The notes: generated by a model not told the origin, from the sequence alone. A DNA stretch of 64,000 nt from Epithemia pelagica (GCA_946965045.2 OX337237.1:3162001-3226000); one strand, 5' to 3'. Numbered from the stretch's first letter, positions 1 to 64,000 are shown. Translations and numbers: made by a program.

Positions 1-1806
1 CGATCCACCCGAATCTCTGGTACCACGGTTTGGAGGAGGATACATCACATCGGACCTACCAACCAAACAGCCACAAACAATCATCTTCTCTCTCGTTTTC
101 TCTCAAAAGCTAAGAGAGAGATTTCTTTAGAAAACCGAAGAGGGCTCCACCTCCCCGCCCAGTTGTTATTTCGTTTCTTTCACAACACAGTACTACTGCA
201 TATATTTCTTGAAAGAGTTCTTCTCAAGCAAAACCCTCTACACAGACCATAATTTGGATTCGTGTCAAAGAAATTGTGTGTATCTACACATTCCGCTAGT
301 AGTAGCGATTATGACGACGACAACAACAAGATGTAGAATCTTCCACAACGAAACACACTACTGTTTCGACAGAGGAAGGATCCTCCTCTCCTGTTTTAGT
401 CCGGGCGACTGAGTCGAATGGAGAGTTTGTCGTGTTGCTTTGATATGGTTTGGGGGAAAATGTAACGGCAAGCTCGTCTGGTGACGACCAAACATGACAC
501 CGACAGGACAGTTCACTCATTGCCGATATTGAAAACAAACCCCGAGACCACAGCAGCACCGTCATTGGGTACACTGGATCCACCAAACATTCCAACGTTT
601 GCTGCGTGTTTGGATGCAAGTCGGCGACGCTTGGGTAACCCCCCAAACCCAGTTTCTGGCAATCGTTCAATGCCCTCTCCCGTCACACACGATACCACAG
701 TATGTATAATGAGAGCCGCACCCCCGCCGCGACACACGACGGACCAGACCGTGTGCCGTTTCGATGACAAGCGGGCGTTTAACAACATTGGGCGATCGCA
801 ACAGTTGAGTGATTTCTTGTTCACACCAGGCTTGTCGCAATGCAGGATTCGGGCCATCCATTTGGGTCCAGACGACCATGATGATGATGATTGGAATACG
901 AAAGCTACCTCGAACACAAATTCAAGTAATACCTCGTCTTGTGGGTTGGCGGTTGTCCACTGCTGACCAAGACTCTACTAGCGCAGAATCGGCCATGCCT
1001 GAATGAAATTGGATGAATCCTGACACACACTCCAAGGACAAGAGTCTTGTCGGATGGTCGGAAAAGGGTGCTGTGGATCCAAGCAATGTACAGCCAACTT
1101 CTCAGTTCGCCGTCGTTGGATTGTACGTTGCCGAATCTGAGCCAAGAATCGAACCACGCGATTCGACACAGGTCGTTTTGTGTCCTTGGTACTATTCGTG
1201 GCCACAATCATCAGTTCCATAATCATTCATCCAGGGGGGCGCACACTGGAGGAAGAATGACGGTTTCTGGTTGGGAAACAACCACCATTGCCAGACGCAG
1301 CTTGATGCAGATGGGCCTGGTGCTGGATGTTCCAGCAGAAAGGACTTGAAGTGGCAATCGGAATGTATACATGATATGGTGTCGTACAAGACGAGCTGTC
1401 TGGTTCATGTCGTTGTGAGTTTGGTGCAGAACCGAGAATCACCAATCCAGCCCACGCATCAACCAAACTATTCCTCTTTCCTTCGTGACGGACGGATTGT
1501 TGTTGCTGCTGCTGCTGCAAGTGTGGAGTGTCAGGATGGGCCGTTGTTCGTTTTAGTAGGACCGATAGAGACGGCAGTAGTATTCAGCTCCTAGCAGTTT
1601 GGCTGTTGTGGACTCTGGATGCGTCATAGGAGTATCGCCATAGTGAGAGAGATTGTTTCTTGTTGTCGTTCGTGTTAGCGTGAAAGAGAGAGAGAGAGAG
1701 TCAAACACAACACTACCAACAACAACAAGATTCATGATTCATTCACCAACTTACCCACAAGAATCAAACTGTTTGTAGCTCCGGATTTGGAGGCAGGACT
1801 TTGAGA

Positions 1807-3110
1807 TCATGACAATGTCGTTGAGGTAGGCACTGTAGGGGGAGTGCTGGATCCTCCATTGGCTTGATTTTTCAAGAGTGCTTCAGCCAATAAACCATTC
1901 GTACCCATGTGGCCCGTCAAGGCCGACATGTCCAAGGATCCACGGGGAATTGTGCTTTCCATTTCATTTTCCGACAAACGTTCCAGCTGCATGGAGGTCG
2001 CAGCAGTATGTTCCAAGAAATTGGTTCCCTACATGGCATTGACAAAGCTATCATGCACTGGAACTCCTTGATCGATGCGAGTCTTGATGAGCCGTGCCTG
2101 TGCTCCCCAAAAGCGATCCACCGTGGACGTGTCATTCATGACTTTTTGGACCACCACCTCACGATTGTCGTCACCGGAATGGTGGCTGTCACTGTCGTCG
2201 ATCCTCCTCCCCCCAATCCCAACCAGGCAAGGCTCGCAATCGTTGCACTGTACTACCCGTCAAGATCTGCTTGTCAGGCGCTGTTTGTTTCAAGCGGTCC
2301 AACTGTTCAATCAGCAGTTTGACAAGCTCTTTCCAGTCCGAGTTGTTTTGCTTTCCATAAACAAGTGCCATAGTACTGATGTCATGGAGTCCTGGCGTTG
2401 ACGGAAATCAGTCGCAGTTTCGTCGTCGTCATGATTGGGATTGCTCTTGGGTTCGTTCCACTCATTGCCCATCGGAATTTTGCCGTCGCGGCCTTTTACA
2501 ATGTGCGAGGCGGCATCGACATCTTTTCCATGACAACAAATAAGGATGATTGAAAATGGCCATGAGTTCGGCATTTGTTTGGACACGGGCCAAGGGGACA
2601 TCTTGACAATGGACCGACCAGTATGTTGTGCCAAGGCCTTGATAAAACTTGTCGTCTTGCCCGATCCCGGACATGCACTCCAGAGAGATTGTTTTTGTTT
2701 AACAAAAAAAGAGACGCAAAGGTTTTTTCGTCGGACCATCGGTATCGTGTGTACACACGGTTGGAACTGGCCGAGTCACTGTCCTCTTTGTTACTCGACG
2801 ATTTGAGTTCGTAAAAGTATCGAAAATGATCTTCGAGTTTGCGCAGCAGTTCCGTCAAATAACTTTGACGGCTCCACGGGTGGACTGTACAAAGTACGTC
2901 TTGACTAGTTGTTGACTTCGGGCCTTATCACTGTGCCCGGTGTCTCATTGCCATCCTTTGATCTTCTGTCGAGGTGAGATAGACGGTAGCTCGCGTCAAG
3001 GGCAAAATGACATGTTGATGGAGATACAAGTCAATGGCCTTGATGAGAGAATGCTATTTTGCGTATCCTCATTCCATATCTTCCCACGCATCACGAAAAA
3101 GGTCTTGTAC
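1807..3110 (-). pseudogene. Decayed BCS1-like AAA+ ATPase (stramenopile type), fragmented over several frames
   Basis: Collinear minus-strand fragments: LIKAIDLYLH, RVYTRYRWSDEKTFASLF, Walker A remnant PGSGKTTSFIKALAQHTGRSIV (about 2620-2670), VPLARVQTNAELMAIF, and DVDAASHIVKGRDGK. They are separated by frameshifts, stops and an internal deletion before Walker A. The second half of the AAA domain was not seen. Boundaries are approximate. Confidence 0.7.
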
Positions 3111-3577
3111 ATGATGCGAGATGCGGCGTTCATAATACGCGTCGTCGTCACCGTCGTTGTTCCAAAAGTGCGACCATGCCTTGTGCCATTGGCCCAGTAA
3201 TGTTCATGCGTGCCTTGCCACACCAATTCCTGAACTCTTCGCTTCGGTTAGAGCCATGGTGATGGTGAGTACGAGATTTGCGCCCTTCCTCTGGTCGTCG
3301 TCCCTTGATATTCTTCTTTTCCATGCCCAATGACTCCACTCATCCCCTTGTTGTTGGTGGCGGCTTCCACGGGAGCATCCTTTTGACACGTGACGGTCGA
3401 GGGTGATGATTGTTGGTGGCAAAGGCAAACTACCAGAGTCCGGAGAGAGCGTTTCCAAACAAGCCATGACCTATTGGTCTCCCACACCAGCACGAATACC
3501 ACGACGCCGACACCATCATGCAACTCAACAAGTTGGCTCTTAAGGCCTTGTGTACCATTCTCAACTCCATTGCTCGA

Positions 3578-3821
3578 CGCGTCCATGCCGACCGTTTTTC
3601 CAGTGCAAATGAGGTTCTGTCAACACAATGTAGGTTTCATCTTCATCAGTGGTTAACAAAGTCTTCACACGAACAACCAATCCTGGTGTAGCTTCTTCCC
3701 ATTGATCGCCGCGTCCATGCCGACCGTTTTCCAGTGCAAATGAGGCTCTGTCAACACAATGTAGGACAGTGGTTCCCAAAGTCTTCACAAGAACGACCAA
3801 TCCTGGTGTAGCTTCTTCCCA
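3578..3821. repeat. Imperfect tandem direct repeat, two units, 132-bp period
   Basis: cgcgtccatgccgaccgtttt...caacacaatgtagg...gtcttcaca...ccaatcctggtgtagcttcttccca occurs at 3578-3701 and at 3710-3821; the second unit has an internal deletion. Confidence 0.85.
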
Positions 3822-4905
3822 CTCAGTTTCATGGGAAACTTCCCCTTTCTGGCAATGAGTTCAGCTTCTGTGGCTCCTGGAAAGCGCCCACAGTGCGGAA
3901 GAGGGCAGTGACATTTTGGTTTTGCGACCTGTTGACGTCCCTGGGTAAAATATAGATTGAATTACATACAGGTTACACAAATAACATAGAAGACAATGTA
4001 TGTCATGACTTTGGTGCTTACCATTGCTTCACACGAACCAAAAGGGCCTCTGTTTCGTTGTTTACTCGTTGATTGTTGATGCAAAACTGGGCTGCTTTGG
4101 AGCAGCAAGCTATCTAAAGCTGAGCTTCCCCCATCACATCCATCACTCCACATCGCTTGTAATACTAATGAAGAAGAACAGGAAGCAGTATCAGGGAGTG
4201 AGAAAGTGAAATAGACAAATAACAACGTAAATGGAGCAGCACAAGCAAAATGGTAAAAAACACAGAGCAACGCAGATGAACGACTTCATCTCTACCGCCC
4301 CTTCGATTTTTCGCACGAAACTTACACAGCATATCTATTTCATACTTGTTTCGACACTCACGAAGCTAAGACCTCTATCCGAGTCTTGATCTGATGAACG
4401 GCAGCATCAAATGCGGCGCGGCATGGTCAGGTGGTGATTTTGAAATTTATAACCTTAACTTTAGTGAAAATTAAAACGTGCAGTCAAATCGATGACCCAG
4501 CCCTTATTGTAGTGTGGGCCGCGCGGTGTGTGACCCTTGTGTGACATGACTGCACAGCCCTCCTCGACCATTGCCCTCCTCGTCATTCTACCCTTCGCGC
4601 CGCGCGGTCCTATATAATTCTTACGTTCACTTTTTTGTTCGTATTGTAGGACCTTCTTTTGTTTCATTCTGACTGATAGAGCGGGAATCAACGATTCACG
4701 GGTAATAGGGAGTCATGGGGGAAAATGAGGCCCAACGGTCATTACCGATTACCTCCGTAAAAGGAACTTGCTTTTTGCCACGACGCGAATAAGAGACTTT
4801 TCTGTGGCTCATATGTTGTTTCATGTTCCATACTCTCCTCTTTCGATTGTCGATACCCCTTTTCGATTGACTCCACATCTCATTATTTGTTAAAAGAGGA
4901 GAAGA

Positions 4906-6974
<2,069 letters not shown>

Positions 6975-9900
6975 GAAAAAAAGTGACTAGTACTGGCTAG
7001 GTGTCAGCATTACCCATCACCCCGAAGAAATGTTCAGTAACACGATACTGTCAATTGTAGATTCGAATCATTATTTCAATGAAACTCTCGCCATCACATT
7101 TGTGTTTCCTTGTCATTGTTGCGATTTGTGCGTTTCGGTCCATAAGAATTCGACAAACCGGGAGCAAGAAGAATCCAACAACCGTCTGGAATTGGTAGTG
7201 GTACGAGAACCAGGTGAAGAATGACCAGAAGGAACGAAGGAGCCAACTTGATGTGTCCCAAAAGGTGACCCGTTGTTCATGGTACAAATCAAGCAAGTGT
7301 TCCAGAAACGAGCAAACTGGTGTCCTCATCACCACCAAGACATGCACATCATCCAGTGTCAGTACGAACCTGCTCCATCCATTCCGGCGGTGGACGGTCC
7401 AGGTAGCGAGGTGACGAATTCTATATACTCCCCTCGCGCCAATGGTCTCGAATCATGAGGAGCCGCAGTTTCAGTCGAACATATAGCGTCTGGTGGACGT
7501 TGCCAAAACTCTCCAAGCGCACCGCCTTGGCACGACGGCCCGGTTCGAACCGCCACCACAAGATATCAGGGTTCGTATCCTCTCCTCGGTCGTTCCGTCT
7601 ACACGCAAGACGTCCGGTGGTACTAGTAGAGAGACAATACCAAGTCGCTGTTTCCATTGGTTGTATCCTGGATGCTGCTACTCATTGGTGGACAAGGATG
7701 GACCACAGTTCAGTCGTGCGCACACCAAAGCCCATTGGACGCACATTCCGAACCATATGCTGGGTCTTTCCTCGTTCAACGTTCTTGTTGGCTGGGCACT
7801 GGATACAAGTTATTCTTTTGATTGTCCTCGTCTCCACCACCACCAAGGGCATGCGGATTCGCCTTGTTGTTCGTTTGCGTAGTGTGCAAATTCCATGGGG
7901 ACGACGACTACACGACACAAAGTTCAGAAGACACAAAGTTTGGCGTCCCATTGTCTCCCATCTGTTGCCGACGAGAGACGGGCCCTGGACAAGAGGATCG
8001 TATCAGTTCGGGACAACCATTCCCCCAACAAGGACCTGGGGATGGATGACACGTTAGTCAGTCAGTTCGTCAGTTCTTTTGGGTTGGCGCATTCGTGGAA
8101 CCACAATCAACCACGACAGCCGCCTCGTCCGCATCGCTGTTCAGCAGGTTTCGGAATGGCTATATTCGTAGAGTGTCAACGCAACCACCAGAGCACGGCA
8201 CACAATTCCACCAGAACCACCACCGCCATGGCCAAACGACGCACATTCGAATAGAGAGGCCCTGGTTGGTGTGTGGCTGGATCTACTCTTGCTTGTCGTC
8301 GTCAGTATCATCCGCCTTGTGGCTTTTCTCTCAGACCTCGTTGTGCCAAACGAATCATCTTGTGGGGAATGCTTCGGGCCAAGTGTATTATATCGTCCGT
8401 GGCTGTCGTCTTTTGGGGGAGAACGAGGCCCGAACCAGACAACACTGTCATCGAGAGGGCGACCCAACCCTTGTGCGGATCGGATTCTTCTTCTTCTTGA
8501 GCCGTCCTGGTGGTTTGTGCTGCAGGTGCACCATGGATCCGCGGTTGCTTTTTGAAACACACAAGAGTGCCGGTAGTAGTGTTTGGTAGAACATACGTAG
8601 TAGTGCCCAATGGTTCCATTTTAGTGGGCCACCCCGACTCTGTCACACGGCCACAGAATCATTGTCACTCTACACACAAGAGTCGATTGCGGGTCGATCT
8701 ACCGTTGGATCGGACCCACCGTCCGTCGTAGAGAGGCCCCCAAGGAGAGAGGAGGAGCTACCGTTTGGCGTGTCGATATCGTTGGCAAACGTGTGTCGTG
8801 GTGGTGCGGTGGGCCGCTGTAGAGTGTTGTTCTGTTGTTGCGCTTTTCTATTCTACAATAGCTGGTCCCGAAACTGTGAAAGGATGATAATGGGACACAC
8901 ACTACAGCAGGCTCACGGAGAGGAGCTATGGTATACCATTCTAGTTGGTTCGGTTGGAACAGAACCACCAGTATTGGGAGATGCTCTGTTGCAACGAGAA
9001 CGACTCTCGTTGTTTTGTGGAAAAAAGTTCCAGTCCCCGTGGGGGATAATGGGGGAGCAGCAATGGTTTGGGCGGCGAAACGCCATCGTGTCTCGTCGTC
9101 GGGTTCGCCACAGCAACTTACACATGTAAGAAGGGGGTCTGACTAGTAGAGATAGAAATACTAGAAGTAGCTAGTAGATCGTAATAGTCATCTGGCCTCT
9201 ATTTCTGGAAAGTTCTAGCTCATTGGTAAAGACTTTCCTTCAAAATATGAAAGAGCACAACAAAGATACAATAGCTCTACTCTAGAGAGCTACTAGCATC
9301 AGGGTTTTCTAGACAGCTAGAGAGTCTAAGACAGAACCGATATCTCTATAGCATGCTAACTAGTTAGCTTTACTCTAAAAGGAGAGGACCATTGCGATTG
9401 CACACGCTCTCGCGTCGCGACTTCGAATCTCCCACCAAGGTGTGTGTGTAGATAGAGAACAACAACAACAACAACCAACACCAAGCGAGAGAGAACAGGA
9501 GTCTCTCTGTTGTCGGAACAAGGACCCTCTCCACCCACGGCAGCCGTTGCGGAATATTCCTTGGGGAGAGATTGAGAGAGAGCGTGAGAGAAACGCTGGC
9601 TTGTCTCTTCGATTTGCACTGTACTCTCTCTATTCGTAAAACAAGAGAAGAGTGTGTCTCTCTCCGCCCAACACAACCAAACCAACCAACAAACCAACAG
9701 CGTGGGTGGCTGTGACGACACGACAACCCCCCAACAAACGAACAACCGAACGAACCAACAAACAAGACTCTGGTGTGTTTGCTCGCTGGTGGCTTCGACT
9801 CCCTCGATACGTCCGCGAGCGGAGTGTGGTGTTGGATTGGTTTCGCAGTCTCCTCTCCCACTTTTGTGGTTTGGTGGAAACAAGACTCTCTCACAAGCCT

Positions 9901-10010
9901 CTAATACCAGTAGTGTCCACTTCCTTGGGACAAAATCAATCCAACAAGAAGAAGAAGAAACCCAATACAAACGAATTCACAATACGAACCTCCATACGAA
10001 CAAGCACACT

Positions 10011-10410
10011 ATGAGTCTCGTGGCACCCTTGGTGTCCTCGGCTGCAGCTGCAGCATCCTCTCCTCGTCATCGTCCCGTCACCCGAACTCCTCAAGACTTG
10101 TATCATTCCACAGTGCAGGATTCCTTGGGAGATTTTGCCGCGGCTCGAGACGACCAAACAACTGACGACGACAATCCTCCACCACAACAGCAACCACAAC
10201 AACAATCGCACTTGTCCCTCTCCTTGGCTTCCATGTCCTCGTCCCTGTCCAGTTTGGCCTCGCAGGCCTCGTTGGCGTGGAATCCACCACAAACCAACAG
10301 TCTGCAACTCGATCCGCCGCATGACGACACCAACCACACCCATAACGATGATGACGACGACGACGACATGTTTGATTTTGACGAGGAGGAAAAGAAACTG
10401 CAACAATTGC

Positions 10411-10454
<44 letters not shown>

Positions 10455-11933
10455 GACTACAACGATGAGGAACAGGTTGATGATGATGATGATGATTATG
10501 ATGATGATCAAGAGCATGATGACAACAAGAACGACAACGACCAATCGGAACCAGCCCCTCCTCCTTCACCAGCACACATGGAACCACCACCCGTCACCGG
10601 CATCTCACCACCCTCCACGAATCATTGTACCAGTGAAATGGCGTACCCCCACACCAACACGACGGTCGAATCCTTGATTCGACGACAAATGCAAGCCTCT
10701 CGAGCCTTGGAGGAACAAGAAGAAACCTCGTGGCTCTTGATTCAAACCATTTTGCAATTGCAAGCCCAATTGCAACATCAGCAACAATCCCAATCCCAAC
10801 CACAAGAAGCACAATCCCAATTACAACCACCACAACCACCCAAACAAGCTCAAGAAGCACCAGCACTCACCGTGACGACGCCACTCCCCACGAGCAGCAG
10901 TCTTGACGAGGACACGCACAATAACAACCACAACACCAACAACACCAAAATCCCCGACACGACACCACCAGACGTTCTTGTGCAGCGACTCCAAGACCAA
11001 GTGGAACACTATCAAACCAAGTGTCGTGACTACGAAACGCAACTGGACAAGCTGCAGGCACAAGTCCAAACCTTGCAACAAACCTGTCACGAACAAGAGG
11101 TGCAATTGCAAGATCGACAGGCGGTCTTGAACCTCATGGCGCAAAAAGTCACGGCCCTGTCCCAAACGCTACCACTCCATCCACAACAACAACACCCATT
11201 GCCGCAATCACAAGCGCCATGGAGTCCCGGAACGTCCAGTCCTCCGTCCACCAACCACCACAGTCAATCCCAACGGTCCAGTCCGAAGGAGGACACTGGC
11301 AAGGGTCCAAACCATGATAATGACGACAATGCGAACGAGAACCACCCGGACGACAATCTCCAGGAACCGGGTTCGACACACAGTCTGGCTTCGTCATCGT
11401 CCTTTCGATTGAAACAGGCCAAGGAAGCCCGAGAAGAGCGATTGCGCAATCTCATGAGTTTGTTTCGACGTCACAATAGTTGTCGCACAACCAGTAGCAG
11501 CAGCAATCAAAGCATTTCCAGTACGAGTAGCACCAAGAGTCATGCCAAGGCCAAACGATCGTCGTCAACGACGACCAACATGCCAACACCTACCTTGCCA
11601 TCCTTGTTGGACAAACTCTCGACCTTGGATGCTTCGACCGCGTCGTTACCCAAAACAACAACAACCAAATCGTCTCGTTCAGCAGGTGGTCCTTGGTTGT
11701 CCACCAATCGATCGTCCTCGTCGTCGTCGTCAGCCTCGTCGTCGGCCTGGATGACTCCCAAAGAAAAAGCAAACGAGGACGCCACGACCTTGTTGGCGCA
11801 ACCGTCCTTGTCTCCTTCGACGACCGGCAAGACGAAAGTGTCCAGTCCACGCTTGTTGCGAAAACGTCTCTTGAACAAACACAAACCAAGTCATCATCAT
11901 CATCACCACAAGGATACAACGTCACGACGATAA
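10011..11933 (+). CDS. Hypothetical low-complexity protein (about 640 aa) with a central coiled coil
   Basis: Long open frame; first plausible ATG at 10011 (MSLVAPLV). Q/D/S/T-rich, with heptad segment VLVQRLQDQVEHYQTKCRDYETQLDKLQAQVQTLQQ. No family recognised. Confidence 0.7.
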
Positions 11934-12592
11934 ACAACAACAACAGGGGAGTGTTTGGATTCCAAATCCGGAGGCAAATGGCACACAACAACGATCATGG
12001 TCACCAGGTGGGACACAATGGGGGACTGCGTACGGGGGAAGAACTGTTTGGATAGTTTTATTTGTTCATCAATAGTTGGGAAAGTATTATTGTGGTTCAT
12101 CCGTAGTTGGGATGCTTGGATAGTGTTTTCATTTGTTCATCCATATCGTTGGGATTTGTAGGAATATCTATCAACGATCAACGACGGGGACCGTAGAAAC
12201 TGTACGGGAATAGTGAGACACGTCTTTTTCGTCGTTTTTGACAAACGCATCAGGATGTAGACCACTGCGGCGTTTTCTCATGCGCAATAGTTGAACCTAC
12301 GGGCAAACAGTAAAGGCAATGGTCCCAATGAAGGCACCAACCCCAAACTCCTCTTTTTCTATTCTAGTTTACACATGGAAACAAAATGTCTTGTAGCAAA
12401 GGTTTAGGAGTGAATAGTCCCCGTTATACGCAACTGGTTCCCCACAGACAAACAAACAAGAAACAATAACATAGTGTACAACCAAAACGTGAAAGCGAGA
12501 ATGAACCATATAATATCATGTAGACCAGAAGCCACAAAAACAGACTCGAAAATGTCTCTTGTAGTGTGTGGCCCGAATATGTCTTGTTGTCA

Positions 12593-14602
12593 TTAGTAGT
12601 GATCATCGTCATCATCATTTCCATAGTCTGAGTCCTTTTTTCCGCTATGACTATACGTCACTGGTGCTCGGGCAAACTGAAAATCGCATTATCGAAACGA
12701 CCCAAAGACAAGCATCCCAACCGTTAAATAAAGCAAAGGAAATGATGTGAGAGATGTTATACTACCGTGTTGACAAAAGAAGAATGTCTTGGCAGCTGAA
12801 ACGTACCGTGTATGTCGTCTTGTGAATAGCAGGTGATCGCTTGCCCATTCCCATCATTCCCATCATTCCCATCATTCCCATACCTTTGCCCATTCGCATT
12901 CCCTTTCCTTTGCCTTTTCCCTTGCCCTTATTGTAGTAGGCTGCCCAATAATCTCCCTTTCCGGAATAGTCATCCTTCTTGCCCATTCCCATCATGCCTT
13001 GTTCCTTCTTCCCCTTGTTCGTAGTGGGTTTGAGAACGGGTGAAGGCGTAACGGCGGGTGCAGGTGTGTCGACCGGAGACGGTACTGGACCTGGCGTTGG
13101 ATTTGGGTTGGGGTCATTGCCAAGCAATTGATTTTGAATGGCCTCTATGTCTTGCAAGTCCGTCAAGTATGCCGAGGCATCGGCAGGACCTCCCACCACG
13201 CCATCTACAAGACAAGCCAAATCGTCCGACCCACAAATGGCAATCAGCTCATCCGATGCATTGGCCACCGAGTCTTGAATAGACGGGTCAAATGTCTCAA
13301 AGCAATTGGTACCATTAAAAGCAACGCTGAAAAAAAAGGAAACAGTGGGGTCGGAGATACACCAGTTCCGAGCACAATAATTGAAGGCCGTTTCGAAGCG
13401 AAGTTCGTTCGGGTCCGTGGGAATCTGTAGAACCTGACCAAACTGATCAATCCAGTCATCGTTTGGATTGGAGTTCCATACAGCCCTTGTACGCCATCTA
13501 CCAACTCGGGGGGAATGTACAATACTGTAGGAAAAAAGCAACCAAAAGAGTCGGAAAATCGATAAGCGAATTTCCATGTCATTGAAGTCAAACGTGACCC
13601 TTATTTCGCTGTCGTTAAAGAAAATGGTGGTACCTCCAACATTGTTGTCAATGCCTTGTGTGGGGAACAATTCTAAAAAGTTCACATAAAATATGAGAGT
13701 GCAAAATTCATCCGGAAATGCAGGAAGCGATACTTCCACGACTGGTGCGCGAGAAGTTTCCCGAGCAACCACACCGGTAGTGACGGACGCTTGCTGAATG
13801 TTTGAGACTCGGCTGAAACGGCCTTGGATTTCCAAATTGTCGGATTGTGCCAATATGAATTCACCTTCTGCTTGGCAGTCAAATTCAACCCCATCAAATG
13901 TTTGGATATGGGGATCGGCCAAGACAAAAGACGTTGTTCCATCTTCGTTGACAACCTCTGTTCCAAAACACTGCTCAAAGATTTCCAATGACCGAAACTG
14001 CATGGCAGAGTCAGTTGGGAAAGGTTCGTCATCACATAATTCAATCTCGGCATCATCTATATTTGTGCAATCCAAATAACACTCTTCACAAACCGCGCAT
14101 TCCTGACCGTTGATGAAAGCAGCACATTCTAAAAAGTTTCCATTAGGATCCCAAAACGCATTGAAACATGCAGAATCGGTCAAGCCAGCGACGTAGGAGA
14201 CGCACATGGTAACTGCTGTTTTACGTAGAGTCCAGATACCGGATTCCTCTCCAAAGTTACCGAGAGCTCACCAATTTCCGCACACACATCTCCAATCACC
14301 GGGTCCTGAACACAGTTATCGTCTCCTTCACAATCGGGAAATGTGCAAGTTAGTCCAAATGTGTTTGGTGCTAACGTGTCGTCACAGTCACAGACTGCAT
14401 TGGGCCCGAAGCCAACGCCCATGATGTAGTCGTTAATAATTTCTTCACAGGTTTGTAACCTCCGGTTTGCAGACAGCTTGGGTCGGTATTTGTCAGCGAG
14501 GCTACGACGAAGCTCCATCCTAGAGTCGGCATGTATTATCCGAACGTTGGACATGCCATACGCCACGAGCAAAAGACGAAGGATCGAAGCGGATCTCGCC
14601 AT
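12593..14602 (-). pseudogene. Secreted Cys-rich/GDPH-VWD protein, copy A, frameshifted; last exon 12593-12676, intron 12677-12806
   Basis: Signal peptide plus RRL, Cys-rich module, LADPHIQTFDG, P/T linker and K/G/M/Y tail. Relative to copy B it has a 1-nt deletion in the T4 run at 14219-14222, plus 5-nt (about 13562) and 7-nt (about 13469) deletions. The spliced end reads FARAPVTYSHSGKKDSDYGNDDDDDHY*. Confidence 0.8.
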
Positions 14603-14766
14603 GGCGTGTTTTTTTTATACACTTGTTGCAAGGATGCCACGGCCTTATTGTTCTTCCTTGATGAGAAAATAGTGGTTTGCAAACATTTGCAATCCGCGGA
14701 ACTGCGGAACTAAGGCGTCGCTGTTGTGTACGGGGATTGATCAATCTTTTAATTTGTGAGCGAACG

Positions 14767-14780
14767 GCCAAATTCGGCCA
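14767..14780 (-). promoter_or_regulatory. Conserved upstream motif GCCAAATTCGGCCA (copy A)
   Basis: Identical 14-mer upstream of all three GDPH/VWD paralogues; the flanks of copy A are otherwise diverged. Confidence 0.4.
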
Positions 14781-14989
14781 TGGTCGAGGATGGAGCGCTC
14801 GTGTCGGCGCATGGTCACATACAGCGCGCATCGCGCGCATCAGCAAATTACAGCTGGTCACGTGTCGATTCAGGAATCCCGCACGTGTCTTGTTGCCATG
14901 TGACTAGCAGGCGCGCAGAAGTATGCGAGTCGTCAGAAACGACTCTCTGGCACTCGATTCAGTCGAGTGAAGCAACTCTCCTGCCCCTT

Positions 14990-15780
14990 AGGACCCGAGC
15001 GCCGCTATGCTGACGTATTGGGGCTCTCTGATTGGCCTCGCTATCCGGATAGCGGATTAGCGGAGCCAAAGGGAAATAAACTCCACGATCTCCGTTAAAA
15101 GAACGCCGCTATCTCGCGTTGCGCGTACGCATTGCGCATATGCCCTCTCTTGTTTCGGTTAAAAAGGGGTGCGACCGCGGAAGTTGCGGAATTCAAACAA
15201 GACAATCAACGAGAGCACAAAGCATAAACCAAAGATGGAGGACTCGTTGTTCTCCCTCTTCATTGTTGACTGTCATGGTGAATCATGTTGTTGTTCATGG
15301 CCAATGTAGATGTAGGTTGTAGGTTGCAGTCCAATCTTCCTATTCCCTGTCCGATTTCCGACTGATTGTCTGATAATTGATAATCGAACTCATCAATAGT
15401 TTGAATGATGCATTTGTTTGATTGTTGCATTCCTTCTGATCCGTGATCCTCGAATCATCTTGCTGTGCATGGTTCTTGTCCCATTATAGGAAGTAGGGAA
15501 CACAACAATGGAAAAAGAGATGGTAAGCGATCGTCACAATCAATACGTGCCATTGCCATGTTTTCGACACGAGAGATTCAAAGTTTCACTGATGGCAGCA
15601 GACGTTAATTTCTTTCTGCCGACGGTTATATTTTGCTCCGCTATCCGCTATTTTCCCCGCTATTCGGGGCCCCAAATAGCGGCAAAAATAGCGGACAGCG
15701 GAGCTGTTTAGCGGTTAGAGGAGATGGTGGAGTTCGATAGCGGTTTTGGGGCCATTAGCGGGCCCGGGTGGAGATAGCCT
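14990..15780. mobile_element. Putative non-autonomous DNA transposon / MITE-like element with TAGCGG subterminal repeats
   Basis: About 13 TAGCGG/CCGCTA motifs in two terminal clusters. Imperfect inverted match between atagcggattagcggagccaaa (about 15049) and ttttgctccgctatccgctat (about 15631). Palindromes at 15039-15054 and 15657-15682. No convincing ORF inside and no clear TSD found. Confidence 0.5.
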
Positions 15781-15987
15781 TACTAAATGAGCAAACACAA
15801 AACGAGTGCCAATAGGAGTAGGTAGTTGATAGTAGCTGTGTTCGCTATGTATTCCCCGTTTATATGAACTAGGAGTAAGACAATATTGTACAACAAGTGG
15901 AGGAGGAGGGACCAAGAGAACATCACACAAGCATGAGAGACAATGCAGTCCTTTCTTCTTTGCCTGTTCAAGCAACGACATTGAGGC

Positions 15988-18044
15988 CTATTGGTCATCG
16001 TCATGATAGTCATCTTTGGAGTACGAGTCTTTCTTTCCGCTGTGGTCATAACTAATAGGAGCCTTGGCAAACTGTGAATCAAACAATTGAGAGACAAACA
16101 CAATCGATTCAAGTCAAGGTGAGAGGAGTGATTCCAAGTGGACAAACCACGTGGGACACGAGTTTGGACACGTACCGTATAAGTTGTCTTGTGAACCGCT
16201 GGTGCTCGCTTGCCCATTCCCATCATTTCCATACCTTTGCCTATACCCATGCCTTTACCCATACCCTTTCCTTTCGCTTTATTATAGTAGGCTGCCCAAT
16301 AATCTTCTTTTCCGTAATAGTCCTTCTTGCCCATTCCCATCATTTCTTGACCCTTGCCCTTGCCTTTACCCTTGCCTTTACCCTTGCTGCTACTCCCGGA
16401 GTCTTTCTTGCTTTCTTTCTTGCCTGTGGGATTCGTAGGTTTGAGAACGGGTGAAGGCGTAACGAAGGGTGCAGGTGTGTTAACGGGGGACGGTACTGGA
16501 CCAGGCGTTGGATTCGGGTCATTACCAAGAAACTGACTTTTAATGGCCTCCACCTCGGCCAGGTCGTCCAAGTACGCCGCGGCATCGGCGGGAGTTCCCA
16601 CCACTCCGTCCACCAGGCACGCCAAGTCGTCCGCACAAATGGCAAGCAGTGCATCGGATGCATTGGCCACTGCGTCTTGAATAGACGGGTCAAATGTCTC
16701 AAAGCAATTGGTACCGTCAAAAATAGGATTGGAAAACAAGGAACTTCTGGAGCTGAAGCTGCACCACGAAGCACAGTAACTATAGGCCGTCTCAAAGCGA
16801 AGTTCGTTCGGATCCGTGGGAATGGCAACCTGCCCGAAGAACGGATCAATCCAGTCATCGTTTGGATCGCCATTGGGAGTTCCATATAGACCTTGTACAC
16901 CATCTACCAAATCGGGAGGAATGTACAACACCGTAGAGAAAAAGCAACCAAAGGAGTCCGAGAATCGACGAAGCAAGCGAATTTCCATGTCATTGGAGTC
17001 AAACGTGACCCTGATTTCGCTGTCATTAAAGAAAATGGTGGCACCTCCAACGTTGTTGTCAATTCCTTGTGTGGGAAACTCTTGAATAAAGTCCACAAAA
17101 AAGTTGGGAGTGCAAGATCCATCCGGAAATTCAGGAAGTGATACTTCCACCACTGTGAAAGTAGGATCTTGAGCAACCACACCGGTAGTAATGGACGCTT
17201 GTTGAAGGTTTGGGACTCGGCTGAAACGGCCTTGAATCCGCAAGAAGGCGGACTGGGCCAAGATGAAGTCACCTTGTAGCTGACAGTCAAACTCCACACC
17301 ATCAAACGTTTGGATATGAGGATCGCCAAGCACAAAAGAAGCTGCCCCTGTGGTGTTGACATCCGTCCCATTGTTGCCGTCGATAATCTCCTCAGTAAAG
17401 CATTGTTCAAACACTTCATCATAGTTCAAAAAGACAAAGACCGAGTCGTTGGGATAGCGGCCTGTTTCACATACATTAACCACTGTACTGTCACCAATAT
17501 TGGAGCAATCCAGATTACAATCATCACAAAAACCGCATTGCTGGCCGTTGATAAAGCCGGCACATTCGGTAAATTCCTGAGTCTCCAAATCATACAACTC
17601 GTCGTAACAGACATAATCAGTAAAGCCAGAAACGTAGGAGACACACATATTGAATACACTGTATGCGTAGCCACCACTTGGATTTTGCTCGAACAAGGCC
17701 GAGATAAAATCTATTTCGGTACAGATAGGTTCCGTAACTGAGGGATCCTCGACACAGTTCAACTCGCCACCGCATTTCGGAAAGGTACATGTGACTCCAA
17801 ACGTTGAGGGTGCCAGAGATTCGTAACAGACACACTCTGCATTGGCGACAATACCTAAGTCATCAAGAACGATTTCGATAAAGCTGTCACAGTCTTGCAA
17901 CCTCCGATTGTGGGAGATCTTGGGTCGGTATTTGTCTTGGAGTTTCCGATGTAGGCTCAGTCTGGGATCGGCTTGTATTATCCGAACGTTAGACATGCAA
18001 AACGCAAGGATTGCGACACAAAGAATCGATATGGATCGCGACAT
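15988..18044 (-). CDS. Secreted Cys-rich/GDPH-VWD putative adhesive or extracellular-matrix protein, copy B (intact, 650 aa); exons 18044-16176 and 16071-15988
   Basis: MSRSISILCVAILAFC signal peptide, HRKL/NRRL propeptide, Cys-rich module, LGDPHIQTFDG VWD-type domain, YCASWC..C..ICADDLACLVD module, PNPTPGPVPSP linker and KGKGKG/GMGK/YWAAYY tail. A phase-0 intron at 16072-16175 (GTACGT...CACAG) gives the end FAKAPISYDHSGKKDSYSKDDYHDDDQ*. Confidence 0.85.
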
Positions 18045-18780
18045 GATGATGATGTGGTTTTTTTTGTTTTACCGGTCCGCAAAGGCTTGGTTTGATTTGA
18101 TTATCGATCTAGTGCCTTGTTATTCCTCTCTGCAAACAATGGTGGTGGATTACCTTCCTTATAGGTCGGCACCCTCTTTGAATCAATGAGAAAATGACAA
18201 CAAATGACCTCTTGATTTGACATTTTCGCAGTTTCCAGAGGACAGAATCCCTCCGTGTGTCGTCGGAGGGGATTCATGAATCGTTTGACTTCCTCTGTGT
18301 GAGCTACTGGACTCGGTCTGCCAAATTCGGCCAGGATGGGCTGGGGGGGATTGCAATCGCGCTCGTGTGTCAATTATTGATGAAGTGGTGACCAGCGTCC
18401 GTCCGGCAGTCCTGTCGCGAGCGATTCCCTCAAAAGACACACTCACTCTCATTAAGTATCTATTCGTATGGGATCATATCGGCTGGCGCGCGTTTGTTCA
18501 GCGACTTCCTTCACATACACAAAACCTGCACGCACCGCGACTCTCTGTCTCCTGTCTGCTCTCCAAACACGAAAGGCAAGATGAGAGAAATCCCGCATTA
18601 CAAATCACAAGATTAAGGAGTAGGTACTCCTACGAATCGATCAGAGTCCCCAACGAATGACCCTACTACAATACGTCAAAGCCTCTCTCAAATCACACAT
18701 GGGAAACATAGAGTAGCATTCGAAAGAGCATGTCCTTGCTCTTTCCCCACAAGAGAGGAACGGCTTCAGAAGCATTTGTC
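18045..18780. repeat. Upstream region of copy B, paralogous to 21911-22570
   Basis: Shared blocks include gattgcaatcgcgctcgtgtg, cactcactctcattaagtat, tactcctacgaatcgatcag and aacgaatgaccctactacaatac. Confidence 0.85.
18320..18333 (-). promoter_or_regulatory. Conserved upstream motif GCCAAATTCGGCCA (copy B)
   Basis: Same 14-mer as upstream of copies A and C. Confidence 0.4.
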
Positions 18781-19929
18781 TTCGTGAATTTCGCATGGTC
18801 GTTTCTAGTGGAACTGAACCCAATTTCTATACACAAACAACAATGTCGTGATCTCTAGCTAAAAGTTTGAATTGCGAAAGTATTTCGACACTCAGTAAAC
18901 TGCGATAGAACACGTGTGAAACGACCGCCCTCAGCGTGCTCATGGGGTATCCCATTGTGTAGATGCGCTGCACTCCTTCACAATCGCACGTAAGAATTGT
19001 GAATCTGTCGATCGTATCGCAATGACAGTACCATCGGTGGTGGTTCTAGGAGAACCTTACTACATCAGCCATGTCGAGTACTTTGATGTTTTCGTCTTGA
19101 TGTCATTCATGGGGCGGCCATTTTTCTTGTTGCATCCATAGAGGTCTCGGGACTGTCGAATCACCAAGGTCAAAACCATCCACTAGACTATTGCAGCGTC
19201 TATTCTGATGGTATGCGTTTTAACGAAGAACGAGTCAAAGCGAATAACTTCTTTGAGAAATGTACCACTGTGAATTCTTGTACAATAGAGAAGGTAACCA
19301 ACGATATGTATGCTTGCAAATTGCTAGCCATGGCGCTTCCAAGCCGGACTGAAGTTGGTCACTTCATCCGTCCGATCTCTGGGATGAAACCAGTCTTCCT
19401 CTGCCCGGCAGCCCTCCAGCCCCTAGACAGTCCACATTCGGCTTCGTTTGCGCCGACAGCAACTACAACGGCTTTGACATCTCCGCTGTCCATGATTCCC
19501 AAATTCTTGCATTGTGGTGAACCGCAACCCACCCGACACACTCATTATCACGCGAGTAGTAGTGGACGGATGCCGAAAGTTCAATGATACCAGCATCGTG
19601 GCACTTCCCTTGGCTATACTCCGGTATTGCCAAAGTCCTCTTCAAATTCTTCTGCCCCTGTTGTGACGTCCTTCGATAAGCCCTCAAATGGTTCTCATCA
19701 ACATGGATTTTCGAAAAGGGCCTCGCCAGGGAGGCAACTGGAGTGGATTCTCTCCACTTCTTTCGAGGCTCTTTTGCACCACGGGCATAACGCTGGCGAT
19801 CCTCGCATGGGTCCAATGCCAGCCACAACCCATCAAAATCCATTTGCCAGTGTCGGGGTTCAAGTGTCGAAGCATATCGGAGGACAACCAATGCACCAGT
19901 GTACGCGAGTTTATAACTATCTACGATGC

Positions 19930-21910
19930 CTATTGATCATCGTCATGATAGTCATCTTTGGAGTACGAGTCTTTCTTTCCACTGTGACCATACGTAATAG
20001 GAGCCCGAGCAAACTGCGAATCAAACAAATAAAACACAAGGGCAATGAAGTCATATCAAAGTTAGAAGTGTGATTCCAAGTTGACCAACCACATGAAACA
20101 CGAGTTGGGACACGTACCGTATAAGTTGTCTTGTGAACAGCTGGCGCTCGCTTGCCCATTCCCATCATGCCCATCATTCCCATACCTTTACCCATACCCA
20201 TGCCTTTGCCCATACCCTTTCCTTTCGCTTTATTATAGTAGGCTGCCCAATAATCTCCTTTTCCGTAATAGTCCTTCTTGCCCATTCCCATCATTCCTTG
20301 ACCCTTGCCCTTGCCTTTACCCTTGCTGCTACTCCCGGAGTCTTTTTTGCTTTCTTTCTTGCCCGTGGGATTCGTAGGTTTGAGAAGAGGTGAAGGTGTG
20401 TTGACGGGGGACGGTACTGGAACAAGCTGACTTTGAATGGCCTCCACTTCGGCCAAGTCCAACAAGTATGCCGCGGCATCGGCGGGAGTTCCCACCACTC
20501 CGTCCACCAGACACGCCAAGTCGTCCGCACAAATGTCCAGCAGCGCATCGGATGCATTTGCCACTGAATCTTGAATAAACAGGTCAAATGGCTCCAAGCA
20601 ATTGGTACCATCAAAAGTACCATTGGTAAACAAGGAAAAGTCGGGGTCGGAGATACACCAGTTCTGAGCGCAATAATCATAGGCCGTTTCAAAGCGAAGC
20701 TCATTGGGGTCCGTGGGAATCTGCAGAACCTGACCGAACCGATCAATCCAGTCATCGTTTGGATCGCCATTGGGAGTTCCATACAAACCGTCTACGCCTT
20801 CGACCAAATCGGGTGGAATGTACAACACCGTAGAGAAAAAACAACCAAAAGAGTCCGAGAATCGACGAAGCAAGCGAATTTCCAAGTCATTGTCGTCAAA
20901 CGTGACCCTAATTTCTCTTTCATTAAAGAAAATGGTGGCCCCTTCAATATTGTTGTCAATGCCTTGCGTGGGAAATTCTTGGGCAAGGTTCACAAAGAAG
21001 TTGGGAGTGCAAAACGGATCCGGAAATCCAGGAAGCGATACTTCCACCAATGTCGAATCAGGGTCCAGAGCAGCCACACCGGTGGTAACGGAGGCTTGCT
21101 GGAGGTTTGGGACTCGGCTGAAACGCCCTTGAATAACCAAGTCTAATGATTGTACCAAAACAAAGTCACCCTCTGCTTGACAGTCAAACTCCACACCGTC
21201 AAATGTTTGAATATGAGGATCACCAAGCAAGGAAGAAGCTGCCCCCGTGGTGTTGACATCGTAAAAGCATTGTTCAAGCACTTCAAAAAAGTTAAAAACC
21301 GAGTCGGTGCGAATTTGGCCTCCATCATCAGTGCAATCATCAATCACAGCACTGTCACCGAGATTGGAGCAATCAAAGACACAGTCATCACAAATAGCGC
21401 ATTGCTGGCCGTTGATAGAGCCAGAACATCCGATAAAGGCATCAGTCTCCAAATCGTACAACTCGTTGTAACAAACAGACTCAGTAAAGCCAGAGACGTA
21501 GGAGACACATATGTTGAATTCAGTGTAGGAGTAGTCTCCGTTTCAATTTTGCTGGAACAAGCCCGAAAATTGATCAACTATACCGCGCAGATAGGTTCCG
21601 TAAATGAGGGATCCTCGAGACAGTTCAACTCGGCTTGGCATTCCGGAAAGGTACATGTGACCCCAAATGTTGAGGGTGCCAGAGATTCGTCACAGACACA
21701 CTCTGCATTGGTACTAAGATCTTCGTCATCAAGAAAGAATTCGATAATGCTGTCACAGTCTTGCAACCTCCGATTGTGGGAGATCTTGGGTCGGTATTTA
21801 TCTTGAAGTTTCCGATGTAGGCTCATTCTGGAATCAGCTTGTATTATCCGAACGTTAGACATGCAAAACGCAAGGATTGCGACACAAAGAATCGAAATGG
21901 ATCGCAACAT
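19930..21910 (-). pseudogene. Secreted Cys-rich/GDPH-VWD protein, copy C, disrupted; last exon 19930-20013, intron 20014-20117
   Basis: Highly similar to copy B. A frameshift after EPICA gives TAG at 21578-21580, and in the restored frame there is an in-frame TGA at 21543-21545 where copy B has CCA. The spliced end reads FARAPITYGHSGKKDSYSKDDYHDDDQ*. Confidence 0.8.
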
Positions 21911-22570
21911 GATGATGATGATGATGTCGTTGTTTTTGGTTTTTCCGGTCCGCAAAGGCTTGGTTTGTTTCTCGATCTAGCAAGTGCCTTGTTGTTCCTA
22001 TCTGCGGTGGACAGCCTTCCTTGTAGCTCGGCACCGTCTTGGAAAGACAACAAATGACCTCGTTATTTTTATTTACATTTTCACATTCTCCAGAGGCTCC
22101 CTGTGGGGATTCATCAATCGTTTGACTACTGGACTCTCGGTGCCAAATTCGGCCAGGGGATGCGTCTGATGGGGATTGCAATCGCGCTCGTGTGTAGTGT
22201 GTTGCGTCTGGCAATCTTGTCGCGAGCGATTCCCCCAGGAAACACTCACTCTCATTAAGTATGTATTCGTATGGGACCAAATCGACTCGCGCGCGCCTGC
22301 AGTTACAGGTGAAACGACTTCCTCCACACGTGCCGTGATACAGCAGGCACGCACGGCGACTCTCTGTCTCGTGTGGGGAGCCCCTCGACACACGAAACAC
22401 GAAAAGAGACTTGCCACCACTTGCTCCCATAATAGCTCAAGGTATAGGAGTAGCTATACTCCTACGAATCGATCAGTCTCAAACGAATGACCCTACTACA
22501 ATACACCAAAGCCTCTCTCACATCACACAAAGAGCATGTCCCCAAAGAGAGGAACGGATTCAAAAGCATC
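21911..22570. repeat. Upstream region of copy C, paralogous to 18045-18780
   Basis: Same shared blocks, in the same order, as upstream of copy B. Confidence 0.85.
22142..22155 (-). promoter_or_regulatory. Conserved upstream motif GCCAAATTCGGCCA (copy C)
   Basis: Same 14-mer as upstream of copies A and B. Confidence 0.4.
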
Positions 22571-23311
22571 ATCCTACACACGACACACACGCAATCCATC
22601 CGAGATTCCCCAGGTCGACAGAGACACGCCGAATCTCAGGAGCGTAGTTCTGCAAGAAGACAAACCATTGGCTCCTGTCGTCATAAAGAAAAAGACATGT
22701 GGGTGACTGGAACAAATAGTCATGCTGTGTCCATTATTCGCTGCACACAAGGTTTCGCTCGTTCCTCATGTTGTCTTGTTGTGTGGTGTGTTCAATCGAG
22801 GGTAGGGCGATTCCGGTTTTCTACAAACTGTAGTGTCGTGTCATTTCGTCGTCACTCCTGCGCTAGGAAATGTCAGCTTCTCCAAAGCATCCTGGATGGC
22901 AGCAATCATCCGTGATATACTTCCAACATGAAGAACTGGCGTACGATCCATCTCCACCGACGTGCGAGAGTCTAGCTAGCTAGCTAGCTATATTCAAGAG
23001 GCTGAAGCACAAAATGCGATGCTAGTCTAGACTTGGGACCAATGCACTTGTCTACTACGAGTAGGTAGACGACACCACGTGTGATGATACGACAATGGGA
23101 GGTATAACGTTTGGAATCCAACATCATAACATGCGGGGCCTCTACTAGAGATTGGGGGACATGTCGATCGATGAAACGTGATCCAAAACTACAAATTTAT
23201 AAATATATACAATATGCATGGATCTACCTAGATATATATTATATATAATAAGATGTATCTTTTTCTTGTTCGTTTCCCACACAAACTATAGGAAAACGCC
23301 TCGGCCGTAGT

Positions 23312-23863
23312 TTACGACCGATCCAACAAATAGCGGTGGTCCTGGTCGTCGTCGTTGGACTGTGTGTGGTAGTTGGAATGGTGGTGGTGGTGCTGCAATC
23401 CATCCACAATGAGGACATGCCACCAATACCAACACCAATCCGACATGACCGCCAAGGTGTCTAAAAGACGGCGACGCCAGAGTCCCGTGGTGGTTGCAGG
23501 TTGTTGTTGTTGTTTTTTGCGACTCGTCATCATCCACCGAAGCAAAGAGGCCGGTGGTGGTCGTTGAGGTGGATGGGGCGGGGTCCGACTTCGAATCCAC
23601 GACAAGGACGAATGATGCAACCGCTCTGAAATGTCTTGTTGAAAGTGTTGCAATACAATCTTCTTGGAATTGGATGGGATCGGTCGTGACGACGAGTCAG
23701 TGTCGTGGAGAGAAAACGAGGAACACAAGCGAGTACTAATACCATCATCACTGGTTGTGGTGCGTCGCCATGTGCTGGTACTGGGAAGGGGCGGCGAAAA
23801 GGCTCGTCCGCCCGAGGCAACGAGGACAACGACGAGGAAGATTGTCGGTAGCGTCATCATCAT
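23312..23863 (-). CDS. Small hypothetical protein with a bipartite plastid-targeting-like N-terminus
   Basis: MTLPTIFLVVVLVASGGRA|FSPPLPSTST resembles signal peptide plus ASAFAP-type cleavage motif plus S/T/R-rich transit peptide. The mature part is not recognised. Confidence 0.5.
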   Translation of the reverse strand: MMMTLPTIFLVVVLVASGGRAFSPPLPSTSTWRRTTTSDDGISTRLCSSFSLHDTDSSSRPIPSNSKKIVLQHFQQDISERLHHSSLSWIRSRTPPHPPQRPPPASLLRWMMTSRKKQQQQPATTTGLWRRRLLDTLAVMSDWCWYWWHVLIVDGLQHHHHHSNYHTQSNDDDQDHRYLLDRS

Positions 23864-24475
23864 GAGGGCTTTGATTGTATTTGTAAAGTCCTCGTTCTCG
23901 TAGATTCTTCTTGGACTCTTACGGATGATGTGATGGATTCCTTTTGAATGTGCTTCTCATCTCTATATCCATAAAAAGACACGATCATCTTTGGCACAAC
24001 AGGAACAGGCCCCTTGGACCATCTGTTGTGCTTCTCATTTTGCCTTCTCGTTGTAACGCGACTGAACCAGCGACCGAGATCGCGCCGGCCAGTCTTCCGC
24101 ATTGTCGCGCCCGTCGACTGGCCAAAATTGAGTCCAACACCGCCACACACAAATAGGCAAACCCACCAAAATCCCCGCAGATTCCTCCCAACCGACCACA
24201 AGATCGCTTCATGTTTTGGACCGTCTCGAAAACACACATCCGTCGAATTTGGGGACAAGAATTGGGACGGACCCACGACAACGGAACAAAAATAACAACA
24301 ATCCGAAGCGCATGAGCACCGATTCCTGGATGACACTTGCCATGCTGATCTATACCGACACCCACAATCTCCATCACGACATTGGACGCAACATTACTTG
24401 TCATCCTTGTAGTCCTCGTTGTAGGAACTCCAACCACTACAAATCCAGGGAGTGTGTGAAACAAAAAAAAGGATC

Positions 24476-26950
24476 ATGAGATACGGTGGTTCTTCTTCTT
24501 GTTCTTTCAAGGCGGGTGGCACTTGTTGTCTGGTTTTGTGGACCCTGGTGGTCCTCGTCACGGCCAAACGGGCTCTGTCGCAACGCAGCAGTAGCAGCTT
24601 CAGTAGCAGCTTTAGTAGCACTGCTACCCATTCCTCCTCCCGTCGGCAATCGCCAGTGCCATCTTCCTCCTCCTCCAGTTCCTCCAGCTCGTCGTCGTCG
24701 CCGAATACGTACTACACTGCCTTTGACGATGCCTCGTGGGCCATTACGTCCACCAATCTGTCCACGACCATTTTGAGTGCCGACAAGCAAGCTCTCTACG
24801 ATGACTTTGTCCAAACCTGTCGCAACAATGAGTGTGACGACAAGGAAGAAGCCCATCGCATCTACATGAATCGTCATCAACCGTCCTCTGTTTACAATTA
24901 TACGACAAGCGGTTTTCAAAAAGTTCAAGCACCGTCACAGTTGATGCAATTGTTGCATACCGTGTGGGATCGTCACCAGGAGGACGACAGTGTCGTTGTC
25001 GAAGACACTGCGCTCGACAGTTATTATCACACGGCCGTGCCACCGACCACGTACCTGTCCTTGCACGATCATGGCGGACCGGCCTTGGAAGCGGCCATTT
25101 CGCAAGCGGCCCGATCTGTGTTGGAGGAATGGACCGGACAACGCTTGGCCGCCAGTTCCGTCTATGGCATTCGCATTTATCACAATCAATCCATTTTAAC
25201 GCCCCATGTCGATCGATTGCCATTGGGTACGTGTGTATGAGAGTGTCCCAAGAGCCAAAACGTACTAGTTGCAGGGAATCCGAAGGATGATGATGACGAC
25301 GATAGAATGATTGACATCCCTGTCGTGGTCCAATCGTTGCAATGTGTGTGTGTTTGTCGTTTTCTCACTGTCTCTGTCTTGCTCTGTCCTTTACACTTTT
25401 TCATTTTCTCTTCCCTCTCTCGTGTGTTTTGCTTTGGGAATCCGTCTTGGCTTTTTTGTGTTGTTCTTGTTTTTTTGTTGTTGTGTGGTTCCGTCCCAAC
25501 ACACACACACACAGTGTGTTCGGCCATTCTCAATGTGGCCCAAGATGTGGAGGAGGATTGGATGTTGGAAGTCTATGGTCATGAGGGACACGCCACCAAT
25601 GTGACGATGCAACCCGGAGACATGGTCTTGTACGAAAGTCATGCCACGATTCATGGGAGACCCTTTCCCCTACAAGGCCGCTATTATGCCAATGTCTTTG
25701 TCCATTTTCAACCCATGGGACCCGCCCATTCCACCCAACCCATCATCATGACGAATGCCAATGGAACCAATCCATATCATTATCGTCGTCTCGCTCCACC
25801 CTTTGTGGTACCGGGATCCGTGTGGGAAACCCAATACTACCAGGAATTTCCTCGTGGATGGACCTTGTTGACGGATTTGGAACAATTGGCCTCGCATGGC
25901 GATGTCTATACCTTGCAATACGTGGTCCAACGACAAGTCGACTTGGTCACGGATCCGCAACGGCAGTGCAATCTCTTGTATCTGGCTATTCAAAATCGTC
26001 ACGTCGAGTTGGTCCACTACTTGATTCACGACCTGAACTATACCGTCAATCTCGTCTGTCATGGACAAACGCCTCTTGATTGGAGTATTCCGCAACAATC
26101 CCAATCTCCAGAACCACGACGAGACCATACGAGTAGTACCAACGACCACCAGAATGCCATTCGAGACCTGTTGATTCATCACGGAGCTCAACCCTATGAC
26201 CAATTGATTCGGGACCATCCACAGTTGCGACAAGTCTGGGACGATCCCTGTCAGGTCATGAGTGCCTTGGTATGGACCTTGGAGGGGGACGACGAGGATG
26301 ACGATGAGGAGGAGGACAATGACGACGAGGATGAAGTGGACGAAATTCTCGACTTTTTCTTTCACCATCTCGAGTACCATGTCAACATGATTTGTTTTCG
26401 CACGGCCGCGACACCCCTGGATTTGGTAGCCGCCTGGAAGGAAGGAACTGGTGTGAGTCTCCATGGCGGCGGCATGGGCCGGTATTTGCAACGCCACGGA
26501 GGAACCTATCAATCCGCCCTGACCACCCGCCATTCGCCACAACCACCACAGCGACACGACTCGCGATGCAACGTCATGCAGGAGGCAATGGAGTATGGGA
26601 GTATTGCCGTCCTGGATTTTTTGTTGGATACACTTCATTACGACATTCAAATGCAGTGTACAGACTCATCGGAAGATGATGATGATGAGGAGGACGAGGA
26701 GTACCAAGAAGAAGAACCAGAACAAGAGGAGAAGGATGCCGACAGACTGGAGACTCGTGACATGGACAAAGAAGATAATGACAATGATCCTGACACGAAC
26801 AACAACAACAACAAGAGACTGAGAACCCCCTTGGATGTCGCATTGGATACCTTTCAGGATCATTCTCATGAATTAGTGTTGCATTTGACCAACTGGGGCG
26901 CCCTCACGCATCGACAATGGCAGTATTACCAGCAACAACGCCATCCATGA
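24476..26950 (+). CDS. Secreted 2OG-Fe(II) oxygenase (prolyl-4-hydroxylase-like) fused to ankyrin-like repeats; exons 24476-25226 and 25515-26950 (728 aa)
   Basis: An intron at 25227-25514 (GTACGT...CACAG) joins VYGIRIYHNQSILTPHVDRLPL to VCSAILNVAQ...QPGDMVLYESHATIHGRP (HxD...H triad). Three modules ending in TPLD. N-terminal hydrophobic signal. Confidence 0.8.
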
Positions 26951-27089
26951 ATGAATGCTGGCCCCCCACACACCCGTTCCGACAAACCGATCCACGAATC
27001 GGGAGGTGGCACTCGTCGTCGATCTAGGTAGTTCTATCATGCCCCTACTATCAAACACATCATCCTGTTAACAATACTACGACAAACTC

Positions 27090-28456
27090 CAAGTCTCTGA
27101 CGATTCTAGTATTCGATTTCTCTAGAGAGCCATACAGTCTCCGCCCAGCTTTTGTGCGCACGACGGATCGAGACGCGTTTGGCGCAAAGGGGGAATGGGT
27201 AAGACCACACAGTCCGACTTGTCGTCGTCAGGGGTCTCTCTCCTCGTCTCCTCCTCTGGTTCCAGTTCGAGACGTGTGTGTGAGTTTTGTTCGTTCTACC
27301 AGTAGAGTTGGAGGAAACAGCCGAGCCAACCAGTCTCTCACCATTTGGTCCTTCCAGCCCGCACTTTTCTGTTGGACAGGAACTCATCAATGGTGGAACG
27401 TGTACCATAGCTTTCATAGGTATGGTGTGGACCCAGCCACTTCCAAACACATGAAAGCTAGGGTACACGTTCCCCACCCAAAGTCGGCGTGCCACTCCCC
27501 AACCGATCCAGCGTTGCCGAAAAGAAAAAAAAACCGTCACCCATGGTTCTGACGTGTTGTGTACGTTCCAGTCTCCCAACAACACGGTCGTCGTTGGGCC
27601 TCTCTCATGACACGAGAATGCTTCGACCAATGGGTGGGGAGCTGCTTGGCTCCCGACCCCTTGGGCGAAGCACTCTTGCGTCATGCGCGCGCGGTAACGA
27701 CAGGTTCGTTCGTTCGTATAGAACAATGAGCGTATTCGGTCCGCAACAAACGAGGCTTGATCGGGCTTTTTCTTCGTCTTCGTCTTCTTCTTGTTCTTCT
27801 TCTTTTCGTTGGGGAGAATCCACCCGACACTGAAATCGCCTACCTATGGTAGTTAGCGGGTGTATTGTGATCCATATACTGCGATCCAGACATTCCAAAA
27901 AATAGTAAGGCGGTATACACAAAAGAAGGACCGTCACTCCAATTCGTGACCCGACTCGAGAGACGATAGCGCGTCTGTCGACCACGACCACGATCACGAC
28001 TTCTGGCTCGCGCGCCTACCGAACCCGAATGCCGCATTAAGCGACGAGCGAAACCAAAAAAGATCGACGTGAGCACCAGAATCCATTGGGGTTTGGGTGC
28101 AAGCCTTTGGTTCTCGTTTTGTCTGTTGGTAGAAGATACAACAGCGTTCGGGTGCGGTGTTTCGGTTGGAAAGAGTTCTCTTAGAGGGTATCTTTTTCGT
28201 CTCTTTTCTTGTAAAGTGCCAGTTGGAAGCGTGTGTTGGAGCCGTGACTCTTTGTGTCCCTGTTGTTGTTGAGGAATCTCTCTCTCTCTCGTTGTGTGTC
28301 TTTTTGGTTGGTCGAGCCATACGCCAAGTGCAACAACAACAAGAACAACACTATTGAATCCAAGGTTGGTTTGTGCACGAGTGGTGCACCCCAATTGTCG
28401 AAACACTCACTCACTCGTTTGGTTGGTTGGATGGATTCAAACCCACCACCACCACC
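27090..28456. repeat. Degenerate tandem duplication, unit 1 (paralogous to 28568-30129)
   Basis: Collinear blocks caagtctc..ctagtattcga, ggtggaacgtgt, tttgggtgcaagcct, agaagataca.agcgttcgggtgc, gtgccagttggaagcgtg.gttggagccgtgactct and ccaattgtcgaaacactcactcac. Confidence 0.8.
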
Positions 28457-28567
28457 ACCCATCGATTCAGCTAGAGGCACCCAAGATACTACGAGGGAGT
28501 CAGACCTCTTCGTTATTAAACCCCTATCCAACACATTAGCTAGCAATACTTACTACCACGAAATCAA

Positions 28568-29970
28568 CAAGTCTCAGACTATCCTAGTATTCGAGTTCCA
28601 ATAGAGAGAGAGCCTTCGTCCACGCCCCCAATACATTCTCCACCCAGCTTCGCGCCAGACGGATCGTAAAGGCCTTCCACACAACTGGGACATGGAACCA
28701 GACCACATTCCAATGGGTCTCTCCCCTCTCGTTCCAGTGGTAACACGTGATGGTAGTGGATTCTGTGCCGAGAGGAATGGACACCGAGCATCCCATGTCT
28801 CTCCATGGTTCGTCCGCTCGCTTCGGGTCGACCGCAACGAACGTGTACTACAGCTTCAATCTGTTTGGTATTGGCACGGAGACGTTGGGCAACGTCTCCG
28901 GGCCACTACCAAACAAATTCAAGCTGGAGCCTTGTCGTCGAACGACACTCACCAATTCGGACTTAAATGGCGGCAAGTCTCCTTCTCTACAAAAAAGTCT
29001 TTTGCCGCAAAAGTCGCAACAGTTATCTGAAAACTGGGTCGTGAGCCAAACAGCTCCCGACCCAGTTTTGAGACAACTGTTGCGTCATTCGCGAAAGACA
29101 CTTGGTTCGTATCGAACGAGACTTGCAGCAGCGTTGGATTGGCAGCTCGTCGTGTTGGAACCATCTCCACCACCACCGCCAGTAGTCGTCGTGCCGCAAA
29201 AGATCCATGGTGGAACGTGTCCCACAGCTTTTATTACTTGTGTATAGTTTTGCGACGGGCATGACAAGTCCATTCGCCAACACAGAACCATCTATGCGAA
29301 TGGACAGGTCCTGCCGTCGCAAAAAGTCTGCCTGGCAGAATAGTACAAGCTTGGTACGAACAAAACCACCCATTCGGACCGACACGACGACAGTTTGTCC
29401 GCAGCAACCGCGCCTGGAGAGGGCTTCTTCTTCTTCTTCTTCTTTGGGTGAATCCACCACGATGAAACCGCCGTTGTGGTGCAAAAGGGGATTCGGAATT
29501 CGGAATGACTTGTGTGTTGTCTTGTGCAGCAACTCTCGTGTAGAGGTAAAACCTCATTCAATAATAAGTAAGGCGGTAAACAATAATTCCCGTCCCTCCA
29601 TTCGTGGGAGTCGCATCCAGGACTGCGCGCGTGCCCACCATCACGACCAAGACTCCCGACTCGCGCGTCCCCCGAAATCTGGCGAAGCATCCAGCGACGA
29701 GAGAAAAAGACCGAATCCAAACCCAAATCCACGTCAAGAGAGCGAGAAGAGAATCCATTTGGGTGCAAGCCTTGTTCTAGTTGTCTGTAGTAGAAGATAC
29801 AATAGCGTTCGGGTGCAGTGGTTCGGTTGAAAAAAGAGTTCTTCGACGTCAAAAGGGGGAATATCTTTTTCGTTTTGTCGAGTGCCAGTTGGAAGCGTGC
29901 GTTGGAGCCGTGACTCTCCGTGTGTCTCTTTCTCTCGTTGTGTGTCGTTTTGGTCGAGCCATACGCCACG

Positions 29971-30004
<34 letters not shown>

Positions 30005-30129
30005 CTCTTGAATCCAAGGTTGGTGTGTGCCGGAGAATCGTTTGGTGTGGTGCATGCCAATTGTCGAAACACTCACTCACTCACTCACTCACTCGTTTGG
30101 TTGGTTGGATTCGAACCCAATACCACCAC
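28568..30129. repeat. Degenerate tandem duplication, unit 2, running into the 5' region of the lipase-like gene
   Basis: Same blocks as unit 1. Both units carry fragmented minus-strand frames with related ends (SWAETVWLSREIEY* and SWVENV...LLELEY*). Confidence 0.8.
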
Positions 30130-30166
30130 AGTTTCCTCCATTGTTCTCGCTACTCTCCCAAAAGAA

Positions 30167-31552
30167 ATGTCTCGTCATCCCTTTCAATGGCCGTCCGATT
30201 TGTCGGTCGAATTGTCTCAAGTGGGCCATGCCACCTTTTTGGCCACCGTCTGGCAGAGTTTGGTATCCTTTGCTCAAGAGTTGCGCAAACAACAACAACA
30301 ATCCCAAACTGACTCGGACGACAACGACGACGACTATGTCTTGGAAGGCTTGCCCCTGGATCCCACGACCGGCCAAGTAGCTCGTACCTTGACCACGGTC
30401 ACGGCCGAACAAGTCTGGGATTTGGTGCAAGAAAATCAAGATGTCTTGGTACGGGACGACTCGAACCACCAAAACAACCAAACCAACAAGAGGGGCTTGT
30501 GGACCAAGACGATGCAAGATTGGATTTGGACACAGTTTGTCCAACTCTTGGAAACCTGTCCTCCCGGTACCTTGTCCCTCGTGGCCTGGGACAATGATTC
30601 CGACAAGGAAATGTCCTATGTCTTGGTACGAGAAGCGCATGAAAAACGATTGACCTTGGTCTTGTTGGGCAATTCCAATCAGAACAATCACATGGTATCC
30701 CCCTGGTATCTCGCACAATCGCCCTTTGCCCTGTTGGAACACGCCTGTCGTGGTCGTGACAAGAACAACCACAAGGGAACGTCACCATTGGAACCTCCCA
30801 CGGTCCATGCCGGCATGTCCCACCTCTTGTTTGGTTCCTTGAATGGACAATCCTCCTCCTTACTGGACCGGATTGGCCACTCCTTGCACCCCTGGTTGCA
30901 AGCCTTTCCCAAATATCAACTCTACGTGACGGGATCGCCCGGTGTGGGGGCCGGACTGGCCCAACTCGTGGCCGTCACCTTGGCCTGTCATTCCATGGAC
31001 CATTCCCCCAAGGACCGGGCGGCCACCCACACAACAACAACGACCAGTTCCAAATCCACAAACGACGACGATACCGTGTCGCCCTTGCCGTCACAACTGC
31101 CTCACCTTTCGACTCCCATTTCCTGTATTGCCTGGGGGGCCCCGCGCCTGGGCAATCATGGATGGTTGCAACACGTTCAAGTCTTGGAACAAGCAAATCG
31201 CCTTCGACTGTTGCGCATTCACACCACTGACGCAACGACGACAACAGGGCCCGTGTGGGGATTTTGTCATGTCGGATTTCAATTGAACTTGTCGTCCAAT
31301 ACGACTGCCGTTGTACAAGTGTCGTATCCCAAATTGACCGACACGTGTGGGGCCCGCTTGCACCGAGCCTGGTCCAATCGACTGTCCTTCTTGGGTCACA
31401 CCACCCATAAAAAGTCCCTCCTCGAGGCATGGCACCCCTATGCGCAAGCCCTCCAAGCGTGTCGATCCGACGTGGCGCAATGGGACTGGAAGGAATTGTA
31501 TCAAACCACCTCCTATACGGGATTTGGGGACCCTTTCACCAAATCCATTTAG
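30167..31552 (+). CDS. Class-3 lipase homologue lacking the GxSxG nucleophile motif (about 461 aa)
   Basis: Fold motifs TVHAGM, LYVTG...GLAQL, IAWGAPRLGN and FCHVG occur in lipase_3 order, but the elbow reads TGSPGVGAGLA. First ATG at 30167. Confidence 0.7.
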   Translation: MSRHPFQWPSDLSVELSQVGHATFLATVWQSLVSFAQELRKQQQQSQTDSDDNDDDYVLEGLPLDPTTGQVARTLTTVTAEQVWDLVQENQDVLVRDDSNHQNNQTNKRGLWTKTMQDWIWTQFVQLLETCPPGTLSLVAWDNDSDKEMSYVLVREAHEKRLTLVLLGNSNQNNHMVSPWYLAQSPFALLEHACRGRDKNNHKGTSPLEPPTVHAGMSHLLFGSLNGQSSSLLDRIGHSLHPWLQAFPKYQLYVTGSPGVGAGLAQLVAVTLACHSMDHSPKDRAATHTTTTTSSKSTNDDDTVSPLPSQLPHLSTPISCIAWGAPRLGNHGWLQHVQVLEQANRLRLLRIHTTDATTTTGPVWGFCHVGFQLNLSSNTTAVVQVSYPKLTDTCGARLHRAWSNRLSFLGHTTHKKSLLEAWHPYAQALQACRSDVAQWDWKELYQTTSYTGFGDPFTKSI

Positions 31553-31998
31553 AGGTATATCGATTGGTAGCCACGCCACCACAACGACAAGAACAACAAC
31601 AAGAACAACAACGACGACAAATCATACAACCGACACTTGAGGGTGTTTCGTTTCTCTCGCTCTCTGTACGAATAATACGATTCGAATGACAATCGTATAT
31701 CTAGTCTCCACAGTTGCACACGCAACATTTGCCTCTTCTTTATTCTCTCTCTCTAGTATGAGTCGTAGCCTCGTGATTCGTAGCATGGAATCCGTGGCAC
31801 AATCCTTTGGATATACACTCTACTATTTTACTCTTGCGTAAAAGGTTGTGTTGGGGGTACATTCTCACACAACCATTTTGTGGTCCACAAGACGCTTGGA
31901 GGCGTCGGACGCCTGGTGCATTCGTCTTTTCTCCTTTGAAATCAAACAATATTCCCCCTCTTTGGATTCCTTCCATTCATCTACAGGTTGCGATTGAA

Positions 31999-33852
31999 TT
32001 ATTTGGCTGCCGAGGCACGTTGCTCTTCTTGTTTCCCAGTGGCTTTGGGGGCCTGGTTCTTGTTGTGGTTGGCCATTTGCTTTTGCTTTTGCTGCTGCTG
32101 CTTCTTTTTCTTGTTTTTGTTCTTGTTCTTCGTGTCGTCGTCCTCATTGACATTCTTTTTCCACGCCGTCAAGAGATGGGGATCGACCGCCACATGAGGC
32201 TCGTCGTCCTTTGGAGAAAAGACGACCCGATGCAAACAATCGTGAAAGACGACATGTTCGCAGGGCAATTGTTCCTTCTTGGCCGCATACCGCAAAATAT
32301 TGGTTGACAAGTGGGGATCGTGTGGGAGCAATTGCATGCGAGGGGGAGACAAGGCCACGGTCAAAGAGCTATTGGCCGAGGTCATACCGAGTTGCTCGGC
32401 TTGTTGTTGTTGCTGCTGTTCAATCATGCCGAGCAAATCGTATTGACATTGGGGTGTGAACCACGTCGAGGCCCGATACAGAGCCACGCCTCCAAAACAG
32501 GACCGGACGGGAGCCAATTGGTACTTTCCCGTAGTAGTAAGGTTATCGTCCTGGTGCACACTGTCGGATGGATCCTTATGCATGGCACTGTAGTCATTGG
32601 CTTGTTGTTGCAAGTACTGCATGAGATCGTACTGGGTAAAGACGACGTGTTTGGATGAATGGTGGTGTTTGGCCGCCTGCTTGGCTTGGCCCAAGGTATT
32701 GGGAATAATGGAAGGATCTTCACCTTGATAATACCGGCCCAATAAACGTTGTTTGGCGACAAAGCCAAAGGTATCGGGCCAGGCGACAAAGGCATAATTG
32801 TCATAATAAAACAACATGTCTTGCAATCGTTTCGGTACCGCGTAACGACGAGCCGCAGCGGCACGAGGTTCCTGCCATTGCTTCCATTGCAATTGGGCCG
32901 ATTCGACGGGATGGTCCACCCAATGTCCGGCTCCACACACAACCTGAAACGTGTGCATTGTGCGGCTTCGTTGCACAAGTTCGGCGGCCGTGGGAAAGGA
33001 CCACAAATCCAAATCCAACAGGATCACCACGTCGTCGTCTTGGTGGTCGCCGCCAGTGGGATACACGAGTCGCCGAATGCGTTCGCGTTGCAAATCTCGA
33101 ATTTGTGCCAACCGTTGAATGCGATGACTGGCAATCTGTCGGGGAGGGACATGGGTGGTGGTGGGATCGGGCGAGTGTTGGAGTTGCCACAACACATCGT
33201 CTTGAACTTCGAGATGGACCGGGCCACAATTCCAGTGACGAGTTTGTTGGCGCGAGGCCTCGTCGACATGTTTGGCCACGATATGAATCAACGCATGGTA
33301 CTGACACGACAAGTCGTGGAGTAACTCCCACGTCGACTCTCGCACTTGATGAGTATCCATGACCAAACCAGCCACCACGATACGTGGTGCTGTTGGGGAG
33401 GAATCCACGCCTGCAGCTTTGGAACCATCCACGAAACGGTCCCACTTCAAACTGGCATCGGCCTTTGGCTCCTTCCATTCCTGCAATGTCAATTCGGGTG
33501 ATGCTTGACTGGGAGGAGGATCAAGACGACGTACCGCACCATCCTGAATCATGTGTGGGACAAGGCCCGCCATGGTGGTGGTGCTGGTGGTGTGTCTGCC
33601 GCGATTGCTTTCCAACATGTACCAGGCGGATGCGGGAACCGAGTCGGGAAAGACTTGGCTATGCAACAAGAGAGGCACCAAAATCCACAAGGTAAACACC
33701 GAGACAAAGAGTAATACGGCGCAATGCTTGGAAGTTCCAGTGGATCGCCGTCCTTGCTTGCATCGTTCGCATCGTGCTGTTCGTGTACTTGTTGTTGTTG
33801 TTGTTCCACTGCAATTGGCATTGCCCATGGTCATGGCTCCAGTTTGTGTCAT
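31999..33852 (-). CDS. CAP59/CMT1-like GT-A glycosyltransferase, type II membrane protein (617 aa)
   Basis: TM anchor AVLLFVSVFTLWILVPLLL; RIQRLAQIRDLQR; VILLDLDL (DxD); FYYDNYAF; PVRSCFGGVALYR; CEHVVFHDCL. Confidence 0.7.
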   Translation of the reverse strand: MTQTGAMTMGNANCSGTTTTTSTRTARCERCKQGRRSTGTSKHCAVLLFVSVFTLWILVPLLLHSQVFPDSVPASAWYMLESNRGRHTTSTTTMAGLVPHMIQDGAVRRLDPPPSQASPELTLQEWKEPKADASLKWDRFVDGSKAAGVDSSPTAPRIVVAGLVMDTHQVRESTWELLHDLSCQYHALIHIVAKHVDEASRQQTRHWNCGPVHLEVQDDVLWQLQHSPDPTTTHVPPRQIASHRIQRLAQIRDLQRERIRRLVYPTGGDHQDDDVVILLDLDLWSFPTAAELVQRSRTMHTFQVVCGAGHWVDHPVESAQLQWKQWQEPRAAAARRYAVPKRLQDMLFYYDNYAFVAWPDTFGFVAKQRLLGRYYQGEDPSIIPNTLGQAKQAAKHHHSSKHVVFTQYDLMQYLQQQANDYSAMHKDPSDSVHQDDNLTTTGKYQLAPVRSCFGGVALYRASTWFTPQCQYDLLGMIEQQQQQQAEQLGMTSANSSLTVALSPPRMQLLPHDPHLSTNILRYAAKKEQLPCEHVVFHDCLHRVVFSPKDDEPHVAVDPHLLTAWKKNVNEDDDTKNKNKNKKKKQQQQKQKQMANHNKNQAPKATGKQEEQRASAAK

Positions 33853-34624
33853 GGTGGCGCGAGAATGGAGGGAAGAAAATTAAGTTTGTGGTACGAGCCA
33901 CGGTGGAGCGTGACGAGAGTTTTGGGAATATGATCGTTCTTCTTTTTTGTGAGACTGACTGTGAACATGCTTGTATGGGTTGCACACTGGATGGGTTTTC
34001 ATTCCATTTCCATCGAAAACCAAGACAGAGCACCTCTTTCTGTCTCGTTTTGCAAGAACTTTGTCGGAGTCGTTTCGGCTCCAAAGTTTCCGAACCCATT
34101 GTGAGGATGAGTTTTTTGTCTTCCCCAGAATCGGCACCGTGGAAAAAGTGCCGGCCTATTTCACTCTGGATCACCCCGCGCGCACACCCGTCACACGCAC
34201 GACCCTCCTTTCTCTATGACTGATCGACAGACAGACGCCTATGCCCCAAAATGTCCAGTCAATGTCCGGAGTGTCACCCTCCTAAAGTCATTTCAATCGC
34301 TCAACGGAGCTGTTCCGAGAGTCATTGATAAGTATCGGAGAATCCACAGAGAGCGTGCGACAGTCCTACGACTACCAAATGACTCTCCAACTGAGCTCGC
34401 CTTTTATCAAAAGTTCAAACTTGTTGGGGAAAAGATAGCCCTACGACCTATCCTTTCGACTACACACAAGCAAGGAGAGTTCGGGTTGTGGTGCTGTTGC
34501 TGCGGTTTCGTATTCATAGAACTACCTACATTAGAGTTGGAAGTGGCAACCACAATACCAACAACTGTTCGTTGTTGTTGTTTCTAGTTTGTCTTTTGCA
34601 ATTCCAAACTACGACGACGACACC

Positions 34625-37429
34625 ATGAGCTCTTCGGTATTGCCCGGCCGTGGCGGCGGCAACGGCAGCAGCAAACGTCGTCGCCGTCGTCCTCCCTTGC
34701 ACTACCAAGCACGGATGGCTTCGGAAACGACCGCCGAAGAGCGGTTCTTGCAACAAGCCATTCAAAATTCCAAATTGGACAAGGGTCGACCGGCCAATGG
34801 CAAATTGTCCATTCCCCATGGCCCCGTCTTTTATCCCACCCAACAAGACTTTGAAGGCAATCCCTTGCAGTATATCGAAAAAATACGGCCCATTGCCGAA
34901 CGCTATGGGATTTGCAAGGTGGTGCCTCCGGCGGGCTGGAATCCAGCGCCCTTTTGTAAGTACCACCAAACTAGAAAAGGATGAGGTCATGCGATGGAGT
35001 ACGCAAGGGAATCAGGTCTGGAATGGAGCATCTTGTCGCGATTTCCATGGTTTTTGTAAAGATGGGATCTTCCAATATTTGGTTCTGCAGTGGGAGTTCG
35101 GGTTGTGCACACCCTTCGTAGTGTATGTACTGAGTTGTACCTAAACCATTACATTCTCTCACCTCTCTCTCTTGGTGTCTTGTCGTTGTTTGTTTTTATA
35201 ATACAACGTTCCAGGCGTAAAGGAAGATTGCGACAAGCGGTTTAAAACCAAACTGCAAGTGTTGCATCGATTGCAAGAGGGGATTAGTTATGGCGATGGC
35301 GTGGAATATACCGTGTCTGAGTATTTACAGACGGCCAGTCGCCGCACACAGGAATGGAAGGCCAAATACTATCCGGACCATGACCTCTTGGCTCGACACA
35401 AACAAGCCTTGGAGGAAAAACAACAACAACAACAACAAGCGCAGGCCTCCGTTCCACCCGAAACTCCGGTGAGTAGTAGCAGTACTGGTGGTACCGGAGA
35501 GACCCCGTTGACCAGTAGTACGGCCCATCATCAAAAAATGTTTTTGCCGGAAAATTTGGAACGTGATTTTTGGGACATTGTCGAAGCACACACTCGTCAA
35601 GTTACGGTCGAATATGGGAACGATGTGGATACGGCCACGTTTGGATCGGCCTTTCCCCTCTCTCGACGGGGACGGTCCGTCAAACGACCTTCACCGGAGG
35701 CGGGTAGCGATGGGACACCTTCGACGCCCTCCACCACGGATGAAGAAGCAGACGACGAAGACTACGAGGAGGAGGAAGAGGAGAATAAAACGGGCAAAAC
35801 CGAGCCCGAATTTGGAACTCCGGAATGTAAGTGGAACATGGGTATTTCGATTCTGCTGTTGCGTGGTGCCAGGTGTCTCAGTTTTCCTATTTTCTTGCCG
35901 TTTTCTAGACTATCGCGAAACCTACTGGAATCTCAACAATATTCCAAATGCCCCTGGCTCGTGAGTATAGTTCTGCCTCTTTGGCCCTTTATGCATTGTA
36001 GGTCATGTTCTCACTGTGTTTTCGTCGTTACTTTTGCTGTGACAGCGTGCTTCGTCATGTCAAAGTCGGCATTAATGGAATCAACGTCCCTTGGATGTAC
36101 TACGGTTCCTTATTTACCACCTTTGCCTACCACAATGAAGACAATTATCTGTATTCCATCAACTATCACCATCGGGGGGCACCCAAACAATGGTACGGGG
36201 TTCCCGGAAATCGAACTGCCGCCGATGGCCTCGAGACTGTCTTTAAGAGCTATCTCTCCATGAAAATGCGAGATGTACCCGATTTGTTGCATCACATTAC
36301 CACCATGTTTAGTCCGCGGTTGTTGCAAAATGCCAATGTTCCAGTTTGCCGGCTCATCCAGTACGAAGGAGAGGTAAGAAGACTTGTGTGTATGGTACGA
36401 ATGACTCTTTTGGATGCCCCTCCCTAACAAGCGTTGTAATGCTCTTCGTTACAGTTTGTCATTACCTTTCCTCGAGCCTTTCATGGTGGATTCAGTTACG
36501 GGCCCAACATTGGGGAGGCAGTCAATTTTGCCAGTCACGATTGGATTCAATACGGTGCCGATGCGAACGAACGGTACCGTTCCTTTGCTCGCCCGGCCGT
36601 CTTTTCTCACGATCGTCTCACCTTGACCATGGCCAATCATTTACACGATCAACCCTCGTATGAGGCATGTCAATTGTTGTTGAATGAGATTGAACGCGTG
36701 GTGCAAGAAGAATTGGAGTTGCGGGCCAAACTCAAACGGAATGGTGTCCGCGATGTTTCGCAGTGTATTACATTGCCCAAAAATCGCGTCGATCAATTGG
36801 ACGAATCCAGTGCGGCCTACGATGACAAACGGTTGTGTCATGCCTGTAAACATGTCTGTTTCTTTTCGGCCGTTGCCTGTGAATGTAGTCAGAGTAAGGT
36901 CTCGTGTCTCCGACATGCCCATTTCATGTGTCGATGTCCACCCGAGAAAAAGTACTTTATGATTTGGAGGTGAGTGCGTCTGGAGTGCCGAGTGTTTCAG
37001 GACTGAATGTGTTGTCTGACGTTTTGGTATATATATATATATATATGATTGGACAGTCAAAACGAGGAACTCGATGCCACGGTAGAAAAGGTGCGCCGTC
37101 ATTGCCAAAGTCTCAAACCGCCAGCCAAGGAGGATCCACCAGAATCCACCGATCCTACACCCGACGCACCCGATTCGTCATCATCGTCGTTGGGTCCCAC
37201 CAATACCACCAACAACAACAATAACACAAACAAACCGGTCCCCTTGCCACCCATGGGACCGGGTGCCGAAAAGGACTGGTTGTGGCATGAACACGATGAG
37301 ATTCAAACGGGATACTTGTTGGATGAAAAATATCGGCCCTGTGCCTCGATTCGCAAACCACGGGATGTCTTGGAACAAGAAATTGAAGTGGCCCGTCAAA
37401 AGAAGAAACGTGCCAGGGATATGCCATGA
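34625..37429 (+). CDS. KDM5/JARID-like JmjN-JmjC-C5HC2 lysine demethylase; exons 34625-34955, 35215-35826, 35909-35960, 36046-36373, 36455-36969, 37057-37429 (736 aa)
   Basis: Jmj[30 protein letters not shown]; JmjC AYHNED...KQWY...FPRAFHGGF (H/E/H triad); zf-C5HC2 CHACKHVC...CEC...CLRH...CRC. Five GT-AG introns give a continuous 2211-nt frame. Confidence 0.92.
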
Positions 37430-38172
37430 TGTGTGAACAATCCACGGAGTTGGAACCACAGGGAGGTACGTTCCGCAGAGAGAGCCGGGGACACACGCCT
37501 GTAGAAGTTGTTGTTGTAGTATGTAGAAAATGGGAACTCCATGGACCATTGTCGGATGCGGCTCTCTCTCTCGTTTGGTTGGGTTGGCGTGGAGCAAACG
37601 CCAAACGGTTTGTGGGAGGAGAGCCAAACGTGACGGTTTGGAGTGTATCCACTTGTACCTTTGTACAATAGCGGACTTATACTTTTCTGGACGTGAACTT
37701 GCTCTCCGTTCTCCATAGTAGCGCTATTAGAGATCCAATGTCTGTCACCTGCTGTTGTGTTGGTGTGGTACACCATGTGGCGTTTTGAAAGGTTTATGAT
37801 AGTCGCGAAACGATTCAGCATATAGACCAAACAACAAAAGCCGTCCTCCTCCTCCTTTACTATTAGAGTACTCCTAGTAATCAAGAGAAACGTCCATCGT
37901 CTACACTATGTTGGCTATGAACTCTATGGGTGCGTCGCATTATATACGTGGCCGCGTTTGTTCCAAGAGCATCCACGACGATCGTCATTCGCCCATCTCA
38001 ACACATCACGATGATGCTTTTTGGTTTTTGGAGACACAATGAGAGAGTTTGAGGCACGATGGGAGCATGTCATAAACTTGGTGTGCTGATGTTTTACACA
38101 AGGCAAAGACTCGACGGAGTGCTTCTTGACCCTTGATTGTTTGTTTCTTGTCCTATTACCATATTACCCATC

Positions 38173-39219
38173 ATGTCGGTTGCCTTTACGGCACCACCGG
38201 CTGACAAGAACCAGAAAAAGGACACCAAACAACCACCGGCAGTGTCCTCGTCGAATGATGACGACGACAATGCCTATATCCCTCACACTGTCTGGGAATG
38301 GAAACAAGACATGTCGACTGGCAATGCCATTGTGAATATCAATCGTCCCACCACCGGTCCTCGGTTTGACAAGGCCTTGCCACCTCGTGGCAACCATGCC
38401 TTGCAATTGTACAGTTTGGCCACTCCGAAGGGCATCAAGGTGACGATCTTCTTGGAAGAATTGTTGGCTGCCGGATACAATCAGGCCGAATACGATGCCT
38501 ATCGCATTGATATTTTGCAAGATCAAGATCAATTTAGTTCGGGCTTTTGCGAAATCAATCCCAATTCCAAAATGCCTGCCCTCGTGGATTACAGCAACCA
38601 GGACGACCCAGAGAACGGAACACGTGTCTTTGAATTGGCTCACATTCTCTTGTACTTGGCCGAAAAGTTCGACCATGCCTTTTTGCCCGCCGCCCATCGG
38701 ACCGAGGTGTTGAATTGGTTGTTTTGGCAAGCCGGTGCGGCACCCTTTTTGGGCGGTGGCTTTGGACACTTTTATCATTATGCCCATGTCAAGATGGAAT
38801 ATCCCATTGACCGATATACCATGGAAACCAAGCGACAATTGGACGTGTTGAATCGACACTTGTCGTCGTCGTCGTCGACTGCTACGAATGGCGGTGGTGG
38901 CCCCTACATGGTGGGGACCGAGTATACGATTGCCGACATGGCACTCTTTCCCTGGTACGGTGGTTTGGTCTTGGGATTCTAGTATGGGTCGGCCGCCACC
39001 TTTTTAAATGTCCAACAGGAGTATCCGCACGTGGTGGCCTGGGCTCAACGGATTGCGGCCCGACCGGCGGTGCAACGCGGATTAATCGTCAACAAACAAT
39101 CGGTGCTCCCCGAACGACATTGTGCCACCGATGTCGATCGAGCCTTGGCGTTGCAACAACAACAACAAGAACAACAATCCAAGGAAGCAAAGGACAGTCG
39201 ATCGACGGCGCGTCTCTAA
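38173..39219 (+). pseudogene. yghU: YghU-like (Nu-class) glutathione S-transferase / disulfide oxidoreductase interrupted by an in-frame TAG
   Basis: RFDKALPPRGNHALQLYSLATP, AEYDAYRIDI..DQFSSGFCEINPNSKMPAL and EVLNWLFWQAGAAPFLGGGFGHFYHYA. TAG at 38980-38982, after which homology continues in the same frame (YGSAATFL..YPHVVAWA.RI..RPAVQRG...LPERH) to 39219. Confidence 0.8.
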
Positions 39220-39803
39220 CAGAGATGGTGTTACAATCCAATGGTACAGGAGAGAGAGGCATGTGGAATAGACGGAGAAACGTATGTCCTATTCTCCCAA
39301 TGAAATCTAGTGAATAGGGAGTATACTCAATGTATAACAGCATGACACAAAAATGCCCGTGTGCAGCATTGTATTACTAGAGTCTCTGAGACCCTCCATG
39401 TAGGGGACCATGTTATGTTTTTATGATAGAGCAATCGCACGTTAAAAGGAAATAGACTAACAGCTCATACTCTAACGTTTCGTAGTAGTGCTTGAAGGAG
39501 ATACATTAACAACTCATACTTTAAGGTTTCGTAGCAGTGCGTGAAGCAGGAGAGCTCGATTGGAAAACACCAAACTTTCTCTCTCTCTCTAACTCTCTCT
39601 TTGTTTGGTGACATCACTTTTGTCGCGTCGACCACAACGTATGTTTCAGGGTCGACCTTTTGTCACTGGTGTGTGTGTTGTTCCTGGGGTGCAGTTTGCA
39701 TCTCGCCACTCTCTCTACTCGTCGAGATGGAGGAACGATACATTGTGTGGCACTGGTGCCACGACGGTGCTCCGATTCGAACATGTCGTCGTCGTCTTCG
39801 TTG

Positions 39804-39834
<31 letters not shown>

Positions 39835-39846
39835 GAGTTTCAAACC

Positions 39847-41634
39847 CTACACCGTCCTTCTTGCCCTTGTCGTTTGGGTGCGTGGCGGTGATGGTGTCGT
39901 TTGTGTCGTCGTTGCTGCCAAGGGAAACAAGACATGGTAGACATAATCGTGCGCAATCTCGGCTCCAAAGTGTTGGGTCAAGAGTGCCTGGGCAGGATCT
40001 CGTTCGGCCGAATAGGTATCGTAGGCCACGTGTCGATCCCAGGCCGTTTGGACATTGCGAACCCAACAATCGTCCTCGTCATGTGGTTCTTGTTGCTGCG
40101 AATGCGGCAAGTCCGTGTTGTCGTTCTTGTGTGTTTGGCAGGAATGCGGGTCCTTGGAATGATGATTGCGGGAGGAGATGGACGAGACTGGCGTTGCAGT
40201 GGTAGCAGCAGCCTTGGCATATTGTTTGGTAAAGTCGAGATAGGTTTGCAAATACTGGGCATGGGCTGGAAAAAAGGTTTGGTACACTGGGTCGTCCTGG
40301 TCCTTGTCGTCATCCTTTGGATTGGTCGTGCTGCTGCTGCTGCTGCTGCTGCTTTCGGGTGATGGTGGACCACGGTCAAAGCGTCCCAAGAGCAATTGGG
40401 AGGAAAACAATTGTTCGGGGGACGTGTCGCGCGTGGAATTGTAAAATCGACGTGACATGGGTTGTTGCAAGGAGGGATAAGAGTGACGAATGGACGACAA
40501 GGACGTGTCGTACAATTCCTGGAGCAGCTGTTCTTGCAAGGAAGCATGAAAAGGTTCGTTGTCGTCGTTCTCCTTCTTGTGGTGGTTCTTCTTGTGGTTG
40601 TTGTTGGTGGAATGATGCAAGGGTTGGACATCCATGATGCACACTTGTTTGCGATTGGCAAATTGCAACAAGTCCACCCCCAAGAGCGGTGCGGGAGGCG
40701 TTGAATGTGTGTGAGAAGCGGCATGTTTGGGATGGGGATACCAGACCGAGGTAAAGACTTGCAGGTCGTCCCCACCATCCACCAGAGTATACCGAATGCG
40801 TCGAAATTCCCGACTCGAAACGACCAAGGTGTGCATGCGCAACACTCGGACGGTACCACTCTTGTTCTTGTTGTTCTTGGAGGAGGAGGATTCCAAATAG
40901 GCCAAGTTGCGACCCGTGACGGGAGACACGACCGATTCCACTTGCACATTGGTCAAGTGCTGCTCCAACACGTTGAAAATGTGATGCTTCCAAAAGGGTA
41001 TGAACAAGACGGAGGAGGAGGATTGCCACGGCATGCCCTGCAAGGCTGCTTGTCCCTGTGGTGATTCCAAAAAGGAGGGAACCCTGGTGTTGTGGGAGGA
41101 AGAGGAAGAATTGGCCCTTGTGATGGTCGAAGGAGTATGGGGAGGAAGGACCAAGGTTGTTGGAATACGGTCCAACAATGGCAGTTTCGGCGGTCGAATG
41201 GTGTTGTCATTGTTGTTGCTGCTCCCAGTCGTCGTGGCGTTGTGAGGATTCTGGGTCTTGGAGGAGGAAAACCATGTGCAAAGGGGCGGCGACGGTACCA
41301 GCAATGGCCGACGACCATTACGAGCGGGCCCACCATACACGTCGTCTTCGACATCCATGCGGAGGCGAGCTTGGCTTGTCGTGGTGCTTGTCTTCTGGAA
41401 AGATCCAGAAGAAGAAGGGACAAACGTGCTCTTGGTGCGGGTCCAGGACGACGAAAACGACGACGACCTGGGGGGCGACACGGCGACAAGCGCGTGACCG
41501 TGGTCGCCCAACAGCAGCAGGAGCAGCAGGAGCAACTGGCACGAGACCGACACCAGGACCCGAGAAGGACGCGTGTAGTGCCGGCGACGCGACGCCGCAG
41601 ACACAGAACAAGAGCCTGGAGGATTCGTCTTCAT
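39847..41634 (-). CDS. pebA: Ferredoxin-dependent bilin reductase, PebA-like (15,16-dihydrobiliverdin:ferredoxin oxidoreductase), with a targeting presequence (595 aa)
   Basis: FRRIRYTLVDGG..LQVFTSVWYP, LLGVDLL, DVQPL, RFY...FS.QLL.GRF and YDTYSAERDPA...L..HFG...A.DYVY.VLFPL. N-terminal hydrophobic signal and S/T-rich extension. Confidence 0.8.
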   Translation of the reverse strand: MKTNPPGSCSVSAASRRRHYTRPSRVLVSVSCQLLLLLLLLLGDHGHALVAVSPPRSSSFSSSWTRTKSTFVPSSSGSFQKTSTTTSQARLRMDVEDDVYGGPARNGRRPLLVPSPPLCTWFSSSKTQNPHNATTTGSSNNNDNTIRPPKLPLLDRIPTTLVLPPHTPSTITRANSSSSSHNTRVPSFLESPQGQAALQGMPWQSSSSVLFIPFWKHHIFNVLEQHLTNVQVESVVSPVTGRNLAYLESSSSKNNKNKSGTVRVLRMHTLVVSSREFRRIRYTLVDGGDDLQVFTSVWYPHPKHAASHTHSTPPAPLLGVDLLQFANRKQVCIMDVQPLHHSTNNNHKKNHHKKENDDNEPFHASLQEQLLQELYDTSLSSIRHSYPSLQQPMSRRFYNSTRDTSPEQLFSSQLLLGRFDRGPPSPESSSSSSSSTTNPKDDDKDQDDPVYQTFFPAHAQYLQTYLDFTKQYAKAAATTATPVSSISSRNHHSKDPHSCQTHKNDNTDLPHSQQQEPHDEDDCWVRNVQTAWDRHVAYDTYSAERDPAQALLTQHFGAEIAHDYVYHVLFPLAATTTQTTPSPPRTQTTRARRTV

Positions 41635-43270
41635 GGGGTGGACAAGGTACTAATAGAATGGTTTGTTTGTGTTTTGTTCGTCGTCGTCAATGGACCAATC
41701 TCGCTGAATGAGACTCTCTCTTTGGTTTTGTTGTTGTGGCCTTAATCGTTTCAAATGGACCAACGCAAACAATGAAAATGCTGTAGCCAGAGACTCTCAA
41801 TATGCTTCCTGAGCCGAAAAAGTTACTGGATGGTTTGTCGTGCTTTTGGACCTTGGGCGTCTGTGGGCGATGATTCGGAACTTCCCAGGCAGAAAAAAGT
41901 GTCAATGGTCTGTGATGACTCTGTGACCGGAACATCTGTCACGACGACCCCCATGAATGTCGATCGCTCGCTAGTCGCGAGTGATTCGGAAAGCTAGGTA
42001 GTACGCCTAGAGCTAGCTCTAGTAGCTAGAGGCATAGAGCCTACCTGATCGAGGTAGACTACTCCGACTTACCCGGCTTATTTCTCTCTGGAGTCGGCCG
42101 CAACGGATGTCGTTGTGGGACGCCGGCATTCTTGAGTCTTAGAACAAAGGGCCGTACGATCTTTCCCACCAACCCATTGGTGGGAGGAAAAAGCTGTTCG
42201 TACCGCCACGCAACAGACACATGCACGGGCCGTATGTATTGGTGGTTCAAGTCTGGCGGGCGCGCACGGCGTGCGCATCCCGTCCGACCGCGGATGGGTC
42301 CACGTACACTACTTCATACAATTCGTACACCACAACTCAAACATGGATGCGAAAAAAATGATCCGTTGTTCCAACAAAAAATCCATGTGCCGCCGATTTT
42401 TCCCCAACCACCAAAACAACAAACAAAAACAATAAAGGCGCATCTTCCAATGGGGATAGATGCTGCGTCGTCACTTTTTGAGACTGCGACAACCACCACA
42501 AGAAGAAGCCAACCAAAGGCACATACAATTCAAGAAAGAGTAGAGAAGCCAAACCAAGCCAACAACATCGACAACAAGAATATCTTTGGAACCATATCAT
42601 CATCCTCATCTTGCTGCTTCCATGAGTCATTACTCCAGAATCATCTGAGTCCTCGCGCCGTTCCATTCTTGTTGCAGCAGTCATTCCAGCAACCACGGAA
42701 TACCTCTCTTCTCCCTACTACGTTGTGAGATTGGAAGGACGGCCCATTGTTGTGAAACCAACAACAACAAGAAATACATTCCTCGTTCGGATACAACAGA
42801 GAGAGAGAACGACCACACCAATCCGCGAACCAAGTAGGAGAAACTCTCGTGTATCACAACAACACGGAAGGGAGTTTCTGCCTGCAGATACTCGAGCTGT
42901 ATAGAGCTTTGCTGGAAGACACGAGAGCCGTGTGGTGGTGGTGGTGAAGCGAGGCACCTCGATCGAGAGAGAGAGAGAAAAAAAAAGAAAACGGAGCACA
43001 AGCGATACTCTACGCCTGTTGTGGTGAATCGTTTTCGAGCTACCCACTCTCTATAAAATTACCGAGGCATTGGTACCTCTAGAGTGCTACGATTCGAAGA
43101 AGACCGAGTGACTTAAGGAGAAAGCAAACCAAGAAACCACACCAGAGGGGGAAAACAGCAACCGCAACCATCACAAGCGTACTACAGTATCGGGAAAGAC
43201 AACACCACAGACTCCTGGATTGTGTGAACCGATCATAAATCAAAACTCGGACACCCCACAGTCAAGAAGA

Positions 43271-46200
43271 ATGGTGCAACTCGGTCCACGGTCCCGTTCC
43301 ACTCGACTCCGACACGAGGAGGATCGTCCTACTAGTTCTTGCGTGTCGTCGTTGTCGTTGGAACAACACACGAATCGGACGACTCGCACCAAGAGTCCGG
43401 CTTATACCAATCATGCCAAGAACCATCGTGGTCGTTGGTCGTCGCCACGATCCCTGGGGTCGCCGCCAATCACCACAAAGGAAGAATTGCGCACGGAAAC
43501 GCCCCTGACGGCCAGTACCTCGGATTCCTGGACCTTGGGATCCTCGTCCTTGGTGTCGACCGGGTCTGGTTCGGTGTGGAACAATCTTCCCCTCGGAAGC
43601 AGTAGCAGCATGTCCATGACCGCACCGGCCGCGTCTGCCTCGTCTTCTTCCTCGTGGTGGTCCCCCCAGCACATGCAACGACAAAATCGACGCATTTTAG
43701 AAGGCTCTCACGTCTATCTCGACGAGGATGACGATGATGATCCAGACGATGTGGAGGAGGAATTGGACCCGGAGGACCACAACGAGCACCACATGGAACG
43801 AGACGAGGAGGAACGGATTCCCAGTCCCACGGCCTTGATTCCGTCCCTCTTGTCCTATTCGCATCCTCGGAGGACCAGACACTTGCCATCAGTTCCACGA
43901 CCCTCGTCCTCGAGTCCCCCTAAACAACGGAGACCCAAACGACGAGGAGAATGTCCCGAACCGGACGACACTGACACCAATGAGTTGCGCTATCATCGGA
44001 GTTGCAGTCCGGAACAACGTCGACGTGTGGCGCAGGCCCGACGAACCCGAGTGCAATCCGGACAGGCATGTTTGAGATTGGAATTTCGGCCGCAACCCTG
44101 GGTGGTCAGTCAACGTCCATCCACAACGAGCAAGGACAAGGACGAACCGTATTCAATTCCCAAAGAGGACACCCATTATAGAAACAGCAACAGCAACAAG
44201 CATGTGGTCCATTCTCATTGGGCACCACAGCAACAACAACACGACAAAAACGAAGAAGAAGAAGAAGAAGACTCGTTGCAATTGGTCTTGAATCCGACAC
44301 GCTCCTCGTCGTCCTTGTCGCATTCGTTGCTGGCACCCTCCCCCGAATTGGTGGTCTCCTCTCCAGTTTCCCTCTCCAACCACCACAAGAGTACACAAAA
44401 CCATGACGACAAGCTCAGCGAACGAGTCGTTGCACCCAACGACCGTACCAGTCGTCGTTTCACACACCATCCGCAAGATGACCGGCACCACCAATCATCA
44501 TCATCATCGTTACGTGTGGATACGTCACCCACGCCGCAACCCACTGCAGCAGCAGCAGCAGCAAGAAGGAATGGATCCTCCAGCACGAAACCCATTTCAC
44601 GGGATCCCGTCCTCTACACGAAGAACCACCACAATCACAAGGCACGCACGAAAAGTCCCGATCCTCCTCCATCCCAACAGCAAGTAGTGGCGGTGCCGCC
44701 ACCTTCCAATCCAGCCGAGCCTCGGCCCGTGCCACTACAACGAACCGAACAAGAAGCTGAACAAGAAAAGGGTTCCGACAAAACGATACTCCCCACTCCC
44801 AAACGATTGTTTTCGTACCGACGAAGGGCGAAACGAGAACGGGTGCAACAACGAAAAAGCTCTCGCAAGGACAACCATCGCCACTACAAAACTGCAAGCA
44901 CCCACCCACCTAATACGACGGACGATACCACCATCAACGACACCAACGGCAAGACGAAACGTCACCGCAAGACGAGCGTGACACGACATTCTCGCCGACG
45001 GAGTCGGAGTAGTACGCGAAGCGATACCAATCCACAGGATGGTACCACGACCATTACCACTCGTACCATTACCACCTTGACCACGACGACCACCACCACG
45101 ACCAGCACACGCACGTCGGAAGAACCGAATCCTACCATCACCACCACACCAACAACAGGCGCTGATGGTCTCCCTGGTCCTAATGCCGTACCAAACAACA
45201 ACAAGGAGACTTCTTTGAACCAACGAGGAGCAGGATCGCGGCGTTTCTTATGGTCCAGTCCCACAGAGAGTGCCAGTGAGGATGAGACTCGTCGTGGACG
45301 TTCCTTGAGTACGAACGGCACGGGGGCCTATAAGACGCGGTTGGAGCACCGACGCAAAGTGCTCGCACGGCAACAACAGCTGTGCGATGGACCACATGAC
45401 GACAAAGCCGAGATGGACGACGACAACAACAAGAATAGCAGCCTGAACAACACGACACTGGATAGCACCATCTCGTCCACCTCGGAATGTCCCTCGGATG
45501 AGCATCCTCATACTGATGTCTCATCGTTTTCTTCCTGGGAACCGGACCACCATCATCCTATGCAAAAAACGACCACCCCAAGTCATGCGGACAAGACTGT
45601 GACCCCCATCCGCTCAAGATCCCACATGTCATTGGACAATGATCCTTCCAAAGGAACGTCCGACGACACGAATGTCTCGTTGAACATTCCTGCACTTGCA
45701 GCAGCAGCAACTGGCGACCGTACGTCGAATTTGTTTGCCTCGGCGTGGACCATTAAAGCTGCTCCCGCCGCAACCATTGAATTCAGTGAAGACGACGAGG
45801 ATCTCAGGCCCGCTCCAGACGACCATGAAGCAGCAAATGGTAAAAACTCGGAGGATATCTCGGTTTGGCTAGATTCTTCCTATGAAGAAGACAATCCAAT
45901 CCAAATCTCTAGCAGTGGAGTACAGGAGGAGGAGAACAAGGCTAACAGTTTTCAAGACTGTCATCGTATTCAAGTCACCACGCAAAAACCCGTTGTACGC
46001 CCCAATCTGCCGGGTGCCAATTTATCCACAGATTCAACACCCAAACATGCAACCAAGACAGACGCAGATTCGAAACCCAAGGATGATACCCAGAAGGAAG
46101 AAGAAAACTCGACGTATGGAGCTGGATGTTACAAGGACACCAAGGAGTCCACTGTTCCATTTTGGCCGGTCCTCGATATTTCAACCATGTCGCTCGCTCA

Positions 46201-48082
46201 GCCAGGTTCTTCTTCTCAATCACCCCCAGGCACCACCCTCGGTGTCAACACTGACCAGGTAATGTCCTGTTTTGCCTTGAAAAACAATGGCGAAGACGAG
46301 GACGACGATGAAATTGTTCATCACAATTATCATCCAAACGAGTCTCAGAAACGAGCCGTGTTGGAATCCCCTACCAAACAAAGTCGCACGGATGCTTCCA
46401 CGGGCTCTTCGCCAGTCTCACCATCCAATCGATCCAAATTGGATCATTATATAAAAGAACAAGCCAACGTCGATCCAATTCAAGAACTCATTGAAAAGGT
46501 GGAAGACGATGCCTCATCCGCGGAAAGCACGACAGTGACTAGCAACACAACCGATCACTCAACCAGTGTCGCGCCCATGTATGACCGACGGCGAGACCGA
46601 AGACGAAAACGGCTGGAACGACAGCGACATGAACAGCAACAAAAGAAACATCCTCTGGAGAAGAGTAGATCCATGAGCTCGATTCATTCGTGTGGATCTG
46701 TGCATACGGCAGCATCCTCTATGATAACCTTCATGTCACCGGAACGACAAACACTCACTGTCGTGTCCTCTCCACAACGGCACAAGGACGAAGAGAGCCA
46801 GTTTGTCATAATGGAAGATGACGATGAAGAAGACGACGACGGTGGTGGAGCAACAACTTGTTCGGATGATGACTCCATTGCCTCATCGACTCGGGCTGCC
46901 GCTCCGTATCCGTGTTCGGCGCCACAACTGGACCCGGACAGTACTTCTACTCAGAACCGCCATGCTCAAGAAACACACGATTCGATGGATCCTATTTCGG
47001 CAGCCATTTGTGCGCCGGACTCTCCCTTGACACCCAAACGAAATCGCTTTTCGTGGCTGTCCTTGGCCAAACGACTCACAGCATGTTCTGTGGGGCCAAC
47101 CTGGTCCTCTTCGCTCTCGTATTATTGCTCCGATCCTACGTCCGAAGGTTCTCCGCCGACAACCATGTCACCACCAAAGGCTACATTGGCAACTCCACTG
47201 CCTCCTCCGCCACTACCAGCCGCACCACAGGTCACGGAACAGCATCGTGATAACAAGACCAAGAATCGAGATCTCATGGATACCAACAACAACAAGAACC
47301 GAAAGAAACTGACGTTGGACGAACGAAACAAATCCACACCCAATCACAAGAAACGCAATCTCTTGACTGGTTTGGGGGCACGTCGTCGACGCCAGCGACA
47401 ACAACAACAACAACAAAAGCAGCAGCGATTGCAAGCTATTACGGTCGTGACGCCACCACCGACTCCTCCACGATCTTTTGGGTCTGTTCCGGTCGCCCTG
47501 GAATCGCCCACACCCTCGTATGGCAAACCCCCTCGTCCGGGTCGAAGTGTGGGTGGAACGTGGATGATGAAAAAGAAACGTTCGTCGTCCACTCTTGCTA
47601 CGACAGCCCAATCTCCTCCGCGTGCTGCTCTGGTCCGGTCCCGTCGTCCAAACGATACGACGACCACCAACGTTCCACTGTTGCAGTCGGCTTCGTCCCT
47701 GTCCTCGTCGTCCTCCACACGACCAGTACGGTTTCCCCACAAATCACATCCTCCGGCACTGGGCTTGTATCAATCTCTTTCGAGTGGCAGCGACAATGAG
47801 AGCAGTAGCAGTAGTAGCTGTTGTGCAAGTGACAAGGATGGGGAACGAAATTCCACCTTGGACGACTATACCTTGTCTCATATTCGAGGCATGAAGAAGC
47901 AGCAGCAAGAAAAGAAACGGCACAAGGAAACGATTGATGGTCCATCGTCGTTATCATCCTCCACACCACCGTGGTTGACTACTTTTCCGACTCGAAGTAG
48001 CAGTAACAGCAATTGGCGGAGCAGTTTGGGTGGCACTCACCGGATTCCACACCATCCAGGGTTTCGAGGAATGGATCCCTAA
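43271..48082 (+). CDS. Large intrinsically disordered hypothetical protein (about 1600 aa)
   Basis: 4.8-kb open frame, S/T/P/D/R-rich, with many SP/TP sites. No folded domain recognised; the start codon is uncertain (ATG at 43271). Confidence 0.75.
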   Translation: MVQLGPRSRSTRLRHEEDRPTSSCVSSLSLEQHTNRTTRTKSPAYTNHAKNHRGRWSSPRSLGSPPITTKEELRTETPLTASTSDSWTLGSSSLVSTGSGSVWNNLPLGSSSSMSMTAPAASASSSSSWWSPQHMQRQNRRILEGSHVYLDEDDDDDPDDVEEELDPEDHNEHHMERDEEERIPSPTALIPSLLSYSHPRRTRHLPSVPRPSSSSPPKQRRPKRRGECPEPDDTDTNELRYHRSCSPEQRRRVAQARRTRVQSGQACLRLEFRPQPWVVSQRPSTTSKDKDEPYSIPKEDTHYRNSNSNKHVVHSHWAPQQQQHDKNEEEEEEDSLQLVLNPTRSSSSLSHSLLAPSPELVVSSPVSLSNHHKSTQNHDDKLSERVVAPNDRTSRRFTHHPQDDRHHQSSSSSLRVDTSPTPQPTAAAAAARRNGSSSTKPISRDPVLYTKNHHNHKARTKSPDPPPSQQQVVAVPPPSNPAEPRPVPLQRTEQEAEQEKGSDKTILPTPKRLFSYRRRAKRERVQQRKSSRKDNHRHYKTASTHPPNTTDDTTINDTNGKTKRHRKTSVTRHSRRRSRSSTRSDTNPQDGTTTITTRTITTLTTTTTTTTSTRTSEEPNPTITTTPTTGADGLPGPNAVPNNNKETSLNQRGAGSRRFLWSSPTESASEDETRRGRSLSTNGTGAYKTRLEHRRKVLARQQQLCDGPHDDKAEMDDDNNKNSSLNNTTLDSTISSTSECPSDEHPHTDVSSFSSWEPDHHHPMQKTTTPSHADKTVTPIRSRSHMSLDNDPSKGTSDDTNVSLNIPALAAAATGDRTSNLFASAWTIKAAPAATIEFSEDDEDLRPAPDDHEAANGKNSEDISVWLDSSYEEDNPIQISSSGVQEEENKANSFQDCHRIQVTTQKPVVRPNLPGANLSTDSTPKHATKTDADSKPKDDTQKEEENSTYGAGCYKDTKESTVPFWPVLDISTMSLAQPGSSSQSPPGTTLGVNTDQVMSCFALKNNGEDEDDDEIVHHNYHPNESQKRAVLESPTKQSRTDASTGSSPVSPSNRSKLDHYIKEQANVDPIQELIEKVEDDASSAESTTVTSNTTDHSTSVAPMYDRRRDRRRKRLERQRHEQQQKKHPLEKSRSMSSIHSCGSVHTAASSMITFMSPERQTLTVVSSPQRHKDEESQFVIMEDDDEEDDDGGGATTCSDDDSIASSTRAAAPYPCSAPQLDPDSTSTQNRHAQETHDSMDPISAAICAPDSPLTPKRNRFSWLSLAKRLTACSVGPTWSSSLSYYCSDPTSEGSPPTTMSPPKATLATPLPPPPLPAAPQVTEQHRDNKTKNRDLMDTNNNKNRKKLTLDERNKSTPNHKKRNLLTGLGARRRRQRQQQQQQKQQRLQAITVVTPPPTPPRSFGSVPVALESPTPSYGKPPRPGRSVGGTWMMKKKRSSSTLATTAQSPPRAALVRSRRPNDTTTTNVPLLQSASSLSSSSSTRPVRFPHKSHPPALGLYQSLSSGSDNESSSSSSCCASDKDGERNSTLDDYTLSHIRGMKKQQQEKKRHKETIDGPSSLSSSTPPWLTTFPTRSSSNSNWRSSLGGTHRIPHHPGFRGMDP

Positions 48083-48844
48083 TAACGAATAACCTAGTCC
48101 AGAATGACGTGCTCAAAAGTGTGTCATCTTGCCTCTTGCTTTTGCTTCTTCTCTTGCATGAGAGAAATGAGCATCCTGGTAGGATGGAATCTCATAGACC
48201 ACAATGCTCGGGTTGCCGCACTATAGACTGGAGGAACATAGTTGGGTTGTACGTCTCTGTCTGGTAGAGCACCTATTTGAAAAGGGGGGGGAATGATCAT
48301 ATAGCGAAAGAGAAAGAGGGAGTAGAAAAATAGAGACCCCTAAAATTCGAATGACGTAAAAAGGGGCCACAAAACGCCCTCGCATCTCGCATTGACGACG
48401 ACGGAAGACGAAGATCTCGGCACCGACACAACGAGGGTCTGTCTTATTGTCCTATATTAGAGATAGACAGCACAACAGCAAGAGAGATTCTCGACAACAC
48501 AACCATTCTAGAGTGATTGGGGGTCTGGTACGTCTACCATGTGAATGGCTCCTGCGGAGCCATTGAAAAACAACAACAACAACAATGGCAGACACCCAAA
48601 GAGCCTCTTTGGTGCATACGATATACACAGCGACCTGTCCATGTCGTTGTGTTGCAGATCTCGATTTTGTCTGGTGTGCGCATGTGTGTGGAGCCTTTGT
48701 TTTACCTTTTGTTCGTTTTCTCAGCTTGGTTTTCTTGTTTGGCTGGATTTCTTGTGTGGTTGCAGACGAAACCACAACAACAACAAGGTTGAATTATTTT
48801 GTGGATCTTGCTGGAAGGAGTATTTATAGTGCTAGAGTACTACA

Positions 48845-50782
48845 ATGGGCTTGTTTGCCACTTTGCAATCGACACCCTTGGTCCAAGGAAGCAATAACGA
48901 CACGACCAAATCCACCGACAATACCAATAACAAGAGTCGGTCGTTGCACGTCCCCACCGTGGTCCAATTGTTTGCTACTCCCGCACCCTTGCAATGGACG
49001 ACCCATGAAACCACAACCACTGTGGCTCCTCCCTGGGCTTGTGTCTCGTATCAAACGGTATCCACCAGCAATAACAATCCTAGCAGCCGGACAAACACTG
49101 CCAAGACATCTACTTCAAGTAGTACGGGCAGCAGTGACGATTTGGCCGTTTGGAATGTCCGCGTCTTGACTGAGGATCGTACCACAACCCAAAGCTTGAC
49201 GGAAACCGTCTTTGGGCAACTCCACAAGAATCACCATCCCAACAAGTTTTGTTTTACCATCGACTTGTCATCGTCACCGGCCTCCACCTTTGCCGAGGTG
49301 GAACCCAAGGTGACACAATTGCAAGAAACATTGGTGCGATTTCTCATTACCACGAGCAATCGTAGTACTAGTAGTACGACGACGACGAGTACCGAGGACG
49401 CTGGCAGCAGCCACCAAGAGTCGACCAATGACAGTACGACGACTACCACCAATACCAAGACGGACCAGGTCAATGAAACCACCACCTTGTATCAATTGCG
49501 TACCGTGCAATTTGGCATGGCGCCCGAAGGCACTGCTACAACGACCACGACGGCCGAAGAATCCGACAAGAAGGTTTCGGTCGCCCTCTTGATTTCCGTC
49601 CTGTTGCCGCCCCAAAAAACAACCAAGGACGATGCCACTAATCCAAAGGATTCCAAACCAGAACAGCAAGACAAGGACACTGGAGACGACAAGGAGGAAG
49701 ATGACGACGACGACGATGAAGATTATCAAGCCAAACAAACGAGGGCCTTACTCTTGTATCATTTGCGTCGCTATGCCATGTTGTTGAATTGTGCCTTGCT
49801 CTTTGTCGATACAAGCCGTACCTGGACCGATCCGGACGATGCCGCGGCCGTCATGAGTTCCATGGCTCACACCAAGAATGGCTTGCCCCCCACCCTGTCC
49901 TTGTCTCAAACGGTGCTCTTGTGGAGAGCCTTTGCGCTCGGACAAGCCATTTGGAATGACTATCCCACCATTTTGGAATTACCCATGGCCTCGCCCATTA
50001 TGTTGTTGGAACCCTTGTCGGAACAACCGCCACAACCAACAGAACCACAACCAGAAGGAGGAGGAGAAGACAATGACAAGGAGGCGTCGACTACCGAAGA
50101 TGCTGCCACGGCCGCCGCTAGTACTACTACAACAACAACCACGCCATTGGTCTTTGGACCCGGTTCCTATCAACAAGACTTGTTGGAATCTGTCTTGTTG
50201 CGCAATGCGCATTATCCTGGACATTGGGATGCCGCCAAGGAACATGTCTGGACGATTTTGCCCCACACGGTCGACACCGACGATCAACCCACCGCCACGC
50301 TTCGCATGCGCCAAATGATGGAACGTACGACGCCCCACACGACGGGGGTACCATCCTCCGCTACTTCTACCGTGGGGGATCAAGGCTGGTTGTTGGAATT
50401 GCAAGAATCGCTCGGTACGACGACCACAATGACACTGTCGGACAGCACGGCCAGTGCGACCACGTCCTCCACACCCGTGGCGGCCACCACACCGGCTCTG
50501 AGCAAGGCCACGACTCCTGCCACACCGGCCACATCCTTGTTGCCGGCCGAATTGCAAAATTTGGCGTCCCCGACCCCGGCCAACAGCAGTACTGCGGCTC
50601 TCTTTCAAACCCCCGAACCCAAAGCACGCACAGGGTCGAAACCAACCAAATCGGAACGGGCCACAACGGGAACCAAAAAAGCCAAGGCCACGCCCGCCAC
50701 AGCCAAACCATCCGCCGCGACGCCCAACACGGCGGGGACCAGTAAGGATACTGCCGACTTTTTTCAAAGTTTGCTCAAATAA
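48845..50782 (+). CDS. Cytoplasmic dynein light intermediate chain-like protein (645 aa)
   Basis: Ordered motifs resembling DLIC: YHLRRYAMLLNCALLFV (cf. HIRKFCLQYGAALIY), FGPGSYQ, DQGWLLELQESL (cf. DQVFLMKLQSLL) and C-terminal ADFFQSLLK (cf. ANFFNSLL). Confidence 0.6.
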   Translation: MGLFATLQSTPLVQGSNNDTTKSTDNTNNKSRSLHVPTVVQLFATPAPLQWTTHETTTTVAPPWACVSYQTVSTSNNNPSSRTNTAKTSTSSSTGSSDDLAVWNVRVLTEDRTTTQSLTETVFGQLHKNHHPNKFCFTIDLSSSPASTFAEVEPKVTQLQETLVRFLITTSNRSTSSTTTTSTEDAGSSHQESTNDSTTTTTNTKTDQVNETTTLYQLRTVQFGMAPEGTATTTTTAEESDKKVSVALLISVLLPPQKTTKDDATNPKDSKPEQQDKDTGDDKEEDDDDDDEDYQAKQTRALLLYHLRRYAMLLNCALLFVDTSRTWTDPDDAAAVMSSMAHTKNGLPPTLSLSQTVLLWRAFALGQAIWNDYPTILELPMASPIMLLEPLSEQPPQPTEPQPEGGGEDNDKEASTTEDAATAAASTTTTTTTPLVFGPGSYQQDLLESVLLRNAHYPGHWDAAKEHVWTILPHTVDTDDQPTATLRMRQMMERTTPHTTGVPSSATSTVGDQGWLLELQESLGTTTTMTLSDSTASATTSSTPVAATTPALSKATTPATPATSLLPAELQNLASPTPANSSTAALFQTPEPKARTGSKPTKSERATTGTKKAKATPATAKPSAATPNTAGTSKDTADFFQSLLK

Positions 50783-51261
50783 AACAAAACGAGGCCACCT
50801 CGCTTCCCAAACGCGTTTTGGGACGACGAAAAAATATCTTGTCAAATGACCATTTCGTAAATCGATAGATTCTATTCTCTCTAGCGACGATCATGTTCAT
50901 TCTACACAGAGACTGGACCACAATCCTCGTGACTGCCTCCAAGCTAACCATTCAATACGACATCGAAATGATTTAGAGATTGACGTGTCTCGCGTCACAT
51001 GTCCGTCCCATTAACACGACCACCACCGCGAAACCGTGTATCGAAATGCACCGTGTAGAGTCTACAAGTATGAATCTATTAGGAATCATGGAGACGCCGA
51101 GCTGCGGCCGATCGTGATACGCTGGTCTTCAACCCTAAGACACTATGGTAAACATAACAATCAAAATTAATTTCGTGATTGTGTTAGGAGTACTAAGTAG
51201 GACTGCCAAGAGTATATAATGCTTCATTACCAGCATGTCATCTCATAAACAAACAGAGTCT

Positions 51262-53080
51262 TTACTCTTCGTCCCCTATGATCAGTTGTTCCAACTTGTG
51301 CAGTCGACTTTCCAACCTCTTGTTTGTCTCAGTGAACTTTTTATCAGTTTCACCAAGTCTCGTGTTTGTTTCAACCAACTTCTTGTCAGTTTCAACGAGC
51401 TTCTTGTTCTCCTCGACCAGCCTCTTGTTCTCCTGAACCAGCTTCTCGTTCAACTCCGACAGTTTTTCTAGAGAACTCGTGGCACCAACTTTCCACTTCT
51501 CAATCTGGTCCACACGATTCAACAGTGGCACAACTTTGTCCTCCTTCTTGTTGAAACTACCACGGGACGGAGACTCACGTGAGCTTGCAGACAGGGTGGC
51601 GGCATCACGGGATTTCTTGTTACTAGTCTCCACTTCCAATTCAGGATCAATCGACCTTTTCCCGGCAACACTAGGCTGTGTTGTACCATTCATCAGCAAA
51701 GATTCTTTCATCTGATGCGTCTCTTTCGCTTTGGGAGCTTCTTTCAATGCATGCTCTTTATCCACATTGTTGCTTACTTGTTTGATAACAGTGCCAAGCT
51801 TCTCAAGCTCCATATGAGACGAGCACAATTTCTGTAAAAGGCAGTAGGCAATTGTGAGAGCCGAAACATCATTTGTCCCAAAGACACTTGCAAGACGCAG
51901 CAATACGAACCTTGGTTTCTTTTTCCTTCTCCGTCAACACAAGATATTCACAATTATCTTCTTCGGAACCACCAATGGCTAAAATGCCATTGGAAATGAC
52001 AACCATGCTACCATAATTCCGTTCTGTTGTCATACATGGAAGCTTCCACACGACGCGTTGTTGAGTATCCATGACTTCGACGGATGATAAAACGTTCCTA
52101 TCGCTGTCTAACCCTCCCGCAACGACGAGGCAGGATTCCACCTTGACCACACAATGTTGAAACCGAGGAGTGTCCAGAACAAGGTCCTTCTGTATCTTCC
52201 AGGACTTTGTCAATGGAAAAACAGATGAAACAGTTGCATCTGTGGGGTTTGAGCAGTCATCAAACTCCAGGTATTCGACATGCATTTCGTGCAGCAGCGA
52301 CCATCGTTGTTTCCCACCAACGACAAAGATTCGCTGGCCAATGACAGCCATTCCAAAAAAACACCGTCCTTTGCTCAACGGTGGCCCAGAGACGACTGAA
52401 AACTGACTTTTGGATGCAGTGTCAATGATGTCTACAGATGACAAACTTGAGCGGGTTTTTTCAACGAATCCACCGACCACAACGATGAATCTGTCATGTA
52501 CAGCAGCAGCGGCACATCCCCATCGTTTTGAAGACAAATGGCAATCCAACATCTTCCATCGATTCGTAGTGCTGTCGGCAGCAGGTGTGAGAAGTAACTC
52601 TCCAACTTGAATTGCTTCCACAGTGTCCAGGTCGTCGTTGTCTCCATATCCCCCAATGACAAAAACAGTGTCATTGCAAACTACACTGGCAGAGCCAGCC
52701 CGTGCTTCGTTTAGGCGTGGCCCCTCTCTCCACTTTTTGTCAGTTTCGTTCACATTCAAAAGAAGAACCGAATTGGACATCTGTTCCCGAGCTTTCTCTC
52801 CGCCTATTACGACCACAATCTCCTCGTTGTTCTTGTCCGGATGTTTGACAACAACCGACGAGTGGCAAAAACGCCAACCTCCCAAAAGTGGAGGCCAATT
52901 GGATGATTGCCATTGCGGTTGTTGATGGTCATTGCAGTCGTCCAAGACCAATCCGGATTGGAGCGCTTGCTCCTGGATCCTCATTGTGCAAATCACCTGT
53001 CCGTCCACTTTTGCTGATTGCGTGGCTCCGTTTTTGTGTCCTCTCCCCACACGGGGAATGGTTTCGGTCATCATCATCAA
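51262..53080 (-). CDS. Kelch-repeat (6 blades) plus C-terminal coiled-coil protein, copy 1 (diverged); exons 53080-51911 and 51831-51262 (579 aa)
   Basis: Six Kelch GG motifs (VIGG, VIGGY, VVGGF, VVGG, VAGG, AIGG). Phase-0 intron at 51832-51910 (GTTCGT...TACAG). Heptad repeats ENKRLVE/ENKKLVE. Confidence 0.88.
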
Positions 53081-53394
53081 TCACCCTCTGAAGTTTCTCG
53101 ACGCGCAAAGACTCACGATCGTACACCACACGTCGGAGTTTGCTCAAAATCGCGCGTCTCATCCGTTACGTCATTGTGAGCGTGTGGATGATTCACGTGC
53201 AAGTCGCATTGTCGGTTTGGAATCGATACGTTGACTGTGTCTCCTTGTCGTCTCTCATCATCAGTTATTTTTTTTTGCGAAACGAGATTGTGAGAAAGGG
53301 CGCGACTCCAAATTTGAGAATTGTTGCGCGGGCGGCGGGCGCTCGAAAAAATTGCGCACGTACAAGTCTGCCCTTCCTGCACGAGGGCACGAAC

Positions 53395-53408
53395 TTTGCC
53401 GCGCCAAA
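53395..53408. promoter_or_regulatory. Overlapping two-strand E2F-like site TTTGCCGCGCCAAA in the divergent promoter (repeated at 57779 and 62163)
   Basis: Matches TTTSSCGC on both strands (TTTGCCGC and TTTGGCGC), within a CGCG-rich intergenic region. Confidence 0.3.
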
Positions 53409-53981
53409 ACAATGGTCGTCTGTCATTTATCCGAGATGCAGATGGAGCACACATACCGTCTGTCCGTCCATCCTGAGCACGACGCCTGGCAGGCACATCG
53501 GGGCGGCGGCCTCGCAGGCTCGAAATTCGGAAGAGGTGTTGTGACAAGATCTTTCGAACATTCCGTTGGTTCGGTCAGCGCTCGCTCTCCCCCAAGCCAA
53601 GAAGAAAGAAGACAGCACTCCAAATTTTTTGCATTTCATCGAAGCCACACACACGCACCCCACAAACTGCCAAAAAAAAGATTCTGTTTTCTCTTGTTCC
53701 CTTCTTTGGTGCCCAGCAACAAAACATCAAACAAAGAAGGAGCAGATCATCGAAACACATGATTGACACACATCATCCCCATCTCAGAATCGAAGGATCC
53801 AAGGAGAGTTCAAAGTGCTATTAGGTTCGAGGTTTAGCTCTATAAGAGAGTGCTGCTGCTGCTTGTTCCTCTTATTTTTGTGCATTGAATTCGATATATC
53901 CAACGACCGCATCCGTCTGTTTGTGCTCATACTATACACGTGGTGTTCCATTCCATTCACAACGACCGTGACAACGACACC

Positions 53982-54905
53982 ATGCCTGCTACTATCACTA
54001 CAAGTAACGCCACGGCTGGGGACGAAATTGAACAATTGACCTTGCAAGCAGATGCCATTTTGGAGACCCTACGATTGGAAACCCACAAATCGAACAACAA
54101 CCACGACAACATCGAGGACAACAACTTTTCTCCAGACGAAACGACCGCATCCTCTCCTACCGCACGTGCCATTTCCACTACACACCAATGGTTGCAATGG
54201 TCCAACCACACACAAGAACAAGAAGAATCCACAGCGGCCGTGGTTCCATCCGATTCGCAATCCTTTTCCTCTTCGTACAGCAATCCTCCTATCAATACTA
54301 GCGACCAGCCACCAAATGTGGATGAGTTACAGCAGGAACAAGGAGAAGAACAAGCTTCCTCGTCGTTGTTGTCCTCCTGGTTGGCCCAGACTCGTCGTTC
54401 CGATCCTCTCCACCATTCAGAAAGTGACAATGATGAGGATGCCATTCCTCCCATGGTGGTCATGGTCGGTGGTGGCTTACTCGGTGCCAATTTGGTGCAA
54501 CACCAAGAATATTTGCAAGAACAAAAGACTCTCAAACACCATCAACAAGTGCAATCGCAATTGGCTAGCCAAGCGGCGGCCAAGGCGCGAGCCAATGAGG
54601 AACGACGCAAAGAACAAGAACGAAGCGAACGACGACGACGACGACGCAGAGCGGCACTCGAACAGGAGCAGAACCACACGATGCAACTCGAGAACCACAA
54701 GCCGTTTGCCGTTACATGGTTGGATGTCGCCTTGCTGAGTGCTACACTGGTGGTTCTAACCAGTGTCGCTTGGCTCGTGTTTGGATCATCTCAACCACAA
54801 TCATCTTCTTATTCTTCACAAGCACAGCAGCAAGCCCTCTTGTTGCATCCGGATGGACACATGATTACACCATTGGCCTCGTGGTATCCTCCAAGAAGAT
54901 TCTAG
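53982..54905 (+). CDS. Hypothetical protein (307 aa) with coiled coil and a near-C-terminal TM helix, copy 1
   Basis: First ATG at 53982; charged helix EERRKEQERSERRRRRRRAALEQE; TM WLDVALLSATLVVLTSVAWLVFG. Confidence 0.7.
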   Translation: MPATITTSNATAGDEIEQLTLQADAILETLRLETHKSNNNHDNIEDNNFSPDETTASSPTARAISTTHQWLQWSNHTQEQEESTAAVVPSDSQSFSSSYSNPPINTSDQPPNVDELQQEQGEEQASSSLLSSWLAQTRRSDPLHHSESDNDEDAIPPMVVMVGGGLLGANLVQHQEYLQEQKTLKHHQQVQSQLASQAAAKARANEERRKEQERSERRRRRRRAALEQEQNHTMQLENHKPFAVTWLDVALLSATLVVLTSVAWLVFGSSQPQSSSYSSQAQQQALLLHPDGHMITPLASWYPPRRF

Positions 54906-55666
54906 GACTTTCGGATCCTTGCCGTCTCCGATTCGAACCACACACACATGTACACGATCATGTTGCTGCTGGACGAGGTATTCCCTGCGGTGGCACAGTT
55001 GGCTACCGTGTCGAACGAGTTGCGCGCACGGCACCCACACGAGAATGAACCAAAGGCCGGGTGCCAATACTCGTTGTGTGGTTCCGCAACTCGTGGTGGT
55101 GGTCGTTCCGTCACTCGTGGACCGAGACTGTCTGTGGCACATGCCGCAACAACCAGAAACGATTGCATAAAACAGAGCCACACAAGAACGGAAAGAGCTA
55201 CATTGACTGCCCAGGAAAAGACTTGGGGCCACCGAACCGTTGTTGTCCTCCTCCACTGAGCGGTAGATTCTATTCTCTCTAGCGACCATGATGTTCATTC
55301 TGCACAGAGAGTGAGTAGGGTCGACCAGTCTAATGACTGCCTCCAAACTAACCATTCCAGTATTACGACATCGAAATGATTTAGAGATTGACATGTCTCG
55401 CGTCATATGTGCCCAATAACGCGACCACCATCGTGTATCGAAATCCACAGCCATCCACCTCTCCATTCTAGAGGAACGAGGACTCCCATGGTGTAGTGTA
55501 CAAGTATGAATCTATTAGGAGTACTCCTTTTGCAAATAGGGACCCGATCGAGCGCTCATATCGGGACAAGGCTAAGACACTATGGTAAACAGGAGGACTA
55601 AGTAGGACTGCCAAGAGTATATGATGCTTCCTTACCGCCATGCCATCTCATAAACAAACAGAGTTT

Positions 55667-57464
55667 CTACTCTTCGTCCCCTATGATCAATTGTTCCAAC
55701 TTGTGCAGTCGACTTTCCAACCTCTTGTTTGTTTCACCAAGTCTCGTGTTTGTTTCAACCAACTTCTTGTCACTTTCAACGAGCTTCTTGTTCTCCTCGA
55801 CCAGCCTCTTGTTCTCCTGAACCAGCTTCTCGTTCAACTCCGACAGTTTTTCTAGAGAACTCGTGGCACCAACTTTCCATTTCTCAATCTGGTCCACACG
55901 ATTCAACAGTGGTACAACTTTGTCCTCCTTCTTGTTGAAACTACCATGGGACGGAGACTCACGTGAGCTTGTTTTAGACAGGGTGGTGGCATCACGGGAT
56001 TTCTTGTTGCTGGTCTCCACTTCCAATTCAGGATCAATCGACCGTTTCCCGACAATACTAGGCTGTGTTGTACCATTGATCAAAAAAGATTCTTTCATCT
56101 GATGCGTCTCTTTCGCTTTGGGAGCTTCTTTCAATGCATGCTCTTTATCCGCATTGTTGCTTACTTGTGTGATAACAGTGCCAGGCTCCTCAAGCTCCAT
56201 ATGAGACGAGCACGATTTCTGTAAAAGGCAGTAGGCAATTGTGAGACCCGAGACATCATTTGTCCCAAAGACACTTACAAGACGCAGCAATACGAACCTT
56301 GGTTTCTTTTTTCTTCTCCGTCAACGCAAGATATTCACAAGTATCTTTTTGGTAACCACCAATGGCTAAAATGCCATTGGAAATGACAACCATGCTACCA
56401 TAATTCCGTTCTGTTGTCATACGTGGAAGCTTCCACACGACGCGTTGTTCAGTGTCCATGACTTCGACGGATGATAATGGGTTCGAATCCCTGTCTACCC
56501 CTCCCGCAACAACGAGGCAGGATGCCACCTTGACCACACAATGTTGACCCCGAGGAGTGTCCGGAACAAGGTCCTTCTGTATCTTCCAGGACTTTGTCAA
56601 TGGAAAAACAGATGAAACAGTTGCATCTGTATGGTTTGACCAGTCATCAAACTCCAGGTATTCGACTGGTATTTTGTGCACCGAACACACTTGTCTCTCA
56701 CCAGCGACATAGATTCGCTGGCCAATGACAGCCATTCCAAAAAAACACCGTCCTTTGTTCAACGGTGGCCCAGAGATGACTGAAAACTGACTTTTGGATG
56801 CAGTGTCAATAATGTCTACAGATGACAAAAAAGAGCAGGTGCTTTCTTCAAATCCACCGACCACAACGATGAATCTGTCATGTACAGCAGCAGCGGCACA
56901 TCCCCATCGTTTAGCAGACAAATGGCAATCCAACATCTTCCATCGATTCGTAGTGCTGTCGGCAGCAGGTGTGAGAAGTAACTCTCCAACTTGAATTGCT
57001 TCCACAGTGTCCAGGTCGTCGTTGTCTCCATATCCCCCAATGACAAAAAGAGTGTCATTGCAAACTACACTGGCAGAGCCAACCCGTGCTTCGTTTAGGC
57101 GTGGCCCCTCTCTCCATTTTTTGTCAGTTTCGTTCACATTCAAAAAAAGAACCGAATTGGACATCTGTGACTGTGATTTCTGTCCGCCTATGACGACCAC
57201 AATCTCCTCGTTGTTCTTGTCTGGATGTTTTACAACAACCGACGAGTGGCCCCACCGCCAACCTCCCAAAAGTGGAGGCCAATTGGCTGATTGCCATTGC
57301 GGTTCTTGATGGTCATTGCAGTCGTCCAAGACCAATCCGGATTTGAGCGCTTGCTCCTGGATCCTCATTGTGCAAATCACCTGTCCGTCCACTTTTGCTG
57401 ATTGCGTGGCTCCGTTTTTGTGTCCTCTCCCCACACGGGGAATGGTTTCGGTCATCATCATCAA
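55667..57464 (-). CDS. Kelch plus coiled-coil protein, copy 2; exons 57464-56298 and 56218-55667 (572 aa)
   Basis: Same structure as copy 1; intron at 56219-56297. Confidence 0.88.
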
Positions 57465-58365
57465 TCACCCTCTGAAGTTTCTCGACGCGCAAAGACTCAC
57501 GATCGTACACCACACGTCGGAGTTTGCTCAAAATCGCGCGTCTCATCCGTTACGTCATTGTGAGCGTGTGGATGATTCACGTGCAAGTCGCATTGTCGGT
57601 TTGGAATCGATACGTTGACTGTGTCTCCTTGTCGTCTCTCATCATCAGTTATTTTTTTTTGCGAAACGAGATTGTGAGAAAGGGCGCGACTCCAAATTTG
57701 AGAATTGTTGCGCGGGCGGCGGGCGCTCGAAAAAATTGCGCACGTACAAGTCTGCCCTTCCTGCACGAGGGCACGAACTTTGCCGCGCCAAAACAATGGT
57801 CGTCTGTCATTTATCCGAGATGCAGATGGAGCACACATACCGTCTGTCCGTCCATCCTGAGCACGACGCCTGGCAGGCACATCGGGGCGGCGGCCTCGCA
57901 GGCTCGAAATTCGGAAGAGGTGTTGTGACAAGATCTTTCGAACATTCCGTTGGTTCGGTCAGCGCTCGCTCTCCCCCAAGCCAAGAAGAAAGAAGACAGC
58001 ACTCCAAATTTTTTGCATTTCATCGAAGCCACACACACGCACCCCACAAACTGCCAAAAAAAAGATTCTGTTTTCTCTTGTTCCCTTCTTTGGTGCCCAG
58101 CAACAAAACATCAAACAAAGAAGGAGCAGATCATCGAAACACATGATTGACACACATCATCCCCATCTCAGAATCGAAGGATCCAAGGAGAGTTCAAAGT
58201 GCTATTAGGTTCGAGGTTTAGCTCTATAAGAGAGTGCTGCTGCTGCTTGTTCCTCTTATTTTTGTGCATTGAATTCGATATATCCAACGACCGCATCCGT
58301 CTGTTTGTGCTCATACTATACACGTGGTGTTCCATTCCATTCACAACGACCGTGACAACGACACC

Positions 58366-59289
58366 ATGCCTGCTACTATCACTACAAGTAACGCCACGGC
58401 TGGGGACGAAATTGAACAATTGACCTTGCAAGCAGATGCCATTTTGGAGACCCTACGATTGGAAACCCACAAATCGAACAACAACCACGACAACATCGAG
58501 GACAACAACTTTTCTCCAGACGAAACGACCGCATCCTCTCCTACCGCACGTGCCATTTCCACTACACACCAATGGTTGCAATGGTCCAACCACACACAAG
58601 AACAAGAAGAATCCACAGCGGCCGTGGTTCCATCCGATTCGCAATCCTTTTCCTCTTCGTACAGCAATCCTCCTATCAATACTAGCGACCAGCCACCAAA
58701 TGTGGATGAGTTACAGCAGGAACAAGGAGAAGAACAAGCTTCCTCGTCGTTGTTGTCCTCCTGGTTGGCCCAGACTCGTCGTTCCGATCCTCTCCACCAT
58801 TCAGAAAGTGACAATGATGAGGATGCCATTCCTCCCATGGTGGTCATGGTCGGTGGTGGCTTACTCGGTGCCAATTTGGTGCAACACCAAGAATATTTGC
58901 AAGAACAAAAGACTCTCAAACACCATCAACAAGTGCAATCGCAATTGGCTAGCCAAGCGGCGGCCAAGGCGCGAGCCAATGAGGAACGACGCAAAGAACA
59001 AGAACGAAGCGAACGACGACGACGACGACGCAGAGCGGCACTCGAACAGGAGCAGAACCACACGATGCAACTCGAGAACCACAAGCCGTTTGCCGTTACA
59101 TGGTTGGATGTCGCCTTGCTGAGTGCTACACTGGTGGTTCTAACCAGTGTCGCTTGGCTCGTGTTTGGATCATCTCAACCACAATCATCTTCTTATTCTT
59201 CACAAGCACAGCAGCAAGCCCTCTTGTTGCATCCGGATGGACACATGATTACACCATTGGCCTCGTGGTATCCTCCAAGAAGATTCTAG
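58366..59289 (+). CDS. Coiled-coil/TM hypothetical protein, copy 2
   Basis: Translation identical to 53982-54905. Confidence 0.7.
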   Translation: MPATITTSNATAGDEIEQLTLQADAILETLRLETHKSNNNHDNIEDNNFSPDETTASSPTARAISTTHQWLQWSNHTQEQEESTAAVVPSDSQSFSSSYSNPPINTSDQPPNVDELQQEQGEEQASSSLLSSWLAQTRRSDPLHHSESDNDEDAIPPMVVMVGGGLLGANLVQHQEYLQEQKTLKHHQQVQSQLASQAAAKARANEERRKEQERSERRRRRRRAALEQEQNHTMQLENHKPFAVTWLDVALLSATLVVLTSVAWLVFGSSQPQSSSYSSQAQQQALLLHPDGHMITPLASWYPPRRF

Positions 59290-60050
59290 GACTTTCGGAT
59301 CCTTGCCGTCTCCGATTCGAACCACACACACATGTACACGATCATGTTGCTGCTGGACGAGGTATTCCCTGCGGTGGCACAGTTGGCTACCGTGTCGAAC
59401 GAGTTGCGCGCACGGCACCCACACGAGAATGAACCAAAGGCCGGGTGCCAATACTCGTTGTGTGGTTCCGCAACTCGTGGTGGTGGTCGTTCCGTCACTC
59501 GTGGACCGAGACTGTCTGTGGCACATGCCGCAACAACCAGAAACGATTGCATAAAACAGAGCCACACAAGAACGGAAAGAGCTACATTGACTGCCCAGGA
59601 AAAGACTTGGGGCCACCGAACCGTTGTTGTCCTCCTCCACTGAGCGGTAGATTCTATTCTCTCTAGCGACCATGATGTTCATTCTGCACAGAGAGTGAGT
59701 AGGGTCGACCAGTCTAATGACTGCCTCCAAACTAACCATTCCAGTATTACGACATCGAAATGATTTAGAGATTGACATGTCTCGCGTCATATGTGCCCAA
59801 TAACGCGACCACCATCGTGTATCGAAATCCACAGCCATCCACCTCTCCATTCTAGAGGAACGAGGACTCCCATGGTGTAGTGTACAAGTATGAATCTATT
59901 AGGAGTACTCCTTTTGCAAATAGGGACCCGATCGAGCGCTCATATCGGGACAAGGCTAAGACACTATGGTAAACAGGAGGACTAAGTAGGACTGCCAAGA
60001 GTATATGATGCTTCCTTACCGCCATGCCATCTCATAAACAAACAGAGTTT

Positions 60051-61848
60051 CTACTCTTCGTCCCCTATGATCAATTGTTCCAACTTGTGCAGTCGACTTT
60101 CCAACCTCTTGTTTGTTTCACCAAGTCTCGTGTTTGTTTCAACCAACTTCTTGTCACTTTCAACGAGCTTCTTGTTCTCCTCGACCAGCCTCTTGTTCTC
60201 CTGAACCAGCTTCTCGTTCAACTCCGACAGTTTTTCTAGAGAACTCGTGGCACCAACTTTCCATTTCTCAATCTGGTCCACACGATTCAACAGTGGTACA
60301 ACTTTGTCCTCCTTCTTGTTGAAACTACCATGGGACGGAGACTCACGTGAGCTTGTTTTAGACAGGGTGGTGGCATCACGGGATTTCTTGTTGCTGGTCT
60401 CCACTTCCAATTCAGGATCAATCGACCGTTTCCCGACAATACTAGGCTGTGTTGTACCATTGATCAAAAAAGATTCTTTCATCTGATGCGTCTCTTTCGC
60501 TTTGGGAGCTTCTTTCAATGCATGCTCTTTATCCGCATTGTTGCTTACTTGTGTGATAACAGTGCCAGGCTCCTCAAGCTCCATATGAGACGAGCACGAT
60601 TTCTGTAAAAGGCAGTAGGCAATTGTGAGACCCGAGACATCATTTGTCCCAAAGACACTTACAAGACGCAGCAATACGAACCTTGGTTTCTTTTTTCTTC
60701 TCCGTCAACGCAAGATATTCACAAGTATCTTTTTGGTAACCACCAATGGCTAAAATGCCATTGGAAATGACAACCATGCTACCATAATTCCGTTCTGTTG
60801 TCATACGTGGAAGCTTCCACACGACGCGTTGTTCAGTGTCCATGACTTCGACGGATGATAATGGGTTCGAATCCCTGTCTACCCCTCCCGCAACAACGAG
60901 GCAGGATGCCACCTTGACCACACAATGTTGACCCCGAGGAGTGTCCGGAACAAGGTCCTTCTGTATCTTCCAGGACTTTGTCAATGGAAAAACAGATGAA
61001 ACAGTTGCATCTGTATGGTTTGACCAGTCATCAAACTCCAGGTATTCGACTGGTATTTTGTGCACCGAACACACTTGTCTCTCACCAGCGACATAGATTC
61101 GCTGGCCAATGACAGCCATTCCAAAAAAACACCGTCCTTTGTTCAACGGTGGCCCAGAGATGACTGAAAACTGACTTTTGGATGCAGTGTCAATAATGTC
61201 TACAGATGACAAAAAAGAGCAGGTGCTTTCTTCAAATCCACCGACCACAACGATGAATCTGTCATGTACAGCAGCAGCGGCACATCCCCATCGTTTTGAA
61301 GACAAATGGCAATCCAACATCTTCCATCGATTCGTAGTGCTGTCGGCAGCAGGTGTGAGAAGTAACTCTCCAACTTGAATTGCTTCCACAGTGTCCAGGT
61401 CGTCGTTGTCTCCATATCCCCCAATGACAAAAAGAGTGTCATTGCAAACTACACTGGCAGAGCCAACCCGTGCTTCGTTTAGGCGTGGCCCCTCTCTCCA
61501 TTTTTTGTCAGTTTCGTTCACATTCAAAAAAAGAACCGAATTGGACATCTGTGACTGTGATTTCTGTCCGCCTATGACGACCACAATCTCCTCGTTGTTC
61601 TTGTCTGGATGTTTTACAACAACCGACGAGTGGCCCCACCGCCAACCTCCCAAAAGTGGAGGCCAATTGGCTGATTGCCATTGCGGTTCTTGATGGTCAT
61701 TGCAGTCGTCCAAGACCAATCCGGATTTGAGCGCTTGCTCCTGGATCCTCATTGTGCAAATCACCTGTCCGTCCACTTTTGCTGATTGCGTGGCTCCGTT
61801 TTTGTGTCCTCTCCCCACACGGGGAATGGTTTCGGTCATCATCATCAA
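60051..61848 (-). CDS. Kelch plus coiled-coil protein, copy 3; exons 61848-60682 and 60602-60051 (572 aa)
   Basis: Identical to copy 2 in translation except LSSKRW vs LSAKRW; intron at 60603-60681. Confidence 0.88.
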
Positions 61849-62749
61849 TCACCCTCTGAAGTTTCTCGACGCGCAAAGACTCACGATCGTACACCACACG
61901 TCGGAGTTTGCTCAAAATCGCGCGTCTCATCCGTTACGTCATTGTGAGCGTGTGGATGATTCACGTGCAAGTCGCATTGTCGGTTTGGAATCGATACGTT
62001 GACTGTGTCTCCTTGTCGTCTCTCATCATCAGTTATTTTTTTTTGCGAAACGAGATTGTGAGAAAGGGCGCGACTCCAAATTTGAGAATTGTTGCGCGGG
62101 CGGCGGGCGCTCGAAAAAATTGCGCACGTACAAGTCTGCCCTTCCTGCACGAGGGCACGAACTTTGCCGCGCCAAAACAATGGTCGTCTGTCATTTATCC
62201 GAGATGCAGATGGAGCACACATACCGTCTGTCCGTCCATCCTGAGCACGACGCCTGGCAGGCACATCGGGGCGGCGGCCTCGCAGGCTCGAAATTCGGAA
62301 GAGGTGTTGTGACAAGATCTTTCGAACATTCCGTTGGTTCGGTCAGCGCTCGCTCTCCCCCAAGCCAAGAAGAAAGAAGACAGCACTCCAAATTTTTTGC
62401 ATTTCATCGAAGCCACACACACGCACCCCACAAACTGCCAAAAAAAAGATTCTGTTTTCTCTTGTTCCCTTCTTTGGTGCCCAGCAACAAAACATCAAAC
62501 AAAGAAGGAGCAGATCATCGAAACACATGATTGACACACATCATCCCCATCTCAGAATCGAAGGATCCAAGGAGAGTTCAAAGTGCTATTAGGTTCGAGG
62601 TTTAGCTCTATAAGAGAGTGCTGCTGCTGCTTGTTCCTCTTATTTTTGTGCATTGAATTCGATATATCCAACGACCGCATCCGTCTGTTTGTGCTCATAC
62701 TATACACGTGGTGTTCCATTCCATTCACAACGACCGTGACAACGACACC

Positions 62750-63673
62750 ATGCCTGCTACTATCACTACAAGTAACGCCACGGCTGGGGACGAAATTGAA
62801 CAATTGACCTTGCAAGCAGATGCCATTTTGGAGACCCTACGATTGGAAACCCACAAATCGAACAACAACCACGACAACATCGAGGACAACAACTTTTCTC
62901 CAGACGAAACGACCGCATCCTCTCCTACCGCACGTGCCATTTCCACTACACACCAATGGTTGCAATGGTCCAACCACACACAAGAACAAGAAGAATCCAC
63001 AGCGGCCGTGGTTCCATCCGATTCGCAATCCTTTTCCTCTTCGTACAGCAATCCTCCTATCAATACTAGCGACCAGCCACCAAATGTGGATGAGTTACAG
63101 CAGGAACAAGGAGAAGAACAAGCTTCCTCGTCGTTGTTGTCCTCCTGGTTGGCCCAGACTCGTCGTTCCGATCCTCTCCACCATTCAGAAAGTGACAATG
63201 ATGAGGATGCCATTCCTCCCATGGTGGTCATGGTCGGTGGTGGCTTACTCGGTGCCAATTTGGTGCAACACCAAGAATATTTGCAAGAACAAAAGACTCT
63301 CAAACACCATCAACAAGTGCAATCGCAATTGGCTAGCCAAGCGGCGGCCAAGGCGCGAGCCAATGAGGAACGACGCAAAGAACAAGAACGAAGCGAACGA
63401 CGACGACGACGACGCAGAGCGGCACTCGAACAGGAGCAGAACCACACGATGCAACTCGAGAACCACAAGCCGTTTGCCGTTACATGGTTGGATGTCGCCT
63501 TGCTGAGTGCTACACTGGTGGTTCTAACCAGTGTCGCTTGGCTCGTGTTTGGATCATCTCAACCACAATCATCTTCTTATTCTTCACAAGCACAGCAGCA
63601 AGCCCTCTTGTTGCATCCGGATGGACACATGATTACACCATTGGCCTCGTGGTATCCTCCAAGAAGATTCTAG
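62750..63673 (+). CDS. Coiled-coil/TM hypothetical protein, copy 3
   Basis: Translation identical to 53982-54905. Confidence 0.7.
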   Translation: MPATITTSNATAGDEIEQLTLQADAILETLRLETHKSNNNHDNIEDNNFSPDETTASSPTARAISTTHQWLQWSNHTQEQEESTAAVVPSDSQSFSSSYSNPPINTSDQPPNVDELQQEQGEEQASSSLLSSWLAQTRRSDPLHHSESDNDEDAIPPMVVMVGGGLLGANLVQHQEYLQEQKTLKHHQQVQSQLASQAAAKARANEERRKEQERSERRRRRRRAALEQEQNHTMQLENHKPFAVTWLDVALLSATLVVLTSVAWLVFGSSQPQSSSYSSQAQQQALLLHPDGHMITPLASWYPPRRF

Positions 63674-64000
63674 GACTTTCGGATCCTTGCCGTCTCCGAT
63701 TCGAACCACACACACATGTACACGATCATGTTGCTGCTGGACGAGGTATTCCCTGCGGTGGCACAGTTGGCTACCGTGTCGAACGAGTTGCGCGCACGGC
63801 ACCCACACGAGAATGAACCAAAGGCCGGGTGCCAATACTCGTTGTGTGGTTCCGCAACTCGTGGTGGTGGTCGTTCCGTCACTCGTGGACCGAGACTGTC
63901 TGTGGCACATGCCGCAACAACCAGAAACGATTGCATAAAACAGAGCCACACAAGAACGGAAAGAGCTACATTGACTGCCCAGGAAAAGACTTGGGGCCAC

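Follow-up and report, generated by a model that had tools for sequence, protein, structure and literature searches.

Although the adhesion and gliding of diatoms under water drive biofouling and the formation of biofilms, only a handful of the participating proteins have been characterised. The closest described relatives of the genes reported here are the diatom GDPH proteins, which two reports place in the adhesive trails and raphe of Amphora (10.1101/2023.03.06.531300, PMC7335047). The trail proteins Amphora coffeaeformis Ac629 and its relatives (Lachnit et al. 2019, as cited in those two reports) are secreted, modular and diatom-restricted, with a Pro/Thr-rich linker and a conserved domain of ~270 residues around the GDPH motif. 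Seminavis, for which 61-87 GDPH loci are reported, shows tandem expansion of these genes (PMC8027222).

We analysed a 64,000-nt stretch of Epithemia pelagica DNA (the window), in which three tandem paralogues, A, B and C, all lie on the minus strand. On sequence grounds, these are a previously undescribed, lineage-restricted branch of the known diatom GDPH-domain family of predicted secreted proteins. They share with the Ac629 type each of the properties named above. In contrast to that type, the domain of B is not C-terminal, being followed by 150 residues that include a tail and an acidic tip. It is also preceded by a 16-Cys N-terminal module of unrecognised fold. Only seven GDPH loci were found in the genome, unlike the large set of Seminavis. 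At least 11 silicon-transporter (SIT) genes (E 1e-226) identify the genome as that of a diatom, as the initial annotation had supposed. With one intact gene and so few GDPH loci, the locus is a compact and tractable case. In this conserved sub-branch, a predicted VWD+C8 'GDPH' domain is coupled to a cationic Met/Tyr tail under strong constraint, a tail for which we found no description in the accessible literature. The locus raises the questions of whether the tail binds mucilage or silica, whether the GD|PH bond self-cleaves and whether Met chemistry plays a role.

Structure and integrity of the tandem paralogues

The copies are spaced ~3.4 and ~3.9 kb apart and share 61-96% DNA identity in register. 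A common layout of signal peptide, RXL propeptide, 16-Cys module, GDPH domain, Pro-rich linker and Lys/Gly/Met/Tyr tail is followed in each by an intron of 104-130 nt and a short acidic last exon (Table 1). The outer bounds first assigned to the family agree with this layout, 12593 being the end of the last exon of A and 21910 the ATG of C. Likewise, every sequence feature listed in the initial annotation was found in B, by translation and composition, where it had been placed. The proposal of a tandem family held for the three-fold repeat and failed for the number of intact genes, as only B, one of the three copies, has an uninterrupted frame in this assembly. Overall, the locus looks like one working gene (B) beside two tandem paralogues, A and C, whose breaks are recent. 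An Rfam scan of 11000-25000 returned no match.

Table 1. Features of the three paralogues, with positions counted from the first letter of the window
Feature	Position	Strand	Details
Gene A, broken paralogue	12593..14602	-	exon 1 12807-14602, intron 12677-12806, exon 2 12593-12676
Gene B, sole intact copy	15988..18044	-	translation; GT..AG intron; spliced contig; intact in second haplotype too
Gene C, broken paralogue on this haplotype	19930..21910	-	exon 1 20118-21910, intron 20014-20117, exon 2 19930-20013
B exon 1	16176-18044	-	623 codons
B intron	16072-16175	-	GT..AG ends
B exon 2	15988-16071	-	27 codons + stop
B predicted signal peptide, aa 1-25	17970..18044	-	hydrophobic core, Kyte-Doolittle up to 3.1, end ...IIQA|D; judged by inspection
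B basic propeptide, aa 26-49	17898..17969	-	RKL aa 33-35, RRL aa 47-49
B N-terminal 16-Cys module, aa 50-222	17379..17897	-	strongly acidic; fold without recognised match
B GDPH domain, aa 229-500, VWD + C8 modules	16545..17360	-	structure model and structural matches
B GDPH motif, aa 240-243, putative Asp-Pro autocleavage site	17316..17327	-	followed by TFDG
B Pro/Thr/Val-rich linker, aa 501-545	16410..16544	-	20% Pro over aa 481-545
B Lys/Gly/Met/Tyr tail, aa 546-623	16176..16409	-	net charge +13
B last exon, acidic Asp/Tyr/His tip	15988..16071	-	FAKAP...DDYHDDDQ; kept in A and C

In B, the 16 Cys residues of the N-terminal module fall in aa 52-215, and aa 424-476 hold a second cluster of Cys. 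The folded head, comprising the 16-Cys module and the GDPH domain, is acidic with a net charge of about -58. The disordered, polycationic tail (24% G, 23% K, 12% M and 8% Y) contains KKESKKDSGSSSKGKGKG..., MMGMGKK, DYWAAYYNK and GMGKGMG repeats. DYWAAYYNK is the same in all three paralogues, and the length of the linker differs among them through in-frame indels. Homology searches used the exon 1 product of B. Exon 2, once translated, was a query of its own in local comparisons; joined exons served solely for local work on composition and coordinates and for local scans of motifs and tail composition.

Gene B is transcribed and spliced. A contig from X4, a probable RNA run, joins 16071 to 16176 at a depth of 318, skipping exactly 16072-16175 with its GT..AG ends. 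Contigs of this run cover B, and none falls on the intergenic stretch 18150-18749.

The frame of A is broken at ~14221 (-1 nt), ~13563 (-5) and ~13470 (-7), and the segment between the latter two deletions has its conserved GLYGTPNGDPNDDW core scrambled. C carries two extra nucleotides at ~21583-21584, leading to a TAG, and a TGA at 21543-21545. A short intron that would rescue the frameshift and stop of C was considered and rejected, as no frame-restoring GT..AG pair is present and the sole candidate is 48 nt long. Homologue P0007 reads openly through the lesion site of C, and read contigs of the other haplotype have TCC where C has TGA. In this second haplotype (L020), A and C are broken by different lesions and B is intact, with a last exon of 100% identity. 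Assembly error is an unlikely source of the lesions, which include 5- and 7-nt deletions and one substitution to TGA; B is lesion-free in both haplotypes, and both the TGA and the TCC version appear in read contigs. Separately, a 1-nt difference in the T6 run at 20836-20841 is ambiguous.

Allelic dN/dS is still 0.2-0.3 (0.28 for B), which makes the breaks look recent, and the decay of A and C speaks against dosage being strongly required. That each of two haplotypes has two of its three copies broken might also suggest that the whole cluster, B included, is a decaying functionless remnant. We hold this to be most improbable, given that B is intact on both haplotypes at the dN/dS above, is correctly spliced and is covered by the probable RNA run.

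Relatives and conservation

A total of 550 proteins are homologous to B at E <= 1e-3, and 59 of them reach E <= 1e-30; nearly all align over aa ~232-500. Word-index searches of proteins returned few hits. Among 60 aligned homologues, the H of the GDPH motif is invariant and the D and P are at least 90% conserved, which together with the size of the family bears out the original assignment to it. Other conserved family motifs are GL.G..N..DDW, NWC and CLVDG.

Belonging to the GDPH family does not in itself settle what a protein does. Immotile cells, too, up-regulate GDPH proteins, and non-motility roles have been proposed (PMC8027222). In Seminavis, sex pheromone elicits a response of the GDPH genes in either mating type, immotile cells included, and these genes have been proposed to act in mating adhesion and in pads and stalks (PMC8027222). 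B could by this token be a cell-cell adhesion or recognition protein in sexual reproduction or chain/pad formation, not in substratum gliding, and the recent haplotype-specific loss of two of three paralogues would fit relaxed selection and conditional use. We find such a role improbable: B is expressed in X4, the single probable RNA run available (culture state not given), and the A/B/C locus has no sex-specific feature.

Proteins at 34-40% identity in other assemblies have the same architecture, with basic Met/aromatic tails. Lys/Met/aromatic tails occur in the five near-full-length homologues with the N module (P0006, P0010, P0016, P0017 and P0018) and, despite other N-termini, in P0033 and P0059; the FxFAK motif of the last exon recurs in P0010 and P0016. 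Within its own genome, the Lys/Gly/Met/Tyr tail is confined to the A/B/C locus. The Met-rich tail had not been recognised from described proteins at the outset, and we likewise found no description of it in the accessible literature; it is not unique to the locus, given the tails of these uncharacterised homologues. A search for protein-language-model look-alikes of the tail gave no usable match. Comparison of the paralogues shows stronger constraint on the tail than on any other segment of the protein, with dN/dS of 0.05-0.18 at dS up to 0.98.

Eight Cys of the N-terminal module are invariant across 11 sequences. The model of this module has a pLDDT of 71, and its matches in the PDB and ESM Atlas are weak and of a generic beta-sheet kind only (Foldseek against the PDB, E > 0.01; VIA, best Z 6.2; ESM Atlas, TM < 0.5). 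Among homologues, an RXL site 7-10 residues ahead of the first module Cys is found only in P0006/P0154 (RNL) and P0018 (RQL), and none precedes the module in P0010, P0016 and P0017.

Fold of the GDPH domain and disulfide polymerisation

The AF2 model of B has a pLDDT of 87 overall and ~95 in the GDPH domain. VIA aligned 226 residues to MUC5AC 428-683 and VWF 383-634 (Z 23.9, rmsd 2.6 Å), Foldseek returned E 3.6e-12 for the domain, and further structural matches were MUC2 D4 (Z 17.6) and RGMB (Z 11.9). As modelled, the GDPH domain is the VWD and C8 of mucin/VWF D assemblies, its VWD beta-sandwich and helical C8 superposing on those of mucins, VWF and FCGBP at Z 17-24. The VWD-like fold expected at the outset is thereby confirmed in the model and extended to VWD + C8, with Z reaching 23.9 among MUC5AC, VWF, MUC2 and FCGBP.

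Sequence identity to the D assemblies is 14-18%. The match to Pfam VWD (PF00094) is confined to ~30 residues at the motif (HMM positions ~3-31 or 5-41), at or just below threshold, with 22.8 bits for B, 25.5 for C and 20.8 for A against a gathering threshold of 22.9. RGM_C likewise matches solely around the GDPH motif, and a PDB sequence search with aa 49-500 gave no meaningful match. In B, as in those VWDs that cleave at GDPH (MUC2 D4, FCGBP and RGM), the motif opens the VWD; MUC2 D4 and RGMB self-cleave at this motif.

The initial annotation went on to propose a mucin-type polymerising scaffold, and here the domain composition speaks against it. The structural match stops with C8 at aa 500, after which the Pro-rich linker begins; there is no Cys beyond aa 476, and the TIL and E modules of the VWD-C8-TIL-E set are absent from B. 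The position that we take to correspond to the CGLC site of VWF reads GLYG in B and GLLG in the family consensus, and Cys counts are even in both the N module (16) and the GDPH domain (8). Lacking TIL/E modules and CGLC, B is not expected to form disulfide multimers, and its polymerisation in the mucin/VWF style is not supported. A homodimer prediction with two copies of aa 216-500, run without controls, scored 0.00 and is evidence for neither side.

Possible roles of B and its cationic tail

On balance, we lean towards an extracellular role for B as an adhesive or matrix protein, with a cationic tail that binds polyanions. Following removal of the signal peptide and RXL propeptide, B would be secreted, and its GD|PH bond would probably self-cleave in an acidic secretory compartment, as in MUC2 D4, FCGBP and RGM. 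The cationic, aromatic, Met-rich tail may anchor the acidic head to polyanions through electrostatic, cation-pi and hydrophobic contacts, candidate partners being acidic or sulfated mucilage, the silica surface and the heads of neighbouring molecules. B would then be a cohesive or adhesive part of the extracellular matrix (trail, pad or cell-cell glue), with no part played by the disulfide route of mucins and VWF.

Animal underwater adhesives (mussel foot proteins, sandcastle-worm cement) have cationic Gly/Tyr-rich disordered segments like those of the B tail and, again like B, oppositely charged blocks suited to complex coacervation, and a sea-star footprint protein offers a VWD in an adhesive (PMC7335047). 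There is no homology between these adhesives and B, whose high Met content has no counterpart there. The original step from K/Y/G composition to an adhesive is weak, since an Amphora protein with K/Y and KG repeats that was chosen in this manner is a cell-wall protein (PMC4220933). Dependence of B on DOPA is unlikely, since a separate study cited in PMC4220933 is said to report none in Amphora.

The serious rival to an adhesive role, unlikely as we judge it, is that B is a cell-wall (biosilica-associated) protein whose RXL-processed, Lys-cluster tail would target the VWD head to silica or silica deposition. The RXL propeptide (RKL at aa 33, RRL at aa 47) and the dense Lys clusters KGKGKGKGKGKG and SKKDSGSSSKGK speak for this, and SKKDSGSSSKGKGK presumably resembles the silaffin R5 peptide. 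Silaffins, cingulins and AC3362 share with B an RXL propeptide and a disordered region with clustered Lys, KG repeats, Ser-rich stretches and Tyr- or Trp-rich patches; unlike B, they have no VWD and are not Met-rich, the likeness being one of composition alone. Amphora AC3362, a K/Y-rich protein with KG repeats, localises to the cell wall without a role in adhesion, and Lys-rich repeats promote biosilica association in silaffins (PMC4220933). Against a biosilica role, A lacks the SKKDSGSSSKGKG stretch and yet retains the Met/Gly/Lys/Tyr part, which is strongly constrained. We know of no VWD or GDPH protein in biosilica proteomes, and the terms VWD and GDPH are both absent from a biosilica proteome paper. 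The published localisation of a GDPH protein is to the raphe and trails (10.1101/2023.03.06.531300, PMC7335047).

A more speculative proposal, to which we give little credence, is that the tail acts as a new kind of extracellular self-coacervating 'sticky block' whose cohesion is switched by methionine oxidation (peroxide or haloperoxidase chemistry). It would bind its own acidic head and acidic mucilage when reduced, and release them when oxidised. If true, such a switch would give a motile diatom make-and-break control of traction and trail release. Phase-separating Met-rich low-complexity domains, for which Met oxidation acts as a switch (reviewed in PMC8394241; TDP-43, PMC7682574), resemble the B tail in their dense Met and Gly/Tyr-containing disorder, but are intracellular and not polycationic, and the likeness is one of analogy.

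The Met residues could also be read as a soft-metal ligand for Cu(I)/Ag(I), making B a surface copper buffer; the analogues are copper transporters, with their Met motifs, and MUC2 D1, an assembly that binds copper. Such motifs are ligands of Cu(I), the tail has recurrent MXM and MXXXM spacings (MMGMG, GMGKGMGMG), and MUC2 D1 with Cu(II) (7prl) is a structural neighbour at Z 18.7. We rate this reading as very improbable: the tail has no His or Cys partners, the adjacent genes include none that is copper-related, and homologous tails vary between Met/Gly and Met/Lys/Trp types, as would be expected of a compositional, physical role more than of a defined metal site.

Gene structure, transcription and decay of the cluster

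The minus strand between 12.5 and 22 kb carries three tandem paralogues, here termed A, B and C, with DNA repeats in register at spacings of ~3.4 and ~3.9 kb and identities of 61–96%. Of the limits set in the initial annotation, 12593 is where A ends and 21910 is where C starts. Exon 1 of B is an uninterrupted frame of 623 codons from an ATG at 18044 to 16176, ending in an ACG/GTACGT donor (slash, exon boundary) that is followed 104 nt later by an acceptor (...CACAG/TTTGCC). All of the protein features listed in that annotation were recovered in B from its translation and composition, and the DYWAAYYNK motif described as invariant is indeed identical in three of three copies.

Features of the cluster, of protein B and of the collinear contig
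Feature	Position	Strand	Remarks
A, intron	12677-12806	-	donor and acceptor same as B
A, exon 2	12593-12676	-	last exon same as B
B, exon 2	15988-16071	-	84 nt; acidic Asp/Tyr/His tip, then stop
C, intron	20014-20117	-	donor and acceptor same as B
C, exon 2	19930-20013	-	last exon same as B
Protein B, N-terminus			hydrophobic
Protein B, RKL	aa 33
Protein B, RRL	aa 47
Protein B, N module	aa 52-215		16 Cys
Protein B, GDPH motif	aa 240
Protein B, second Cys group	aa 424-476		followed by Pro-rich linker
Protein B, tail			78 residues; 24% Gly, 23% Lys, 12% Met, 8% Tyr; net charge +13
L020, collinear contig	L020:3377-11575		collinear with window 12374-25236

Read contigs from four sequencing runs of the same organism were placed on 15950-21949. 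Run X4 spans the genes but not the intergenic stretch 18150-18749, and one of its contigs omits precisely 16072-16175, with ends CT..AC on the plus strand and thus GT..AG on the gene strand. No such splice joint was found in the three other runs, which do cover intergenic DNA. X4 is therefore most likely RNA. The intron is genuine, as is the acidic exon at the end of the gene, and B is an expressed gene. In the spacer between B and C (18750-19800), contigs of this probable RNA run reach depths of 27–67, and copies of its right part (~19317-19900) that are 84–90% identical occur at C10:1564338-1565476; this spacer may represent a transcribed repeat, or a small gene, that has escaped annotation.

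In this assembly A has three frame changes (-1 nt at ~14221, -5 at 13563 and -7 at 13470), with the conserved GLYGTPNGDPNDDW core scrambled between the last two, while C has an insertion of 2 nt at ~21583-21584 leading to a TAG, and also a TGA at 21543-21545. A public 775-kb contig (L020; ENA ERZ21939226 ctg1321l) is collinear and 91–96% identical. It seems to represent the second haplotype or else a very closely related strain, and its variants agree with those in the read contigs (for example TCC for the TGA, T5 for the T6 run at 20836 and, in B, an in-frame deletion of 18 nt). On L020 the allele of B (B′) is intact too. Its C allele (C′) has a +1 change at aa 35, a -1 change at aa 367 and a stop at aa 266 that coincides with the end of the homologue P0007, together with putative extra stops at B-aligned codons 16 and 38, and its A allele (A′) has -1 changes at aa 396 and 436 and a putative stop at B-aligned codon 147. 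No lesion is common to both haplotypes in comparisons of A with A′ and C with C′. Allelic dN/dS is 0.28 for B, 0.20 for C and 0.32 for A, so that purifying selection is still visible in the allelic substitutions; A and C thus seem to have lost their function only a short time ago; alternatively, null alleles may be segregating.

Synonymous divergence between B and C is low at both gene ends, which suggests some gene conversion there. The spliced X4 contig of B′ runs directly past the stop into a C-like 3′ flank (15986 and 19911), and the B and C 3′ UTRs have therefore been exchanged between haplotypes, via gene conversion or unequal crossing-over. Divergence of the second haplotype (or close strain) from the window is 4–9%, and the allelic dS of 0.09–0.15 in these genes is unusually deep, which may reflect a hybrid or long-asexual lineage.

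Predicted fold of the GDPH domain and the N module

Searches and fold modelling used the protein encoded by exon 1; exon 2 was compared separately. Pfam recognised no more than the ~30 residues at the start of VWD that surround GDPH, with a score at or just below threshold, while an exhaustive profile search returned 550 homologues, almost all of them matching over aa ~232–500. An AlphaFold2 model of aa 49–500, built from a 60-sequence alignment, reached a pLDDT of 87 overall and ~95 in the GDPH domain. In structural superposition it matches VWD+C8 in MUC5AC, VWF D2/D3, MUC2 D1–D4 and FCGBP (Z up to 23.9, rmsd 2.6 Å, 226 residues) and also RGMB (Z 11.9), upholding the VWD-like fold proposed earlier. 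On the strength of the mucin, VWF and FCGBP superpositions, the ‘diatom-specific’ GDPH domain is predicted to be a VWD+C8 pair.

The further proposal of mucin-type polymerisation fared worse. Mucins and VWF have TIL and E modules and a CGLC motif for polymerising, whereas protein B is without all three: the position that we take to be equivalent to the CGLC of VWF reads GLYG, and Cys counts are even. A homodimer prediction scored 0.00, a result that speaks neither for nor against dimerisation. Asp-Pro self-cleavage at GDPH is established for MUC2 D4, FCGBP and RGM; GDPH is invariant or nearly so in the family alignment, and by analogy would be compatible with such cleavage.

The genome holds seven GDPH loci, and the four outside this cluster are multi-GDPH genes with acidic linkers. 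The N module, with eight invariant Cys, was found in this genome at this locus only, and structure comparisons of its predicted model gave no convincing match to a known fold.

Distribution and constraint of the basic tail

Five near-full-length homologues from other assemblies (samples ERZ25042306, SRR24079432 and others), with 34–40% identity (P0006, P0010, P0016, P0017 and P0018), contain the N module, which the alignment shows in all five alongside the GDPH domain and a linker rich in Pro. A sixth N-module homologue (P0019) ends within the linker. An RXL motif precedes the N module in P0006/P0154 and P0018 only, being absent from P0010, P0016 and P0017 in the alignment, and the basic propeptide site is not conserved as RXL among N-module homologues.

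The Lys/Gly/Met/Tyr tail was found in its own genome at this locus only. In all five near-full-length homologues the tail is basic and rich in Met and aromatic residues, against a Met background of 1.6% in the hit set: that of P0018 contains KGKGKG, a seven-Tyr run and MMNMNMNMMMGMK, and that of P0016 is of Lys/Trp/Met type. P0033 carries MMMMKKKK, though its N-terminus differs. A short FxFAK motif near the homologue C-terminus corresponds to the B exon junction, TYT/FAK. Across the three local copies, dN/dS is lowest in the tail (0.05–0.10 for A versus B or C, dS 0.86–0.98), compared with ~0.3 for VWD. By these comparisons the tail is constrained, and it is not unique to this locus. P0006 (L021:1338-3800, ENA ERZ25042306 ctg2390l) has a GTAAGT donor right behind its basic, Met-containing tail, with a likely downstream exon, and P0157 and P0158 are its paralogues in the same assembly; the arrangement resembles a local expansion that arose in parallel and kept the intron position.

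Possible roles, novelty and genomic surroundings

In Amphora, the GDPH protein Ac629 is reported to localise to the raphe and adhesive trails (10.1101/2023.03.06.531300, PMC7335047). Seminavis is reported to have vWD/GDPH proteins and a tandem-expanded vWD family; GDPH genes respond in its immotile cells too, and pads, stalks and mating are named as possible roles (PMC8027222). By composition, B has an acidic head (~-58), a cationic tail (+13) and an acidic tip, a layout that would suit electrostatic and cation-pi binding of polyanions by the tail and head-to-tail self-association with the acidic heads. Given this literature and charge layout, we favour an extracellular adhesive or matrix component, in which the tail would be the anchoring or cohesive block. 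A role in the cell wall is the strongest alternative: RXL processing together with Lys clusters characterises silaffin-type proteins, and AC3362, a K/Y/KG-repeat protein selected because its composition resembles that of mussel adhesives, turned out to belong to the wall (PMC4220933). A separate study, as cited in the AC3362 paper, reported no DOPA in Amphora (PMC4220933). More speculatively, the Met motifs might bind copper, or the tail might form a redox-switchable Met-rich condensate (PMC8394241). About 6% of sampled words of this locus occur in a biofilm metagenome (X5), a hint that this diatom, or one closely related to it, is a biofilm inhabitant.

The GDPH family has been described before, as have its relation to VWD and its expansion in tandem. 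New, as far as we found, are the sub-branch combining the 16-Cys N module, GDPH domain, constrained Lys/Gly/Met/aromatic tail and acidic tip, the explicit VWD+C8-only structure predicted by the model, and a cluster with one intact and two decaying copies in both haplotypes. Within the limited literature accessible to us, we found no published description of the Lys/Met tail.

At least 11 full-length silicon transporter (SIT) loci identify the host as a diatom, with SIT genes in tandem pairs at C11:1001834-1006098 and C11:3159754-3166955. Adjoining A, a 759-codon open frame (9654-11933, plus strand) with Gln/Asn/Asp/Ser runs (poly-Q, poly-D) and a His6 end would encode a low-complexity protein. 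A 595-codon frame at 39847-41634 (minus strand) contains a ferredoxin-dependent bilin reductase domain (PF05996, E 3e-24), which fits a photosynthetic host. Finally, 51869-63673 holds three tandem units of ~4.4 kb, each with a minus-strand ORF of ~402 codons and a plus-strand ORF of 321 codons.
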